Shown: positions 1-64,000 of the stretch, piece by piece | Numbering within the stretch: the stretch's first letter is position 1 | How the letters are laid out: each line of letters begins with the position of its first letter | Position numbers and translations under genes: made by a program | Assembly: GCA_938041455.1 (NCBI GenBank) | Contig: CALITO010000008.1 | Location: 120,416-184,415 of the forward strand | Length of the DNA: 64,000 nt | Reading direction: 5' to 3' | Source of the DNA: an uncultured bacterium | GTDB taxonomy: Bacteria > Armatimonadota > JACIXR01 | Notes under the pieces: model-generated | What the model was told of the DNA's origin: nothing | Seen by the model: only the letters and a program-made list of their open reading frames with translations | Databases searched by the model: none

Positions 1-1124
1 TCTCTGTCTATTCGGATTATGAGGAGTTTCTCCAACATGAAATGGATATAGTTGTCCTTTGTAATTATTGCACCGAGCATGCTCCCGCTGCGATTAAAGC
101 TCTTGAGGCTGGCAAGCATGTTCTCTCCGAAGTAATCGCTTGTAAAACACTGGCAGAAGGTGTTGAACTTTGTCGCGCGGTAGAAAAATCGGGTAAGGTT
201 TATATGTATGCTGAAAACTACTGTTACTTTTCTTATATCTTAGAGATGAAAAGATTATATAACGAGGGAGTAATAGGGGAATACCTCTATGGTGAATGTG
301 AGTACGTCCATGACTGCCGCCCAATTTGGCATATCCTCACTTCCTCTAAAGAACATTGGAGAAACTGGCTTCCCCCAACTTACTATTGCACACATTCTTT
401 AGGTCCAATAATCACCATCACTCATACCCGCCCAGTGAAGGTTACCGGGTTCATAGTCCCAAATACCTTGTCCAAAGAGGTAGGGCGTGTTGCCGATGAT
501 TGGGGAATTTTTATATGTCAGATGGACAATAACGCTATAACGAAAGTAATAGCCTGGTCTATGGGACCGCGTGATTCCATCTGGTACAGATTGCACGGTA
601 CTAAAGGGGCGATGGAGAACTATAGACTTAGCGAAACAGACACCTTGGATGTTTATACTATTGAGGCAACCCCCGACTTAGATTACAAAGAAGAGAAAAG
701 AAGTTATAAACCTGAATTCGTGAAATATAAGGAAGAAGCTCGAAGATATGGACATGGGGGTTCCGACTTCTTTATCGTATGGGAATTTGTGGATTCCATT
801 ATAAGGGGAGAGAAGCCCCCCATTGATGTTTATATGGCTATGGATATGACATTACCAGGTATCCTTGCCTATCGTTCTGCCCTATCGGGTAATGCTTGCC
901 TTGAAGTCCCCGATTTTCGTAAGGAGGAAGTTAGACAGAGATACGAAAACGACCGCTGGTCTCCTGACCCAAATGATAGATCCTTACCAGGTCAACCCCT
1001 GCCTTCCATATTGGGTGAAATCAATATCCCGGACGAGATCTACGAAAAAATAGAGAGAAAGCGCAGGAAAATGATGATCGAATATGAGAAAGCAATAGAA
1101 ATTGGCGGCGAGGAGGAAAATTAA
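1..1124 (+). CDS. Gfo/Idh/MocA-family NAD(P)-dependent oxidoreductase (5' end lies outside the window)
   Basis: The frame stays open to the window edge (SVYSDYEEFLQHE precedes the listed Met). DIVVLCNYCTEHAPAAIKALEAGKHVLSE matches the end of the Rossmann domain of this family, followed by a C-terminal alpha/beta domain. Confidence 0.75.
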   Translation, partial: SVYSDYEEFLQHEMDIVVLCNYCTEHAPAAIKALEAGKHVLSEVIACKTLAEGVELCRAVEKSGKVYMYAENYCYFSYILEMKRLYNEGVIGEYLYGECEYVHDCRPIWHILTSSKEHWRNWLPPTYYCTHSLGPIITITHTRPVKVTGFIVPNTLSKEVGRVADDWGIFICQMDNNAITKVIAWSMGPRDSIWYRLHGTKGAMENYRLSETDTLDVYTIEATPDLDYKEEKRSYKPEFVKYKEEARRYGHGGSDFFIVWEFVDSIIRGEKPPIDVYMAMDMTLPGILAYRSALSGNACLEVPDFRKEEVRQRYENDRWSPDPNDRSLPGQPLPSILGEINIPDEIYEKIERKRRKMMIEYEKAIEIGGEEEN

Positions 1125-2199
1125 GAAAACTATATTTGAAGGTAGGATATACGAGGAAATCGACATTCCCTTTTATAGGGAGGAAATTTTGCCTATTTTA
1201 CCCAAGCAAATCCTCGATTTCCATGTCCATATATGGAAAGTGGAACACTGGAAAGAAGTCCCCTGGGAAAAAGATAGACCCGGTAGCAAATATATGGTGC
1301 TTGAAGGTGATAATAGCGTGGAAGAACTTTTGGCTGACGGGAAGAAAATATTCCCTGCGGTCGATTATAACGCGGTCTGCTTTGGCTTTCCATCACCCTC
1401 TACAGATGTGGAAATGGCAAACAAGTATGTGAGCGAGGTATGTGAAGGGCACAAAAACCTATTTCCCTTGATGCTCATAGGGCGGAATACTACTCCTCCA
1501 GAGGAAATTATGAGTATGCTTCAGAAGAAGGGTTTTCTGGGATACAAAGTTTTGACGCCTTGGTATGGCGATGATTACGGAACAATAACAGTCAAAGATA
1601 TGATTGGCCCTATAGAAATGGAGATAGCTAACAAATTTAAATTGATTGTTTTGTTACATGTTCCAGGGGCGGGAAGGTTGGCTGATCCCAAAGTTCAAGA
1701 AGACATTGAGGAATACGCCACACAATTTCCCAATGCTAATTTAGTATTAGCGCACTGTGGGCGCTGTTATATGCCCGAACAGATCATAAGGGCGATAAAT
1801 TTTTTAAAAAAATTAAACAACGTTTATTTAGACACCGCTATGGTAATGGAACCGCAGGTGCTTCAAATAATCTTTGAAAACATAGGTTACAAAAGGGTTA
1901 TATTCGGAACCGACCTACCTATTGCCAGAATGCGTGGACGAAGGGTATATGTGATGAACCATTGGGTAGATATAGTGGTTGGGGAATATCCGGAAAGTGC
2001 TTATCGGGTGCCCGCCAAAAACATAAGTGCTACTTTTATGGCCTGGGAGATTATCCTTGCAATTAAAAGAGCTGCTTATGCGGTTGGTTTATCCCCTCAA
2101 CAGCTATACGAAATCTTTTATGAAAACGGTATGCGTCTATTGGAGTGTGCAAGGGCAGGAAGACAAAGAGAAAAGACATCTGAAGATGAAAAAATTTAA
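1102..2199 (+). CDS. amidohydrolase_2-type metal-dependent TIM-barrel hydrolase
   Basis: 365-aa ORF with a TTG start that overlaps the upstream gene's end. It carries DFHVHIW (HxH metal motif), LLHVPG, LAHCG and FGTDLP motifs. Confidence 0.55.
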   Translation: MAARRKIKKTIFEGRIYEEIDIPFYREEILPILPKQILDFHVHIWKVEHWKEVPWEKDRPGSKYMVLEGDNSVEELLADGKKIFPAVDYNAVCFGFPSPSTDVEMANKYVSEVCEGHKNLFPLMLIGRNTTPPEEIMSMLQKKGFLGYKVLTPWYGDDYGTITVKDMIGPIEMEIANKFKLIVLLHVPGAGRLADPKVQEDIEEYATQFPNANLVLAHCGRCYMPEQIIRAINFLKKLNNVYLDTAMVMEPQVLQIIFENIGYKRVIFGTDLPIARMRGRRVYVMNHWVDIVVGEYPESAYRVPAKNISATFMAWEIILAIKRAAYAVGLSPQQLYEIFYENGMRLLECARAGRQREKTSEDEKI

Positions 2200-3490
2200 A
2201 TTGGGAATAGATATCGGCACAACCAGGGTTAAAGCAATGGTGGTAGATAGCGAAAATAAAATCGTTAGCTTCGCTGCAGAAGAAATCAAACTTCACGCGA
2301 GGGATGATTTTGTGGAACAAGACCCAGAAGAAATATGGGGTTCTGTTGTTAAGGTGATAAGGAAAGCAATTTCTAAAGAGTATATCAAAAAGGGCTTGTC
2401 TGGTTTGAGTCTATCAACTCAAGGCGGGACCCTCATCTTAATAGACAGGGAAGGGAACAATCTTCGTCCAGCAATAAGTTGGATGGATACACGAGCAATA
2501 AAGGAGAACGAGAACCTGATTAAGGAACATGGTGCGGAATACTTTTACAGAATCACTGGTTGGGTGCCCTATAAAACCTGTCTCCCTTTGTCCCAGCTTA
2601 TATGGATATACAAAAACGAGCCAGAGGTTTTTAGAAATATTCATAAGTGTCATTTTGTAGACTCTTATATCATCTACAGACTCACAGGTAAAGAGTTCAT
2701 GGATTACACTAACGCTGCTATAACTATGCTTTTTAACATCCAAAATAAAATGTGGGACGAAGAGCTGTTGAAACTCGCCAGGATAAAAGCAGAGCAATTA
2801 CCCGCTTTGATACCCTCGGGGAGAAGAATAGATATAGTTAAGGAAGACATCGCGAGGATATTGGACATTCCCTCGCCAGTTTTCGTATATAGTGGAGGAC
2901 ATGACCAGTATTGTTCAGCTTTGGGAGCCTTTGTGAATAAGCCAGGAGATGTGCTTCTCTCCACAGGAACCGCTTGGGTGATATTGGCAATTACTAACCA
3001 GCCCATCTTTTCGCCCAAATTCGAGTTTTCCCCTGGACCCCATGTGATAGAGGGATTGTGGGGTGCTTTGGCCTCTGTGCCTTATGGAGGGGCATCCTAT
3101 GATTGGTTTTTGAAGAATATTCTACTGAATAAACTAACATATAAAGAAATAGAGGAACTTGTAAATCAAGCAAAGGGGGAAATGCCCGTTTTCCGTCCCT
3201 TCTTCTCAAAAGGGAATAAAAGTGCATCTTTTTCCAAGCTAAAGTTAAGCCATAATGCTGGGCATTTCCTCAAGGCGATAATGGAAGGGATCGCCTTGGA
3301 GGTTAGGAGGAAGCTCAGTTCTATGAAAAAATCAGGAATCAAGATAAAAAATTTAAAGATTGTGGGTGGTTGTGCCCGAAGCTCCTTATGGCTAGAGGTT
3401 ATCTCTCAAGTTCTCGCTTTGCCATTTTCAATTCCTCCCACCTTGGAGACAGCAAGCCTGGGTGCTTCGCTTTTGGTTGAAGAAGGATGA
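2186..3490 (+). CDS. FGGY-family carbohydrate kinase (xylulokinase-like)
   Basis: The ATG at 2186 gives MKKFKLGIDIGTTRVKAMVVD, the FGGY N-terminal phosphate motif. The 2027 start in the ORF track would overlap the upstream gene by about 170 nt. C-terminal GGCARSSLW and ETASLGAS motifs are present. Confidence 0.8.
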   Translation: MKKFKLGIDIGTTRVKAMVVDSENKIVSFAAEEIKLHARDDFVEQDPEEIWGSVVKVIRKAISKEYIKKGLSGLSLSTQGGTLILIDREGNNLRPAISWMDTRAIKENENLIKEHGAEYFYRITGWVPYKTCLPLSQLIWIYKNEPEVFRNIHKCHFVDSYIIYRLTGKEFMDYTNAAITMLFNIQNKMWDEELLKLARIKAEQLPALIPSGRRIDIVKEDIARILDIPSPVFVYSGGHDQYCSALGAFVNKPGDVLLSTGTAWVILAITNQPIFSPKFEFSPGPHVIEGLWGALASVPYGGASYDWFLKNILLNKLTYKEIEELVNQAKGEMPVFRPFFSKGNKSASFSKLKLSHNAGHFLKAIMEGIALEVRRKLSSMKKSGIKIKNLKIVGGCARSSLWLEVISQVLALPFSIPPTLETASLGASLLVEEG

Positions 3491-3529
3491 TAACTTTAGT
3501 TTAGATAGCCTCTTTTTAACTAAAACTAA

Positions 3530-4642
<1,113 letters not shown>

Positions 4643-4659
4643 ATAGGAGGTGACTTTAA

Positions 4660-5847
4660 TTGAGGAAGAAAACCGTTAGAGACATAGATGTTAGCGAGAA
4701 GAGGGTGTTAATGAGGGTTGATTTCAATGTTCCTTTAGGGGAAGATGGTTCAATTTTAGATGACAGGAGGATAAGGGCCGCTCTTCCTACGATAGAATAT
4801 CTCCTGGGCAAAGGGGCGAAGCTCATTCTCGTGTCGCATTTGGGACGCCCTAAAGGGGTTGACCCTACCCTGAGGATGGATAATGTAGCCCGTAGGTTGA
4901 GCGAGTTATTGGGCAAACCCGTTGTGAAAACGGATAGCTGTGTGGGTCCTCAGGTGAAAGAGAAGATTGACAATATGAAGCCTGGTGAAGTGATAATGTT
5001 GGAGAATATCCGCTTTTGTGAAGGTGAAACGAAAAATGACCCCGAGTTCGCCCGCCAGCTAGCTGAGCTAGCAGATGTGTATGTAAACGATGCCTTTGGA
5101 ACTGCTCATCGCGCTCACGCTTCAACGGAAGGGGTGACCAAATACCTTCCCGCTGTAGCAGGTTTTCTGATGGAGAAAGAACTGGAGTTCCTGGGAAAGG
5201 TAATCTCTGAGCCAGACAAACCCTTTGTGGTGATTTTGGGCGGAGCTAAGGTGAGCGATAAGATAGGTTTGATAGAGAACCTTATGGATAAGGCTGATAC
5301 CATCCTAATAGGGGGAGGGATGCTCTTCACCTTCCTCAAAGCAAAGGGCTTGGAAATAGGGAAGAGCCTTTTGGATGCAGAGCATATCGATTATGCAAAG
5401 GGGGTTTTAGAGAAAGCAGGAGACAAAATAGTTTTGGCTGAGGATGTAGTAGTGGCGGATAGGATTGCCCTTGATGCTTCTTACAAAATTGTTTCCACTG
5501 ATAATATCCCTCCTGACTGGATTGGAGTGGATATAGGACCCCGAAGCGTTGAAACATTTGCCCGCTACCTAAAGAATGCCAGGACCATTTTCTGGAACGG
5601 ACCTATGGGGATATATGAGATAGAGATATTTGCCGAAGGGACAAAAGGCGTCGCCGAAGCGGTGGCTGAATCTCCCGCTCTTTCTATAGCGGGAGGAGGC
5701 GATATAGCCGCCGCCCTGGAAGAACTCTCCTATGCGGAAAAAATCTCCCATATATCAACCGGTGGAGGCGCTTCCCTGGAATTTATAGAAGGCAGGGAAC
5801 TACCTGGCGTAACTGCCCTGCAGGATAAAGAATTTGATGAACAATGA
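4660..5847 (+). CDS. pgk: phosphoglycerate kinase
   Basis: [25 protein letters not shown] and [10 protein letters not shown] motifs. TTG start with a TAGGAGGTG Shine-Dalgarno upstream. Confidence 0.95.
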
Positions 5848-5857
5848 AGGTGATCGA

Positions 5858-6646
5858 ATGAGAACTCCCTTAATGGTAGCGAATTGGAAGCTTTATAATG
5901 TCACTTTGGAGGAAAGCAAAAGAGAAGCGGGAGATATAGCGCGGGCTGCAGAAGGTGCCGACTGCGAAGTCGTTATCTGTCCTCCAGCTCCCTTACTCAT
6001 CCCTGTTAAGCAGGCGATAGAAGGTTCCTCCGTCAAGTTAGGTGCTCAAGGGATGTTTTGGGAAGAAAAGGGAGGGTTTACCTCTCAGATTTCCCCTCTA
6101 ATTTTGAAGGATTTAGGCTGCGACTACGTGATTATTGGACACTCTGAGACGAGGGGAAGGTTTGGTGTAGGTAGTGTGAAGGAGGAGTTGCTTCCTTATT
6201 TCAGCGAAACCGACGAAACAGTCAATTTAAAGACACTCGCTGCTTTGAGAGCAGGGCTGAAGCCGATCATTTGTGTAGGAGAAACTATAGGAGAGAGAAG
6301 AGCGGGAAAGCAAGACGAAATAGTTAGTTACCAAGTGGAGATGGCACTTGCCAAAGTAGAAGATATAAATGGGGTAGTGATAGCTTATGAGCCAGTCTGG
6401 GCTATAGGAACAGGTGAGTTCTGCGATCCTGAAGAGGCAAACCGCATAATCACTCTGATAAGGAGCAAAGTGAGAGAAATATTTGGCGCTAAGGCAGAGG
6501 GGATACGTATCCTTTACGGCGGAAGTGTCGAGCCAAGCAATATAGCGAACTTTATGAAAAAGGAAAATATTGATGGGGCACTTGTAGGAAGAGCCTCCGC
6601 CAAAGCGGAAACTTTCGCAAAGATAATCCATTATAAGGAGCCATAA
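5858..6646 (+). CDS. tpiA: triosephosphate isomerase
   Basis: MRTPLMVANWKL N-terminus, IIGHSETR, AYEPVWAIGTG and YGGSV motifs. Third gene of the classic gap-pgk-tpi operon. Confidence 0.9.
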   Translation: MRTPLMVANWKLYNVTLEESKREAGDIARAAEGADCEVVICPPAPLLIPVKQAIEGSSVKLGAQGMFWEEKGGFTSQISPLILKDLGCDYVIIGHSETRGRFGVGSVKEELLPYFSETDETVNLKTLAALRAGLKPIICVGETIGERRAGKQDEIVSYQVEMALAKVEDINGVVIAYEPVWAIGTGEFCDPEEANRIITLIRSKVREIFGAKAEGIRILYGGSVEPSNIANFMKKENIDGALVGRASAKAETFAKIIHYKEP

Positions 6647-6673
6647 TCTTGTAGGTGAACTCTTCCTCTTTTA

Positions 6674-7582
6674 TCAAGTTCTCCTCTTAAGGTAACCGAA
6701 TTCGACGAGGGAGGCGGTGTTGTTACGCCACCCCTTTCTCTCCCGCAAGATAAGTTCAAGATAAACTGGTTCCTTTAAGAGTTTCTCGCAACGCAAGCGA
6801 GCTATATGTTTAGCCTGGCCGAAAAGGTGTCCCTTCCAACCCAAAATAGAGGGGAAGAATTTTCCATCTTCTATATAAATGTAGGATAAAATATAAGTTT
6901 TTCCCTGCCCCTGAGGTGGTTTTATCTCTTTGACGATCACCTCCATAGACTGAGGACGCTTGTCGTGAAAGAAATTCGTTATTTCCTCTCTTATCGCTTC
7001 CTTTATCAATAGCTCCTTTGGGGGAGGGGAGGGGTTTCTATAAATAGGTTCTCTTTCTGGTAAATAGTTCTTTATCCTTTTTAGAAGAAAGGGTAGATTA
7101 TCCTTCAAGAGGGCAGAGATAGGCAGAACCTCGTAGAAAAAAGTTTTCTTGAACCTCTCCAGATATTCCTCGGTCCTTTGCTCGAGAACATAATCTCTCA
7201 CTAGGTCTATCTTGTTTAAAAGAAGGAAAGCGGGCAACTTACTCTTTCTTATAAAGGAGCAAAGCTGGTCCTCAAAAGGTGAAGAGGGAAGTGTAGCATC
7301 TACAACTAAGAGTGCTATGTCGGAGAAGACAAGGGAACGTTTAATAAGGGCGAGCATAATTCTCTCCAACTTGTTGCGGGGAGTGAGGAAAGTTGGGGTG
7401 TCAATTAGCACAATCTGTCCCCAATCTGTGTTTAGCACGCCAGTCACAGGTTGCCTCGTCGCTCCCGGCCACTTAGTAACTATGGAAAATTTCTCCCCTA
7501 ATAGAGAATTAAAGAGGGTGGATTTTCCTACATTCCCTTTTCCCACGATGGCTACTCGTCCACACCTTTTCTTATCCACCAT
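6674..7582 (-). CDS. era: GTPase Era
   Basis: G1 GKGNVGKST, G3-like LIDTPT, G4 NKID and a C-terminal KH-like region. About 300 aa. It overlaps the serS stop by 11 nt. Confidence 0.8.
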   Translation of the reverse strand: MVDKKRCGRVAIVGKGNVGKSTLFNSLLGEKFSIVTKWPGATRQPVTGVLNTDWGQIVLIDTPTFLTPRNKLERIMLALIKRSLVFSDIALLVVDATLPSSPFEDQLCSFIRKSKLPAFLLLNKIDLVRDYVLEQRTEEYLERFKKTFFYEVLPISALLKDNLPFLLKRIKNYLPEREPIYRNPSPPPKELLIKEAIREEITNFFHDKRPQSMEVIVKEIKPPQGQGKTYILSYIYIEDGKFFPSILGWKGHLFGQAKHIARLRCEKLLKEPVYLELILRERKGWRNNTASLVEFGYLKRRT

Positions 7583-8858
7583 CTGGGGGAATATGGGTTA
7601 CTCCTTCCAGATAAGGGCGAAGGACCTCGGGCACCCTTATTCTTCCGTCCTCCTCTTGATAATTTTCTATAAGGCTTGCTAAGGTTCGCCCTATCGCCAA
7701 GCCCGAGCCATTAAGAGTGTGGACGAAACGAGGAGGGGAATTCAAACTTTCCCTGTATCTTATGTTTCCTCTCCTTGCTTGGAAATCGGTGCAGTTAGAG
7801 CAAGAGGAAACCTCTATGAATTTGCCCATTCCCGGAAACCAGGCTTCTATATCATATTTCTTCGCAGCAGCGAAGCCCAAATCACCAACGCAAACATTCA
7901 TCACTCTATAGGGGATGCCAAGCCTTATCAATACCTCCTCAGCATCCTGCACAAGCTTCTCCAACTCTTCATAAGATGTTTCAGGGGTAGCGAATTTGAA
8001 GAGTTCCACTTTGTCGAATTGATGCTGTCTGATTAGTCCCCTTGTTTCCTTACCCCACGAGCCCGCTTCCTCTCTAAAGCAAGGTGTATAAGCTACATAT
8101 TTCAAAGGGAGCACCTCGGCAGGCAGGATTTCCTCTCTATGGAGGTTAGCGAGGGGAAGCTCAGCAGTAGGAACGAGGTAGAAACCATCGTTCGTTGTGA
8201 AAAGGTCCTCGGCAAACTTTGGGAGGTGCGCTGAGGTTATGCAGGAGGTCTTGTTTACGAGTAAGGGAGGCAATATCTCTACATAGCCGTGTTCCTTTGT
8301 ATGTAGGTCAAGCATAAAGGTTATAAGAGCTCTAACTAATCTTGCTCCCCATCCTCGGAAAAGGGGAAAGCGAGAGCCAGCTATCTCCGCGGCTTTTTCT
8401 AAATCGAAGAGCCCTATTTTGGTTCCAATTTCCCAATGGGTCTTGGGAGAAAAGGGGAAATCCCTTATCTCTCCCCAGCGCCTCACTTCTTGGTTTTCCT
8501 CCTCACTTACTCCATCTGGGACGCTGGAATGAGGTAAATTTGGAATAGAAAGCAGGATTTCCCTCCAGTTTTTCTCTACCTCTCGCTGTTGGGCTAATTT
8601 CTCCTTTAGATTTTGGGAAAGTGTTCGCATCTCTTCTATTAACCCTTGGGGCATCTCTTTTTTCTCTCTCTTCAAAGCGGAAATTTTAGCTGATACCTCC
8701 TTTTGCTTTTCTCTCAAAGATTGGGTTTCCTGGATGAACATCCTTAGTTTTGTGTCCATAATGAGGAATTCGTCAATGAGGGAAGCATCCATTCCTCGTC
8801 TTTTGAGAGCGGATTTGAAAAGCTCAGGCTGTTTCCTTATCAGTTTTGGGTCGTGCAA
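7572..8858 (-). CDS. serS: seryl-tRNA synthetase
   Basis: N-terminal coiled-coil arm plus class II motifs TPCFREEAGSWGKETRGLIRQHQFDKVE and LNGSGLAIGRTL. Confidence 0.95.
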   Translation of the reverse strand: MHDPKLIRKQPELFKSALKRRGMDASLIDEFLIMDTKLRMFIQETQSLREKQKEVSAKISALKREKKEMPQGLIEEMRTLSQNLKEKLAQQREVEKNWREILLSIPNLPHSSVPDGVSEEENQEVRRWGEIRDFPFSPKTHWEIGTKIGLFDLEKAAEIAGSRFPLFRGWGARLVRALITFMLDLHTKEHGYVEILPPLLVNKTSCITSAHLPKFAEDLFTTNDGFYLVPTAELPLANLHREEILPAEVLPLKYVAYTPCFREEAGSWGKETRGLIRQHQFDKVELFKFATPETSYEELEKLVQDAEEVLIRLGIPYRVMNVCVGDLGFAAAKKYDIEAWFPGMGKFIEVSSCSNCTDFQARRGNIRYRESLNSPPRFVHTLNGSGLAIGRTLASLIENYQEEDGRIRVPEVLRPYLEGVTHIPPDGG

Positions 8859-8881
8859 TCTTTTACCTCCTGTTTTAAAAA

Positions 8882-10222
8882 TTACAGAACAGGTAAATAT
8901 TTCTCCAGTTCAAAGGATGTCACTTGTGCTCTATACAATTCCCACTCGTTGAGTTTATTGGTGATGAACCTGGAAAATATGTGCTCGCCAAGTGTTCGCC
9001 TAACCAACTCGCTTTTCCTGCTTTCACTTACTGCCTCAAACAAATCAACAGGTAGGTCGGGAATACCTCTTTTTTCTCTTTCCTCTCTGGACATCTCGTA
9101 AACATTTGCTTCAACGGGTGGCGGAAGTTCATAGCCCTTTTCTATTCCCTCAAGTCCCGCTGCGAGCATAACAGCGAAGCCGAGATAGGGATTAAGAGCA
9201 GGGTCAGGAACACGATACTCCGCTCTCACCGAGGCTCCCCCATCGGGACGATAAGCGGGAACCCTTATCATAGTTGTGCGGTTCTTCTGCGCCCAGGATA
9301 CATAGACTGGGGCTTCGTAACCGGGAACAAGTCTCTTATAAGAGTTGACCCACTGGGCAACAAGGGAACAAATCTCCCGCGCGTGTTTCAATTGTCCAGC
9401 GATGAATCTCTTACCTACAAGCGAGAGGTTGTAAGGATCGGAGGGATCATAAAAAGCGTTCTTGTTATCATTTATGGAGAATAGGGATTGATGGACATGC
9501 ATACCACTGCCGTTTACCCCATAGATAGGCTTAGGCATAAAAGTAGCATAGACGCCATGCTTTTGGGCAATTTCCTTGGTTACAAGGCGGGTGGTGACGA
9601 TGGCATCCGCTATCGTCAAAGCGTCACTGTATTTGAGGTCGAACTCATGCTGGCTGGAGGAAACCTCATGATGGATTGCCTCCACTTTTACGCCCATCCT
9701 TTCGAGCACCTCTACTGTCTCTCTACGAAGAGCATTAGCCTCCTCAACCGCCACCACATCAAAATAGCCTCCTTTATCAAGTAACTCAGGGAAAGTGGAA
9801 GATTTGAAGTAGAAAAATTCAATCTCAGGTCCTACATTGTAGATGAAGCCTGCCTTCCTCGCCCTTTCCATTTGTCTCTTTAGAGCAAGACGAGGATCCC
9901 CGTCGTAAGGTCTCCCATCGGGGTAATAGATGTCGCAGAACATCCGGGCACTGGGCTGGTCGGGGGGAACATAGGGTAGCTCACAAAATGTGGAAGGGTC
10001 GGGCAAAGCGACGATATCGCTCTCCTCTATCTCCGCATAGCCGGTGATGGAGGAACCATCAAAACCCTTACCCCGCCGAAAAACTTCCTCTAACTCACCA
10101 GCGGTTATCGATATGCATTTGAGAAAACCAAGCAGGTCAACAAACCAAAGTTCTATAAACTCTATCCCTTTTTCCTTAACTTTCGCCAATACATCTTTAC
10201 ACAATTCCTCTCTCGCGTCCAT
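8882..10222 (-). CDS. glnA: glutamine synthetase, type I
   Basis: 446 aa with GSGMHVHQSLF and NSYKRLVPGYEAP motifs and a beta-grasp N-terminal domain. AGGAGG Shine-Dalgarno at 10227-10232. Confidence 0.9.
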   Translation of the reverse strand: MDAREELCKDVLAKVKEKGIEFIELWFVDLLGFLKCISITAGELEEVFRRGKGFDGSSITGYAEIEESDIVALPDPSTFCELPYVPPDQPSARMFCDIYYPDGRPYDGDPRLALKRQMERARKAGFIYNVGPEIEFFYFKSSTFPELLDKGGYFDVVAVEEANALRRETVEVLERMGVKVEAIHHEVSSSQHEFDLKYSDALTIADAIVTTRLVTKEIAQKHGVYATFMPKPIYGVNGSGMHVHQSLFSINDNKNAFYDPSDPYNLSLVGKRFIAGQLKHAREICSLVAQWVNSYKRLVPGYEAPVYVSWAQKNRTTMIRVPAYRPDGGASVRAEYRVPDPALNPYLGFAVMLAAGLEGIEKGYELPPPVEANVYEMSREEREKRGIPDLPVDLFEAVSESRKSELVRRTLGEHIFSRFITNKLNEWELYRAQVTSFELEKYLPVL

Positions 10223-10251
10223 ATTTCCTCCTAGGGGATATTTACTTTAAA

Positions 10252-10280
10252 ATTTTAGAGGGTTTCTGTTTAAAAGTCAA
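10252..10280 (-). promoter_or_regulatory. sigma-70 promoter for glnA-serS-era (TTGACT-17-TAAAAT)
   Basis: The minus strand reads TTGACT (10280-10275), an exactly 17-nt spacer and TAAAAT (10257-10252). AGGAGG and the glnA ATG follow downstream. Confidence 0.5.
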
Positions 10281-10289
10281 ACGATCATC

Positions 10290-10317
10290 TTGAAATTCTC
10301 ATAATTTGAGTTATAAA
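10290..10317 (+). promoter_or_regulatory. putative divergent promoter for the 10357-20392 gene array (TTGAAA-16-TATAAA)
   Basis: TTGAAA at 10290-10295, a 16-nt spacer and TATAAA at 10312-10317, upstream of a GGAGG at 10341. Confidence 0.35.
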
Positions 10318-10356
10318 GGAAAAAAGTCTATAATTAAAAAGGAGGTTTTGATAAAA

Positions 10357-11349
10357 TTGAGATTCGCTATTATCGGTTCAGGTAGTATGGCTCGTGCACA
10401 TATCCGTGTCCTCAGAGATACGAAGCTTTTGGGTAAGGAAGTAGAGATAGTCGCTCTTTCTGACCCCGACCCTAAAGCGCTGGAGAAGACCGTAGAAGAT
10501 TTTCCTCCTCTAAAAAGAGCAAAGCTCTATAAAGACTACAAGGATCTTCTCGAGAAGGAGGAAGTGGATGCAGCGGTTATTTCCAGCCCTCATACCGCTC
10601 ATTACGAGCAGATGATAGACTGTTTAGAGAAGGGAATAAATGTCTTCGTGGAGAAACCCATGGTTTCCTGTGTCGCTCATGCGGAGAAAATAACCGAGCT
10701 TTCTGAAGAGAAAGGGTTGGTCGTGATGATTGGCTATCAGAGACGCTTTATGCCTCCCTTTCTCTATGCTAAGGAATTGATAACCTCGGGGGTTATTGGC
10801 AAGCTTTTGTTTGTTTCCGCTTATCAAGCCCAAAACTGGCTTCCTGCCGCTCTTTATAGCTGGAGGGGTGAACCTTCCCTCAGTGGAGGTGGGCAGATAA
10901 ACGATTCAGGTAGCCACTTAGTGCACGCTATATTATGGTTAACTGGAGCTCGTCCCTTGGAGGTTTTTGCCTATATGGAGAAGGAGGAGGCGAAGGTAGA
11001 CATACTTTCCAGCCTCGCAGTCAAATTTGAGGAAGGAATGTTAGGTTCTATCGGAATAATAGGTGATAATCCCGGTTGGGGCGAGGAAATAGCGATTTGG
11101 GGGAAGAAAGGAGCGATAATAATAAGGGATGGCTGGCAAGTAATCCAGCAGGGAGAGGATGGGAAATATTTCAATCCAAAGAAGTTGCCCGAGGGGACTA
11201 CGCCCATCCAGGCATTTGTGGAATGCTTACAGGGGAAGCGAGAGAACGAGGTACCCCCCATCTGGGGGCTAAGGGTTATCTCCCTCACGGAAGCAGCTTG
11301 GCAGTCTGCAAGTATGGGGGCACCTGTGGAGATAACAGGTTGGAGGTAG
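10357..11349 (+). CDS. Gfo/Idh/MocA-family oxidoreductase
   Basis: LRFAIIGSGSMARAH Rossmann motif and EKPM motif (VFVEKPMV). I prefer the TTG at 10357 (GGAGG 11 nt upstream) over the 10306 start in the ORF track. Confidence 0.8.
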   Translation: MRFAIIGSGSMARAHIRVLRDTKLLGKEVEIVALSDPDPKALEKTVEDFPPLKRAKLYKDYKDLLEKEEVDAAVISSPHTAHYEQMIDCLEKGINVFVEKPMVSCVAHAEKITELSEEKGLVVMIGYQRRFMPPFLYAKELITSGVIGKLLFVSAYQAQNWLPAALYSWRGEPSLSGGGQINDSGSHLVHAILWLTGARPLEVFAYMEKEEAKVDILSSLAVKFEEGMLGSIGIIGDNPGWGEEIAIWGKKGAIIIRDGWQVIQQGEDGKYFNPKKLPEGTTPIQAFVECLQGKRENEVPPIWGLRVISLTEAAWQSASMGAPVEITGWR

Positions 11350-11396
11350 ATATAAGCCGTGATAAAATACAATATTGGGAAAGGAGGTGAGAAAAG

Positions 11397-11825
11397 ATGA
11401 TAAGGCAATTGGCGGTATTTTTGGAGAATAAGCCGGGACAGCTTTCCGCCCTTGCGAGTTGCCTGGGTGAGGCAGGAGTAAACATACGAGCTTTATCCGT
11501 TGCTGAGACGAGAGATTATGGTGTTGTGAGGTTTATACCAAATGACCCTCTCAAGGCTAAGGAGGTGCTGTTAAAGGGAGGTTATGCAGTGATTGAAACG
11601 GAAGTCCTCGCTGTAAATGTTCCTGATAAACCTGGGGGATTGGCTTCTGTTATCAACCTCTTAGCAGAAGCTGGGATAAATATAGAATATGCTTATGCCA
11701 GCATTATAAGGTTGGAAGAGAGTGCCATACTTATCCTTCAGGTGGACAATAGGGAGCGAGCAGAGGAAATATTTAGAGAAGCAGGAATCTGCATGCTTTC
11801 CCAAGAGGATATCCGAACGATGTAG
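11397..11825 (+). CDS. tandem ACT-domain protein
   Basis: 142 aa with two copies of the ACT-like pattern (LAVFLENKPGQLSALASCLGEAGVNI and AVNVPDKPGGLASVINLLAEAGINI). Strong Shine-Dalgarno AAAGGAGGTG. Confidence 0.7.
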   Translation: MIRQLAVFLENKPGQLSALASCLGEAGVNIRALSVAETRDYGVVRFIPNDPLKAKEVLLKGGYAVIETEVLAVNVPDKPGGLASVINLLAEAGINIEYAYASIIRLEESAILILQVDNRERAEEIFREAGICMLSQEDIRTM

Positions 11826-11827
11826 GG

Positions 11828-12280
11828 ATGCGTATAGCAATCGGTAGTGACCACGCAGGCTATCAATTAAAGGAAGAAATTAAGGAATTTCTTAAAAGAG
11901 AGGGTTTTGGGGTAGAGGATTGTGGTGTTTATGACACCCAACCTGTAGACTATCCTGATATTGCTTTCCGGGTAGCTGAAAGGGTGGGGAGGGGAGAATT
12001 TGAGAGAGCTATCCTTGTTTGTGGCACCGGTATGGGTATGTGTATGGCTGCTGACAAGGTAAAGGGCATCAGATGTGCGGTTTGCTGGGACGAGACGAGC
12101 GCCCGCTTCGCCCGCACCCATAATGATGCTAACATTCTCGCCCTTGGTGCAAGGCTTATAGGAGCAGAGTTAGCTAAGAACATCGTTAAGGTATTCCTTT
12201 CTACCCCTTTCTCAGGTGAAGAAAGACACCAAAGAAGGATCAAGAAAATAGAGGAATATGAAAGAAAAATAAAGAGGTGA
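11828..12280 (+). CDS. rpiB: ribose-5-phosphate isomerase B
   Basis: [16 protein letters not shown]-terminus, CGTGMGM catalytic Cys loop, about 150 aa. Confidence 0.9.
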
Positions 12281-13560
12281 AACCTAAATTGAAAGAATTT
12301 CTCCAAGCTTCGCTGAAGGTAGTGGACCCCGATGTTTGGGAGGCGATAAAAGGGGAACTTACAAGGGAGAGGAACAAGTTGGAGCTTATCGCCTCGGAGA
12401 ACTTCGCCCCTCGAGCCGTTCTGGAGGCAGCGGGCTCAGTCATGACAAATAAATATGCGGAGGGCTATCCAGGTAGGCGATATTACGGAGGATGTGAATA
12501 TGTTGATATAGTGGAGAATTTGGCGATAGAGAGAGCTAAAGTTCTTTTTAAAGCGGAGCATGCCAATGTCCAACCCCATTCAGGAACTCAGGCAAATATG
12601 GCGGTCTATTTCGCGGTGCTTAAGCCGGGGGATACCATTATGGGTATGAATCTCTCCCATGGGGGGCATCTCACCCATGGGAGTCAGGTAAATTTCTCAG
12701 GGATTTTCTATAATGTGGTCTCCTATGGGGTCTCAAAGGAAACGGAGATGATAGATTACGAGGAGGTTTATCGGCTCGCAGTTCAGCATAAACCGAAGAT
12801 AATAATAGCGGGTGCCTCTGCTTATCCGAGAATTATAGATTTTCAAAGATTCCGAGAGATAGCAGATGAGGTAGGTGCTCTTTTAATGGTAGATATGGCA
12901 CATATAGCTGGGTTAGTGGCAGCGGAAATCCATCCCTCTCCTGTGCCCCATTCCCACTTCGTCACATCAACAACTCATAAAACTCTCAGGGGCCCTCGTT
13001 CTGGCTTCATACTCTGCAAGGAGGAATATGCCAAAACGATAGACAAAATGGTTATGCCAGGAATGCAGGGGGGGCCCTTGATGCATATAATCGCTGCTAA
13101 AGCGGTATGTTTCAAACTGGCTATGACCGAGGAATTCAAAATTTATCAGGAAAAAGTAGTAAGAAACGCCAAGGCTTTAGCTAAGGCATTAGCCGATAGA
13201 GGATTTCGCATCGTTTCGGGGGGGACTGATAATCACCTTATGCTTGTAGATGTGAAATCAAAAGGGCTAACCGGTAAGCAAGCGGAGCTACTACTGGATG
13301 GGGTAAATATCACTGTTAACAAGAATCTCATACCATTTGATGAGGAGAAACCAATGGTTACTTCTGGAATAAGGTTGGGGACACCGGCCCTAACGACAAG
13401 AGGCATGAGGGAAAGGGAAATGGAGGAAATAGGAGATATTATAGCCAGCGTTCTTCTCCACCCTGAAGATGAAAATGTCAAAGAACAAGCACGCAAGAGG
13501 GTGGCAAGGCTATGCGAAGAATTTCCCCTCTACGAGAATTTGGACGAGTTATGGAATTAA
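12277..13560 (+). CDS. glyA: serine hydroxymethyltransferase
   Basis: [22 protein letters not shown] and [12 protein letters not shown] (PLP lysine). The GTG start overlaps the rpiB stop as GTGA. The TTG at 12289 is an alternative start. Confidence 0.95.
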
Positions 13561-14006
13561 TAAAGTCAAGACCTTCTTGGGATGAGTATTTTATGGAGAT
13601 AGCAAGGGTTGTGGCGAGCCGTTCCACTTGTTTAAGAAGACAAGTGGGAGCGGTGTTGGTCAGGGAGAAAAGGATATTGACGACGGGATACAATGGAGCT
13701 CCCAGGGGACTTGCTCACTGCCTTGAGATAGGTTGTTTAAGAGAACAATTGGGGATACCATCGGGGGAAAGACAGGAACTATGTCGTGGATTGCACGCTG
13801 AACAAAACGCTGTCATCCAAGCTGCTTATCACGGTGTTTCTATTCGGGGAGCTACCCTTTATTGCACCCATCAGCCATGCATCACCTGTGCTAAGATGCT
13901 GATCAACGCGGGTATAGAAAAGATAATCTACGAAGAAGCATATCCCGATGAGCTGGCAGAACAGATGTTAAGGGAGGCAGGGGTGAAGCTTGTAAAGATA
14001 AAATGA
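13551..14006 (+). CDS. dCMP deaminase (ComEB/Dcd-type zinc deaminase)
   Basis: The ATG at 13551 gives [18 protein letters not shown]. Zinc motifs HAEQNA and [13 protein letters not shown] are present. It overlaps the glyA end by 10 nt. Confidence 0.85.
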
Positions 14007-14944
14007 GGTGGTTGATATTTTCTTTTACTATTGCTTTTATTGTTTCTTTTCTATTGACTCCTCTTTCTATGGAATTAGCTAAAAGGATGGGAGCGGTTGC
14101 TATCCCTGACGAGAGGCGAAAGCATAGGGGATACATTCCTCAGCTTGGTGGTTTGGCGATATTTATAGCCTTTCTCTCCACTTCCTTTCTTTTAAATCGT
14201 CTGAGATTGATAGCTTGGAGCGGCGGATATAACGCGCTTATCATTGGGGGCGGGCTAATAATTGTCCTCGGTATGTTAGACGATGTCTTTGAACTCCCCC
14301 CTTTTGTAAAATTCCTCGGGCAAGCAGTGGTTGCCTCTCTGACCATTGCCCTCGGATTAAGGGTAACAGTTCTATCTTCCCCTTTCAATGATAGGCTTAT
14401 CCATTTGGGCTGGGTGGGGAGCCTAGCCACCTTCCTTTGGATAGTAGGAATGGTGAACGCTGTGAATTTCATAGATGGTTTGGATGGATTGGCTGCAGGG
14501 ATATGCACTATTTCAGCGGGAGCCCTTTTAATCTTAGCTCTCCTTCTTAACAGGGCAGAGGTAGCCCTACTTTTCGCCACTTTAGCGGGTTCCAGTCTTG
14601 GCTTCCTTCCTTTCAACTTTTACCCCGCAAAAACCTTTATGGGTGATACGGGCGCGATGTTTCTCGGATACACTATAGCTGCCCTTTCGGTTATGGGAGC
14701 AGTTAAAACAGCGCTACTTGTATCTATAGGTGTGCCCTTTTTTGTCTTAGCTATCCCCATAATAGACGCTTTTTTCGTCACCTCTAAAAGAATGGCCAAC
14801 AAGCGCTCCCCCTTTAGAGGTGATAGAGGGCATATACATTTTACCCTTTTGGATATGGGCTATAGCGAGAGGGAAGTGGTTTTAATTCTCTATTTGGCTA
14901 CTCTATTGTTTTCTGTCTTAGCCCTTTTTCTGGCGAGGAGCTGA
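14003..14944 (+). CDS. polyprenyl-phosphate N-acetylhexosamine-1-phosphate transferase (WecA/TagO/MraY-like, GT4 family)
   Basis: Polytopic membrane protein with the [15 protein letters not shown] motif. ATGA overlap with the upstream gene. Confidence 0.8.
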
Positions 14945-14946
14945 AG

Positions 14947-16071
14947 ATGAAGGTTCTTTGTATAGTGGGAACAAGACCTGACACAATAAAAATGGCGCCG
15001 GTGATAAAGAAAATAGAGAAAGACAAAAGGTTTGAGGTAAAGGTTCTCGCCTCCGCCCAACATAGGGAAATGTTGGATATAGCGTTAAGGGATTTTGAAA
15101 TAACACCCGCTTACGATTTAAATGTTATGAGGAGACTCCAAAGTTTAGAGAAGCTGTCTGCTCGTCTATTAGAGGGGGTGGGGAAAATTATGAGCAGGGA
15201 AAAACCCGATATAGTTATACTGCAGGGAGATACTACCACCACATTTATATCTTCTCTAGTTGCTTTTTATTATCGGATACCTGTGGCTCATTTGGAAGCG
15301 GGACTTAGAACAAACAACAAATATGCACCTTTCCCTGAAGAAATAAACAGACGCCTAGTCACTCATATCGCGGACATTCATTTCGCCCCCACTGAAAAAG
15401 CAAAAAATAATCTCCTTAAGGAAGGAGTGGAAGAGGAGAAGATATTTGTTACTGGGAACACAGTTATAGACGCCTTGGAAATGGCTTTGAAAATTCCTTG
15501 TCAGCTACCCATTTCCCCTGGAGGGCGCTACATAATCTTAACTATTCACAGAAGAGAAAATTGGGGTGAGCCTATCGAGCGGGTCGCTAAAGCGGTGAGT
15601 AGGTTATTGGAGAAATTCCCCGATTTGGAACTCGTGTTTCCCGTGCATAAGAATCCCCTTATCCGGAAATCCATCAAACCATTGCTCAAAGGTGAGAGGG
15701 TGCATTTGTTAGAACCTTTGTCTTTCATCCCCTTTGTTCACCTTATGCAAGGTGCTCGTCTAATTTTGACCGACTCGGGAGGCATACAAGAGGAAGCTTC
15801 CTATTTAGGTAAACCACTTTTAATCCTTCGAGAAGTAACAGAACGCCCGGAGGTGTTAAAGGCAGGCTGTGGAATATTAGTTGGCACGGACGAGGTAAAG
15901 ATTTTAAGGGAAAGCGAAAAACTCTTGCTTAATCAAGAAGAATATTTGAAAATGGCAAGGAGAGTAAAAATATTTGGCGATGGCAAAGCCGCTGAACGAG
16001 TCTATCAAGCTCTCCTTTATTTCATAGGTTGGAGAAAAGAAATAGTGGAGGAATTCAAGCCGGAATGTTAG
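14947..16071 (+). CDS. wecB: UDP-N-acetylglucosamine 2-epimerase
   Basis: MKVLCIVGTRPDTIKMAPV, TIHRRENWG and LTDSGGIQEEA motifs. Confidence 0.9.
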   Translation: MKVLCIVGTRPDTIKMAPVIKKIEKDKRFEVKVLASAQHREMLDIALRDFEITPAYDLNVMRRLQSLEKLSARLLEGVGKIMSREKPDIVILQGDTTTTFISSLVAFYYRIPVAHLEAGLRTNNKYAPFPEEINRRLVTHIADIHFAPTEKAKNNLLKEGVEEEKIFVTGNTVIDALEMALKIPCQLPISPGGRYIILTIHRRENWGEPIERVAKAVSRLLEKFPDLELVFPVHKNPLIRKSIKPLLKGERVHLLEPLSFIPFVHLMQGARLILTDSGGIQEEASYLGKPLLILREVTERPEVLKAGCGILVGTDEVKILRESEKLLLNQEEYLKMARRVKIFGDGKAAERVYQALLYFIGWRKEIVEEFKPEC

Positions 16072-17120
16072 GAAGAAGGGAGTTTTTTACTGTCTTTCTT
16101 TGGAGACTTATACTGATAGCGGGGGTGGCCTACTTCCTCTGGAGGATAAGGTCGCTCCTGGTTGTTGTTGTGCTTGCTGTAATCATCTATTACTGTGTTG
16201 CTCCTTTTATAAAAGGGCTTTGCCGACGAAAGTTTTGGGGGAGAATAAAATGGAATACTCGTCGGGTGATAAGCGCTATTCTGGTGATCTTTGTGTTCTT
16301 GGGAGTAGTGATAGCAGGTTCCTATTTCCTCGTTGGTCCTTTAGTAGACGAAGCGAGGAATCTGCGGGTGAATATAGCTCAATATACCAAGGTTTTGATA
16401 AAGTTTGGCGAGGATATCCAACAGAAGTTCCTAGGACTTCCCCCATATTATCAGGAGATAATAGCTAGCGAGCTATCCAGGATAAGCGAAAGGCTCCGTG
16501 AGGGTTTAGGTGTAATCTTAGAGAAAACCGCGGCCGCTCTCGGACACATAATAGAGATATTTCTTATCCCTATAATTGCTTTCTATTTGGCTATAGGGGC
16601 TAAGGGCTTAAGGAGAGAGTTATTTATTTTCATTCCTCGAAAACATACCCGAAGAGCGCTTTTAATATTGAGTGCTATGGACAAGGCGATGAGGCAGTAT
16701 ATAGTGGGACAATTCATCGCCTGTCTTATTCTTTGGATTACAGTATGGGGTGGACTCGCTATTATGAGGATAGATTTCCCCCTCTTCTTGGGTGTTATAG
16801 CGGGCGTGACCAGGGCTATTCCCGTCATTGGACCAATAGTAGGAGGAGCTCCTATAGTTCTCCTTGCGCTTGTGCAATCTCCGATACTCGCCCTCTATGT
16901 ATTGATATTTTTTTCCGTCCTTCAATTTATAGATTCGAAGTTCATCCTACCCCTTTTCATCGGACACTATGTGAGACTTCACCCCGTCACCATAGTTATT
17001 GCTATATTTATCGGGGGAGAATTCTTCGGAATATTGGGAATGTTTATGGCGACGCCCGTTGCTGCGGCGGTTAAGTCTATTTTCCAAGTCCTTTACGCCC
17101 CAGGGGGGAAGACCTTATGA
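16065..17120 (+). CDS. AI-2E/PerM-family (UPF0118) membrane transporter
   Basis: About 8 hydrophobic segments with C-terminal GEFFGILGMFMATPVAAAVKSIF, typical of this family. I prefer the ATG at 16065 (short overlap with wecB). Confidence 0.7.
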   Translation: MLGRREFFTVFLWRLILIAGVAYFLWRIRSLLVVVVLAVIIYYCVAPFIKGLCRRKFWGRIKWNTRRVISAILVIFVFLGVVIAGSYFLVGPLVDEARNLRVNIAQYTKVLIKFGEDIQQKFLGLPPYYQEIIASELSRISERLREGLGVILEKTAAALGHIIEIFLIPIIAFYLAIGAKGLRRELFIFIPRKHTRRALLILSAMDKAMRQYIVGQFIACLILWITVWGGLAIMRIDFPLFLGVIAGVTRAIPVIGPIVGGAPIVLLALVQSPILALYVLIFFSVLQFIDSKFILPLFIGHYVRLHPVTIVIAIFIGGEFFGILGMFMATPVAAAVKSIFQVLYAPGGKTL

Positions 17121-18178
17121 AGGGATTACTCCTTTCTGGTGGAAAGGGCACGAGGATGAGACCACTCACCTATACTGCTGCCAAGCAACTGCTCCCCGTG
17201 GCAAACAAGCCCGTGCTCTTTTACGCCATAGAAACATTGCTCTCAGCGGGGATAACAGATATAGGTATAGTGGTAGGAGAAACCAAAGGGGAGATAATAA
17301 AGGCGGTGGGGAATGGCTCCCGCTGGGGGATAAATCTGACCTACATAGAGCAAGAAACACCCGCAGGGCTAGCCCATGCGGTGAAGGTATCAAAGCATTT
17401 CTTGCAAGAGGAACCCTTCATCATGTTTCTTGGGGATAATATCATAAAAGAAGGGGTCAAAAGCTTTGTGGAGGAATTCGAAAGGGAGAAGCCTGATGCT
17501 CTAGTTTTACTTTCCCCTACGAAGAATCCCCAAAGATTTGGTGTAGCTATTCTGGAAGGTGGGAAAATAACCAGGTTAGTGGAAAAACCCGTGCCTCCTC
17601 CAAGCAACCTTGCCCTTGTGGGTTGCTATATATTTAATAAGCACATTTTCTCTGCCTGTGAGGAGATAAAACCCTCAAAGCGAGGGGAGTTGGAGATAAC
17701 CGATGCTATACAGTGGTTGATAGATAGAGGTTACCAAGTGGGATATCATATTATTAAAGGGTGGTGGAAGGACACGGGAATGGCGGAAGATTTGTTGGAA
17801 GCTAACAGATTGATATTGGAAGAGATAGAGGAGGAGATAGAGGGTGAGGTTGACGAATTGACAAAGATAATGGGTAGGGTAAAAATAGGGAAGGGGAGCA
17901 AGATAAAGAACAGCGTTCTGAGGGGTCCTTTGATCATCGGCGAGAATTGCCTGATAGAAGATTCCTACATTGGACCATTTACCTCGGTTGGAAATGATGT
18001 GAAGGTTAAGGAGACTGAGCTCGAACACTCCATAATAATGGATGAATGCGAGATACACCTTAGAGAGAGGATAGAAGATAGTATACTGGGCAAGGGCGTG
18101 ATTGTGCGGAAAGTGGAAAAGCGTCCTTTAAGTTATAAATTTGTGGCAGGAGACCGCAGCATCTTGGAGGTGATGTAA
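17117..18178 (+). CDS. glucose-1-phosphate thymidylyl/nucleotidyl-transferase, long form with C-terminal left-handed beta-helix
   Basis: GLLLSGGKGTRMRPLTYTAAKQLLPVANKP signature. The C-terminal hexapeptide-repeat region runs about 100 aa. ATGA overlap upstream. Confidence 0.8.
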   Translation: MKGLLLSGGKGTRMRPLTYTAAKQLLPVANKPVLFYAIETLLSAGITDIGIVVGETKGEIIKAVGNGSRWGINLTYIEQETPAGLAHAVKVSKHFLQEEPFIMFLGDNIIKEGVKSFVEEFEREKPDALVLLSPTKNPQRFGVAILEGGKITRLVEKPVPPPSNLALVGCYIFNKHIFSACEEIKPSKRGELEITDAIQWLIDRGYQVGYHIIKGWWKDTGMAEDLLEANRLILEEIEEEIEGEVDELTKIMGRVKIGKGSKIKNSVLRGPLIIGENCLIEDSYIGPFTSVGNDVKVKETELEHSIIMDECEIHLRERIEDSILGKGVIVRKVEKRPLSYKFVAGDRSILEVM

Positions 18179-18637
18179 ATGGGATTAATCGAAGGGGTAA
18201 AATTAAAGGTTCTAAAGCCAATTCCCGACGATAGGGGATGGTTGATGGAAATATTGCGTTGTGATGACGAGCTTTACGAGAGATTTGGACAAGTTTATTT
18301 GACCGTTTGCTACAAAGATGTTGTCAAAGCGTGGCATTACCACAAAATTCAAACCGACTACCTTGCGGTTGTTAAGGGAATGGCACAGGTTGCCCTCTAT
18401 GATATGAGGAAGGATTCATCTACTAAAGGGGAAGTAAATGAGTTCTTTATCGGCGAGCTTAACCCAATTTTAATCAAAATACCACCTATGGTAGCCCATG
18501 GTTTTAAAGCAATTGGGGAAAACGCCTATATGATAAATGTCCCCACCGAGCCATATAATAGAGAGAATCCCGATGAGTATCGTCTACCGTGGAATGCCCC
18601 TCATATACCATATAATTGGGAGGTGAGGTTCAGATGA
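18179..18637 (+). CDS. RmlC-like cupin (dTDP-4-dehydrorhamnose 3,5-epimerase family or related sugar ketoisomerase)
   Basis: 152 aa with DDRGWLMEI, KAWHYHKIQTDYLAVVKG, YDMRKDSSTKG and PPMVAHGF, following the RmlC pattern. Confidence 0.65.
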   Translation: MGLIEGVKLKVLKPIPDDRGWLMEILRCDDELYERFGQVYLTVCYKDVVKAWHYHKIQTDYLAVVKGMAQVALYDMRKDSSTKGEVNEFFIGELNPILIKIPPMVAHGFKAIGENAYMINVPTEPYNRENPDEYRLPWNAPHIPYNWEVRFR

Positions 18638-19923
18638 TAGCAGAAACATTAGAAGTTCACCTTCCATATGGGGAGAAAGAAATTCCACTCCAACTACCGG
18701 CCCGTAGGGTTAAAGCTATTTTAAATAGCAAGTTCGCACCTGCATTGAAGGATATTGAGGAAAAAATAAGGGAGTCTTTGGATAATCCCATATATTCTCC
18801 CCCTTTGAGGGAGATTGCTAAGGAGAAAAGAAATGCCTGCGTTGTTATTTCTGATGTCACTCGTCCTATCCCAAATAAAGTGATTTTGCCTCCCTTATTA
18901 ACCTATCTGGAAGAAGTAGGAATTAAAAGAGAAAATATCTTAATATTGATTGCAACAGGACTACATCGTCCCAATTTAGGGGAGGAATTAGAGAAGATGG
19001 TAGGAAAGGAGATAGCGAACAACTATCGGATAGAAAATCATATAGCAAGGGACAAATCCCAGCAGAAATATCTCGGCACGACACAAAGGGGAACGGAGAT
19101 ATGGATAAACAAATTATATGTGGAAGCAGATTTGAAGATTTTGACAGGATTAATAGAGCCCCATTTTATGGGGGGTTATTCAGGGGGAAGGAAAAGTATC
19201 TGCCCCGGGATAGCCGGAGTGGATACAGTGAAGATACAGCATGGTCCCCAATTTCTTGAACATCCGAACGCCGATAATGGTATTATAGAGGGTAACCCCT
19301 TCCACGAGGAAGCTCTGGAAATAGCCAAAAAGGTAGGGGTAGATTTCATTTTGAATGTAACGATAAATAAGCAAAGGGAGGTAACCGGTGTCTTCGGAGG
19401 TCATCTGGAAAAAGCCTGGGAGGAAGGTGTCAGATTTCTTGAGCAATTTGTAAAGGTTAGTATAGAGGAACCCGTGGAGGTTGTTCTTACCCACGGAGGA
19501 GGGGCACCACTTGATGCTACTTTCTACCAAACGGTTAAGGGAATGGTGGGCGCACTTCCCATACTGAAACCTGGGGGAACGATTATCATCGCTTCTTCTT
19601 GCTCTGAAGGTGTGGGAAGTGAGGAATTCAAAAGGCTTCTTTGGGAATCGGAATCCCTGGAGAAGACGGTTGAGAAGATGTATGACCCGGAGAATTTCGT
19701 CATCGACCAATGGGAAGTGGAGGAGTTGGCGAAGGTTTATAAGAAAGCCAAAGATGTATATCTTTATACGGATGGTCTGAACGAGGAAGAATTAAAACAT
19801 TGCTTTGTTAAACCAGTGAGGGATTTAGAAAGGACGATTATCGATGTATTGGAAAGTTACGGAGAGGGTGCCAAGTTAGCGGTTATCTCTGAGGGACCCT
19901 ACATAATTCCTTATATTAAATAA
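18634..19923 (+). CDS. LarA-like nickel-pincer-dependent racemase/epimerase (DUF2088 family)
   Basis: VVISDVTRPIP, ATGLHRP, IEPHFMGGYSGGRKSICPGIAG and a following QHGP His. These match the LarA substrate, catalytic-His and cofactor-Lys motifs by pattern. The ATG at 18634 overlaps the upstream stop as ATGA. Confidence 0.75.
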   Translation: MIAETLEVHLPYGEKEIPLQLPARRVKAILNSKFAPALKDIEEKIRESLDNPIYSPPLREIAKEKRNACVVISDVTRPIPNKVILPPLLTYLEEVGIKRENILILIATGLHRPNLGEELEKMVGKEIANNYRIENHIARDKSQQKYLGTTQRGTEIWINKLYVEADLKILTGLIEPHFMGGYSGGRKSICPGIAGVDTVKIQHGPQFLEHPNADNGIIEGNPFHEEALEIAKKVGVDFILNVTINKQREVTGVFGGHLEKAWEEGVRFLEQFVKVSIEEPVEVVLTHGGGAPLDATFYQTVKGMVGALPILKPGGTIIIASSCSEGVGSEEFKRLLWESESLEKTVEKMYDPENFVIDQWEVEELAKVYKKAKDVYLYTDGLNEEELKHCFVKPVRDLERTIIDVLESYGEGAKLAVISEGPYIIPYIK

Positions 19924-19924
19924 A

Positions 19925-20392
19925 ATGAGAGAGGATCTCGTAGTTTGTCCTTATTGTGAGGCTATTAATAGGAAGGGCAGTAAATACTGCCGGAAGTGCG
20001 GAGCAAGGATTCCTGCCGCTTCCTCCAAAGATATAGCCCAGATATTACTTTCTGCAAGTCTTAATTTAGCAAATAGCAGGTATGCTGAGGCGGAGAGGGA
20101 ATGTAGGTGGGTGATAGAGAACGACCCCTTTAATGCAGATGCTCATTCTATATTAGGGGATATATTGGAAAGGAAGGGGGAGCTTCCCTCGGCAATAGAA
20201 GAATACAAAGAAGCAGTAAGGCTTGCCCCAAACGAGCGTTTTTTCCGAGCCCGCTTGGAGGAGTTGAGCAGGAAAAAGGCACACAAAGCTCCCCCCTTGA
20301 AACACTTTCTTCTCTGGCTCATTTCCCTCTCTTTTTTAATCTTTTTACTCTATCGTCTCCTCTCCCTCATTATAACCCAGGGCAGTAACTGA
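19925..20392 (+). CDS. zinc-ribbon / TPR protein with a C-terminal transmembrane anchor
   Basis: CPYCEAINRKGSKYCRKCG zinc ribbon, TPR-like helices and a hydrophobic tail LLWLISLSFLIFLLYRLLSLII. Confidence 0.5.
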   Translation: MREDLVVCPYCEAINRKGSKYCRKCGARIPAASSKDIAQILLSASLNLANSRYAEAERECRWVIENDPFNADAHSILGDILERKGELPSAIEEYKEAVRLAPNERFFRARLEELSRKKAHKAPPLKHFLLWLISLSFLIFLLYRLLSLIITQGSN

Positions 20393-20476
20393 GTGAATAT
20401 CGTCAAGATATTCTAACAAATCCTTGACATTGTTTTGACATAATGCCCTGTTATAGTAATTTAAGAGGTGATTTTT

Positions 20477-21754
20477 ATGTTTCCTTATGCCTGGAAAGAG
20501 ATCACAAGGCGAAAAGCTCGTTCTACTTTAACCATTGTTAGTATATTGTTGAGCATAGCTCTTCTGGTAGCAGTGCTTTCGATAATAGAGTTTTTCCGAG
20601 AGGCTATGAAGCTACCTTTCACAACCGCTGGCACCAATATAGCAGTGGAAACATTTATAGAGCCAGGACCCTTCAAGAAGATACGTCAAGCGAGACACCT
20701 GGGGGCTCTCCCCGATAGTCTCATACCTCAAATAAGCCAGATACCCGGTGTCCAGGATGTAGTAGGGGTGCTACTTTTCTGGGACTACCACCCTGAGGAT
20801 GAGAAAAATCCTATGTATAATTGTGCAGGTATCGACCCTGCCAAACCCAATATCGGACCACTTTCCCTTGCTCCTGCTCCCGGCCAGATATATGTGGTGT
20901 TAGAGGGACGCTCCTTCAGCTTGGACGATAAATATGCGGCTATTATAGATAAAAGATTTGCCCAAGCGAAGAATTTGAAAATAGGCGATCGTATAGAAAT
21001 CGGCCATGAAAATTTTGAAATCATAGGGTTAGCGGATATGCAGGGGCTCCCCCGTGTGGCACAAGCGGAGATCTTCATTCCCCTCGCTACTGCAAAAGAA
21101 TTAGTACACTTTGACCAGCCCAATTTCCCTCCTGACGCGGTTAACATGCTCCTCGTCAAGGTAGAGAAACCCCGAACGGCGGAGGAGTTGAAGCCTCAAA
21201 TAAAAAAGATAGTTACCCAAGCAACCGGCTTGAAACCTGAGCAGGTGAAAGTTTTAACCGCAGAGGCAATCCTACCTGATACGACGGGTGTTTCTCAACT
21301 TACTCAGACGATGATGAAAGTATTGAGTATTATCATCGTCTTCGGTGTTGCGATACTGGTGATGAGAACGGCTGTCGCTACAATAGGGGAACGAACTAGA
21401 GAAATAGGGATAATGAAGGCACTGGGTTGGAAAAACAGCGATATATCTAAATTGATGGTGCTCGAGATGGCAATCCAGACTACTTTGGGAGGTATTATAG
21501 GTATAACAGGGGGCTACGCTGTGGCTTATATCTATGCCTCTACTATCAAGCTTACACTTCCCCCCTCACTTCTTCCCTATTCCTGTATCCCCGCTGCCGC
21601 TCCACCACAAAGTTTAAAGGTAAGTATGCAATTTCATCCCTGGATTTTCTGTATCGCCTTGGTAGTGTCAATAGTGGTGGGTATCACAGCGGGATATTTG
21701 GCAGCCCGTAAGGCAGCTTCCCTTCAGCCTGCCCAGGCTATCAGGGCTCTATAA
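20477..21754 (+). CDS. ABC transporter permease, FtsX/MacB/LolC-like
   Basis: N-terminal TM, a periplasmic domain of about 230 aa and a C-terminal 3-TM FtsX-type module. I prefer the ATG at 20477 (GAGGTG 7 nt upstream). Confidence 0.75.
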   Translation: MFPYAWKEITRRKARSTLTIVSILLSIALLVAVLSIIEFFREAMKLPFTTAGTNIAVETFIEPGPFKKIRQARHLGALPDSLIPQISQIPGVQDVVGVLLFWDYHPEDEKNPMYNCAGIDPAKPNIGPLSLAPAPGQIYVVLEGRSFSLDDKYAAIIDKRFAQAKNLKIGDRIEIGHENFEIIGLADMQGLPRVAQAEIFIPLATAKELVHFDQPNFPPDAVNMLLVKVEKPRTAEELKPQIKKIVTQATGLKPEQVKVLTAEAILPDTTGVSQLTQTMMKVLSIIIVFGVAILVMRTAVATIGERTREIGIMKALGWKNSDISKLMVLEMAIQTTLGGIIGITGGYAVAYIYASTIKLTLPPSLLPYSCIPAAAPPQSLKVSMQFHPWIFCIALVVSIVVGITAGYLAARKAASLQPAQAIRAL

Positions 21755-21769
21755 AGGAGGTGAAAATTA

Positions 21770-22462
21770 ATGCCCCTTATACAACTCCAGAATGTCAGCA
21801 AAATTTACAAGAGGAGAGATGTGGAAGTTCGTTCCCTTGAGGGGGTAAGCCTGGATGTGGAGAAGGGAGAGTTCGTAGTAATCTATGGGGTTTCCGGTTC
21901 AGGTAAGACCACCCTTTTAAACCTCATTGGTGGGCTTGATAAACCCACATCCGGCAAAGTAATCGTGGATTCCCTAGACCTTACAACCCAAGATGAACAT
22001 CAACTCTCCCTTTATAGAAGGGAGAAAGTAGGTTTCATCTTTCAGGGGTTCAATCTCATCCCTACTTTGACTGCTTTTGAGAACGTGCTCTTCCCCCTCA
22101 TTCCCATTCCTATGCCGGAGGAAGAGAAGAAAAGAAAGGTAAGGGAAATTTTGAGTTTAATTTTGCCTATCCAGAGGTTATGGGAGCAGTTGCCCCTGGA
22201 ACTGAGCGGAGGAGAGCAACAGAGGGTCGCCATCGCCCGTGCCCTTATTAATAATCCCCAGATACTGCTCGCTGATGAGCCAACCAGCGACCTGGACACG
22301 AAAACTAGCCAGCAGATAATAGACCTGCTTTGGGAAGCAAATAAAAAGGGTTGCACTGTGATAATCGCTACACATGACCCCCGCATATTGAAGAGGGCTT
22401 CTCTCGGCGTAGAGATGGAAGATGGGAAAATAAAAGAGATTAGGAAAGGAGCTGTATCATAA
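21770..22462 (+). CDS. ABC transporter ATP-binding protein (MacB/LolD-like)
   Basis: Walker A GVSGSGKTT, signature LSGGEQQRVAIARAL and Walker B ILLADEPTSDLD. Confidence 0.9.
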   Translation: MPLIQLQNVSKIYKRRDVEVRSLEGVSLDVEKGEFVVIYGVSGSGKTTLLNLIGGLDKPTSGKVIVDSLDLTTQDEHQLSLYRREKVGFIFQGFNLIPTLTAFENVLFPLIPIPMPEEEKKRKVREILSLILPIQRLWEQLPLELSGGEQQRVAIARALINNPQILLADEPTSDLDTKTSQQIIDLLWEANKKGCTVIIATHDPRILKRASLGVEMEDGKIKEIRKGAVS

Positions 22463-22464
22463 GG

Positions 22465-23046
22465 ATGGGCAGTATGATCTCCCTTTTCCAACACGGCGGC
22501 TTCACTATGTATATCCTCTTTCTCCTCTCGTTACTGGTCATCGCCATAGCAATGGAGAGGGCTCTTTTATATCGCAGATTTAGAAAGGAGTTAGGGATGT
22601 TTCTATCCAATTACGAGGTGGAATTCCAAAAGGATAAGGGAGCAAGGGCTTCTTTCCCTCATACGAGCATTCCTCTAATAGAGCTTTATTTTTCCAACCC
22701 TGATGAGAAGAGAATGGAACTGAACCTTACAAGGGTCACTTTCTTTTTGGAGCGAAATCTTCCCTTCCTTGCCACTGTAGGAGCAGTCGCTCCCTTTATC
22801 GGACTATTTGGCACCGTCCTCGGTATAATGAACGCTTTCCACGCCATTTCTGTTTACCGTTCCGCAGGGATAGCGGTAGTAGGTGCAGGAATAGCGGAGG
22901 CCCTCGTCTGCACAGCAGCTGGGCTAGCAGTTGCTATAGCAGCGGTGACTCTTTATAATGCCTTTCATTCCTTTACTGCTAGGATAGTAGAAGATTTGGA
23001 AATTCGCCAAAATGAGTTTTTGCTTCTTTCCAAGGAGGCAGAATGA
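22465..23046 (+). CDS. MotA/TolQ/ExbB-family proton channel
   Basis: 193 aa, 3 TM, with the conserved APFIGLFGTVLGIMNAF segment. Confidence 0.8.
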   Translation: MGSMISLFQHGGFTMYILFLLSLLVIAIAMERALLYRRFRKELGMFLSNYEVEFQKDKGARASFPHTSIPLIELYFSNPDEKRMELNLTRVTFFLERNLPFLATVGAVAPFIGLFGTVLGIMNAFHAISVYRSAGIAVVGAGIAEALVCTAAGLAVAIAAVTLYNAFHSFTARIVEDLEIRQNEFLLLSKEAE

Positions 23047-23462
23047 AGAGGAAAAGAGAAATTTTTTGGGAAATAAATATGGTGCCCTTCAACGATATTC
23101 TCCTCGTTCTCCTCATCATCTTTATGATGACCGCCTCCTTCATCGTCACAGGAACAGGCATAGATATATCTCTACCAGAGGCAGCAACTGCTGCCCCCAC
23201 TGAGCAAACACAGGTGGCTATCTTTATAACCAAGGATGGAAATGTCTATTTGGGAGGGGAAAAAGTATCTGTGGAGAAGTTGCTTGACAAATTGACGGAA
23301 GAAGCTAAAAGAAGTTCAAGGATAGTAGTAATAGTGAGTGGCGATAGGGATGTGCCCTACGGCAGGGTAGTGGATGTCCTTGACGCGGTTCGTCTTTCCG
23401 GTTTAGAGTATATCGCTCTTGCTGCGGAGCTGAAATCGCCTCCTCAAGCAAAGGTGAGATAA
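23043..23462 (+). CDS. ExbD/TolR-family biopolymer transport protein
   Basis: EINMVPFNDILLVLLIIFMM TM motif, 139 aa, ATGA overlap with the exbB-like gene. Confidence 0.8.
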   Translation: MKRKREIFWEINMVPFNDILLVLLIIFMMTASFIVTGTGIDISLPEAATAAPTEQTQVAIFITKDGNVYLGGEKVSVEKLLDKLTEEAKRSSRIVVIVSGDRDVPYGRVVDVLDAVRLSGLEYIALAAELKSPPQAKVR

Positions 23463-24418
23463 TGAGAAAAGTGGAGTGGCTTTCCCCAAACGGCAGGAGA
23501 GTGTGGTTCTTTGCCTTGGGTGTTTCTTTTTCCCTCCATCTAATCGTTCTGCCCTTTGTGGGGAAGTTTTTGGAAGCTTGCCCTACCTGCGAGTTTCTAT
23601 CCCTCGAACTTCCGCCTATTTATGCAAGGATACATAACCCTTCCCAGATGGGCAAGCAGTTAGAAAAAAGGGCTGAACAATTGGAGAAGAAAGTAAAGGT
23701 TGTTCCTCAGCCAGGGAAGAAAGTAGAGGAAAAGCAAGAAATATTGCCCGAGCGTTCCTCTTTCCTACAGAAATGGCTGAATCCAGCCACACCCACTCGC
23801 TCTTCTACTCCCGGTGGGGGCGCTGCTCAAGTCATCACTAAGGCAACGCCGGGTGAAGGGGATTTTGTCGTTGGGGGTATCCCCAAGCCGGAACCAGGAG
23901 CTAAAGGACCCGGATTAGGAGGTAGTGGCACCGCTCCCGGAGTAGGAGGTTCTGGGAACGAGCCAGGGATGCCAATAAGTAGCCCCCCTTCACCTCCACC
24001 ACCTCAAAAAGAAGTTAAGGAGGAGCCACCTCCACCAAAACAAGAACCCGTTGTCGAAAAAGCAAAGGAAGAGGTAGTTCCCCCACCTCCCCCATCTCCC
24101 CCACCGCCAAAAAAGCAAATAGACCCTCAGGAGATAGCGGAGTTCCAGAAGATAATTTATAGGAGGATAGAGGCAGCCAAGGACTATCCCCCCGAAGCTA
24201 AGTTACGGGGAATAGAAGGGAGGGTTAAACTGTCTTTTATCGTGAGGAGAGATGGTTCGCCAGCCAATATAAATGTGGTTAGTTCCTCTCAACAAAGAAT
24301 ATTGGATGACGCAGCTATAGAGACGGTGAAAAAGGCTGGCCCATATCTCCCTTTTCCCAAAAGTGTGGAAGCTGACGCCCTGCGCGTAAGCGTTGAGATA
24401 GTTTATAAGTTGAGATAA
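23462..24418 (+). CDS. TonB-family energy transducer
   Basis: N-terminal TM, a Pro/Glu/Lys-rich spacer (PPSPPPPQKEVKEEPPPPKQEP...PPPPSPPPPKK) and a C-terminal TonB_C pattern YPPEAKLRGIEGRVKLSFIVRRDGS. Confidence 0.75.
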   Translation: MRKVEWLSPNGRRVWFFALGVSFSLHLIVLPFVGKFLEACPTCEFLSLELPPIYARIHNPSQMGKQLEKRAEQLEKKVKVVPQPGKKVEEKQEILPERSSFLQKWLNPATPTRSSTPGGGAAQVITKATPGEGDFVVGGIPKPEPGAKGPGLGGSGTAPGVGGSGNEPGMPISSPPSPPPPQKEVKEEPPPPKQEPVVEKAKEEVVPPPPPSPPPPKKQIDPQEIAEFQKIIYRRIEAAKDYPPEAKLRGIEGRVKLSFIVRRDGSPANINVVSSSQQRILDDAAIETVKKAGPYLPFPKSVEADALRVSVEIVYKLR

Positions 24419-24485
24419 AATTTTGTTGAATACTTCTAAAGGGATTTACCCCTTTTCCTCTTACTCAGCAAAAGGTTTGTTTTCC

Positions 24486-24514
24486 TTAACGCCTCAGCGT
24501 CAAATTGGTAAAAT
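24486..24514 (+). promoter_or_regulatory. putative promoter TTAACG-17-TGgTAAAAT, 9 nt upstream of the ATG (leaderless-type)
   Basis: TTAACG at 24486-24491, a 17-nt spacer with a TG at 24506-24507, TAAAAT at 24509-24514 and the ATG at 24524. There is no purine-rich Shine-Dalgarno in between. Confidence 0.4.
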
Positions 24515-24523
24515 ATAAAAACT

Positions 24524-25399
24524 ATGGAACTATTAGAAAGGTTAGAAAGAGGAGAGATAGTTATTTGTGATGGGGCAATGGGCACACTTCTTCAGGAGAG
24601 GGGTCTACCTCTTGGTGTCGCTCCTGAGGAATGGAACCTGTCTCATCCCGAGGTTGTTGCCCAAATCCATCGAGAATACTTAGAGGCTGGTGCGGAGATA
24701 GTAGAGACAAACACCTTTGGTGGGAACCGTTTAAAACTTTCTCTCTCTAACTTGGAAGGGAGAATTGAGGAAATAAACAGGGAAGCTGTGAGAATAGCAA
24801 GAGAGGCGGTAGGGGATAAAGCTTATGTAGCGCTCTCAGTAGGCCCCACCGGAAAATTGCTCCAACCCTGGGGGGATTTATCATTCGAGGAAGCGTTGAA
24901 GGCTTATAAGGAGCAAATGGGATATGCTTTTAAGGAAAGCCCCGATTTCGCTATTCTGGAAACCTTCTCCGACCTTCAAGAAATAAGAGCGGCGGTTCTG
25001 GCCGCCCAAGAAGTAGGTATTTTCTCCATATGCACTATGACATTTGAAACATCGGGACGGACGATAATGGGCGTATCTCCTGAACAAGAGTTGGAGGAAC
25101 TATCGAAGCTCGGCGTCAGGCTTATGGGAACGAACTGTGGGACGGGACCCGATGATATGCTAAAAATTGTAGAAATACTCGCGAAAAATCGCCCTGAGGG
25201 AGTTTACCTCATCGCTCAGCCAAACGCCGGTGTCCCTAAGTTAGTGGGGGGTAAAACAGTGTTTGAAGCAACTCCTCAAACTATGGCGGAGTACGCTCAA
25301 AAGTATGTAGAGTTGGGCGTCAATATCGTGGGTGCTTGTTGTGGAAGCACTCCCCTTCATATAAAGGGGATAAAAGAGCATATTAAAAACACAAAATGA
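24524..25399 (+). CDS. stand-alone homocysteine S-methyltransferase (Hcy-binding) domain protein
   Basis: VICDGAMGT, ETNTFG, GTNCG and the zinc-ligand motif VGACCGSTPLHI. 291 aa with no pterin or B12 domains. Confidence 0.8.
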   Translation: MELLERLERGEIVICDGAMGTLLQERGLPLGVAPEEWNLSHPEVVAQIHREYLEAGAEIVETNTFGGNRLKLSLSNLEGRIEEINREAVRIAREAVGDKAYVALSVGPTGKLLQPWGDLSFEEALKAYKEQMGYAFKESPDFAILETFSDLQEIRAAVLAAQEVGIFSICTMTFETSGRTIMGVSPEQELEELSKLGVRLMGTNCGTGPDDMLKIVEILAKNRPEGVYLIAQPNAGVPKLVGGKTVFEATPQTMAEYAQKYVELGVNIVGACCGSTPLHIKGIKEHIKNTK

Positions 25400-26379
25400 A
25401 GGCTTTGATATTGGCAGGAGGAGAAGGAAAAAGACTTAAACCCCTGACCAATTCTATCCCCAAAATCCTCTTACCACTGTGTAACAAACCAGTTCTTTCT
25501 CATCTTCTCTCTTCCATAGCCAAGCAAAAAATAATAGATGGTGTTACCTTGAGCCTGGGAAATCTTTGGGAGAGGGTTGTGTCCTTTCTCTCTGTTTATA
25601 ACTCTCCTTTGCCGTTGGAGACGAAAGTAGAAAATGAACCATTGGATACGGGAGGAGCGATAAAGTTCTCCTCTCCTGAGGAGGAGGAATTCTTCGTCAT
25701 AAATGGTGACATAATCTGTGATGTTGATTATAAGGGGATGTTAGAGTTCCACAGGAGGAAAAAAGCCGATATAACAATTTTGACTGTTAAAGTAAGGGAT
25801 ACCTCATCCTTTGGAAGCATTGTATTTGATGGCGATTTTAAGTTAAAAGGATTTAAGGAAAAGACAGGGGAGAAAAAGGGTGGATTCGTAAATGGGGCTA
25901 TTTACCTGATGAAGAGAAGGGTGTTGGAGTATTTTCCTCAGGGTAAGTCTTCTCTTGAGAGGGACATTTTCCCTCGTCTTCTCCTAAGGAAGGCGAAAAT
26001 TTATGCCTTTCTTCACTTCGGCTATTGGATGGATATAGGAGAGAGGGAGCGCTATATCCAGGTTCAAAAGGACATTTTGGATGGCATCGCCCTATTGGAA
26101 TATTTTTCCTTTCCCTGCGAGATGGAGAAGGGGGTAGAAATTCAACCTCCCGTTCTTTTTGGGAAAGGCTGCAAATTAAGGAAAGGAGCGAGGCTATTCC
26201 CCTATTCAATTCTTGGGAACCATGTGGAAGTGGGAGAGAGGGCAAATGTTGGGGAAAGCGTTATCCTTGAGGGAGCGAGGATAGGGGAGGGGAGCAGAGT
26301 TCTCCATTCTGTTGTGGGACCATCATTCGTTTTACCTTCTCAACTTATTGTGGAGAATGCCATCCTCAATGCTTGCTGA
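25396..26379 (+). CDS. NDP-sugar pyrophosphorylase (mannose-1-P guanylyl / glucose-1-P nucleotidyl-transferase-like)
   Basis: MKALILAGGEGKRLKPLTNSIPK signature with a C-terminal hexapeptide-like region. ATGA overlap upstream. Confidence 0.75.
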   Translation: MKALILAGGEGKRLKPLTNSIPKILLPLCNKPVLSHLLSSIAKQKIIDGVTLSLGNLWERVVSFLSVYNSPLPLETKVENEPLDTGGAIKFSSPEEEEFFVINGDIICDVDYKGMLEFHRRKKADITILTVKVRDTSSFGSIVFDGDFKLKGFKEKTGEKKGGFVNGAIYLMKRRVLEYFPQGKSSLERDIFPRLLLRKAKIYAFLHFGYWMDIGERERYIQVQKDILDGIALLEYFSFPCEMEKGVEIQPPVLFGKGCKLRKGARLFPYSILGNHVEVGERANVGESVILEGARIGEGSRVLHSVVGPSFVLPSQLIVENAILNAC

Positions 26380-27196
26380 ACACTATGTCGGCACAAGTGG
26401 ATACAGTTATGGTCATTGGATAGGGGTTCTTTATCCCCCGGAGCTTTCCCAAGCGAAGTGGCTTGAATATTATTGCCAATTCTTCGGCACTGTGGAACTT
26501 AATGTAACCTTCTACCGCCTTCCCACTGCTTCTACCTTCAAGGGTTGGAGGAAAAGGAGTCCAGAGAATTTTGTGTTTGCTTTGAAAGGCTCCAGATTCA
26601 TCACTCACATTAAGAAATTGGGCGATTGTGAAGAACCCTTAGAACTCTTTTTCCAAAGGGTAAAGGAATTGGGGGATAAAGCGAGGGTTATTCTCTGGCA
26701 ATTACCACCTCGCTTCAAAGTGGATTTGGACAAGTTGCAAAGATTTTGTCATCTTCTTGCTACCAACCCCCGAGCAAGTAAATACCATCATGCCTTTGAA
26801 TTTAGGGAAAAGAGTTGGTTCTGTAGGGAGGTCTACGATATCTTGAAAAACTACAATTTCGCCCTTGCTCTTGCTGATTGGCCTTTCATCTTACAAGTAA
26901 AGGGCAAGCCCCAGGAGATAGGAATTATAAAATATAAAGCCCCAAAAATAGAGGTGGAGGAAACAGCGGATTTCCTTTATATACGCCGCCATGGCGCGGT
27001 TGCGCTTTACGCTTCTAATTATTCTGATGAGGAGTTGCAAAGAGATGCAAGATATATTAGGGAGTGGCTTGAAGAAGGTAGGGATGTATATATATACTTT
27101 AATAATGATGCTTACGGCTACGCGGTTAAAAACGCCTTGTTTCTGAAAAAACTTTTGGAGAAAGGACAAGAATGTGGTTTAGGAGGGCTTTGCTAA
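26357..27196 (+). CDS. DUF72 (YecE-like) protein
   Basis: YVGTSGYSYGHWIGVLYP, VELNVTFYRLP and YIYFNND motifs. The start is uncertain (26357 or 26369). Confidence 0.75.
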   Translation: MPSSMLAEHYVGTSGYSYGHWIGVLYPPELSQAKWLEYYCQFFGTVELNVTFYRLPTASTFKGWRKRSPENFVFALKGSRFITHIKKLGDCEEPLELFFQRVKELGDKARVILWQLPPRFKVDLDKLQRFCHLLATNPRASKYHHAFEFREKSWFCREVYDILKNYNFALALADWPFILQVKGKPQEIGIIKYKAPKIEVEETADFLYIRRHGAVALYASNYSDEELQRDARYIREWLEEGRDVYIYFNNDAYGYAVKNALFLKKLLEKGQECGLGGLC

Positions 27197-28629
27197 TAAA
27201 TCCTCCCTCTGGGCTTTATATAAGAGAGGATAGATGTCAAGTCCCAGTGAGGGGGCTCACTGCTACCGCACCTCGTCCTCCTATTGACCTTGCTTATATA
27301 GCAGGTGTTTTGGAAAAAGAGGGTGTGGAATGCAGAATAAGGGATTATCCGGTGGAAGGTAAAGGATGGAGTGCTTTGAGGGATGATTTGGAAATTTTCG
27401 CTCCTGACCTTCTTATCGTCAGCGTCACAACTCCCACTTTTGAACTTGATATGAAAGCTTGTGAAATAGCCAAAGGGATAAACCCTTCCATAATTACAGC
27501 AGCTAAGGGGGGGCATATAACTGTCTTTGATAAAAAAGCTTTGGAAAAACATCCTTCTTTGGATATCGCTTTACGAGGAGAAGTAGAAAAAACAGTAGAG
27601 GAATTGGCAAAGGGAATGCCTTGGGAAGAGATACGGGGTATAACTTACAGAAGCAATGGGAAAATAATGCGAAATCCTGACAGGGAATTCATAGAGGACC
27701 TCGATTCAGTTCCTTTCCCCGCTCGGCACTTATTGAACAATTCCCTTTATAAAAGACCTGATACAGGGGAGCCCCAAACCACAATCCAAACGAATAGAGG
27801 ATGTCCTGGGGAGTGTGTTTTCTGTCTCGCTGGTAGATTATCTGGTAAAAAACTTCGTTTACGCTCCCCTCACAATATCGTTGATGAAATAGAGGAATGT
27901 CTCCAGCGCTTCAACATAAGGAACTTTTTCTTTCGGGCAGATACCTTTACTTGGAATAAGGAGTGGGTTATCGCAATATGCAAGGAAATATTGAGACGAG
28001 ATTTGAGGATAAAGTGGGTTTGCAATAGCCGAGTGGATACGCTTGACGAGGAGATGTTGAAATGGATGAGAGGAGCGGGTTGTTGGCTAATCTCCTTAGG
28101 AATAGAGAGCGGATCCCAAAGGATAATAGATTTGATGAAGAAAAGGATAAGGAAGGAGCAAGCCAAACGGGCAGTAGAACTTTGTAGTAAATATAAGATA
28201 AAGACATATGCTTTTTATCTCTTTGGTTTACCCTGGGAAGAGGAAGAAGAGGTGAAGGAAACGATAAAATTTGCTCTTGAGCTGGATTCAGACTACGCAG
28301 AGTTCCATCTCGCAGTTCCCTTCCCGGGCACAGAACTCTACGATATCGTTTTACAGGAAGGACTTTTGGAAGGCGATTTCCAAGGTTATGACCACTCCCT
28401 ACCCGTGGCGAGGACCTTTGCTCTATCCAGGGAAGAGTTAGTAAAATGGAGAAGGAAAGCAATATATAAGTTCTACCTTCGTCCCCATTATATAATCCGC
28501 ACTATTATGGGCTCGCCTTCGCCTGTTTCTCTTTTCAACTACCTTCGTTTCGCTTTTGAGAGAATCCTCCTTTTGCCCTCAACATATAGGAAAGCAGAAA
28601 TTGAACCTAGCCCCATTAGGGCGAAGTAA
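27172..28629 (+). CDS. B12-binding-domain radical SAM enzyme (class B)
   Basis: N-terminal Rossmann-like cobalamin domain (ALLINPP..., DLLIVSVTT) and the CxxxCxxC cluster motif NRGCPGECVFCLAG. Confidence 0.85.
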   Translation: MWFRRALLINPPSGLYIREDRCQVPVRGLTATAPRPPIDLAYIAGVLEKEGVECRIRDYPVEGKGWSALRDDLEIFAPDLLIVSVTTPTFELDMKACEIAKGINPSIITAAKGGHITVFDKKALEKHPSLDIALRGEVEKTVEELAKGMPWEEIRGITYRSNGKIMRNPDREFIEDLDSVPFPARHLLNNSLYKRPDTGEPQTTIQTNRGCPGECVFCLAGRLSGKKLRLRSPHNIVDEIEECLQRFNIRNFFFRADTFTWNKEWVIAICKEILRRDLRIKWVCNSRVDTLDEEMLKWMRGAGCWLISLGIESGSQRIIDLMKKRIRKEQAKRAVELCSKYKIKTYAFYLFGLPWEEEEEVKETIKFALELDSDYAEFHLAVPFPGTELYDIVLQEGLLEGDFQGYDHSLPVARTFALSREELVKWRRKAIYKFYLRPHYIIRTIMGSPSPVSLFNYLRFAFERILLLPSTYRKAEIEPSPIRAK

Positions 28630-30788
28630 AACCCAAGCTTAAAGGTGAAAGGGCGATAGGCTAATATAACTTCGTGTTCGCCTGCGGGGACGAGAACTCC
28701 CTGAAATGTGAAATTCGCTGGCACAACCCTCTTTTCCTCCCCATCTACGAATGCCTTCCAGCCAGGGAAAAATGTCTCCGTTATCACGAGATACGCTTCT
28801 CTATCACTTTTGATTTGGAGTTTTAAAAAGCCGGTCCTTTCTTCCCTCAAAGAGATGAAATATTCCCCTATTTGATTGTGCAATGGTTTCCCTTCTTCAA
28901 TGATAACCACTCTTGTGTCATATATGGAAGGGAGAGAGGCAAGGGCTTCCTCTTCCTCTATAATTTTCAAAGTCTCGCCTGCAAGATAGAAGCGAGGGAA
29001 TGCGTTCTTATTCTCAATCACATATAATCCACCCTCATAATACAGAGGGAGCAATCCAGTAGTATTTAAAATTTTTTTAGAGAATATGTATCTGATAGCA
29101 GCGATGTTAAGCAGTGAAGAAGTGGGTTGGGTAAAATAGAGGGCGTTGCTTCTTTCCTTGTTTTGGTTAACTAACTGAGCAAAGAGGAGTAAACGTAGGG
29201 GATAAAGAGAATCCCCCCCTTGTGCTTCTTTCAAGCCGAGAAGGATATTGCAATTGGGTAGAAGGGTGTCTAGGGGGTCTCTCTCTCCAGGGAAGGCGAG
29301 GAAATGTCCTTCTTTAGGAAGCTGGGCAAGCCTCTCGCTAAAAGTAGTATGAGGAAATAACATAGAGGGTGGAAGAGCAGGGTTAAAGCGGAGTCCGAAA
29401 GCGAACATATCGGCTACTGCAAGAAAAGGCAGAAACTTGGTTTTCTTCAAACTTGTTAGAATAAGGGCAAGGGAAGCAACGAGGAAGAAGTGTATAAGCG
29501 CGCGAGGGGAGGGGAAACCGCTTTTCACTGCTTCATAGGAGATTCCCATACCTGTAAATAAAATTAGAGTGCCGAAGATGAAATAGGAGGTTTTAGAAGG
29601 TATGTATTTTAAGTTGTCCAACCCTATAGCAGCGATGGCACCAAAGGCAAAAGCGGATATATATAGATTTCTTGCGGGTGCTGCGAGAAAAGAAAAAACA
29701 GGTAGGGAAAGCAAAAGCCGAAGAAAAGGGGTATTGAGGGCAAAAAGAATAGATATCGAAGCTAAAAAAAGGAAGAATTTTCCTTCCTTTCTCTTAAGGG
29801 CTGAGGGCAAGAGAAAGAAAGGGAGTATTCCGAAGTATCCGCTCAATTCAACATAGTTGAAAGCGCCTCTGTAATCATAGTCCACCGGGTTGCCATAAAA
29901 ATCAGGAATGAGGAAAGTATAAAGATGGCGCCAGGGCATAGAGGTACTTAGGAGGTCGGAGAGCGAAGAGCCAAGGGAACGATGGCTCTTTAGCGCTAAC
30001 TCAAAGGAAGGGAGAAGCTGAGGTAGGGAAAGGATAAGCCCGATGCTGAAGCTAAGCAGGAATCCAATATAGCCTTCTTTAAATTTTCTTTCTGTGAAGA
30101 TCTGGAAAAAGGTGAAGAGGGAAAAAGCGAGCCAACCATAAAGGGCGAACTGAGGATGTCCACCCAAGATACTCAAGGCAAGAGGGAAACCGGCGAAGAG
30201 AGCATAAATGTGCTTTCCCTGTAATATATAGAGCCTCCATAAGAGAAGAGAAAGGGGAAACCAGCTCATAGAACAGATGGGTGTTTGATACTCCGCCCAC
30301 ACTACCATTGGTCCTGAGAATGTCCAAGTTATGGCACCTAAAAGGGATGCAGTTTGGCTAAGCCCAAGAGAACAGAGGAAGAGATAAGCGAAGAGGGAAG
30401 TCAAGATAAAATGAAATATTATAGTGAACGTCATAAACCAGTGAGGGGGTATGAAAAGTAGAAGCCAGTTTAGGGGGTAAAGACAAGCAGAAGCCATATT
30501 AGCTAAAAAGGGCTGTCCACAGAAATTATAGGTATTCCAAAGGGGTATAAATCCATCTCTTAAACTCTTTTCCAAAAGGACGCGCCAGGGATAAAAGTAG
30601 AGAATAGTGTCCAGAAGGGGATTGTAAACTTTACGGAAGGAGGGAAAAAGGGTAGGGGAATAATTTCTCCAAGGTTGGAGGCGCAGGCTCAAATCAGCGG
30701 GTAATAGGATGTTTCCCTCAAATACCTTATAAAAGAAGACGAGGACTAAAAGGAAGAGTAGTAAAATACAAAGGATATGCTTTTTCAA
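28539..30788 (-). CDS. YfhO-like polytopic membrane protein (GT-C-type glycosyltransferase candidate)
   Basis: 749 aa with more than 12 hydrophobic segments, then a C-terminal soluble beta-rich domain and a final TM. This architecture is typical of YfhO-family proteins. Confidence 0.6.
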   Translation of the reverse strand: MKKHILCILLLFLLVLVFFYKVFEGNILLPADLSLRLQPWRNYSPTLFPSFRKVYNPLLDTILYFYPWRVLLEKSLRDGFIPLWNTYNFCGQPFLANMASACLYPLNWLLLFIPPHWFMTFTIIFHFILTSLFAYLFLCSLGLSQTASLLGAITWTFSGPMVVWAEYQTPICSMSWFPLSLLLWRLYILQGKHIYALFAGFPLALSILGGHPQFALYGWLAFSLFTFFQIFTERKFKEGYIGFLLSFSIGLILSLPQLLPSFELALKSHRSLGSSLSDLLSTSMPWRHLYTFLIPDFYGNPVDYDYRGAFNYVELSGYFGILPFFLLPSALKRKEGKFFLFLASISILFALNTPFLRLLLSLPVFSFLAAPARNLYISAFAFGAIAAIGLDNLKYIPSKTSYFIFGTLILFTGMGISYEAVKSGFPSPRALIHFFLVASLALILTSLKKTKFLPFLAVADMFAFGLRFNPALPPSMLFPHTTFSERLAQLPKEGHFLAFPGERDPLDTLLPNCNILLGLKEAQGGDSLYPLRLLLFAQLVNQNKERSNALYFTQPTSSLLNIAAIRYIFSKKILNTTGLLPLYYEGGLYVIENKNAFPRFYLAGETLKIIEEEEALASLPSIYDTRVVIIEEGKPLHNQIGEYFISLREERTGFLKLQIKSDREAYLVITETFFPGWKAFVDGEEKRVVPANFTFQGVLVPAGEHEVILAYRPFTFKLGFYFALMGLGSISAFLYVEGKRRILSKAKRR

Positions 30789-32368
30789 TCTCTAACCCTC
30801 CATATCCTTGCTTCCCCATTTTGGAAGACGAGTTGTAGGAAGGGATTGTTAAATTCTAAAAATTCAGGAGCCAAAAAATGCTCATAATTACCATAATAAA
30901 CATAATTTATATTATTTCGGTGAAGAAAAGCTTTCCTTAACTCTTCGTCTTTACCCTTATAGAACTGCAGAACCTTTTTATATTTCTCAAGGTAATCCGG
31001 CGTTTCTCCCCAATGCCCCGCGTAAACTCGCCTCCCGGTGAGAGAAGGGATATAGCAAGCGAAATCCGGGATAGCCAAAATCACCTCCTTAGGAGTTGTG
31101 TAATCTCTGAACCAATTTAAAGCCTCTATCTCCGAGTTTGTAAGATAGGTAGGTTGAGGATAGAGAGATTGATTTGTTACAAGGGAATATATATCCGTTC
31201 CCAAAATCATCCCATTTGAAAGGAAAAGAAAGAAGAGGAGAAAAGGTAGGAGATTTCTTCTGTTTTCAAGGAAGCGGTTTGTAACGGCGATTGTGGCTAA
31301 TATGGCAAGGGGTATTTGGGTTCCCATAAAGAGTTTTCGCTGGAAGGAAAAGGGTAAATAGGGGAGGATAAAACCAGCAAGGGCCCAGGCGATTAAGAAA
31401 AGGGAGGTAGCGTTTACTTCCTCCTCTCTTACCTTCTTTATAATTGCCCAGATGGCAAGAGGAATTAAAAAACCCATCCCAGTTAGGTACCAATAAAAGG
31501 GGGGAGAGAGGGTGGGGACCTCTGCCCTTTTAGCAAACAAGGGTTCCTTCTGTAAAAGGTAAATTTGGTAATATAGGGCTGGAGAGGCTAATATAAGGGC
31601 GACCCCAGCGTTCAGGATATCCTTCCAGGGTATTTTCTTATCTTTTGCGGAAAGTAGAAAAACATATAATATCCAGACGGCACCTACGATAAGCACATCA
31701 TATGTATGCACATTGGCAAGTATAAGGAGAGAAAATCCCGCTATTAAGCCTCCTTTCCAATCCTTCCTTATGAGAAGGGGGAGAAAAAAACCGAGTATTA
31801 ATAGAAGGGCGAAGGTGAAGAGGGGGTTGACATAAAGGGTAAAGAAAACAGTAGATTCTGGCTGCCATAGATCAACGGAGTTCGCAATCCCTCTCGCTGG
31901 AGAATAGCCACCCGTCAACCAGCCCGCTCCCGAGGAAAAAACCACCATAAGAAGACCTATCATTCTCTTTTTTCTCTCGGGAAATACATAGCAAAGGAAG
32001 GCGTAAAGAAAGCAAAGCAAACCAAAGGCAAAGATATAGCGAGAAATGAACAAGATTTTCAGAGGCGAGATGTGAGTTAATTTGCACAATCCCCCCAGAA
32101 GGAGGGCAAAGAGGTTGAAAAAAGGATGTTGCTGTTCTAAGTTAGTGAAAAGATTAACGAAGAGGATGTGTCCTTGTTTGACCTGCTCTATCCAAGAGAG
32201 GTAAACCGCCAAGTCGTCTTTAAGTCTGAGAAGTGCGAGAAATTTTGCCCCATAGGGTGTTAGCATAGCGCCCACTACATAGGGGAGGGAAAAAAGAAAG
32301 GAGAGAATGAGGAAAACAGCAAGAAGCCAAATAATATCTTCTTTAAAAGGAAAAGAGCTCTTCTTCAT
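30785..32368 (-). CDS. polytopic membrane protein, ArnT/PMT-like GT-C glycosyltransferase candidate
   Basis: About 12 TM segments and a C-terminal soluble domain of about 130 aa. I prefer the ATG at 32368 (MKKSSFPF), which abuts the rodA stop. The family call is tentative. Confidence 0.4.
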   Translation of the reverse strand: MKKSSFPFKEDIIWLLAVFLILSFLFSLPYVVGAMLTPYGAKFLALLRLKDDLAVYLSWIEQVKQGHILFVNLFTNLEQQHPFFNLFALLLGGLCKLTHISPLKILFISRYIFAFGLLCFLYAFLCYVFPERKKRMIGLLMVVFSSGAGWLTGGYSPARGIANSVDLWQPESTVFFTLYVNPLFTFALLLILGFFLPLLIRKDWKGGLIAGFSLLILANVHTYDVLIVGAVWILYVFLLSAKDKKIPWKDILNAGVALILASPALYYQIYLLQKEPLFAKRAEVPTLSPPFYWYLTGMGFLIPLAIWAIIKKVREEEVNATSLFLIAWALAGFILPYLPFSFQRKLFMGTQIPLAILATIAVTNRFLENRRNLLPFLLFFLFLSNGMILGTDIYSLVTNQSLYPQPTYLTNSEIEALNWFRDYTTPKEVILAIPDFACYIPSLTGRRVYAGHWGETPDYLEKYKKVLQFYKGKDEELRKAFLHRNNINYVYYGNYEHFLAPEFLEFNNPFLQLVFQNGEARIWRVRD

Positions 32369-33480
32369 CGGAAGGAAAGCTTTTTCCTCCTCTGATACAC
32401 GCTCTGCACTATTCCTGCCATAATACAAAAGGCGAGCAAGTTGCTACCGCCATAGGTTAAAAAGGGTAGGGGAATGCCCACTGCTGGTATTAAACCCAGT
32501 GTCATCCCGATATTGACGAAGATATGAAATGTCAATAGCACACCCACCGAAGCAGAGAGCAATTGACCTAATGTATCCTCTGTCTCCAAGGCAGTGAGAA
32601 AGCAACGCCATATTAAGATAAAATATAGGGAGAGTATGAAAATACAACCGGCGAAGCCGAGCTCCTCACCCGCCACTGTGAAAATAAAATCGGTATGCTG
32701 GGCGGGTATATAATTCAACCGATTTTGGGTTCCTCTAAATATTCCCTTTCCCCAAACCTCTCCAGAACCTATAGCTATCCTTGATTGAATTATGTGATAG
32801 CCTGCTCCTAAGGGGTCATACCGCGGATTTAAAAATGCCTGTATGCGTTTCTTCTGATATGGACGAAGAATATCAAGGTGCCAAGCACCTACCGCAAGAA
32901 GAAGACCAGCGACTCCTAGGGCAATTATCTGCTTAGCCTTTGTACCCACAATAAGAAGCGATGCCAACCATAAGGTTATGAAGGTGAGAGAGGTCCCAAG
33001 GTCCGGTTGGATGAATACAAGTAGAGTGGGAATAATTATATGGAGAAAGGAACGAAAAATTGTCCTTAAATCTTTTGCTTCCTGATGTTGCCTAGCCCAA
33101 AAAGAGGAAAGAGTTAGGAGGAGCATAACTTTAGCGAATTCAGATGGTTGGATGGTTATTGGACCAAGAACAAACCATCTCTGCGCTCCGCTTGTTCTTC
33201 TGCCCAATAGAAGAACAAGAACAAGTAATACCAGCATAAAGAAGTAAATGTGCCCAGAGAAACGAGGGAATTGTCTGTAATCGGTCGAGGCCATAAGAAA
33301 AAAGAAGAAAAGGGAGAAAATAACCCATATAGCCTGCTTAGTGAGAAAACCGAGAGCTCGGGTGTTAGAAGGAACAGTTTCTAAAGTAGCACTGTATATG
33401 AGTAAAAGTCCTATTCCCATAAGAAGAAACATAGGAATAAAAAAGTAATAGTCTATCCCCTTGAAGAATTTCCTTAGCAT
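32365..33480 (-). CDS. rodA: SEDS-family peptidoglycan glycosyltransferase (RodA/FtsW)
   Basis: QPSEFAK, PDLGTSL, TDFIFTVAGEELGFAG and GIPLPFLTYGGSN motifs. 371 aa. Confidence 0.85.
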   Translation of the reverse strand: MLRKFFKGIDYYFFIPMFLLMGIGLLLIYSATLETVPSNTRALGFLTKQAIWVIFSLFFFFLMASTDYRQFPRFSGHIYFFMLVLLVLVLLLGRRTSGAQRWFVLGPITIQPSEFAKVMLLLTLSSFWARQHQEAKDLRTIFRSFLHIIIPTLLVFIQPDLGTSLTFITLWLASLLIVGTKAKQIIALGVAGLLLAVGAWHLDILRPYQKKRIQAFLNPRYDPLGAGYHIIQSRIAIGSGEVWGKGIFRGTQNRLNYIPAQHTDFIFTVAGEELGFAGCIFILSLYFILIWRCFLTALETEDTLGQLLSASVGVLLTFHIFVNIGMTLGLIPAVGIPLPFLTYGGSNLLAFCIMAGIVQSVYQRRKKLSFR

Positions 33481-33528
33481 ATCAAATAGATTTTAAAATC
33501 TTCTTTTCTTTCCTTCAACAGCACAATT

Positions 33529-35937
33529 TTAAAACTTCCTCTGAGACTTTGAAGAATTAAAGATGGCGACCATCTTTGGCCCTTTTCTTTCCGTCAAGTA
33601 GAAGGGTAAGATAGGTGCTATTCCTTTCTCCAAATCGCAAGATTTATGAGGTAGCAAAAGTATGAAGGATTCCTGAGGACGATTTATTTGGGTAGAGGTT
33701 TGGAAAACATAAAATATATCTACCCAGTCACCGCCGTCATAAAATCTCGTTACATCGTAGGTTCGGCTTCTACTATCTATCCACCTTTTCACCACTCCTA
33801 TCCCGAGACCAAGCGGGGGTTTATCCCAGCAGAAGTCAAGCCATCCTACTTTTCGAGAATTATCCGGTGCTGGCGAACTTCCAAGATAGCCGAAATAGAT
33901 GTCCCTATACTGTTCGCTGTTTTCCAATCTCCCCTTGTTGATTCTCATAGCTTCCTCTCCAGGGAATGCTTGGAAAAAACCCTCTCTTTGTTCAAATCCA
34001 GCCCCCTCTCTCGCTAAATCTAATTCCAAAGCAATCTCCGGAATTATTTCCCTCCTTATCTCTATGAGAGGGCTATGAAAATAAAATATATAGTGGCTCC
34101 TTCCCTTTAATCCATTACCTTTTAGGGGAACTATCACCTCTTGGAAAACCTTTCCTTTCCTAAGTAAGACTTCTGCCCTTAGGGGAGTTAGGTTAAAGGA
34201 AGGATGTAGTTCAATTCGCCAGGGAGAAGAAAATAAGTTCTCCCCGTTAACCTTTAAGCTTCTTATCTCGTCTTTGGTTATATCAAGGCTAACTTGGTAG
34301 AACTCGTTAACGAAATCTATGTTTTCTTGAGGAGAGAATGAAGAATTTGCCTTTTCTTCTGGGTATATAATATAAAAGCGGTTTTTGCCCGGAGGGATAT
34401 CTTTCTCAACCCATATCAATTCGCCCTTCTCGCTACTTTGGGCTGATATTTCCTCCGTAGCTTCTCCTTGGTAATTGGAGAGAAATACCCTTGCTGAAGC
34501 CCATCTATTGGGCAAAGAGAAACGAAGGGGTTGTTGTCTTCGGGGGTAAGGGGAAGAGGGTAGCCATACAGCAAGATTTTCCTCACTTTTTAAAGCGGGA
34601 ACATCAATACCTATTGCTTCCTCCTCTTCGCTATCCAAAATCGTTATGTTAGAACCCGTTTTGATTTTTACCTTTATAGTATGAAAGCCACTTCTCATAT
34701 TATCTAAAACAAAGGTAAAGTCCTTTGTCTCCTCGACTTTTAATCTTTTTATAGTGGACTTTTTTGTTTCCTTTCCATCTACCCAAAGGAAAACTTCAAC
34801 TGGTCCTCCATCCATATTCCCTATATTTTTAACCTTTCCTACAACCACAGGTTTTCCTTGGTATTCTTTTATCTGCCATTCGTAAGTAATGACAGGTAGG
34901 ACAAAGTAGCGGTAAAAAAGCTCATCAGATAGTTTGTCTAATTGGGGAACGCTACCATAATAGAAGATAGCGATTCCGAGTATATTTGGACAAAGACTTT
35001 TAATTATCCTAAACTGCGCTTCTAATTCTTTAGATGTTGTCAAAAGCACTCCTTGGTTGGGTTGATAATTTATTCCCAAGCCAAGAAGGGTTTTCCTTTC
35101 TAACTTCTTATCTCTAATCTCCTCTAAATATTTCCTCAATATCCCAAGGTGCATATTGTGGTAATTGAGGTAGCACTCGGGTAAGAAGTAATCCACATAG
35201 GGAACAATGTCTTCGGGTATCGCACCCACGCACCAAAGTGCTACTTTCAAATTAGGATGCCTTTCTTTAAACTTCTTAATAGCCTCTATCACTTTTTCTC
35301 CTGCCTCGCCTCCTCCATAATATTCATCTATCCCTATTCCCTCAGCACCTCCTGGTATTTTTGACCAGCAGAAGACCTGTTCTTCAACAGAGGCATCTTT
35401 ATGTGTATCCCAAAAGCAGACGCCCGGCTTGAACGCAAGCGCTGTGCGTCCCTCCCATAACCATTCTCCAATATAATCTTCTTCTATTGTCGTGCTCAAA
35501 GTTGCCCACCGCAAATCCTTAGGTGTGCCATACCAGGCAAACTCCACTTTCCTTTCTACCACGGGGAAGGAAAATTTAGTCGCTTTCTTTTCTTTCTCTG
35601 TGTCAAGGTATAACTCAACCTCGTAAACGCCGTTTTCCTCGGCTCTCCATTCCCCTATCTCGATCTTTTGTCTTTCTCCTCCTCCTATCGGACCTATCGT
35701 GATCTGTTTAAATCTCTTTTTCTTATCTTTTCCCAGATAAAGGGTAAGGTTTGCCCTTTCTACAGGTTTATCTCCTTCATTGAATATAGTAGTTCGGAAT
35801 TTTATCTTTTCCCTAACTACAGGAAGGATAGGGGAAGTGAACAGTTTTTCAATTTTCAAAGGAAAAGCCTGTAGTCCTAAAAATAGAATTAAGCAAGAAC
35901 TTTTTAGAAGTGGAGCAGAATGCAGATTTTTAAACAT
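33529..35937 (-). CDS. secreted 802-aa multidomain protein of unknown function
   Basis: N-terminal signal-like segment (SSCLILFLGLQA), two CARDB-like beta-sandwich stretches (about aa 35-125 and 370-440), a central alpha/beta region containing GIGIDEYYGGGE and an uncharacterised C-terminal half of about 350 aa. Confidence 0.5.
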   Translation of the reverse strand: MFKNLHSAPLLKSSCLILFLGLQAFPLKIEKLFTSPILPVVREKIKFRTTIFNEGDKPVERANLTLYLGKDKKKRFKQITIGPIGGGERQKIEIGEWRAEENGVYEVELYLDTEKEKKATKFSFPVVERKVEFAWYGTPKDLRWATLSTTIEEDYIGEWLWEGRTALAFKPGVCFWDTHKDASVEEQVFCWSKIPGGAEGIGIDEYYGGGEAGEKVIEAIKKFKERHPNLKVALWCVGAIPEDIVPYVDYFLPECYLNYHNMHLGILRKYLEEIRDKKLERKTLLGLGINYQPNQGVLLTTSKELEAQFRIIKSLCPNILGIAIFYYGSVPQLDKLSDELFYRYFVLPVITYEWQIKEYQGKPVVVGKVKNIGNMDGGPVEVFLWVDGKETKKSTIKRLKVEETKDFTFVLDNMRSGFHTIKVKIKTGSNITILDSEEEEAIGIDVPALKSEENLAVWLPSSPYPRRQQPLRFSLPNRWASARVFLSNYQGEATEEISAQSSEKGELIWVEKDIPPGKNRFYIIYPEEKANSSFSPQENIDFVNEFYQVSLDITKDEIRSLKVNGENLFSSPWRIELHPSFNLTPLRAEVLLRKGKVFQEVIVPLKGNGLKGRSHYIFYFHSPLIEIRREIIPEIALELDLAREGAGFEQREGFFQAFPGEEAMRINKGRLENSEQYRDIYFGYLGSSPAPDNSRKVGWLDFCWDKPPLGLGIGVVKRWIDSRSRTYDVTRFYDGGDWVDIFYVFQTSTQINRPQESFILLLPHKSCDLEKGIAPILPFYLTERKGPKMVAIFNSSKSQRKF

Positions 35938-35989
35938 TTCCCGAATAATTGTAATTTTTCTTCAGGAATCCATCAAACTCGTTTTTGGC

Positions 35990-37933
35990 CTATGGCCAAG
36001 GGAAGAAAGGCACTGGATTATTCGTTAAGCAGGCATAAAAGGTCAAAAGGACTGCCATCGTGAATTCTCCAAATATCAAGCCCAAGAAGAAAAGGCGAGT
36101 TTTAGCGAAAAGGCGCATTCCTCCCATAAAAAGTATAAAGGATTTGATGAGCCAGGCGAGGAAGATGGGGAACCAGAAAACTATGCATCCCCAGGATGTG
36201 GATAACGCAAAGCCGAGGGGATGAAGTGGCCACCACCAGAACCTTGTCCTCATAAAAATTAAAAACAAGGTGAACAAGGCACCTCCGAAGAAGAAGGGGA
36301 TGTATCGGACATTGCTGGGAACCTTATTCTCTATAAAGGAGGCATTCTCCAGGAAGTAACGAAGGTTATCACCCCTAAAGGAAAACCAGTAAAGATTCAA
36401 TCCTCCTTTCTTATAAACTATCAGTAAGTGAAAAAAAGTAGCTACAACAATAGAGAAGGGAACCGCTAATCCGAATAGGAAGGCTAAATTTCTTCTCTTC
36501 ATTTTTAAGCTATCGCCTATTTTGAAACTATCCAGAAAACCTGTTATCAATATTCCTCTCAAGTCCCTCGCAAATAGGGAATCCATAAAGGGGAGAATGG
36601 AAAGGTTCTGCGCTCCTAAAGAACTCGGGGAGGCGAAAAGTGAATAAATATCTATGGGAGTAAAGCAACCCTCTGTCATTATCATTCCCCCCTCAGAGGT
36701 TGAGCGTGAAGCTATCACAGCTTCTACAAAGATGTAAATCATAAATTGAAAGAAGGCTAACCATAGAGCCATTCCCGCCATATTGCTCCAAATACCTATA
36801 AGTATTATCGCTATTAACAATCCTAAAAGGGCTATCTTATAGGGCACAACCTCAGCGGGGTCCTCTCTTTCCTTCCCTATAACGCAACGAAAAACACGCT
36901 TCAAGTGAGGAAGAGCAATGTAGAAAAGATAGCCCGCCAAGATAAAGAAAGCCCCGGCCGTCTCATAGGCAACGAACAGTTGTGCCCCCGCGTGGGGAGC
37001 AATAGTCGTCTCGGCTCCAAAAGCGGTGGCTAAAATCTCCTGCGCCCTGAAAAATAAATAGAAAAACCAAAAGCTGAACAAAAGTTGGGTAGGTAGAAGG
37101 TAGAAGAAACCTATCGTGGCGAAGGAGATATAGATATAAAGATATTCCAGGTTGTCCCAGGGACGTCCGGTTAAATATTGCTTTAAATTTATTGTGAGGT
37201 TTACGGAGGGTAAATAAGGGAAGACTTTTTGTAATGTATTGAGGCTATAGACTAAGGCAGGAATGGCAAAACCTAACCACATGGTTTTGTTGGAGAGAAA
37301 AGTATTTCCTGCGCTGATCATCTCTATTGGAAGTTGGGTCAATGGGAAGGGAAGTTTCTCTCCCTCTATCCATTGCTTCCGAAAAATCACAGCGAGACAG
37401 AAAAAGGAAAAAAAGACAAGCAGAACGAGGATGTACCACCTTAAAAGAGGTAGCAACCATCTGAGCCAGGGGATATCGCTGAACGCATAATACCCCTCGT
37501 AATAACCTTTAACTATTTCCTGCCTTTCCATTCCAGAAGGATTCCAGGGAACGAGCCAACTTTTTATATAGGGGAAAAATATTTGTTGCCATTTATTTAC
37601 TTGATTAGCGTAATAATTGATGCCCGTAAGGGTAGAAGGGAGATCCTCCATTAAACCCCTCGATGAAATCATAGAACTGATGAGCATCATAAAGAAGATG
37701 ACTGCTAATTCCTGGAATGAAAGGGGCTTTAGGAAAGGGGAAAGGAACCTATTTGCTAATAGGAGAAGAAATAACATCCCTACCGCTACAGGCGGTAGTT
37801 GAAGGAAGCCAATTTGGATTGAAGCGGTTACTAACTCCGCCCAGGTTACAATGAAGGCGACAATAGAAGCAAAGAGGAAGCCGAGAAGAAGTGCTCGGGC
37901 GGTCAATTTCTCCCTTAGGGATGTGCCAGCCAA
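35990..37933 (-). CDS. orphan polytopic membrane protein (about 14 TM)
   Basis: 647-aa ORF that is hydrophobic throughout, with a WWWPLHPLGFA motif near the C-terminus. There is no in-frame ATG before TM1. Candidate starts are the TTG at 37933 (inside the hairpin loop) or the TTG at 37906. I do not recognise the family. Confidence 0.6.
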   Translation of the reverse strand: MAGTSLREKLTARALLLGFLFASIVAFIVTWAELVTASIQIGFLQLPPVAVGMLFLLLLANRFLSPFLKPLSFQELAVIFFMMLISSMISSRGLMEDLPSTLTGINYYANQVNKWQQIFFPYIKSWLVPWNPSGMERQEIVKGYYEGYYAFSDIPWLRWLLPLLRWYILVLLVFFSFFCLAVIFRKQWIEGEKLPFPLTQLPIEMISAGNTFLSNKTMWLGFAIPALVYSLNTLQKVFPYLPSVNLTINLKQYLTGRPWDNLEYLYIYISFATIGFFYLLPTQLLFSFWFFYLFFRAQEILATAFGAETTIAPHAGAQLFVAYETAGAFFILAGYLFYIALPHLKRVFRCVIGKEREDPAEVVPYKIALLGLLIAIILIGIWSNMAGMALWLAFFQFMIYIFVEAVIASRSTSEGGMIMTEGCFTPIDIYSLFASPSSLGAQNLSILPFMDSLFARDLRGILITGFLDSFKIGDSLKMKRRNLAFLFGLAVPFSIVVATFFHLLIVYKKGGLNLYWFSFRGDNLRYFLENASFIENKVPSNVRYIPFFFGGALFTLFLIFMRTRFWWWPLHPLGFALSTSWGCIVFWFPIFLAWLIKSFILFMGGMRLFAKTRLFFLGLIFGEFTMAVLLTFYACLTNNPVPFFPWP

Positions 37934-37953
37934 CTGGCTGGCACATCCCTAAG
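37914..37953. repeat. perfect 18-bp inverted repeat with a 4-nt spacer (intercistronic stem-loop)
   Basis: CTTAGGGATGTGCCAGCC (37914-37931), AACT, GGCTGGCACATCCCTAAG (37936-37953). The arms are exact reverse complements. Confidence 0.95.
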
Positions 37954-37962
37954 TTATTTAGT

Positions 37963-38613
37963 TTACCAAATCATCGCTGGCACTATATGCTCAGCGTGGA
38001 ATTCCCAAGTGCCAATCTCCTGTGAATGTAGCCACTTTACATGCCCATCGCAGAAAGCTATGTTATCCCCTTCAGAGTGGCGAGTATATTTTGGATCTCT
38101 GCGCTCCGGCATACATTGAGCAGCACAAGCATTGGGCCAAGCGATGAAGAAGGCGCAAGCGAAGGTAGTTAGGGAGTCACCCACCATAACTAAGTCAGCC
38201 GGTTTCTCCAATTTGGCGAGGGATAGACCGCGGGGTGGGCTACACCAGTGGGGGCACAACATACAGGATGCTATACCATAGTTAATATCTCCAGCTGGTT
38301 GGGTTGAACCATCCGGTTGGAGGATGCCAGCGGCCGCGGAGGGGCATTTCAGTACTTGAGCATTCTTCAAATAAGGTTGGATGAGGTCATACCACCATCT
38401 ATTGTCCGCACGGCTTCCCGTAGGTAAACACTCGTCCCAGTCCTGAGCATACATTAGAAACGCGTTAGCTATTTGCTTTAGGCTGGACTGGCAGTGAGCT
38501 TTTCTCGCCTGCTCCCTCGCTCTGGAAAAAACAGGGAACAGGATGGCCGCCAGGATAGCTATAATAGCTATAACGACCAAAAGCTCGATTAATGTGAAGC
38601 CTTTTCGCTTCAT
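37963..38613 (-). CDS. prepilin-type N-terminal cleavage/methylation protein of the H-X9-DG (DUF1559) class
   Basis: Class III signal MKRKG|[24 protein letters not shown] and a C-terminal [12 protein letters not shown] (His, 9 residues, Asp-Gly). 216 aa, Cys-rich. Confidence 0.9.
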
Positions 38614-38732
38614 ATCAAAAACACCTCCTATGGAAAATTTCTATTTTGTAAAAGATATAATATATGACCCCAAAGGGAAAAACTATAAATTTTTTATTGA
38701 GGAATAGGAGATTTTTAAGGTTTGTACCTGCT

Positions 38733-40004
38733 TCAAAGAATATTCAACTGTTTTCTCTTCGCTCTTCTATACATCAAGGGGGTAATTCTCGTTTCCCTTT
38801 TGAAAACAGCAGCGAAATATGCGGGATCGTTAAAACCCACTTGAAGGGCGATATCGGTTACTGAAAGGTCGGTGTTTTCCAAAAGCTCTTGCGCCTTACT
38901 TATTCTTACTTTGGACAAATACCTTGCGAAACTGCAACCTGTGGTTTTCTTGAATATAGCACTGAAATAACTTGGACTTAAGTGAACTGCCTTTGCTACT
39001 GTTTCTAACCTTATTTCCTCACGATAATTCTCCAATATATACTTCTTTGCTCTTTCCACTACCGACTGGGCAAGCCCCGGCTCTTCCCAAAGGGTCATAA
39101 GGTCGTTTATGATCCAGCTCATCGTCTCCACTATTTCTTCCTTTGTTTTGCATCTATCTAAAAGAGAGGCGTATTGTAGTGTAAGCTTTAAAAGATTGAC
39201 CTTACGGGCAGTGAACATTCTTATGACCCCTAATATGGAGAGAACTAATCCCCATACCTGGGATTTCACTACCAAGGGTTCTTTTTCCCAATTCTCGAGA
39301 ATAAGGTTGAGTATTCTGGAAAGAGACAGAAGAATGCTATTTTTCGTTCCATATCTCAGGCGTGTGAGAAGTTCTTTCTCTTCTTCATATGGATATCTGG
39401 ATTGATGTAGGGAAAGCCACAATTGGGAATTTATTAAGTCCTTCTCAAAATCCGCCTCGGCCCTTTTCATAAAAAGTTCTTTTAGCCTCCTATAAGCTCT
39501 TCTGCTATGCCTTAACGTGTGCATTATGGAGCCCCTGATATGGTTTATCAGTTCAAAAATTGTCCAGGAGACATCCTGCACAAGGCGAGGTGAGACCACG
39601 GGAAGTTGCCAATAAGCTTTCCTCAACTCTTCTTTATCGATGGGCAAGTCACATACTTTTTCCCAAATCTTCTCAAATCTTTCCTCACTTGGCTCCTCTG
39701 TGAGAAACTGCCCCAGCATAACGAAGGCAACGCATTTATCCATAAACATTACAGGAATAACACCATCTACCAAGCCGCCGTGGCATTGGTAGATATAGGG
39801 ACGCTTATTCCTACAAGCTATCCCGAGCGCCTGTTTGTCATTGCTCAAGCACCTGCTAAGCCCTTTATAGGTTTGTTGGATTAGTGCGCAATAGTTCTCA
39901 CGCGTGGCGGAGTGGGGAATTCCCACAGCGGGGCGCACATCTTCCGAAAGACAAACAGAAAGATGTAATTTCTCAAACTCTGAACTCTCCCAGTGTTTCG
40001 TCAT
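38733..40004 (-). CDS. PocR-sensor / AraC-family transcriptional regulator
   Basis: PocR pattern (CALIQQ...RCLSND...YIYQCHGGLVDGVIPVMFMDKCVAFVMLGQF) and a C-terminal double HTH (LSPSYFSAIFKKTTGCSF...DIALQVGFNDPAYFAAVFKRETRITP). I prefer the ATG at 40004 (GAGGAAGGA upstream). The TTG at 40040 is an alternative. Confidence 0.85.
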   Translation of the reverse strand: MTKHWESSEFEKLHLSVCLSEDVRPAVGIPHSATRENYCALIQQTYKGLSRCLSNDKQALGIACRNKRPYIYQCHGGLVDGVIPVMFMDKCVAFVMLGQFLTEEPSEERFEKIWEKVCDLPIDKEELRKAYWQLPVVSPRLVQDVSWTIFELINHIRGSIMHTLRHSRRAYRRLKELFMKRAEADFEKDLINSQLWLSLHQSRYPYEEEKELLTRLRYGTKNSILLSLSRILNLILENWEKEPLVVKSQVWGLVLSILGVIRMFTARKVNLLKLTLQYASLLDRCKTKEEIVETMSWIINDLMTLWEEPGLAQSVVERAKKYILENYREEIRLETVAKAVHLSPSYFSAIFKKTTGCSFARYLSKVRISKAQELLENTDLSVTDIALQVGFNDPAYFAAVFKRETRITPLMYRRAKRKQLNIL

Positions 40005-40031
40005 TCCTTCCTCACTTATAACCAGAAATTG

Positions 40032-40059
40032 TTGAACCAATAAATTGCTTTGCTATAAT
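40032..40059 (+). promoter_or_regulatory. promoter with extended -10 (TTGAAC-16-TGcTATAAT) for the BON-tyrS-purM unit
   Basis: TTGAAC at 40032-40037, TGC at 40051-40053 and TATAAT at 40054-40059. AAGGAGG at about 40086 precedes the ATG at 40102. Confidence 0.55.
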
Positions 40060-40101
40060 TATACACAGAAAAACAAGATTAAACAAGGAGGCGATTACTC
40101 A

Positions 40102-40338
40102 ATGCGTCCAGAGGATGCCATCCTTGCTAAATCCATAATGAGCGAGCTGGCTCGCAGGCGTATCAATACCTCGCAGTTAAGAGTCACAGTTTCTATGGGA
40201 ATAGCAAGAGTAGAGGGCACAATTAGAAGGATAAGAGGCGATATGAGAGACCTTAATCAGGAAATAGAAAGAGCAAAAGATATAATAAAGAGAAAGCCAG
40301 GGATTAGAGATGTAGTAATTAATGTGAAAATAAGATGA
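40102..40338 (+). CDS. small BON-like domain protein
   Basis: 78 aa from the ATG at 40102. VTVSMGIARVEGTI...AKDIIKRKPGIRDVVINVKI resembles the BON fold pattern. ATGA overlap with tyrS. Confidence 0.45.
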   Translation: MRPEDAILAKSIMSELARRRINTSQLRVTVSMGIARVEGTIRRIRGDMRDLNQEIERAKDIIKRKPGIRDVVINVKIR

Positions 40339-41549
40339 GCCCGGAGAAACAACTCGAAATTTTGACAAGAGGGTGTGTGGAGGTAATCACGGAGGAGGAA
40401 TTATTGGAAAGGCTTAGGGGAAAGCAGCATTTAACCGTTAAGTATGGAGCGGACCCAAGTGCCCCCGACCTTCATTTAGGTCATAGTATACCATTAAGAA
40501 AGCTTCGCCAATTCCAAGAATTAGGGCATAAAGTAGTTTTTATTATTGGTGATTTCACCGCTATGATAGGCGACCCCTCTGGAATGTCGCAAACGAGAAA
40601 ACAGTTAAGCAGGGAAGAGGTTGAAAAAAATGCCCAAACTTACCTTCATCAGGTAGGTAAGATATTGGATGTTGAGAAAGCGGAAATAATTTTTAACTCC
40701 CAATGGTTCTCGAGAATGAGCTTAGAGGAAGCGCTTAATTCCCTCGCCTCTAAATATACTCTCGCAAGAATGTTGGAAAGAGAGGATTTCGCAACGAGGT
40801 TTAAAGAGGGAAAGCCCATTTACATCCACGAGCTTCTTTACCCTCTTATGCAAGGATACGACTCCCTTATGATATCTGCGGATGTGGAAATCGGAGGGAC
40901 GGACCAGAAATTCAATATGCTCGTGGGTAGGGAGCTTCAAACAGAAAGCGGGCAGAAACCCCAGGTGGTGATGACCTTGCCCCTCTTAGAGGGTTTGGAT
41001 GGAATAGCTAAGATGAGCAAGAGCCTCGGAAATTATGTGGGTCTAACCGATTCTCCCAAAGAGATGTTCGGTAAATTGATGTCGATATCGGATGATTTGA
41101 TGTGGCGTTATCTCCAACTCCTCACAGACACCCCTCCAGAGAAAGCGAACTTGCTTAGAAAAAGAGTAAGTGAAGAAAAATTGAACCCTATGGAAATAAA
41201 AATGAATCTTGCTTATCAAATAGTAGCAACCTATCACGGAGAAAGAAAGGCTTCTCAAGCAAGGGACGAGTTCGAAAAGGTTTTTAGAAGGGGTGAATTA
41301 CCCAGCCATTTAGAAGAAGTAGTTATACCTAAAAACTACCTTAAGGATGGTAAGTTGTGGATTGTGAAGTTGCTCGTCCTCTCGGGTTTCGTCAACGGGA
41401 CGAGGGAGGCGAAGAGATTAATAAGCCAGGGGGCGGTAAAGATAAATAAGCAACAAATAAGCAATGGAGACCTGGATGTGGATGTGGAAGAAGGGATGAT
41501 TGTGCAGATAGGGAAAAGGAAGTTCTTCAAGGTGTTAATAGGGGATTGA
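40335..41549 (+). CDS. tyrS: tyrosyl-tRNA synthetase
   Basis: HLGH (PDLHLGHSIP) and KMSKS motifs with a C-terminal S4-like domain (GTREAKRLISQGAVKIN). Confidence 0.95.
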   Translation: MSPEKQLEILTRGCVEVITEEELLERLRGKQHLTVKYGADPSAPDLHLGHSIPLRKLRQFQELGHKVVFIIGDFTAMIGDPSGMSQTRKQLSREEVEKNAQTYLHQVGKILDVEKAEIIFNSQWFSRMSLEEALNSLASKYTLARMLEREDFATRFKEGKPIYIHELLYPLMQGYDSLMISADVEIGGTDQKFNMLVGRELQTESGQKPQVVMTLPLLEGLDGIAKMSKSLGNYVGLTDSPKEMFGKLMSISDDLMWRYLQLLTDTPPEKANLLRKRVSEEKLNPMEIKMNLAYQIVATYHGERKASQARDEFEKVFRRGELPSHLEEVVIPKNYLKDGKLWIVKLLVLSGFVNGTREAKRLISQGAVKINKQQISNGDLDVDVEEGMIVQIGKRKFFKVLIGD

Positions 41550-42649
41550 GACTGGTGGAAGGCAGCAGATTGGATTATTCAAAAGCTGGTGTAGACATAG
41601 AGGGGGAGGAGAAGGGGATGGGGAGGCTTCTTCAGTGGATAAATAAAAGTATTGAATATGGGGAGGTGGCGCTACCCGTTGGTTATTTTGCTAATGTGAT
41701 CAACATAGGAGGGATAGGAATAGCTATTTCCATAGATGGGGTGGGGACTAAGCTTCTGGTGGCGCAGATGCTGGGTAAATATGACACCGTGGGAATAGAC
41801 TGCGTAGCGATGAATGTTAATGATGTGATATGTGTGGGGGCAAGGGCAGTCTGTATGGTTGATTATCTTGCCTTAGAAGAGCCCCGGGAGGATTTGTTGG
41901 AGGGGATAGGTAAAGGACTTTATGAAGGGGCGAGGAGGGCTGGGATAGCAATAGTAGGAGGTGAAACTGCACAGTTGAGGGAAATGCTCAAGGGGATGAG
42001 GAAAGGCTATGCCTTTGATTTGGCGGGAGCTTGTCTGGGAATCGTTGCTTTGGAAAGAGTGATAACGGGAAAGGGGATAGAAGATGGAGACATCGTTATC
42101 GGCTTGGAAAGCAGCGGGATCCATAGCAATGGGTTGACCTTAGCTCGGAAAGTTCTGCTGAAGGACCACCTATCGCTTTACAGATTTTCCCCCGATTTAG
42201 GGAGAACGATAGGGGAGGAGTTATTGGAGCCTACCCACATATATGCGAGGGAGGTGTACAAGATATTGGATAGTGGGGTAAGGGTGAAAGCTCTGGTTAA
42301 TATAACCGGTGGGGGGTGGCTGAACCTTTTAAGAGTAGCGAAGCCCGTGGATATAGAGATAGAGAATTTGCCTCCTATACCCCCGATATTTTCTTTAATT
42401 CAAAGAGAGGGGAATATAAGTGACGAGGAGATGTTCAGGGTATTCAATATGGGCATAGGTTTCTGTCTGATAGTGGCGGAGGAAGATGTGGGAGTAGTTC
42501 AGGAAATATTGAGTAGGTCGAATTTGAAGTCCTATATTTTAGGGAGAGTGAAAACGGCGAAAGAAGAGAAAAGCAGAGTAGTATTGCGCCCCTTGGGTCT
42601 TGTAGGTGAAGGACGAAGTTTCAAGAGAGAGGAAAATTTGTTCCGATAA
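41546..42649 (+). CDS. purM: phosphoribosylformylglycinamidine cyclo-ligase (AIR synthase)
   Basis: DYSKAGVDIEG, GIDCVAMNVNDV and SSGIHSNGLTL motifs. The start (TTG 41546 or GTG 41555) overlaps the tyrS stop. Confidence 0.85.
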   Translation: MRLVEGSRLDYSKAGVDIEGEEKGMGRLLQWINKSIEYGEVALPVGYFANVINIGGIGIAISIDGVGTKLLVAQMLGKYDTVGIDCVAMNVNDVICVGARAVCMVDYLALEEPREDLLEGIGKGLYEGARRAGIAIVGGETAQLREMLKGMRKGYAFDLAGACLGIVALERVITGKGIEDGDIVIGLESSGIHSNGLTLARKVLLKDHLSLYRFSPDLGRTIGEELLEPTHIYAREVYKILDSGVRVKALVNITGGGWLNLLRVAKPVDIEIENLPPIPPIFSLIQREGNISDEEMFRVFNMGIGFCLIVAEEDVGVVQEILSRSNLKSYILGRVKTAKEEKSRVVLRPLGLVGEGRSFKREENLFR

Positions 42650-42725
42650 TAAATCTTATGTTAACTTAATTGCGCGGAAACGACCTCTATACTTGCTCTA
42701 AAAGAAGGGGGTTTATATTAAAACT

Positions 42726-43577
42726 TCACCAGATGCTCTTCCAGAGAATGTCCTCTACATCTGCGTATTGCTTGCGTAGGTTCTCATAAAGAGCTGCGTT
42801 CTGAATAGCTATCGCTGCCTGGGCCGCTATAGAATTGAGAAAATCTATCTCCTCCTGAAGGAACCGACGAGGTTCACTTGTGTAAATCCTCACCACCCCT
42901 ATTTTTCTATCCGCAACTTTTAAGGGAACCGATAACACGGAAACTATCCCTTCTCTCCGTGCATCCTCAGGATACTGAAAACGGGGGTCTTTCCTTGCAT
43001 CCTCTATATAAACAACCTTTCCTTCTAAAACTTCCTTATCTACCTTGCTACTCTCAACATCCACTGGTCCTTTATCAAGATACTCCTTGCTTAGGCCATA
43101 AGCAGATTTCAACTCCAATCTTTGCCCGCTATGGTCCAAAAGCCTGATGGAGCAGCCTTTAACCCCTAATGCCTTTACCGTTTCCTGCACCATAGTAGAG
43201 AGCAAGCCTGACATATCTAACATAGAACACATTCTCTTCTCCATATCGGAGAGAGTGGAGAGATATTTTATCCTTCTGTTAAGGGAGGATATAATTGTAG
43301 ACGCTAAGAGAGCAGTAAGTAACCAACTTATCGTCCCCATAATGCCCACCCACAAACTTCCCCCGCTCACACCAACCGCCCAGCTAAAGACTATGGAAAC
43401 TATAATAGCGGTGCCCAGGGATACAGCGAATCCCAAAAGGGAAGCCAAGACAACCGCTAATGTGAAAAGATAAGCGTAACCATAGCGGTAGGTTTGCTCC
43501 CGAGGAGAAAGATGAAGTAAGAGAGACACGACAATCAGTATACCTAAAATGAGAAGAAATATACCTACTTTTTTCAT
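42726..43577 (-). CDS. membrane-anchored GAF-domain protein
   Basis: About 4 N-terminal TM segments, then a GAF-like domain (…GCSIRLLD…VLSVPLKVADRKIGVVRIYT…FLNSIAAQAAIAIQNA). No output domain is present. Confidence 0.7.
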   Translation of the reverse strand: MKKVGIFLLILGILIVVSLLLHLSPREQTYRYGYAYLFTLAVVLASLLGFAVSLGTAIIVSIVFSWAVGVSGGSLWVGIMGTISWLLTALLASTIISSLNRRIKYLSTLSDMEKRMCSMLDMSGLLSTMVQETVKALGVKGCSIRLLDHSGQRLELKSAYGLSKEYLDKGPVDVESSKVDKEVLEGKVVYIEDARKDPRFQYPEDARREGIVSVLSVPLKVADRKIGVVRIYTSEPRRFLQEEIDFLNSIAAQAAIAIQNAALYENLRKQYADVEDILWKSIW

Positions 43578-43606
43578 TAGATTTCACATCCTTTTCTCTT
43601 TGTTTG

Positions 43607-43681
43607 TGGTGGGCCCGGCCGGATTCGAACCAGCAACCAACCGGTTATGAGCCGGCTGCTCTGCCGTTGAGCTACGGGCCC
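43607..43681 (-). tRNA. tRNA with anticodon CAT (elongator Met or lysidine-modified Ile2), CCA encoded
   Basis: The minus strand reads GGGCCCG-TA-GCTC-AACGGCA-GAGC-A-GCCGG-CTCATAA-CCGGT-TGGTT-GCTGG-TTCGAAT-CCGGC-CGGGCCC-A-CCA, a full 75-nt cloverleaf. A G1:C72 pair and no GGG/CCC in the anticodon stem argue against an initiator. Confidence 0.9.
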
Positions 43682-43688
43682 CAACTTT

Positions 43689-44708
43689 TCAATCTATTTC
43701 TTCTATATACTCCTTTATTTTTCTTATTCTATGAGGATGGCGCATTTTTTTCAAGGCTTTTGCCTCTATCTGCCTCACCCTTTCTCTGGTCACCCCCAAA
43801 ATCTTCCCCACTTCTTCTAAAGTCCTTTGGTAACCGCTATCTAGTCCATATCTTAATCTTATAACCAATTGCTCCCTTGCCGTCAAGCAGGAATTAACTA
43901 ACTGCTCCAGTTGTTCCCTCTGCATAACGCGAGTCACTTCTTCTTCGGGAGATGGAGAATCATTATCTGCCACGAAGTCCAATACCCTGCTGTCATCGTC
44001 TTCGCCGGTTATATTATCCAAAGAGATGGGATCGGGAGTAATATCCAAGATGCGCTGGACTTCTTCTATGGTCAATCCCGTTTCCTCGCTTAATTCTTCT
44101 ATCGTTGGTTTTCTACCAAGCTGTTGGGTGAGTTGCCGAACTGCACGGGAGAGCTTGTGAAGATTCTCCACCATATGCACCGGGATGCGCACAAGGCGAG
44201 CTTGGTCAGCGATGGAGCGGGAGATGGCTTGTCTTATCCACCATGTAGCATAGGTGGAAAATTTAAAACCCTTTCGCCAATCAAATTTCTCCACCGCCTT
44301 TATAAGCCCCAAATGCCCCTCCGCAACAAGGTCAGCGAAGGGCAATCCCCTGCCTATTCTCTTCTTAGCGATACTTATTACCAAGCGGAAATTAGCCTCT
44401 ATCATCTTTCGCTTAGCATCTTCATCCCCTTGTTCTATCCTCTGGGCTAATTCCACCTCTTCCTCCGGAGTTAAAAGGGGTATCCTACTCACCTCTTTAA
44501 GCCAAGCTTTGACAGCATCTTCTATGATGATTTCCCTTTTTTCCTCTAATTTTGTGCTCCCCCAAACCATCTCCTTTACATCGTCTTCTTCTACCAAGAA
44601 CTCGTCCTCTTCCCAGCCATCCTTCTCTACTTCGTCATTTTCTCCTTCCCTATAATCGGGGAAACTATCGATACCTCTTCGCTTCCTTCCTCTCACAAAG
44701 CTATTCAC
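43689..44708 (-). CDS. rpoD: primary RNA polymerase sigma factor (sigma-70/SigA)
   Basis: Acidic N-terminus, region 2 (GHLGLIKAVEKFDWRKGFKFSTYATWWIRQAISR), region 3 and region 4.2 (TLEEVGKILGVTRERVRQIEAKAL). Confidence 0.9.
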   Translation of the reverse strand: MNSFVRGRKRRGIDSFPDYREGENDEVEKDGWEEDEFLVEEDDVKEMVWGSTKLEEKREIIIEDAVKAWLKEVSRIPLLTPEEEVELAQRIEQGDEDAKRKMIEANFRLVISIAKKRIGRGLPFADLVAEGHLGLIKAVEKFDWRKGFKFSTYATWWIRQAISRSIADQARLVRIPVHMVENLHKLSRAVRQLTQQLGRKPTIEELSEETGLTIEEVQRILDITPDPISLDNITGEDDDSRVLDFVADNDSPSPEEEVTRVMQREQLEQLVNSCLTAREQLVIRLRYGLDSGYQRTLEEVGKILGVTRERVRQIEAKALKKMRHPHRIRKIKEYIEEID

Positions 44709-44729
44709 TCCTTTTTAGAAGCCACAGTT

Positions 44730-46472
44730 TTACAAAAGTTCGTATATTTCGCCTAGAAGAGAACGCAAGGAACTGATAGACTTCTTTTGGGCAAAATGCC
44801 CTTCCTTTAATAATTTTAACACCCTTTCATTTATTCGTCCACTGTGCCTCAGATGAAATTCCGTTATCTTTAGGACGCAATCATAAATAACCTGCTCAGA
44901 AGGAGGAGGCATCGCCGTAAGCTCTAATTCGCTAACCTTGTTTTTTTCCTCTTCTTCTAAAATATTAAGCAAAGCCTGGCGAGAGAAGCCCTCCCCTAAC
45001 GATTTCAATTTAATATATATGGCTTTAAGCAAGGGGTTGGAGAAACTCTCTTCCCTTAATAGGCTGCTCATAAGAGGTATAAAAGATGGTTGTAAAAGTA
45101 ATGAACGAATTAGTTCTCTTTCTGCTTTCTCTTCTGCTTGGTGAATACTTGTTACCATCGGTGGGCTTTGGGGGGGCACTTCCCTTTTTCCCTTCCCCCC
45201 TACTCTTCTCTTTTTCACCTCCGCCGTTACCCACTCTACATAATCTCTCACCATTTCCGGCTTCCCCTCCGCTAACTCCTCGGCAAATTTCTTGATTAAC
45301 TTGTTCCTCCTGCCCGGCTCTTCTATCTCCGAGATAAGTTCTATAGCTTCCCTTTTCCCCTCCTCCCCTTTCTCCAAAGATTTTTTTAATCGGAAATCGT
45401 AAATATCTACTGCCTTGTCTAAAAGTGCCTCAAATTCTCCCCTACCCTTTTCCCTAACGAAGGTATCGGGATCGCTACCCTCGGGTAAAAGCATAACCTT
45501 AGCAGAGAGGCGAGATTCCTCTATAAGGGGGGTAGCCCTTAAAGCGGCGTTCATTCCTGGGGAATCGGGGTCAAAGGCGAGGATTATTTCCTCGGCATAC
45601 CTTCTCAGTAGGTGAAGGTGTGGTTGGGTCAAAGCGGTGCCCAATGTGGCGAGCACATTTTTAATCCCTGCCTCGTAAAGGGCGATAGCATCCATATACC
45701 CTTCCACAATAATTGCTTTTTTGTTCTCCCCAATGTGTTTTTTCGCTATGTGAAATCCATAAAGCACTCTACCCTTTTTGAATATAGGGGTTTCAGAGCT
45801 ATTTATGTATTTTGGTGTGGAATCGTCAAGCACTCTCCCTCCGAAAGCAACCACTTTCCCCTCGGGGGAGAAAATAGGGAATATTATCCTGTCCCCCAAA
45901 AGTAGACGAAGCCCGTCTTCCCTTTTTGAGAAGACACCGCTTTTTGCTAAATCTTCGGGGTTCAAATCTTTCTTGCGAAGAAGCTCGAGCAATTCTCTTA
46001 TATCAGAAGGGGCGAAGCCCAACCTGAATTCCTCTATTGTCTCTTGCTTCAACCCCCTTCTCTTGAGATATTCCCTACCCTTTTCCCCCTCGGCTCTATT
46101 TAACAGGATATCTTGCCAATATCTCGTACAGATCTCGCATATCTCTAAGAGTTTTCCTCTTTCACTTTCTCTTTTGTCCCATTGGAATGATATACCGACT
46201 CTTTCCGCTATGAGTTGGGCTGCTTCCATAAAGTCGATGTTCTCCATTTTCATAACGAATGAAAAGATATCGCCTCCTGCCCCACATCCGAAACAATGCC
46301 AAAGGCCTTTTTCCTCACTTATTGTTAAAGAGGGGTTCCTATCGGGATGAAAAGGGCAGAGCGCCTTATAAGAACGCCCTGCCCTCTTCACGGGTATATA
46401 AAAAGAAACTATCTCAACTATGTTTGCAGTGTTCCTTATCTCTTCTATTAGGTCTTGGAAAGAGCGAGGCAC
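44730..46472 (-). CDS. dnaG: DNA primase
   Basis: Zinc finger CPFHPDRNPSLTISEEKGLWHCFGCGAGG and TOPRIM IIVEGYMDAIAL...AFDPD. The GTG start lies 2 nt after the upstream stop. Confidence 0.9.
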   Translation of the reverse strand: MPRSFQDLIEEIRNTANIVEIVSFYIPVKRAGRSYKALCPFHPDRNPSLTISEEKGLWHCFGCGAGGDIFSFVMKMENIDFMEAAQLIAERVGISFQWDKRESERGKLLEICEICTRYWQDILLNRAEGEKGREYLKRRGLKQETIEEFRLGFAPSDIRELLELLRKKDLNPEDLAKSGVFSKREDGLRLLLGDRIIFPIFSPEGKVVAFGGRVLDDSTPKYINSSETPIFKKGRVLYGFHIAKKHIGENKKAIIVEGYMDAIALYEAGIKNVLATLGTALTQPHLHLLRRYAEEIILAFDPDSPGMNAALRATPLIEESRLSAKVMLLPEGSDPDTFVREKGRGEFEALLDKAVDIYDFRLKKSLEKGEEGKREAIELISEIEEPGRRNKLIKKFAEELAEGKPEMVRDYVEWVTAEVKKRRVGGKGKREVPPQSPPMVTSIHQAEEKAERELIRSLLLQPSFIPLMSSLLREESFSNPLLKAIYIKLKSLGEGFSRQALLNILEEEEKNKVSELELTAMPPPSEQVIYDCVLKITEFHLRHSGRINERVLKLLKEGHFAQKKSISSLRSLLGEIYELL

Positions 46473-46474
46473 CC

Positions 46475-47452
46475 TTACATAGAGATCGTGATAGACACTA
46501 CTTTTTTATCACTACTTCTTATACCGAAGACAACACGGTAGCTCTCGTCATATCTGCAGAACATAATTCCTTCACTTGTTGATGTTTCCTCTGGCCAGCC
46601 GTAGGCCTGTAAGACATCGGTGTAGGAACTACCCAGAGTTATCCCTTTGGATGTGCGGGCTTTTTCCCACTTATTGCCGCTGACCGTTACTTCAACCACC
46701 CTTCCATCAGTTTGGGAAAGCGTTACTCTAAGGGTTATTCCACCCTTAAGGCGATAAACCCAGAGCACCTTATCGGGAGAAACGGTTATCTGAGGGGAAG
46801 GTGCAGCGCCGGGCATACCCATCATAGCTTGTGTGCTCGTTATCCCGGGAAGGGGGAAAACGGCTCCCTGGGGGCCAACTGGTCCACCCATCGGTGTGGC
46901 AGTTCCTGCTGGACGCATCCCGGGCATAGGACCCATTCCGGGACCCATCATTCCTGGCATTCCTGAACCCATCATTCCCGGTCCCATCATCCCCGGCATT
47001 CCTGAACCCATCATCCCCGGCACACCCATCCCTGGCGTCATTCCTGGACGTCCTCCCCCCATCACACCAGGGGTACTCGGTCCCATCGCCCCCGGCGTCA
47101 TTCCTGGCATACCCATTCCTGGCATACCCATTCCCGGCATACCCATTCCCGGCATACCCACTCCCGGCGTCATTCCTGGGCGTGCTCCCCCCATCACACC
47201 GGGCATACCTGCACCCATCATCCCGGGCAAGCCCGCTGTGGGAGTTGTTACCCCCGTCTGAAGACCCACTATTATTTCATCAGGTAGTCCGTAGAGTTTT
47301 ATAACATGGTCCCAGGATTTCCCTACCGTTATTCCTGCAATGGTTCGCTCAGGTGTAACTGTCTGCGCTCGGGACGCTGTTAGATCCTCTTGAGCGGAGG
47401 CACTTAACACTATAAAGCTCAGTATGAAGACAAAATAAGCTTTTTTCAACAA
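46475..47452 (-). CDS. secreted protein with a central Met/Gly/Pro tandem-repeat region of about 150 aa
   Basis: AGGAGGTGAT Shine-Dalgarno, then a TTG at 47452 giving MLKKAYFVFILSFIVLSASAQE (signal peptide). The ORF-track GTG at 47461 lies inside the Shine-Dalgarno. Flanking motifs IAGITVGKSWDHVIKLYGLPDE and SKGITLGSSYTDVLQAYGWPEE bracket the (MPGMG)n-type repeats. Confidence 0.7.
   Translation of the reverse strand: MLKKAYFVFILSFIVLSASAQEDLTASRAQTVTPERTIAGITVGKSWDHVIKLYGLPDEIIVGLQTGVTTPTAGLPGMMGAGMPGVMGGARPGMTPGVGMPGMGMPGMGMPGMGMPGMTPGAMGPSTPGVMGGGRPGMTPGMGVPGMMGSGMPGMMGPGMMGSGMPGMMGPGMGPMPGMRPAGTATPMGGPVGPQGAVFPLPGITSTQAMMGMPGAAPSPQITVSPDKVLWVYRLKGGITLRVTLSQTDGRVVEVTVSGNKWEKARTSKGITLGSSYTDVLQAYGWPEETSTSEGIMFCRYDESYRVVFGIRSSDKKVVSITISM
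47106..47165. repeat. 15-nt tandem repeat x4 (GGCATACCCATTCCY), encoding MPGMG units on the minus strand
   Basis: Units lie at 47106-47120, 47121-47135, 47136-47150 and 47151-47165 with 1-2 substitutions. A second, 39-nt repeat starts at 46956 and 46995 (GGCATTCCTGAACCCATCAT...). Confidence 0.9.
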
Positions 47453-47587
47453 TTGTATCACCTCCTATTCTTTTGACACAAAACGAGATAATTTTGTTTC
47501 CTTAGTTTAATGCTATCACTATTTTGTATCTTTGTCAAAATAATTTGCCCCAAATTGATATTGAATTATTCAATCAAGCCTTAGAAA

Positions 47588-47616
47588 TTAACAACCTCCT
47601 TAAAATAATATAGAAT
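47588..47616 (+). promoter_or_regulatory. promoter TTAACA-17-TAGAAT, 9 nt upstream of the polA ATG (leaderless-type)
   Basis: TTAACA at 47588-47593, an exactly 17-nt spacer, TAGAAT at 47611-47616 and the ATG at 47626. There is no Shine-Dalgarno in TTAATCGCT. Confidence 0.5.
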
Positions 47617-47625
47617 TTAATCGCT

Positions 47626-50196
47626 ATGAGCACGAATCTCTACCTTTTAGATGGACAAGGGTTACTTTACCGAGCTTATCACGCCTTGCCTTATTTGTCA
47701 ACTTCAAGTGGTATGCCCACAAATGCTATTTATGGTTTTGCTTCTATGCTTGTCCGTCTGGTCTCTGACCGTTCCATAGATTATGCGGTTGCTGCTTTTG
47801 ATATGCCTGTGCCTACTGTGCGTCACAAAAAATATGAAGCTTACAAGGCAGGGCGCCCTCCGATGCCTGACGACCTTTCCCTCCAGATACCCTATATAAA
47901 AGAGATCGCCCTTGCTTTTGGAATGGTTATAAAGGAACTTCCGGGATACGAGGCGGATGATATAATCGCTACATTAGCTCTTCAAGGTAAAGAAAAGAAC
48001 TGGAATGTCTTTATCATTTCTGGAGACCTTGATTGCCTCCAGATAGTGGGAAAAAACATAAAACTTCTGATACCGAGAGTCGGCATCAGCGATTTGCAAG
48101 AGATAGACGAGGAAGCGGTGTGGAAAAGGTATGGCGTTCCGCCAGCTAAGATACCGGATTTGAAAGCGCTGGCTGGCGATGCTTCTGATAACCTGCCAGG
48201 TGTTCCAGGTATAGGGCCTAAGAAAGCCTCCCAATTGTTGGAGAAATTCTCTTCCGTTGAGGAGCTTTACCAAAGGGTGGATGAATTGCCCGAACAGATG
48301 CGGAAAATCCTTCTCCCCTATGAGGAAGTAGTTAGACTTAACAAAGACCTCGCTCTGCTCAAAGTAGACCTCCCAGTTTCCCTTGCCGATATCTCCCCCT
48401 TTAAGCCCGATTGGGCTCGCTTAAGGAAAATTTTCCAGGAGTTAGAGATGAAAAATCTTATTAATCGTCTACCACCTGAGAAAGGTTCGTTGTCCTCCGT
48501 GGGAAAGGGGGAGGAAAAAAAATATGGAGAAGCCCCTGAAAAACTATTAGAGCTCCTCCACAAATCTCCTCAAGAAATAGTAATTCATTCGAGCGAAGGC
48601 AAAATCTGCATAGGCACTAAATCAGGAGAAGTTTTCTCCTTCCCTCTCTACCCGGAGAGAGGACTCTTCGGAGCAGGAGATAACAGTATAGCACAGTTTA
48701 AACTGTTCCTCGAAGGGGAGCATATTCCCAAGATAGGGCACAATTTAAAGAGTTTGTCTCTACTTCTAAAGAGGGAAAAGAACATAGGCTTGGAAGGCAT
48801 TACTTTTGATACAATGCTTGCTTCATATCTCCTGAACCCCCTCAGGGGAAGTTATGAGTTAGAAGATATTTACAGGGAAATATTGGGTGAGGAATTGCCG
48901 AGGGATCCCCACCTTCAAACGCTGAAGATTTTCTCTCTCAGGGATGTGTTGGAAGAAAGGTTGGAGAAAGAGGGGTTAAAATATGTTTTTTCTGAGATAG
49001 AGATGCCTCTTCTACCCGTGCTTTTGGATATGGAATTAACAGGCATCAAGATAGATATAGAATTTATGAGGAAGCTATCTGCAGAGATATTGGAAAGGAT
49101 GAGGGAAGTGGAGAAGGAAATATACCAGATAGCGGGTATTGAGTTCAATATAGCTTCTCCCAAACAGCTGAGGGAGGTGCTTTTGGAACGTCTTAAACTC
49201 CCTTTGGGAAAGAAGAAAAAGACAGGATTTTCCACTGATGCCGAGGTATTAGAGGCACTTGCTCCCCAACACGAAATTGCGAGGAAAATACTGGAGTGGC
49301 GGGAGCTATCTAAGAGTAAGGGAACATACATAGATGTCCTACCAAAGCTTGCTGATAAGAAAGGGAGAGTGCACACTTCCTTTAATCAATGCATAACTGC
49401 CACCGGGAGGCTTTCCTCCTCGGAACCAAATTTGCAAAACATACCAATAAGGGGAGAGTGGGCAAAGAAGATAAGACAGGCGTTTATAGCGGAAGAAGGG
49501 TATTTACTGGTTTCAGCAGACTACTCGCAAATAGAGTTGCGTATACTCGCTCACATAAGCGGAGACAAGGCACTTATAGAGGCTTTCCAAAGAGGAGAGG
49601 ATATTCATATCCTCACAGCTTCTTCTATATTCGGTGTGCCTTTGGAACAAGTAAATGAAGAGTTGAGAAGAAAGGGTAAGACGGTAAATTTTGGGATAGT
49701 CTATGGGATATCTGAACTCGGCTTAGCAAAAGAGTTAGGTATATCAGAGGAAAAGGCAAGAGAATACATAGACCAGTATTTTCAGAGGTTCCCTGGAGTT
49801 AAGGAATATGTAGCACGCACTATAGAGGGAGCGACTAAGGATGGCTATGTAAGGACTATTTTGGGGAGAAAGCGTCCTCTTCCTGAGTTACTCAGCTCCA
49901 ACAAGATGAGGAGGGAATTTGGAAAAAGAGCGGCCATAAATGCTCCCATACAGGGGAGTGCGGCGGACTTGATAAAGTTGGCGATGATAAGGATACATAA
50001 AAAATTCAAGGAAAGAAATCTACCCGCCAGGCTACTGCTCCAGGTGCACGATGAATTATTGATAGAAGTGAGGGAAGATATGGTAGAGGAAGCGAAAGGT
50101 ATCTTAAAGGAAGAAATGGAAAACGTTTACCCCCTTTCCGTTCCCCTGGTGGTCAAAATAGGGGAAGGAATTAATTGGGGGGAAATAAGCCATTAA
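47626..50196 (+). CDS. polA: DNA polymerase I
   Basis: 5'-nuclease domain (GDASDNLPGVPGIGPKKA) and polymerase motifs A DYSQIELRILAH, B RRKGKTVNFGIVYGIS and C QVHDEL. 856 aa. Confidence 0.95.
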   Translation: MSTNLYLLDGQGLLYRAYHALPYLSTSSGMPTNAIYGFASMLVRLVSDRSIDYAVAAFDMPVPTVRHKKYEAYKAGRPPMPDDLSLQIPYIKEIALAFGMVIKELPGYEADDIIATLALQGKEKNWNVFIISGDLDCLQIVGKNIKLLIPRVGISDLQEIDEEAVWKRYGVPPAKIPDLKALAGDASDNLPGVPGIGPKKASQLLEKFSSVEELYQRVDELPEQMRKILLPYEEVVRLNKDLALLKVDLPVSLADISPFKPDWARLRKIFQELEMKNLINRLPPEKGSLSSVGKGEEKKYGEAPEKLLELLHKSPQEIVIHSSEGKICIGTKSGEVFSFPLYPERGLFGAGDNSIAQFKLFLEGEHIPKIGHNLKSLSLLLKREKNIGLEGITFDTMLASYLLNPLRGSYELEDIYREILGEELPRDPHLQTLKIFSLRDVLEERLEKEGLKYVFSEIEMPLLPVLLDMELTGIKIDIEFMRKLSAEILERMREVEKEIYQIAGIEFNIASPKQLREVLLERLKLPLGKKKKTGFSTDAEVLEALAPQHEIARKILEWRELSKSKGTYIDVLPKLADKKGRVHTSFNQCITATGRLSSSEPNLQNIPIRGEWAKKIRQAFIAEEGYLLVSADYSQIELRILAHISGDKALIEAFQRGEDIHILTASSIFGVPLEQVNEELRRKGKTVNFGIVYGISELGLAKELGISEEKAREYIDQYFQRFPGVKEYVARTIEGATKDGYVRTILGRKRPLPELLSSNKMRREFGKRAAINAPIQGSAADLIKLAMIRIHKKFKERNLPARLLLQVHDELLIEVREDMVEEAKGILKEEMENVYPLSVPLVVKIGEGINWGEISH

Positions 50197-50209
50197 GGCG
50201 GACAAAATC

Positions 50210-51337
50210 TTATTCTTCTATGTAGCCTTTCTCTTTAGCCATATGATAATATCGTTCAGGGTCCGAAATAGACGCTTTCACAAGTTCAAGATAATAGAGA
50301 AAGTTCTCCAATGGGACATCGGGAGGAACCGAATGGTCAACGAAGGGGAAATATCCCCCCTGCATTGCCAACCAAGGAACCTTTCGCAAAACTTCTCTTT
50401 CTATCTCGTCCTTTGAACGAGCAAGTACCCTTTTATCAATATTCCCCATAAGTAAGAGGTCTTTCCCATATTTCTTTCTCAAACTGATTGCATCTTGGTT
50501 AGCCGCTACTTCAAGGGGGTATACCCCATTCACTCCCCCTTCAAGCCAGAGAGGAATTATGGGGTCATTATTGCCATCGCTATCTACCCAGATGATATCT
50601 ATGCCGTGGCTCCGTAGAAATTCTGTTACTCTCTTATAACAGGGTAGCATTATCTCCCGGAAATGCTTTGGAGAGATAAGGGGTCCCACCTTCATTCCCA
50701 AATCTTCCCAGAATAGGGCGAAATCCAGCTCTATTTCCTCCACAGCCTTTCTTATAACCTCTATTACGAAATCGGCTATATATTCGTCTATTTCCCTTAC
50801 GAAACCGGGGTCATCGTATAACATATAGGAAAGCCTCTCCATTCCCATCCAGTTTCTTACCCATCCGTAAAAGGAGCCCACGCTTATCCCCAGGGGGTAA
50901 TCTCTATTCTTTACTGATCTTTTATAATCTTCCCACCAGGCGGGATATCTACAGGGGGATTTGGGGTTCAACCTTTTCTTATATTCTTCCCAATCCTCCC
51001 TTGTCTTGACAGGGTAATCAAGCCACAAGGGCATGGAGAGCTCTGACTTATCCAGAAAGACTTTCTTTATTGTTCCATCGGAATCTCTTATCACCGTGGT
51101 CTTCTCCGCTTCGTCCACCTCTAAAGTTTCTACCTCAAAAGGTGGCACGAGCCCCAAGTTTATGGGCACAACCTCATAACGGTCAAATCCGAAGTAATGC
51201 ACCAAGTGCTCATCTTTGGGCAAGCCCTCTTCTTGCCATCTCAAAATCGTCTCATGCCAAAACCACTGGGGAACAAGAAAGGCTCTATCGGGATTGCCGA
51301 ATCTCGCTGTTTCCCGATATCGTTCTCTGTAGTTCAT
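50210..51337 (-). CDS. uroporphyrinogen-decarboxylase (URO-D) superfamily protein, function unknown
   Basis: N-terminal MNYRERY...PDR pattern and C-terminal GGYFPFVDHSVPPDVPLENFLYYLE, as in URO-D/MtaA-like TIM barrels. I prefer the ATG at 51337 (GGAG 9 nt upstream). Confidence 0.55.
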   Translation of the reverse strand: MNYRERYRETARFGNPDRAFLVPQWFWHETILRWQEEGLPKDEHLVHYFGFDRYEVVPINLGLVPPFEVETLEVDEAEKTTVIRDSDGTIKKVFLDKSELSMPLWLDYPVKTREDWEEYKKRLNPKSPCRYPAWWEDYKRSVKNRDYPLGISVGSFYGWVRNWMGMERLSYMLYDDPGFVREIDEYIADFVIEVIRKAVEEIELDFALFWEDLGMKVGPLISPKHFREIMLPCYKRVTEFLRSHGIDIIWVDSDGNNDPIIPLWLEGGVNGVYPLEVAANQDAISLRKKYGKDLLLMGNIDKRVLARSKDEIEREVLRKVPWLAMQGGYFPFVDHSVPPDVPLENFLYYLELVKASISDPERYYHMAKEKGYIEE

Positions 51338-51378
51338 CTGCATCATCTCCTTTTTGCAAAATATTATTTGAAAATAAA

Positions 51379-52527
51379 TTATAAATAAACCCCGTATTTC
51401 TTTCCAGCATTATACATAGCTTGAAAATTCCTTAAGGGGGTTTGAGGGGAGACATTATTTCCTTCACAGAATATCCACTTTCCCCCTTCCATAACGCCAG
51501 ACTGGCAAATCCTTTTGGTTTCCTTTTCGATCTCCTTAGGAGTTCCACTTCGCAGCAGCTCAGGATGCAAATTGCCGCGCAAAAGCACATCCGGTCCCAG
51601 TTCCCTCCTCGCCAATCCCAGGTCTGTGGGGAAGCCGAGGTCGAAAGAGGTAATATTAAGCTCGGTTTTCAAAATTTTCAAGTGCCTCTGGACTTTCCCA
51701 CAAAGGTGAATGGAGTTAGGTCCCCCTTTAGAAAAGGTGTTTACCAAACGCTTATGATAAGGGAGGACGAACTCTTTGTAATGCGGGGTTGAAAGAAGCT
51801 CTATGGAATCATCAGCAAAGCCCCAGCTTTGCGCCGGATATTCCCATCCCATTAAATCCCAGATTGCTTTTATCCTAACGATCGTGGCCTCGGTTATAAA
51901 ATCTAATAACCTATGCACAAAATCGGGCTGCTCATAAAGAGTAATACAAAGTTCGGTGGCTCCCATAAGGGCAGCAGCAACCGTGAAGGGTCCATCAGTT
52001 CCTCCTCCTGGAGGATAGGCCGTTTCACCAACTGGTATTCCCTCGAATTCTGCTTCTTTTAACTTTTCCTTAAAGTATTGGTATATCTGCATTCCGAACC
52101 CCATCCAGTTATCCTTTAAGGGGTCTGGTATACCTTTTTCTAACATTTCCTCCAATTTATTTCGTGGCAAAGGCGCAGCGTAGGGGACATTGTTTTTGGG
52201 GAAAATCACGTTGTTTCCGAGCCATCCAGCTTCATAGAAATTCTGTAAGTCTACGTAAACTCCTCCCCAATTATGCCGGGGATAACCCATCTCCATATCC
52301 TGAGGCACATTCAAGCGTATCCATTTCCTCAATTTGAGTTGGACTTCAAACATCACATCCGGGTCTTTTATATACTCCTCAAATGTATAACCTTCCTTAT
52401 TAAGTTCGGGTGTTAAAAGATAGAAACGAGGGTTAAAATTGAACACGATTGGCACCCTATAAGGTTTACCTTGATTGAAAGCATCCCAAAGTTTTTTAAC
52501 TTCCTCGTTATGCTTTTCGTAGTCCAT
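51379..52527 (-). CDS. uroporphyrinogen-decarboxylase (URO-D) superfamily protein, paralogous type
   Basis: KPYRVPIVFN N-terminal pattern and C-terminal GGKWIFCEGNNVSPQTPLRNFQAMYN. It starts 5 nt after the Omp85 stop. Confidence 0.55.
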   Translation of the reverse strand: MDYEKHNEEVKKLWDAFNQGKPYRVPIVFNFNPRFYLLTPELNKEGYTFEEYIKDPDVMFEVQLKLRKWIRLNVPQDMEMGYPRHNWGGVYVDLQNFYEAGWLGNNVIFPKNNVPYAAPLPRNKLEEMLEKGIPDPLKDNWMGFGMQIYQYFKEKLKEAEFEGIPVGETAYPPGGGTDGPFTVAAALMGATELCITLYEQPDFVHRLLDFITEATIVRIKAIWDLMGWEYPAQSWGFADDSIELLSTPHYKEFVLPYHKRLVNTFSKGGPNSIHLCGKVQRHLKILKTELNITSFDLGFPTDLGLARRELGPDVLLRGNLHPELLRSGTPKEIEKETKRICQSGVMEGGKWIFCEGNNVSPQTPLRNFQAMYNAGKKYGVYL

Positions 52528-52532
52528 AATTT

Positions 52533-54188
52533 TCAGAAGGGATGTCCAATGCTAAAGTGCGTCCGAGCTCCCTCGGAACCTACCGCATAATCAAGCCTTA
52601 TGGGACCGAGAGGGGTTTCAAACCTCAAGCCGATTCCCGTTCCCATACGAGGAGAAAAGTTAGGAGTTGTGGAGTATTTTCCTCCCCAAGCGGAACCACA
52701 ATCTACAAACACCGCTCCATAAAAAGCTTTCTCCAGTGGAATCCTTAATTCAACCGAAAGCAAAGCCATTTTATCACCCCAAAAACGGTCTTCTCTATAA
52801 CCTCTAAGAGAATCCGCTCCTCCTACCGTGAAATATTCAAAGGCGGGCAAGGAACCTTCTGCTATTGCCAGATCGCCTCTAATAGCGAGCACATAATTTC
52901 CCCTTTTCCCAATGGGTTTATACTGGCGCAGGTCTATCTCCTGTTTCGTGAAGAAGGAGGAGGATTGTCCTACTTCTAAGGAGTAGATGTGGTAATATCC
53001 CTTCCTTGGGCTTCGTCTAACATCCCTTGTGTCAAGGTAGTAGCTGGACCTCAGTGCTGTTACTTTCCCCTCAACACGTCCAAAAGTAGGTAGCCCTGCT
53101 CCTTCCTCGGGGTTAATTGCTACCTCCTCACTTCTCAAGCCGAGCGACACTCTTCGCCAATCAGTTAAGGGTCTTTCAAACATCGTGGAGACCCCCTTGC
53201 GATATTCATCATAGCGCGATGTCTCTTTCTCTGTTACCCACCTGTATAGCACCTTGTCATAAAGTGATATATTAAAGGATGTGTTCTTCATATCTATCCA
53301 GGGTTTGTAATACCCAAGTTCATAGCTTCGCTTGCTTGTATAACCCCCTACTTCCCAAAGAAAATGCACACCCTCCGCCATTCCTCTAAAGTTGTTCTCC
53401 AAAATCTCCGCCCTTCCTACCAAGCCTTGTTGCTCACTATAACCCAATCCCACCATAACCTGTCCTGTTTTCATCTCGGTAATGTCTAAAATAACATTTA
53501 CTGTGTCCTCCGTTGCTCCTGGTTGAAGGTCAATCACAACGTTCTCAAAAAGCCCAAGGTCAAACACCCTTTTCCTATCTGCCGCTAATGCCTCTATATT
53601 AAGTAGACTTCCTGGCTCGCTTCTAATGAACCTTTCCACCACCGCTGGCTTTGTTTTACGAAGCCCTTTTAGTTCTATTTTCCCTATCTTGAGCTCGGTT
53701 ACATATATTATGAGCGTGCCTTCCAGGGTTGGCTCCGGCTCACGGGAGAAGGTGGCTATATACCCCTTCTCTCTGTAACGATTTATGATACTCTCAAGGT
53801 CGCTACGAAGGGTGTTTATGTTCAATACCTGGTTTTTACCACTTTTCAACCAAGAGAGAATCTCTCCCTCAGAAAAAACGGTTGCTCCTTCAATCTTGAT
53901 GTCCTTTATAAAGGGATTCTCTAATACTATAAATGTAACTATTACCCCCTGAGGTGTTTCTTCCCTTACCGCCTTGACTTGATAGAAATATCCCATCTGA
54001 ATTATTGCTTTTTCGTCAGCTGCCAGCTTTTGGTCATTTAGCTCTTCCCCTACTTTAGTGGATATCACGCCCATTATAACTTCCTTTGAAATATGCTCGT
54101 TCCCTATTACTCTTACCTCCACTACCTGAGCTGCATAAAGGTAGGCGTTAAGGAGCAAACAAAGAAGGAACTGATAAAATCTTCGCAT
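52533..54188 (-). CDS. Omp85-family outer-membrane assembly protein (BamA/TamA-like, about 3 POTRA)
   Basis: Signal peptide, three POTRA-like modules of about 75 aa (about aa 21-240), a beta-barrel of about 310 aa, a GGADSLRGY motif and a terminal ...HFSIGHPF. Confidence 0.85.
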   Translation of the reverse strand: MRRFYQFLLCLLLNAYLYAAQVVEVRVIGNEHISKEVIMGVISTKVGEELNDQKLAADEKAIIQMGYFYQVKAVREETPQGVIVTFIVLENPFIKDIKIEGATVFSEGEILSWLKSGKNQVLNINTLRSDLESIINRYREKGYIATFSREPEPTLEGTLIIYVTELKIGKIELKGLRKTKPAVVERFIRSEPGSLLNIEALAADRKRVFDLGLFENVVIDLQPGATEDTVNVILDITEMKTGQVMVGLGYSEQQGLVGRAEILENNFRGMAEGVHFLWEVGGYTSKRSYELGYYKPWIDMKNTSFNISLYDKVLYRWVTEKETSRYDEYRKGVSTMFERPLTDWRRVSLGLRSEEVAINPEEGAGLPTFGRVEGKVTALRSSYYLDTRDVRRSPRKGYYHIYSLEVGQSSSFFTKQEIDLRQYKPIGKRGNYVLAIRGDLAIAEGSLPAFEYFTVGGADSLRGYREDRFWGDKMALLSVELRIPLEKAFYGAVFVDCGSAWGGKYSTTPNFSPRMGTGIGLRFETPLGPIRLDYAVGSEGARTHFSIGHPF

Positions 54189-54203
54189 CCGCTTTTGACC
54201 TCC

Positions 54204-54767
54204 TCATTTATTTATATAAGGTTCCAATAACTTTCTCAACATTTTTCTCGCCCTATGGAGCTTTACTCTTACAGTTTGCTCATTTGTCCCCATCATATCC
54301 GCTATCTCCTTATAAGAAAAACCTTGGAGATCGTGCAAAACTACTACTTCTTTATAGGGAAGTGGGAGAGCTTCCACAGCCCTTTGCACCGCTTCCTGAA
54401 GATTCATCTCCTCTAGGATTGTATGAGGTGCTACGGATTCATCGGGCACTTCTATCTCCAATTCACTATCCTCTGTTTCTATTCGCTGGTTTAGGGAAAC
54501 CACCTTTAATCTTCTCTTTTCCTGCGCCATTTTGGTCCTGCAAAGATTAAGAGCTATTTGATAGATCCAGGTATAAATGTGGGCTTCACCCCGAAAGCTT
54601 TTTAGTCCTTTATAGACTCGGACAAAGGTTTCTTGAGTTAAGTCCGCCGCCTCGTCATAATCCCCCACTATTCTATATATCATATTGAAGATCCTTTTCT
54701 CATATTCATCCAATATCTCCTCAAATACTCTGTCTAACTCTTCTTTGCTTAATCTGGAATGTTCCAT
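54204..54767 (-). CDS. ECF-type RNA polymerase sigma factor (sigma-24/RpoE-like)
   Basis: Region 2 (DLTQETFVRVYKGLKSFRGE...TWIYQIALN) and region 4 (SYKEIADMMGTNEQTVRVKLHRARKML). 187 aa. Confidence 0.85.
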   Translation of the reverse strand: MEHSRLSKEELDRVFEEILDEYEKRIFNMIYRIVGDYDEAADLTQETFVRVYKGLKSFRGEAHIYTWIYQIALNLCRTKMAQEKRRLKVVSLNQRIETEDSELEIEVPDESVAPHTILEEMNLQEAVQRAVEALPLPYKEVVVLHDLQGFSYKEIADMMGTNEQTVRVKLHRARKMLRKLLEPYINK

Positions 54768-54771
54768 CTCT

Positions 54772-57700
54772 CTAAAACCTCGTAGATCCTTCTATCCCCC
54801 ATATTTTTCTCTTGAGCTCGTCTGTGGTGAAAGTGAGGTAGATGTCTCCCCCGATGTTTTTTTCTAAGCTTATTGTATATCTTTCCTGAGGAGTTGTCAA
54901 CCAGCGAGAGTAAACGATGTAAGTTTTGGGCGAAATACTCTGCTTTAACCTCAATATAGGGTATCCTTCCAAACCATATTCTAAAGATATTTCTTCCAAT
55001 CCCGTTATCTCCGATAAGGCAAACTCCAAAGGGGCAAGAACTCTCTCTCCTAACCCAAGAGCGAAGGCGCTAGCAAGTTCCTTCTTAAGGAACTGCTCGG
55101 GATTTGCTGCAAATTCCTCGGGAACAAACATTGCCAGTATCGCGTTCTGGGGCAGAGGAGGTGAACTGGCGAATCTTAATTGCAAGTTGTCATAAGGTCC
55201 GCTTATATAAGCCGTTATTTTATAGCCTTGTAATCTTGTTTCTGCCCGAGCGAAGACATCCAAATTCAAAACATTTCCCAGATAAACTACATTAACTGCT
55301 CCTTCCTTTAACCTGAAAACATAACTTGATATAAGCACCAGCCCACTACGGGAAGAGAAGTGCCCTTGTAACCTGGGATTGCTTAGGGAACCGATAAGGC
55401 TGAGCCTGCCCTCCGTTAAAACCCGAGAGCCAGAAGAGATAAACCAACAATTATTGCCCAGACTAACTGTGAGAAGGAAAGCAGGGTTAAACCTCCTGCT
55501 GTAGGTGATTTTCTTAGTTTCTCCAGGGGGAGTATAAGAGGATAGGTCAAGCTTTGCATTGGAGAGCGAGAGACTGCCCAATAAAAGAGGATACCTTATG
55601 CTCCCCGCTATGTTCAGGAAGCCATTTAGGCTCCCTTGAATCCTTTCTCCATATCCAGAGATACTGTGTCCTTTTATAGTCGCGTTCCTTAAAGAAAGGG
55701 CTGTTTCCATTTTTATTCCTTCCTTACCCATATAGATATTACCCTTCATTTCTCCCTCCCCTTCTCCTAGTTGGAAGGAAGCATCCTCAAGAGTTGCCCT
55801 ATTTTTTTGAAGGACGAGCTTTGCTTTGATATTTTTTAGAGTCTCTTCAAACCCATTTGGTTTCATATTGCCTTTTTCTAAAATTATTGAACCGGAAGCC
55901 AATGGGTCATCATAAGTTCCCCTCACTGTAATATCTCCCGACACCTCTCCTTCCAATTTCTCTAAGAAAGGTGTAAATTTTTTCAACCAACCGATGTCTT
56001 GCTTTTCCCAGGAAAGTGCTATATAAATTGGTTTGTCTTTTCTTAATCCACCCCTCGTCTCCAAAGGTAGCTCAGCTTCGCCCCTAACCTCTTTCCCTCC
56101 CCTACTTAACACTATTTCCTTTAGTGCCAAATTTTTGCTATCCCACTCCGCGGAGAGCTTCAAATTTTCCAACTCCACGCCATTCAACTTTATCCCAGGA
56201 GAGTTAAAGGAAAGAGAAACTAAGGGGGAGTCGAAGTTTCCCTTACTTACAACTGTTGCCTTACCTTTTCCTTCCGGCTGAAACTGGGGAAGAACCGAAG
56301 TAAATATTGAAAGGGGTAGGTTTTCCGCCTCAAAGGAGAGGGAAAAATCCTTCTTTAATAAGTCTAATTCCGCCTGTCCGTCCAAAACAAAATCTTCCTT
56401 TGCTCCTCTCAAATCCCTTATGTATAGTTTATTGTCCTCAAGAGAGTAATCGCCTTCCAAAGTTGACAACTTAACATAGCGGTTGCTCAATTCCCTACAG
56501 CGGAACATCCCACTCAGCTTTGGCTTCTCCCAGTTACCACCTATTGTAAGATTGGTAGATAGATTTCCCTCAAACTCGCTAGCAAGTGGGGAAAACCTTT
56601 CCACAAGCGCAACAGGTAGATTGTCCCCCTGGAGATAACCCCTTATGTTTCCCTCTTCAAAGCTATAGGAAAGGGAAGCAAGCAATTTTCCTTCCTTTAG
56701 AAGGTAAGAGATATCCCTCGCCTCTACCAATCTTTTATCAGCATATATTTTTGCTGATAACCTCCCCCTCTCTCCTTTATAGTTTACATCACCTCCCAGT
56801 TCACCCCGAAAAAGAGGAGAACCAAGTGGTCCCTCCACTTGCCCCCTTAGATTTATATAACCTTCTATGCCCTCTTCCCTGAAAGGAAATTGAGAAAGGG
56901 ATAGATGTTTTCCTTCTATGGATATTAATACATCGCTTTGCGAGATTTCCCCATTGAAGTCGAGCTCTCCCTCTTCCAGAAGGACTCTCCCCTTCTCTAT
57001 AACACCCCTACCCTCTTTCCAATGCAAGTCCACACTCGCCTCTTTTACATAGTTGTCCTTGATAATAATCTCGCGGGCTTCTCCCTGAAGCTCCAAGCGG
57101 GGAGACTGTAAGCTCCCTTCTATGACAAAATTCCCCTCCCCTACCCCTGCTTCTACTAAATCTGGATAAAAAACTTGGCTAAGTAAGAGATTATGAACTT
57201 CGCCTTGTAACCTTATGCTTCCCGTTGTCCAAGAAATTTCCCCCTGTGCCCTACCCTCCCCCATACCTTTGGTGAAATTTAATTGAGAAACAATCAATCT
57301 TTCTCTCTCCCCTTCAAACTGGCAAAAAAGATGGTCAACATCATGGGTTCCATAACCAATATCAAAAACCTCAATACCGCCCTCAAATTTAGGTTCGGAA
57401 AAAGTGCCTTTTATTTTACCTCTTACATAGGCAAATCCTTTGCTCCCCTCCACCCCGAATAGTTGGGCTATCCTCCCCATGTCCAAATCCATCCCTTCTA
57501 AATCTCCCTCTATTTTCCGTTCTTTTATGTCCACTTCGCCAGCAAAAGCGAAGACCCCTTTGTCGTCTTCTGCTCCTAATTTCTCTATCTTCAAGATACC
57601 ATTATCATATCCCAATGCTATGTATATATTTTCTTCCAAAACTTTTACATACTTAAACTGGGAAAGTAATGCTTCTGCTTCAAAGGACGGTGTTTCTCCC

Positions 57701-59103
57701 TTCCTGCCTTTACTCCAAAAGATGATCGTTTGAAGCTTACCCTGGGGGAATTCTTCCAACCCAAGAGTCAGTTTTACCTCCTGCTTGATGTTATTAGGTA
57801 TTCTGGTGAAGTCTATATTATTTCCCTCCCCTTCAAATATATATCCTTTATCCCTCAGATCTACCAACCCTCGGTATTTTAGTTTCCCTCCTCCAAAATG
57901 GCTTTCCCCTTCTCTAATTTCTAACTTATCCTTGAAATAGCGAACGGTTACCTCGTTATTATCTATGGATAGCCCACGAAAATAAGCCTTTGTAACTGTT
58001 ATTCTTGCCTCCACAATTGGCTGAGCCAACTCGCCTGTTACCTTTAACTCCACCCGCAGGGGGAAATCCCCTCTCCCCTTGGGAAGTTTTCCTTCCTCTA
58101 AAGTTTTAAAAAGAGCAACTATAGAAGATGCCTTACCTTCCAGTATGCCCTCTACCTGAATCGCAGGGGGCTTATGAAGCGAAAATACACCCTCCCCTTC
58201 CTTAAAATATATCCCATTGTTGGTAGATACTTTTAATTTGCTCACCCTACAAACATCCTGGTTACCAAGGAAATTAAAGGAACAATTTAAAACCCCAAAA
58301 GGTAGCATTCTATGGGTTATTGAAGCATCTTGCAAATTTGCTTGTGCTTCCCAAAGCACTTTTCCTCCTCTTAATTGTAAAATAAGGCTTGTGCTGATGA
58401 TGCCCCGCGCTTGGGGGAGGGAAAATCTGAGGGATTTAAGGGCTAAGTTTAACCTTGTTATCCCCTGTCTGTTCTCTCCCCTTATGACAAGGGGAGAATC
58501 ATTTACTTCTCCCTGAATGAGAAAAGCGGTGGTTCCCTTGCCAAGTGTTATCCTTCCCCTCCCCTTCATCCTCCATTCTTGCTTACTGAAGAAGGAATCC
58601 CGAAACTTGCCATCAATAACCCTTATCTCTATAGGGAAGGAAGGAAGAACGCCTTTGGGAAGTTTAGTTGGTTTCGGATGAGGAAGCTCCCAACGCCCCC
58701 TTTCATTACAAAACAGGTGAAACCCCAACTTATCTATCTCTACTTTTTCTACGCTTTGGAGGAAGTTCTTCCCCATTAGTAGGGAAGGCAAGTTAAATTT
58801 TAAAGAGAGTTTATCCATAGTAACTAAGGGAGGGAGGGACGGACTAGTGCTTTGCACTTCTATATTATTAAGAGAGATCTCTTCTCTAAATGGGTTGAAC
58901 TGCACCTTGCCTATCTTAACATTTTGACCTAAGGCTTGAGTAGCAAGGTAAGATGCTACACCCTGTAGATTGCTGAATAAATAAAGAATATTCCTGTGGA
59001 AAAGGTAGCCAAAGCATACCAATAGAAAAAAGAAAACCACAAAGGGCAGAGCGATTATCCACGACCCTTTCCGAAGAGCACTTTCTTCATATAAAATGTT
59101 CAT
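54772..59103 (-). CDS. TamB/AsmA-like giant envelope-spanning protein
   Basis: 1443 aa with an N-terminal signal-anchor (WIIALPFVVFFFLLVCFGYLF) and long beta-rich repetitive G/E/L content. A C-terminal DUF490-like region ends in ...IWGIEGSTRF. The gene lies beside an Omp85 gene. Confidence 0.65.
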   Translation of the reverse strand: MNILYEESALRKGSWIIALPFVVFFFLLVCFGYLFHRNILYLFSNLQGVASYLATQALGQNVKIGKVQFNPFREEISLNNIEVQSTSPSLPPLVTMDKLSLKFNLPSLLMGKNFLQSVEKVEIDKLGFHLFCNERGRWELPHPKPTKLPKGVLPSFPIEIRVIDGKFRDSFFSKQEWRMKGRGRITLGKGTTAFLIQGEVNDSPLVIRGENRQGITRLNLALKSLRFSLPQARGIISTSLILQLRGGKVLWEAQANLQDASITHRMLPFGVLNCSFNFLGNQDVCRVSKLKVSTNNGIYFKEGEGVFSLHKPPAIQVEGILEGKASSIVALFKTLEEGKLPKGRGDFPLRVELKVTGELAQPIVEARITVTKAYFRGLSIDNNEVTVRYFKDKLEIREGESHFGGGKLKYRGLVDLRDKGYIFEGEGNNIDFTRIPNNIKQEVKLTLGLEEFPQGKLQTIIFWSKGRKGETPSFEAEALLSQFKYVKVLEENIYIALGYDNGILKIEKLGAEDDKGVFAFAGEVDIKERKIEGDLEGMDLDMGRIAQLFGVEGSKGFAYVRGKIKGTFSEPKFEGGIEVFDIGYGTHDVDHLFCQFEGERERLIVSQLNFTKGMGEGRAQGEISWTTGSIRLQGEVHNLLLSQVFYPDLVEAGVGEGNFVIEGSLQSPRLELQGEAREIIIKDNYVKEASVDLHWKEGRGVIEKGRVLLEEGELDFNGEISQSDVLISIEGKHLSLSQFPFREEGIEGYINLRGQVEGPLGSPLFRGELGGDVNYKGERGRLSAKIYADKRLVEARDISYLLKEGKLLASLSYSFEEGNIRGYLQGDNLPVALVERFSPLASEFEGNLSTNLTIGGNWEKPKLSGMFRCRELSNRYVKLSTLEGDYSLEDNKLYIRDLRGAKEDFVLDGQAELDLLKKDFSLSFEAENLPLSIFTSVLPQFQPEGKGKATVVSKGNFDSPLVSLSFNSPGIKLNGVELENLKLSAEWDSKNLALKEIVLSRGGKEVRGEAELPLETRGGLRKDKPIYIALSWEKQDIGWLKKFTPFLEKLEGEVSGDITVRGTYDDPLASGSIILEKGNMKPNGFEETLKNIKAKLVLQKNRATLEDASFQLGEGEGEMKGNIYMGKEGIKMETALSLRNATIKGHSISGYGERIQGSLNGFLNIAGSIRYPLLLGSLSLSNAKLDLSSYTPPGETKKITYSRRFNPAFLLTVSLGNNCWFISSGSRVLTEGRLSLIGSLSNPRLQGHFSSRSGLVLISSYVFRLKEGAVNVVYLGNVLNLDVFARAETRLQGYKITAYISGPYDNLQLRFASSPPLPQNAILAMFVPEEFAANPEQFLKKELASAFALGLGERVLAPLEFALSEITGLEEISLEYGLEGYPILRLKQSISPKTYIVYSRWLTTPQERYTISLEKNIGGDIYLTFTTDELKRKIWGIEGSTRF

Positions 59104-59113
59104 CTTTTTATTA

Positions 59114-59141
59114 ATTGTGATTTAACGAATGCAAATGTCAA
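59114..59141 (-). promoter_or_regulatory. putative promoter TTGACA-16-CACAAT, 10 nt upstream of the tamB-like ATG (leaderless-type)
   Basis: The minus strand reads TTGACA (59141-59136), a 16-nt spacer, CACAAT (59119-59114), then TAATAAAAAG and the ATG at 59103. No Shine-Dalgarno is present. Confidence 0.35.
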
Positions 59142-59152
59142 GAGTGGTGGAA

Positions 59153-59181
59153 TTCTAAAACACTTTTAAATATGCTATACT
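59153..59181 (+). promoter_or_regulatory. putative extended -10 promoter (TGcTATACT) for the 59214 gene
   Basis: TGC at 59173-59175, TATACT at 59176-59181 and a weak -35 TTCTAA at 59153-59158. The Shine-Dalgarno GGGAGGTG precedes the ATG at 59214. Confidence 0.35.
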
Positions 59182-59213
59182 TTGTTAAGGTTTAACCCAA
59201 GGGAGGTGAAATA

Positions 59214-59705
59214 ATGAGGTTGCGCTTCTTATTAACAATCTTGGTTGTTCTCCTTATAGCAGCGGGGGTGGTTTGGTGGCGTTGGGGAAAGTTCGTAACT
59301 ATAGAAGCACGAAGGCAGAAAGCAATGGAATTAATGGTTAAGGGACAGATCCCCCCTGAGCAGATGCCCCAACCCATAGGGAACCCCGAGGCTAAGGTAG
59401 TAATGGAGGTGGTTGCTCCTCCCTTCGCTTGCCACAATTTCCAGCTGGTCCAGATGGCTCAAGAAATAGCGGAAAAATTCAAAGACAAAGTGTATATAAA
59501 ATTCACCGCTTCACCTCCCCCCGGTGCTGCTACTTGTATGGGCGTCGTGATAAACGGGAAGCAAAAGTTCCAAATAGGAGAGCGCTCCATTGAGTTTCAC
59601 GGTCCCCTGATTCCGAGTTCCGTGAAGGCTGAATATGGCTATACAAGGGAGGATATAGAATCTGCCCTCCAGTTAGAGATAGAGGAAGCTTATGGAAAGC
59701 AATAG
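59214..59705 (+). CDS. membrane-anchored hypothetical protein
   Basis: 163 aa with a strong Shine-Dalgarno, an N-terminal TM (FLLTILVVLLIAAGVVWW) and a soluble alpha/beta domain. There is no CxxC and I do not recognise a family. Confidence 0.5.
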   Translation: MRLRFLLTILVVLLIAAGVVWWRWGKFVTIEARRQKAMELMVKGQIPPEQMPQPIGNPEAKVVMEVVAPPFACHNFQLVQMAQEIAEKFKDKVYIKFTASPPPGAATCMGVVINGKQKFQIGERSIEFHGPLIPSSVKAEYGYTREDIESALQLEIEEAYGKQ

Positions 59706-59748
59706 AAAAATTTGGGGTGCTCTACTGAAAGGAGCCAAAGCGGAGACC

Positions 59749-59775
59749 CTCTACCCCCTTTCGGGGGGTGGAGAG
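59749..59775. terminator. GC-rich hairpin between convergent genes (possible bidirectional terminator)
   Basis: CTCTACCCCC-TTTC-GGGGGGTGGAGAG forms about 10 bp with one bulge and one G-U pair. No clear U-tract follows on either strand. Confidence 0.4.
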
Positions 59776-59834
59776 TAGGTCAAATTAGGGAAGGACGACT
59801 CCCCAAAAACTCGACTATATATTAGCCACTCATA

Positions 59835-60884
59835 TCAAAAGAGACAGAAGTTGAGGGCTACCTTCTCCTTTATAGTTTTTCCTACTGCAAGATCCAGACG
59901 GAAGTAGCTTTTCCCCAACCCTATCCCCCAAATGGGGCTTCCATCCAAAATCCCAAATCTCAGAGCCAAAATGCCCCATCTCAACTCTCCACCCAGGTCC
60001 AACCTCGCATCTGTGAAAGCATTTGTAAGTTGGATGGCGAAAATCCCCGTAGGAGTGATTTTAGCATAACCTACATTCATATCCGTATCCAACTTGAGCT
60101 CATTGGTTCCAGAGAAAAGTTTTGGGGCGTTTAAGTTTCTCAGCATAAGACCATACCTGTTTCCCTTTTCCCCAAGCCATAGTATCCCGAAGTCCAAGCC
60201 AAAAGCGGAATCGCTTATCCTATCATGTTTCGTGGTGGAGGTCACCTCTCCAGTGGTTTTATCATAGGTTATAGTGCCATCGTAAGGGGCGAATTCTCCC
60301 TCAATGGAACGCAGATTCACGCCCCATAGTCTATTCCCTTTGCCGCCAGCAAAGGAGAAGGAAAGATTTGATAGATAGTATGCTCCAACATCGGTTTCTA
60401 TTTGCTCTTGGGCAGGGGAAATCTCTTGGGGTTTATGAACCACACCGCTACCCATGGCTACTCCATATAGCGAGACAGCGAAACGGTTGCCCGAGAGGGC
60501 GAAGAAGGGAGTCACTTCTCCCAATACTCTTCTCTCTGCCACCTTGTTAGCTATCTCCTTGGCCTTGTTCCAGTCTTCTACTGAGGGGTTGTCTTTATCA
60601 AGTATATCTATAAGGTCTTCCCAATCCTCCACAGTGTCTATGTTTTCTACCCTAGCTGATATACTGAAGGGCATATGGAAGCCCTTCACAAGCGCCAACC
60701 CCGCTGGATTCCAGTATGGGGCGAAGGGAGTATCGCATAACGCAACACCTGCTCCTCCTACAGCAACGATTCCTGCGTCTGTTCCCATTACTCCCTCCCC
60801 TATTTGAGAAGGGGTGGTCCCACTTACTCCCATAATATACATCCCCAAACTCAATAATAAAACTACAAGCAACCTGCTCCTCAC
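59835..60884 (-). CDS. putative outer-membrane beta-barrel protein
   Basis: Signal peptide (LLVVLLLSLGMYIMG) and alternating beta-strand patterns rich in G, Y and aromatic residues. C-terminal ...VALNFCLF ends in Phe. GTG start with an AAAGGAGAG Shine-Dalgarno. Confidence 0.5.
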   Translation of the reverse strand: MRSRLLVVLLLSLGMYIMGVSGTTPSQIGEGVMGTDAGIVAVGGAGVALCDTPFAPYWNPAGLALVKGFHMPFSISARVENIDTVEDWEDLIDILDKDNPSVEDWNKAKEIANKVAERRVLGEVTPFFALSGNRFAVSLYGVAMGSGVVHKPQEISPAQEQIETDVGAYYLSNLSFSFAGGKGNRLWGVNLRSIEGEFAPYDGTITYDKTTGEVTSTTKHDRISDSAFGLDFGILWLGEKGNRYGLMLRNLNAPKLFSGTNELKLDTDMNVGYAKITPTGIFAIQLTNAFTDARLDLGGELRWGILALRFGILDGSPIWGIGLGKSYFRLDLAVGKTIKEKVALNFCLF

Positions 60885-61058
60885 GGTTCTCTCTCCTTTC
60901 GTCTTTGTTTTTTGTGCTCTAAATAAACATTTTCATTTAAAATTAGCATTTGTCTTACCTCGTGTAAAGTCAAACTTTATAAAGGAAGAGTGTGTGCTCT
61001 CGCGATTTCACTTTTAGGTTTCGCATATCTCCTATGTTTAAGGATAGCACCATCATCT

Positions 61059-61086
61059 TTGACATATTAATAGCAAGATATATAAT
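61059..61086 (+). promoter_or_regulatory. consensus sigma-70 promoter TTGACA-16-TATAAT for the NurA-HerA operon
   Basis: TTGACA at 61059-61064 and TATAAT at 61081-61086. GGAGGAGG at 61101-61108 precedes the TTG start at 61114. Confidence 0.6.
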
Positions 61087-61113
61087 CTTTAAATTAAAGA
61101 GGAGGAGGAACTT

Positions 61114-62238
61114 TTGCCCTGTTTTCCCAGGAAATTCGCTGATAACATACAAGCTAAGAAGGAGAAATTCTATAATCTTTTTACCAGGGAGCCCCGCACA
61201 GAAGAGGAATCCTTCCTTAAAAAGGAGGTTAGCTCTCATTGGCACCCCCTACCTGAGCTTTCTCCGTCCGATTCCCCCGTTTATGCTGTGGATGGTTCTA
61301 ACGCCTGCCTCGCAGTCCAGGGAGGAAGATATATCTCCATTGTGCAGGCAATCCTACAAGGGAAGGATTGGCACGAGGTAGAGGTAGATGTGGAAGTATT
61401 TAAGGATACGCTTAAAGTTGATGTGGAAAGATTTCACCAAGTGCACCGCCAATTCATTGAATGGAAGATAGCAAGGGAAAACGTAGAGAGAGTGGCAAAC
61501 TCGGTTCTTTTCCTCGATGGTAGCCTCTACATTTCCCCTGTAATATACAGCTGGGCTCAGGTAGCTCAACGAATGCCCGAGGGCTTAGAAGATATACCCC
61601 TCATCGCATTAGAAGAATTTCTTTCCTTGGTGAGCGCCTCAATCCACTTCAACATCCAGCTCGTAGGGATATCAAAGACTAGCAAAAGCCATTTTTATCC
61701 CAGGAAACTTCTGGGAAAGGAAACCGAGATAACAGATAGCGAAATATTCACCTTCTGGGCGGAGGGGAAGGGGTTCTCCACTCCCCTCCTCGTGGGGCCC
61801 TACTTCATTCCTCAACCTTGGGAGCGAGTCAAGAGGGAGTTTATTAGAGCTTTCTCATCGGAAAGAAGAGAAAAAGTGGACGCCATTTTAGAGGAACTTC
61901 TACCTAATCTCGCCGTCGTGCTTTTCTATGTAAGGTTTGAGGAAGGGGACGAAGTATATAGGGTGGATGTGCTTTCTTCCTCCTTGGACCTGGTAATCAA
62001 GGAGCAGGAATTAGAAACCATTACCTTTTGTGAGGAAGAGAAGGTCTATCCTCTATTAGCGGTTCTTCTATCATCACACGGGGGATTCACTGTGTATCAT
62101 AATCTACTTTATGTAGCTCATAACGAGGTAATGCTACGAGCGAAGGATGAGGATATCTACCTAAGCCTCCTCAGGCAATTGACGAATCTGCCCATAAGAA
62201 GGAGTAAAGCGGACATAAGATTCGGAAGGAGGTTTTGA
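61114..62238 (+). CDS. nurA: NurA-domain nuclease
   Basis: The VYAVDGSN and VLFLDGSLY Asp-Gly-Ser motifs plus LVGISKTSKS match the NurA (RNase-H-like) catalytic pattern. It is paired with a HerA-like ATPase 7 nt downstream. Confidence 0.65.
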   Translation: MPCFPRKFADNIQAKKEKFYNLFTREPRTEEESFLKKEVSSHWHPLPELSPSDSPVYAVDGSNACLAVQGGRYISIVQAILQGKDWHEVEVDVEVFKDTLKVDVERFHQVHRQFIEWKIARENVERVANSVLFLDGSLYISPVIYSWAQVAQRMPEGLEDIPLIALEEFLSLVSASIHFNIQLVGISKTSKSHFYPRKLLGKETEITDSEIFTFWAEGKGFSTPLLVGPYFIPQPWERVKREFIRAFSSERREKVDAILEELLPNLAVVLFYVRFEEGDEVYRVDVLSSSLDLVIKEQELETITFCEEEKVYPLLAVLLSSHGGFTVYHNLLYVAHNEVMLRAKDEDIYLSLLRQLTNLPIRRSKADIRFGRRF

Positions 62239-62245
62239 TAAATAA

Positions 62246-63976
62246 ATGGAAGTTGTGAAAAGTCATCAGCCGGTGGGTTACATAGTGGGAAATGTGGAGA
62301 CTCAGAGGTTCCGATTTGTCACCGAGCCCAGCATTTGTCCTCCTCGTCTTGAATATCTCGTGGTTAGAGATATACCAACAACTGAGGGAGGTGGGAGGCG
62401 TATAGATATCCTCGCCCAAGTGAGTGAGCTTAGGGTAGCCACCCAAATATTAGGAGAAGAACTCACTTTTGAGGAAGCAAAGTCCATTTTAGAAGGTCTG
62501 TCGCCAAGTCCCAAGATAATCGGAACCGCTGATGTTCTCGGCTATCTCGCACCGGGAGGAACAGTTAGGTTGCCCCGTCATACCCCTCTTCCCGGTCAGC
62601 CCGTTTACCTCGCCTCCGACGAGTTCCTCCGCACCTTCTTCTCCGAGGACATAGAATTTGGCATCAGCATAGGATATCTCATAAATAGGGAGGGAGTGGA
62701 AGTTAAGCTCAATCCAAATGGATTGAGAAGACACCTCGCGATTATAGCCCAAACTGGGGCAGGGAAATCTTATCTTGCAGGATTGTTGCTGGAACAGCTT
62801 CTGAAGTTAGGAGCAACGATTTTGGTTTTCGATCCGAATTCCGACTATGTGATGATGCGCCTCACACCTGATGGACGGGAAACAAGTTTTGCCAAATGGG
62901 TTAATGTATATCGCATGCCTTTAAAGGGTGAAAGGCGCTATAGCGATGAGAAAATAGGGGGAAGCAAAAGGTATACCATAAGATTTTGGACGCTGGACGA
63001 AGAAGATATATTTGATATAGCCCAAATTCAAGAGGGTTGGACAAGGATTAGAGAGGGGATGAGCAATCTGTTAAACCACATTAGGAAGCGAAGCCCCTAC
63101 TTTACTCCCCAAACGCTTAGGGAAACATTGGAAAATATACTGGAGGCAGCGGATGCTGATTCTGGGCTATCCGATTTAGGAGAGGGAATAGGCGAGGAAG
63201 TCCTTGAAGGCTTAACACAGGAAATGTGGAGAAGAAGCGAGGAAAAGAAGGGGAAAAAAACCGCCTTGTCTGAGGAGGAGATAAGAAGGATTAAGCCTTA
63301 TGTTGAAAGGCTTAGTTCCTTGGATATCTGGGGGGATGAAGATCTTCCCGTAGAGGACATTATCGCTCCTCAAACACTCTCTATAGTCGACCTCGCTGGC
63401 CTCCAACAAAGGGCTATGGAGATAGTCGTTGATAGAACTTTAAGGGGAATATGGGAGAAGGCAGTAACAGGAGAGCTTCCCCGTCCTCTTTTCATTTTCC
63501 TTGAGGAGGCGCACAACTTCGTTCCTGGCGGCAGGGACAAACGGAGTCGCTGTGCGGATATAATCAATCGCATAGCTTCGGAAGGGCGAAAGTTTAAAGT
63601 ATTTCTTGTGGTAATCACCCAGCGTCCCTATAAGATAAATCAGGATACCTTGTCCCAATGTGGTAGCCAGATAATAATGAAATTGACAAACCCTGAGGAC
63701 CAAAAGGCGGTGAGGACCGCTTCCGAGAACATATCAGAATCTCTCCTCGCTGACTTGCCAGCTTTAAATACAGGTGAAGCAGTAGTCTTAGGAGAACTAA
63801 CGAGGGTGCCTGTGATGGTAAGAGTAGGAAGGAGAGAATCAGCGGAGGGTGGTGCGGATGTGGATATAATTAAGGAGCTGGAGTTAGCAGCCCAAGAGAA
63901 AAAGATGAACGAGATAGGGATTAAAAAAGTGGGGTTCTCAGAACCACAACTCGGTGAAGTGGATTGGGGAGTTTGA
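62246..63976 (+). CDS. herA: HerA-like FtsK/HerA-superfamily hexameric ATPase (DUF87-type)
   Basis: N-terminal HAS-barrel-like region (VGYIVGNVETQRFRFV), Walker A AIIAQTGAGKSY, Walker B LFIFLEEAHNFVP and VVITQRP. Confidence 0.8.
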   Translation: MEVVKSHQPVGYIVGNVETQRFRFVTEPSICPPRLEYLVVRDIPTTEGGGRRIDILAQVSELRVATQILGEELTFEEAKSILEGLSPSPKIIGTADVLGYLAPGGTVRLPRHTPLPGQPVYLASDEFLRTFFSEDIEFGISIGYLINREGVEVKLNPNGLRRHLAIIAQTGAGKSYLAGLLLEQLLKLGATILVFDPNSDYVMMRLTPDGRETSFAKWVNVYRMPLKGERRYSDEKIGGSKRYTIRFWTLDEEDIFDIAQIQEGWTRIREGMSNLLNHIRKRSPYFTPQTLRETLENILEAADADSGLSDLGEGIGEEVLEGLTQEMWRRSEEKKGKKTALSEEEIRRIKPYVERLSSLDIWGDEDLPVEDIIAPQTLSIVDLAGLQQRAMEIVVDRTLRGIWEKAVTGELPRPLFIFLEEAHNFVPGGRDKRSRCADIINRIASEGRKFKVFLVVITQRPYKINQDTLSQCGSQIIMKLTNPEDQKAVRTASENISESLLADLPALNTGEAVVLGELTRVPVMVRVGRRESAEGGADVDIIKELELAAQEKKMNEIGIKKVGFSEPQLGEVDWGV

Positions 63977-64000
63977 AGATGGTTAAGATGGTTATTTGTG

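Follow-up and report, generated by a model that had tools for sequence, protein, structure and literature searches.

Why should a PocR-sensor AraC regulator, an H-X9-DG pseudopilin, a polytopic membrane protein and an 802-aa protein with an export signal lie side by side, and is the pseudopilin the partner of the membrane protein that follows it? The four genes occur within the 64,000-nt stretch analysed here (hereafter the window). A first-pass annotation had read them as a ligand-inducible envelope module in which the pseudopilin could capture substrate for the membrane protein and a secreted enzyme-like protein. The regulator, the transporter fold and the glycosidase-like layout described below give the module partial support, but the capture role of the pseudopilin was not sustained. 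We favour, with a probability of roughly 0.5, a composite locus for substrate-inducible nutrient acquisition, built from two separately recurring gene pairs and belonging to an uncultured diderm bacterium.

Table 1. Features of the four-gene locus (window positions; protein domains in residues).
Feature	Position	Strand	Basis
Gene 1, PocR-sensor/AraC-type (HTH_18) transcription regulator, 435 aa	40040-38733	minus	ORF listing; Pfam PocR and HTH_18
Conserved non-coding block, 38 nt, between araC stop and pseudopilin start	38683-38720	minus	alignment with relatives
Gene 2, DUF1559/H-X9-DG prepilin-like protein (pseudopilin), 216 aa	38613-37963	minus	ORF listing; N_methyl, SBP_bac_10, TIGR04294
Perfect 18-19 bp GC-rich hairpin, just 3' of pseudopilin stop	37914-37953	minus	folding and inverted-repeat scan
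Gene 3, membrane protein, 647 aa as listed ORF	37933-35990	minus	ORF listing
Gene 3 from TTG, DUF6785+DUF6784 polytopic membrane protein, 638 aa	37906-35990	minus	Pfam and model
Promoter-like TTGACC-18-AATAAT, just upstream of gene 4	36046-36017		
Gene 4, exported or anchored 802-aa protein, putative glycosidase	35937-33529	minus	ORF listing; CARDB, model and Foldseek
Domains of the 802-aa protein	N-terminal hydrophobic helix; Ig/CARDB-like 27-127; small alpha/beta barrel 132-346; CARDB 349-444; beta-rich C-terminal region 455-800		

The ORF coordinates bear out the arrangement first described, of four co-directional genes with intergenic distances of 119, 29 and 52 nt. We infer co-transcription from the common direction and short gaps, but a hairpin follows gene 2, and the promoter-like site before gene 4 means that the latter may have its own transcription. 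In the window, rodA is a fifth co-directional gene, 48 nt past the 802-aa gene. It lies outside the block in relatives, and a tie of the block to the neighbouring rodA and YfhO-like envelope genes was rejected because relatives carry PTS_EIIB/glycerate kinase or purH at that place. BamA, TamB and TonB are also encoded in the window, and the organism is therefore diderm. As had been noted, no ATPase, platform protein, secretin or prepilin peptidase of a type II secretion system (T2SS) or type IV pilus came to light, here in a scan of 37 ORFs of the window that reach at least 250 aa (five more, TyrRS, AIRS/PurM-like, GAF, sigma-70 and DnaG, were identified by synteny alone, and that at 61114-62238 lay outside the scan); nor was an ABC-type or SusC/D-type system found among the scanned ORFs.

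Profile searches confirmed the regulator (PocR, 97.9 bits; HTH_18, 84.8 bits), which combines a PocR sensory domain with a C-terminal AraC double helix-turn-helix (HTH_AraC in two stretches). Equivalence to Salmonella PocR was ruled out, the corresponding model (NF047788) scoring 140.1 bits, short of its cut-off of 500. The regulator is 70% identical to its counterparts in two relatives (L009, L011), and an unrelated metagenome contig (L096) encodes a PocR-AraC protein with 41% full-length identity to it, again from a gene that precedes a DUF1559 gene. The non-coding block downstream of the regulator gene, CCTTAAAAATCTCCTATT-N5-ATAA(A/G)AAA-YTYATAG, hardly varies among four relatives that share just 52-89% identity in their proteins; judged from the alignment, it is likely to contain the promoter and operator.

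Both signatures first reported for the pseudopilin can be read directly in the protein: the class III signal MKRKG/FTLIELLVV (G5/F6, with Glu at +5, E10) and an exact C-terminal H-X9-DG (H179-x9-D189-G190; TIGR04294, 21.3 bits against a cut-off of 19), the latter invariant across 30 homologues. N_methyl (38.1 bits, cut-off 21.2) and TIGR02532 (36.6 bits, cut-off 16.3) also match, as does SBP_bac_10/DUF1559 (PF07596; 38.3 bits, cut-off 23.3), although this last match is confined to residues 31-83, or profile positions 2-61 of 268. The protein shares all three sequence signatures with the DUF1559/H-X9-DG proteins of Planctomycetota, Verrucomicrobiota and Armatimonadota, but differs in being short with a partial SBP_bac_10 domain, in belonging to a small cysteine-rich subgroup (10 cysteines, including C-x2-C-P-x-W-C), and in its pairing with a PocR-AraC regulator. 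Solved pilins match the N-terminal helix alone (alpha-1, residues 2-62), and identity with the T2SS major pseudopilin GspG was rejected (TIGR01710, 40.2 bits against a cut-off of 88.85, over residues 4-59 alone). Copies in relatives are 87-89% identical, compared with 74-78% for housekeeping neighbours (TyrRS, 78%), and by this measure the pseudopilin is more strongly constrained than those neighbours. In several phyla, a single genome encodes tens to hundreds of DUF1559 paralogues; their function was still called unknown in 2023, and the DUF1559 papers retrieved in a literature search give none.

The hairpin past the pseudopilin stop (-41.2 kcal/mol; z-score -8.0) is the sole strong inverted repeat in 7.1 kb. 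Hairpins of differing sequence occupy the matching position in three relatives (L005, L009 and L011; -35.8, -35.0 and -28.7 kcal/mol, respectively), and the element is thus kept by position, not by sequence. An Rfam scan of the 7.1-kb region returned no family, with one sub-threshold microRNA-shaped match to the hairpin. A canonical intrinsic terminator was rejected because the T-rich tail is on the antisense strand only; in the sense direction there is no U tract, and the strand runs on GGGAGAAATTG.

The membrane protein had been described as an orphan of no nameable family, which proved incorrect: Pfam DUF6785 (E 6.7e-137; 457.4 bits, cut-off 25) and DUF6784 (E 5.9e-28; 97.4 bits, cut-off 26.4) match in that order, and there are at least 399 homologues and at least 557 genomic loci. 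The DUF6785/6784 family is nonetheless uncharacterised, and a literature search found no paper mentioning DUF6785 or DUF6784. Translation probably starts at a TTG that the alignment shows to be common to three relatives, 27 nt into the ORF as listed, giving a protein equal in length to its homologues; the gap to the pseudopilin gene would then be 56 nt and contain the hairpin. The AlphaFold2 model (pLDDT 87.7, pTM 0.89) has ~16 membrane helices and was matched by Foldseek to 7wsr/7wst (E 1e-8, probability 1.0, TM-score 0.66/0.70), the next match having an E of 0.065 and a TM-score of 0.14. The model points to an OPT/Yellow-Stripe fold, and hence to a probable secondary importer. The fold is shared with OPT/Yellow Stripe-like transporters (TC 2.A.67; HvYS1) over the whole length (683 aligned columns), but sequence similarity is undetectable: identity in the structural alignment is 14%, Pfam at E ≤ 0.01 gave DUF6785 and DUF6784 alone with no OPT-family profile, and a profile search of PDB sequences returned nothing at E ≤ 10. 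According to references in PMC9691689, barley Yellow Stripe 1 (HvYS1) is a proton-coupled symporter of the OPT family. By analogy, the ~640-aa window protein may import small oligomers by proton coupling, although the gene contexts of DUF6785 suggest glycosidase or D-aminopeptidase products, not metal chelates.

For the 802-aa protein, the CARDB module first proposed was recovered (48.9 bits), whereas a cleaved signal peptide is uncertain; the N-terminal hydrophobic segment, kept in 10 of 10 homologues, has no clean A-x-A site and may therefore be an anchor. Foldseek aligned the model (pLDDT 82.4) with GH2 beta-galactosidases at E values of 6e-21 to 1e-17, albeit with TM-scores of just 0.33-0.37. 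The order of an Ig-like domain, an alpha/beta barrel, a second Ig-like domain and a large beta-rich C-terminal region is co-linear with that of GH2 beta-galactosidases and exo-glucosaminidases (LacZ; T. maritima 6sd0), but the N-terminal sugar-binding jelly-roll is absent, the barrel is far smaller (~215 aa) and identity is 8-10%. Sequence searches with the 802-aa protein yielded CARDB alone in Pfam, with Glyco_hydro_2_N, Glyco_hydro_2 and Glyco_hydro_2_C absent, no NCBIfam match, and a CARDB-like domain as the sole match in a PDB sequence profile search; in 10 distant relatives, Pfam found only CARDB, F5/8 type C and Big_7, leaving the barrel without a family. Across 26 sequences at 20-38% identity, D249, E254 and Y256 never change and E205 almost never does; the two carboxylates E205 and E254 sit at barrel strand ends. 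On the strength of the model, the protein is a putative glycosidase outside assigned families, and the Ig-barrel-Ig family around it comprises 365 cluster representatives at E ≤ 1e-3.

The adjacency of these genes, whose loss in related genomes the first-pass annotation had named as a refutation of its reading, is only partly conserved. The block is intact in three lineages only (the window, L005 and L011/L012), all belonging to a single narrow clade without cultured members. A fourth, GCA_014360495.1 (L009/L010), has a deletion-riddled transporter pseudogene beside intact pseudopilin (88% identical) and enzyme genes, and in a fifth, GCA_049970775.1 (L176), the enzyme gene stands alone at the same chromosomal position, with regulator, pseudopilin and transporter missing. 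The downstream flank takes three forms (rodA, PTS_EIIB/glycerate kinase or purH) while the block stays together. The upstream flank is syntenic as well (BON-like, TyrRS, AIRS, GAF, sigma-70, DnaG), such that shared ancestry within this clade could by itself explain the adjacency.

Beyond the clade, the pseudopilin tracks the regulator, not the transporter. The next-nearest pseudopilin homologues (50-57% identity) adjoin LacI (L093) or ROK (L094, L095) regulators; the unrelated contig L096 has the order PocR-AraC, pseudopilin (43% identity), YdjC, and L100 the order LacI, pseudopilin, beta-helix protein. Among 80 metagenome DUF1559 loci, by phmmer with five query sequences, regulators account for 5 of 64 pseudopilin-adjacent genes and 7 of 264 non-adjacent ones, a modest enrichment (7.8% versus 2.7%), and for 1 of 745 genes in DUF6785 loci. 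A generally conserved DUF6785 partner was rejected, as the neighbours upstream and downstream in 80 DUF6785 loci from other genomes are mostly housekeeping genes, with no homologue of the 802-aa protein or of PocR-AraC among them. DUF6785 is, however, coupled to CBM9+GH123 in phylum-level relatives (L022, 4-nt overlap; L055, 0-nt gap) and, in L056 across a 15-nt gap, to a GH2 bearing an exo-glucosaminidase Ig domain, and a DUF6785 paralogue of the window's own clade lies beside Peptidase_M55 (D-aminopeptidase) in six loci. Two pairs therefore recur separately: a sugar-type regulator (PocR-AraC, LacI or ROK) with a DUF1559 pseudopilin, and DUF6785 with an exo-glycosidase or D-aminopeptidase.

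These comparisons bear directly on the idea that the pseudopilin, by analogy with a solute-binding protein and its permease, might be a periplasmic or surface capture partner that hands substrate to the DUF6785 carrier. The window, L005 and L011 all have the two genes side by side, and the hairpin after the pseudopilin gene resembles those that follow many binding-protein genes. The same 80 DUF6785 loci nevertheless include a pseudopilin within 6 kb in only five cases and a co-directional adjacent one in none; DUF6785 is absent from the 63 scanned neighbours of other DUF1559 genes; and the transporter has decayed in L009/L010 without the pseudopilin. No OPT-type carrier, moreover, is known to use a binding protein. 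We consider a capture role very improbable.

Survival of the pseudopilin and enzyme genes where the transporter decayed would suit a different arrangement, in which a T2SS or type IV pilus-like fibre, its genes lying elsewhere, carries the 802-aa enzyme across the outer membrane or displays it there; the pseudopilin would supply a subunit specific to a cargo or substrate, and the transporter would be an independent passenger. The organism is diderm, the enzyme carries an export signal, and other DUF1559 genes precede large, probably exported carbohydrate-active proteins (a beta-helix protein in L099 and L100; a GH5); in Tuwongella, the genes on either side of a DUF1559 gene often encode signal-peptide products (PMC8567305). 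Yet the enzyme gene persists in L176 with no pseudopilin at the locus, regulator-pseudopilin pairs occur without an exported neighbour (the next gene is convergent in L094 and a cytoplasmic-type YdjC in L096), secretion machinery was not found among the scanned window ORFs, and the GspG match is restricted to the N-terminal helix, which makes a dedicated fibre subunit for this enzyme unlikely. A similarly low likelihood attaches to there being no functional module at all, but four independent genes that are neighbours by descent. Synteny of the upstream flank would then mean that the whole region is simply conserved, and the gene-by-gene erosion of the block, the mostly unrelated housekeeping neighbours of DUF6785 genes and the promoter-like site before the enzyme gene all fit. 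Against it, the block holds together across three different downstream flanks, its genes are co-directional with short gaps, and each type of pair has independent counterparts in distant genomes.

In the composite nutrient-acquisition locus that we prefer, the first pair would comprise a cytoplasmic one-component sugar-type sensor (PocR-AraC), acting at the conserved 38-nt site, and the pseudopilin gene downstream of it, while the hairpin probably raises the abundance or stability of the pseudopilin message over that of the distal genes. The second pair would join an OPT-fold secondary importer (DUF6785/6784) to an exported GH2-like, glycosidase-like enzyme. The enzyme may trim an extracytoplasmic glycan or glycoconjugate, and the carrier would import the resulting oligomers, possibly containing amino sugars or peptides, as suggested by the DUF6785 pairings elsewhere. 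We infer that the pseudopilin, once processed by a prepilin peptidase whose gene lies beyond the window, is an inducible, substrate-specific envelope accessory, either a fibre subunit or a membrane-anchored periplasmic protein, and not a dedicated binding protein of the DUF6785 permease. The OPT fold, the glycosidase-like layout, the upstream PocR/AraC gene with its conserved block and the DUF6785-exo-glycosidase coupling together make the 'regulator plus permease plus hydrolase' part of the first-pass proposal reasonable. Counting against the composite locus are the piecemeal decay of the block, its narrow clade, the lack of a sequence match to a GH family, the mostly housekeeping neighbours of DUF6785, the modest size of the regulator enrichment and the promoter-like site before gene 4.

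The proposed logic is that of polysaccharide utilisation loci and sugar operons, in which a sugar-type regulator accompanies an extracytoplasmic accessory, a transporter and a glycosidase-like enzyme, the accessory likewise coming from a hugely expanded paralogous family. The window block differs in having no SusC/SusD pair, ABC system or TonB-dependent receptor; its accessory is prepilin-like and its carrier OPT-fold. A broader and more tentative suggestion, which we hold to be somewhat doubtful, is that DUF1559/H-X9-DG proteins serve glycan-utilisation loci as substrate-specific parts of the envelope; every paralogue would answer to a cytoplasmic sugar sensor of its own (LacI, ROK or PocR-AraC) and lie beside carbohydrate-active enzymes. 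If so, DUF1559 in Planctomycetota, Verrucomicrobiota and Armatimonadota would correspond to the SusD-like or binding-protein families that have expanded in other saccharolytic bacteria, the window locus would be among its most compact examples, and DUF6785/6784, as OPT-fold importers, would be tied to hexosaminidase or D-aminopeptidase substrates and their uptake. The clade is known from metagenome-assembled genomes only, so the locus is a bioinformatic or heterologous-expression handle, not a genetic one. It nevertheless offers testable functional hypotheses for three uncharacterised families. For DUF1559, the consistent partner found is a sugar-type regulator, and the question accordingly shifts from permease binding to why each pseudopilin should be individually sugar-regulated. 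The Ig-barrel-Ig family to which the 802-aa protein belongs is a candidate for a new family of glycosidases. DUF6785/6784, whose members in Armatimonadota and Poribacteria run to hundreds, is proposed to be an importer of OPT fold with links to exo-hexosaminidases and to a D-aminopeptidase.

The reading that fits the locus best is that two gene pairs, each recurring on its own elsewhere, happen to stand together in the window's clade: a sugar-type sensor with a DUF1559 pseudopilin, and a probable OPT-fold importer with a glycosidase-like enzyme. The observation of a four-gene block is itself confirmed, with corrections. The ORF listing gives four minus-strand ORFs in 33529-40040, separated by 119, 29 and 52 nt, in which Pfam and NCBIfam identify, in 5′ to 3′ order, a regulator with PocR and HTH_18 domains, a 216-aa pseudopilin with N_methyl and SBP_bac_10 (DUF1559) domains that passes TIGR04294, a membrane protein, and an 802-aa protein with CARDB modules. 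The pseudopilin sequence carries a class III signal (G5/F6 junction, E10) and the motif H179-x9-D189-G190. The membrane protein, which the first-pass annotation had left without a family, belongs to Pfam DUF6785 (E 6.7e-137) and DUF6784 (E 5.9e-28). As that annotation stated, machinery for type II secretion or type IV pili is not encoded by any of the 37 scanned window ORFs of ≥250 aa; five more ORFs of this size were assigned via synteny alone, and a sixth (61114-62238) lay outside the scan. The organism is diderm, because BamA, TamB and TonB are encoded in the window.

The pseudopilin had been proposed as the capture component of the permease and the secreted enzyme in a ligand-inducible envelope module. 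This proposal is supported in part: an inducible module for the envelope or for uptake makes sense in general terms, but a pseudopilin serving the permease is unsupported, because the two do not co-occur at the loci surveyed elsewhere, because the transporter gene decays on its own, and because the regulator-pseudopilin-transporter trio has been lost where the enzyme gene is kept. These last two events were found within the clade bearing the block, which is uncultured and was compared using NCBI "bacterium" MAGs and Logan contigs. Adjacency of the four genes, on which the proposal also drew, is intact in the window and at two further loci (L005, L011/L012), but is broken in two assemblies. In GCA_014360495.1 (L009/L010), DUF6785 has decayed to a pseudogene, having lost internal stretches of ~590, ~140 and ~115 nt and carrying a small indel, and is flanked by an intact pseudopilin gene (88% identical) and an intact 794-aa gene. 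In its sister by TyrRS (88% identity), GCA_049970775.1 (L176), the flank runs through PolA, DnaG, sigma-70, GAF, AIRS, TyrRS and BON-like genes and then directly into a 783-aa gene, with regulator, pseudopilin and transporter all absent from the locus; by parsimony, these three were lost in this lineage. The upstream flank (BON-like, TyrRS, AIRS, GAF, sigma-70, DnaG) is also syntenic across the clade, and the downstream flank varies: rodA lies there in the window, PTS_EIIB and glycerate kinase do so at L005/L009, and L011 has purH. Between polA and dnaG, a gene of ~290-330 aa with no Pfam match is conserved (window 46475-47461; L176 2549-3424). Among the six proteins compared, constraint is highest for the pseudopilin (87-89% identity to relatives) and lowest for the 802-aa enzyme (52-54%), with DUF6785 (80%), TyrRS (78%), AIRS (74%) and the AraC regulator (70%) in between.

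Features of the block, its window and the loci of relatives and homologues fetched for comparison (L-numbers)
Feature	Location	Context
Pseudopilin cysteine motifs	residues 118-125, 163-167	gene 37963-38613
Perfect 18-19 bp hairpin	37914-37953	pseudopilin-transporter spacer; overlaps listed ORF start of transporter
38-nt block	38720-38683	between araC stop and pseudopilin start; nearly invariant in four relatives
Promoter-like site	36046-36017	directly upstream of 802-aa gene; 10/12 matches
rodA	48 nt after 802-aa gene	minus strand; fifth co-directional gene
802-aa domains (model)	27-127; 132-346; 349-444; 455-800	after an N-terminal helix: Ig-like; small alpha/beta barrel; CARDB; beta-rich C-terminal region
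BamA	52533-54188	
TamB-like gene	54772-59103	1443 aa
DUF6785 pseudogene	L009 8784-10001, and L010	GCA_014360495.1
783-aa gene (802-aa homologue)	L176 9891-10001	GCA_049970775.1
CBM9+GH123	L022 3284-5932	overlaps/abuts DUF6785; other Armatimonadota
CBM9+GH123	L055 3286-5955	overlaps/abuts DUF6785; other Armatimonadota
GH2 + exo-glucosaminidase Ig domain + F5/8 type C	L056 2932-5943	15 nt before DUF6785; other Armatimonadota
Peptidase_M55-DUF6785 paralogue	L006, L007, L008, L013, L015 (and L014)	
Poribacteria convergent gene (examples)	L002 9971-11080; L029, L033-L036, L040-L048	

Beyond the clade, we surveyed 80 DUF6785 loci in genomes of Armatimonadota, Poribacteria and other groups, where the neighbours are for the most part housekeeping genes. 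A pseudopilin lies within 6 kb of DUF6785 in five of the 80 and is its co-directional adjacent gene in none; together with the independent decay of the transporter and the loss of the trio, this tells against the pseudopilin as the permease's capture partner. None of the 80 has a homologue of the 802-aa protein or of the PocR-AraC regulator. Exo-glycosidase genes do adjoin DUF6785 at three loci in other Armatimonadota, which hints at amino-sugar oligomers as DUF6785 substrates. In the window's own clade, a DUF6785 paralogue (64-66% identical) follows Peptidase_M55, a D-aminopeptidase, by 3-13 nt at six loci, and tandem DUF6785 duplicates occur (L008, L001/L017). A second association of DUF6785 with D-amino-acid metabolism, in a single lineage, is provided by 23 Poribacteria loci at which an Ala_racemase_N/D-Ser-dehydratase-like gene is convergent with DUF6785.

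DUF6785/DUF6784 proteins number at least 399 homologues in Armatimonadota, Poribacteria and relatives, with at least 557 genomic loci for DUF6785, and neither domain is mentioned in the literature searched. With 25 homologues as input, AlphaFold2 gave a confident model (pLDDT 87.7, pTM 0.89), and a Foldseek comparison with the PDB returned barley Yellow Stripe 1 alone (7wsr/7wst; TM-score 0.66/0.70 across 683 alignment columns, at E 1e-8 and probability 1.0), the next match falling to E 0.065 and a TM-score of 0.14. Yellow Stripe 1 is described, in references cited in PMC9691689, as a proton-coupled symporter of the OPT family. The predicted fold of the membrane protein is thus OPT-like, and the protein probably works like an OPT carrier; we stop short of placing it in the OPT family, because membership is undetectable by sequence in Pfam or in a profile search of PDB sequences.

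The putative enzyme belongs to a family that is narrow in sequence, with ten proteins at ≥49% identity, and an N-terminal hydrophobic segment is present in 10 of 10 close homologues. An HMM scan of 1.84 billion representatives yielded 365 relatives at E ≤ 1e-3, many of which match in the Ig-barrel-Ig part alone; some of ten relatives scanned carry extra F5/8 type C or Big_7 modules, and in none does the barrel match Pfam. GH2 beta-galactosidases rank top in Foldseek for the structural model (pLDDT 82.4) at E 6e-21 to 1e-17, with TM-scores of only 0.33-0.37 and 8-10% identity, so that the likeness is one of co-linear domain architecture and not a family match. Across 26 sequences of 20-38% identity, barrel residues D249, E254 and Y256 do not vary and E205 scarcely does, a pattern consistent with, but no proof of, an active site in the barrel.

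A wider lead is that DUF1559 genes pair with sugar-type regulators. Orthologues of the pseudopilin are 85-93% identical to it, after which identity falls to 57%; the three next-nearest homologues examined adjoin LacI (L093) or ROK (L094, L095) genes. At the best metagenome match (L096), a PocR-AraC gene whose product is 41% identical to the window regulator over its full length precedes the pseudopilin and then YdjC, and upstream lie GH42-like and ceramidase-like genes; elsewhere, the order is LacI, pseudopilin, beta-helix protein (L100), or pseudopilin then beta-helix protein (L099). In a phmmer census with five regulator query sequences, regulators made up 5 of 64 pseudopilin-adjacent genes versus 7 of 264 other genes at the same loci; in DUF6785 loci, they were 1 gene of 745. 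For the pseudopilin's globular domain (63-216), sequence comparison gives no homologue of solved structure. The protein has ten cysteines, among them those of C-x2-C-P-H-W-C, which its 14 nearest homologues share, and of a C-x3-C that hardly varies; they are candidates for disulfide bonds or for a metal site in that domain. DUF1559 was earlier labelled as a solute-binding-protein family (PMC2754498), genes for signal-peptide proteins often flank its members in Tuwongella (PMC8567305), and its function was still called unknown in 2023 (PMC10632474); the literature searched gives none.

Non-coding elements suggest that the pseudopilin is the main regulated product, namely a hairpin and a conserved operator-like block. 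The block upstream of the pseudopilin is nearly invariant, though the proteins of those four relatives are only 52-89% identical, and is likely promoter plus operator. A TTG at 37906, conserved in an alignment with three relatives, gives a 638-aa DUF6785 protein equal in length to its homologues, and is the likely gene start; the pseudopilin-DUF6785 spacer then becomes 56 nt. The hairpin in this spacer (-41.2 kcal/mol, z-score -8) is the sole strong inverted repeat within 7.1 kb, and three relatives have hairpins of other sequence at the same position (-35.8, -35.0 and -28.7 kcal/mol). It matches no Rfam family and lacks a U tract in the sense direction, a T-rich tail occurring on the antisense strand alone. 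We infer that it would serve as an attenuator or 3′-end stabiliser, raising pseudopilin mRNA over the distal genes. Overall, the system would be a regulated utilisation locus built of unusual parts, and it suggests specific functions to test for three families that lack characterisation.

Downstream of rodA on the same strand, 28539-32428 encodes two large polytopic membrane proteins with overlapping ends, one of 547 aa without a Pfam or NCBIfam match and one of 749 aa that is YfhO-like; with RodA, the two may make up a unit for envelope glycosylation or for the cell wall. A tandem pair of URO-D-like genes (uroporphyrinogen decarboxylase family; 50210-52527) sits beside BamA and the TamB-like gene.
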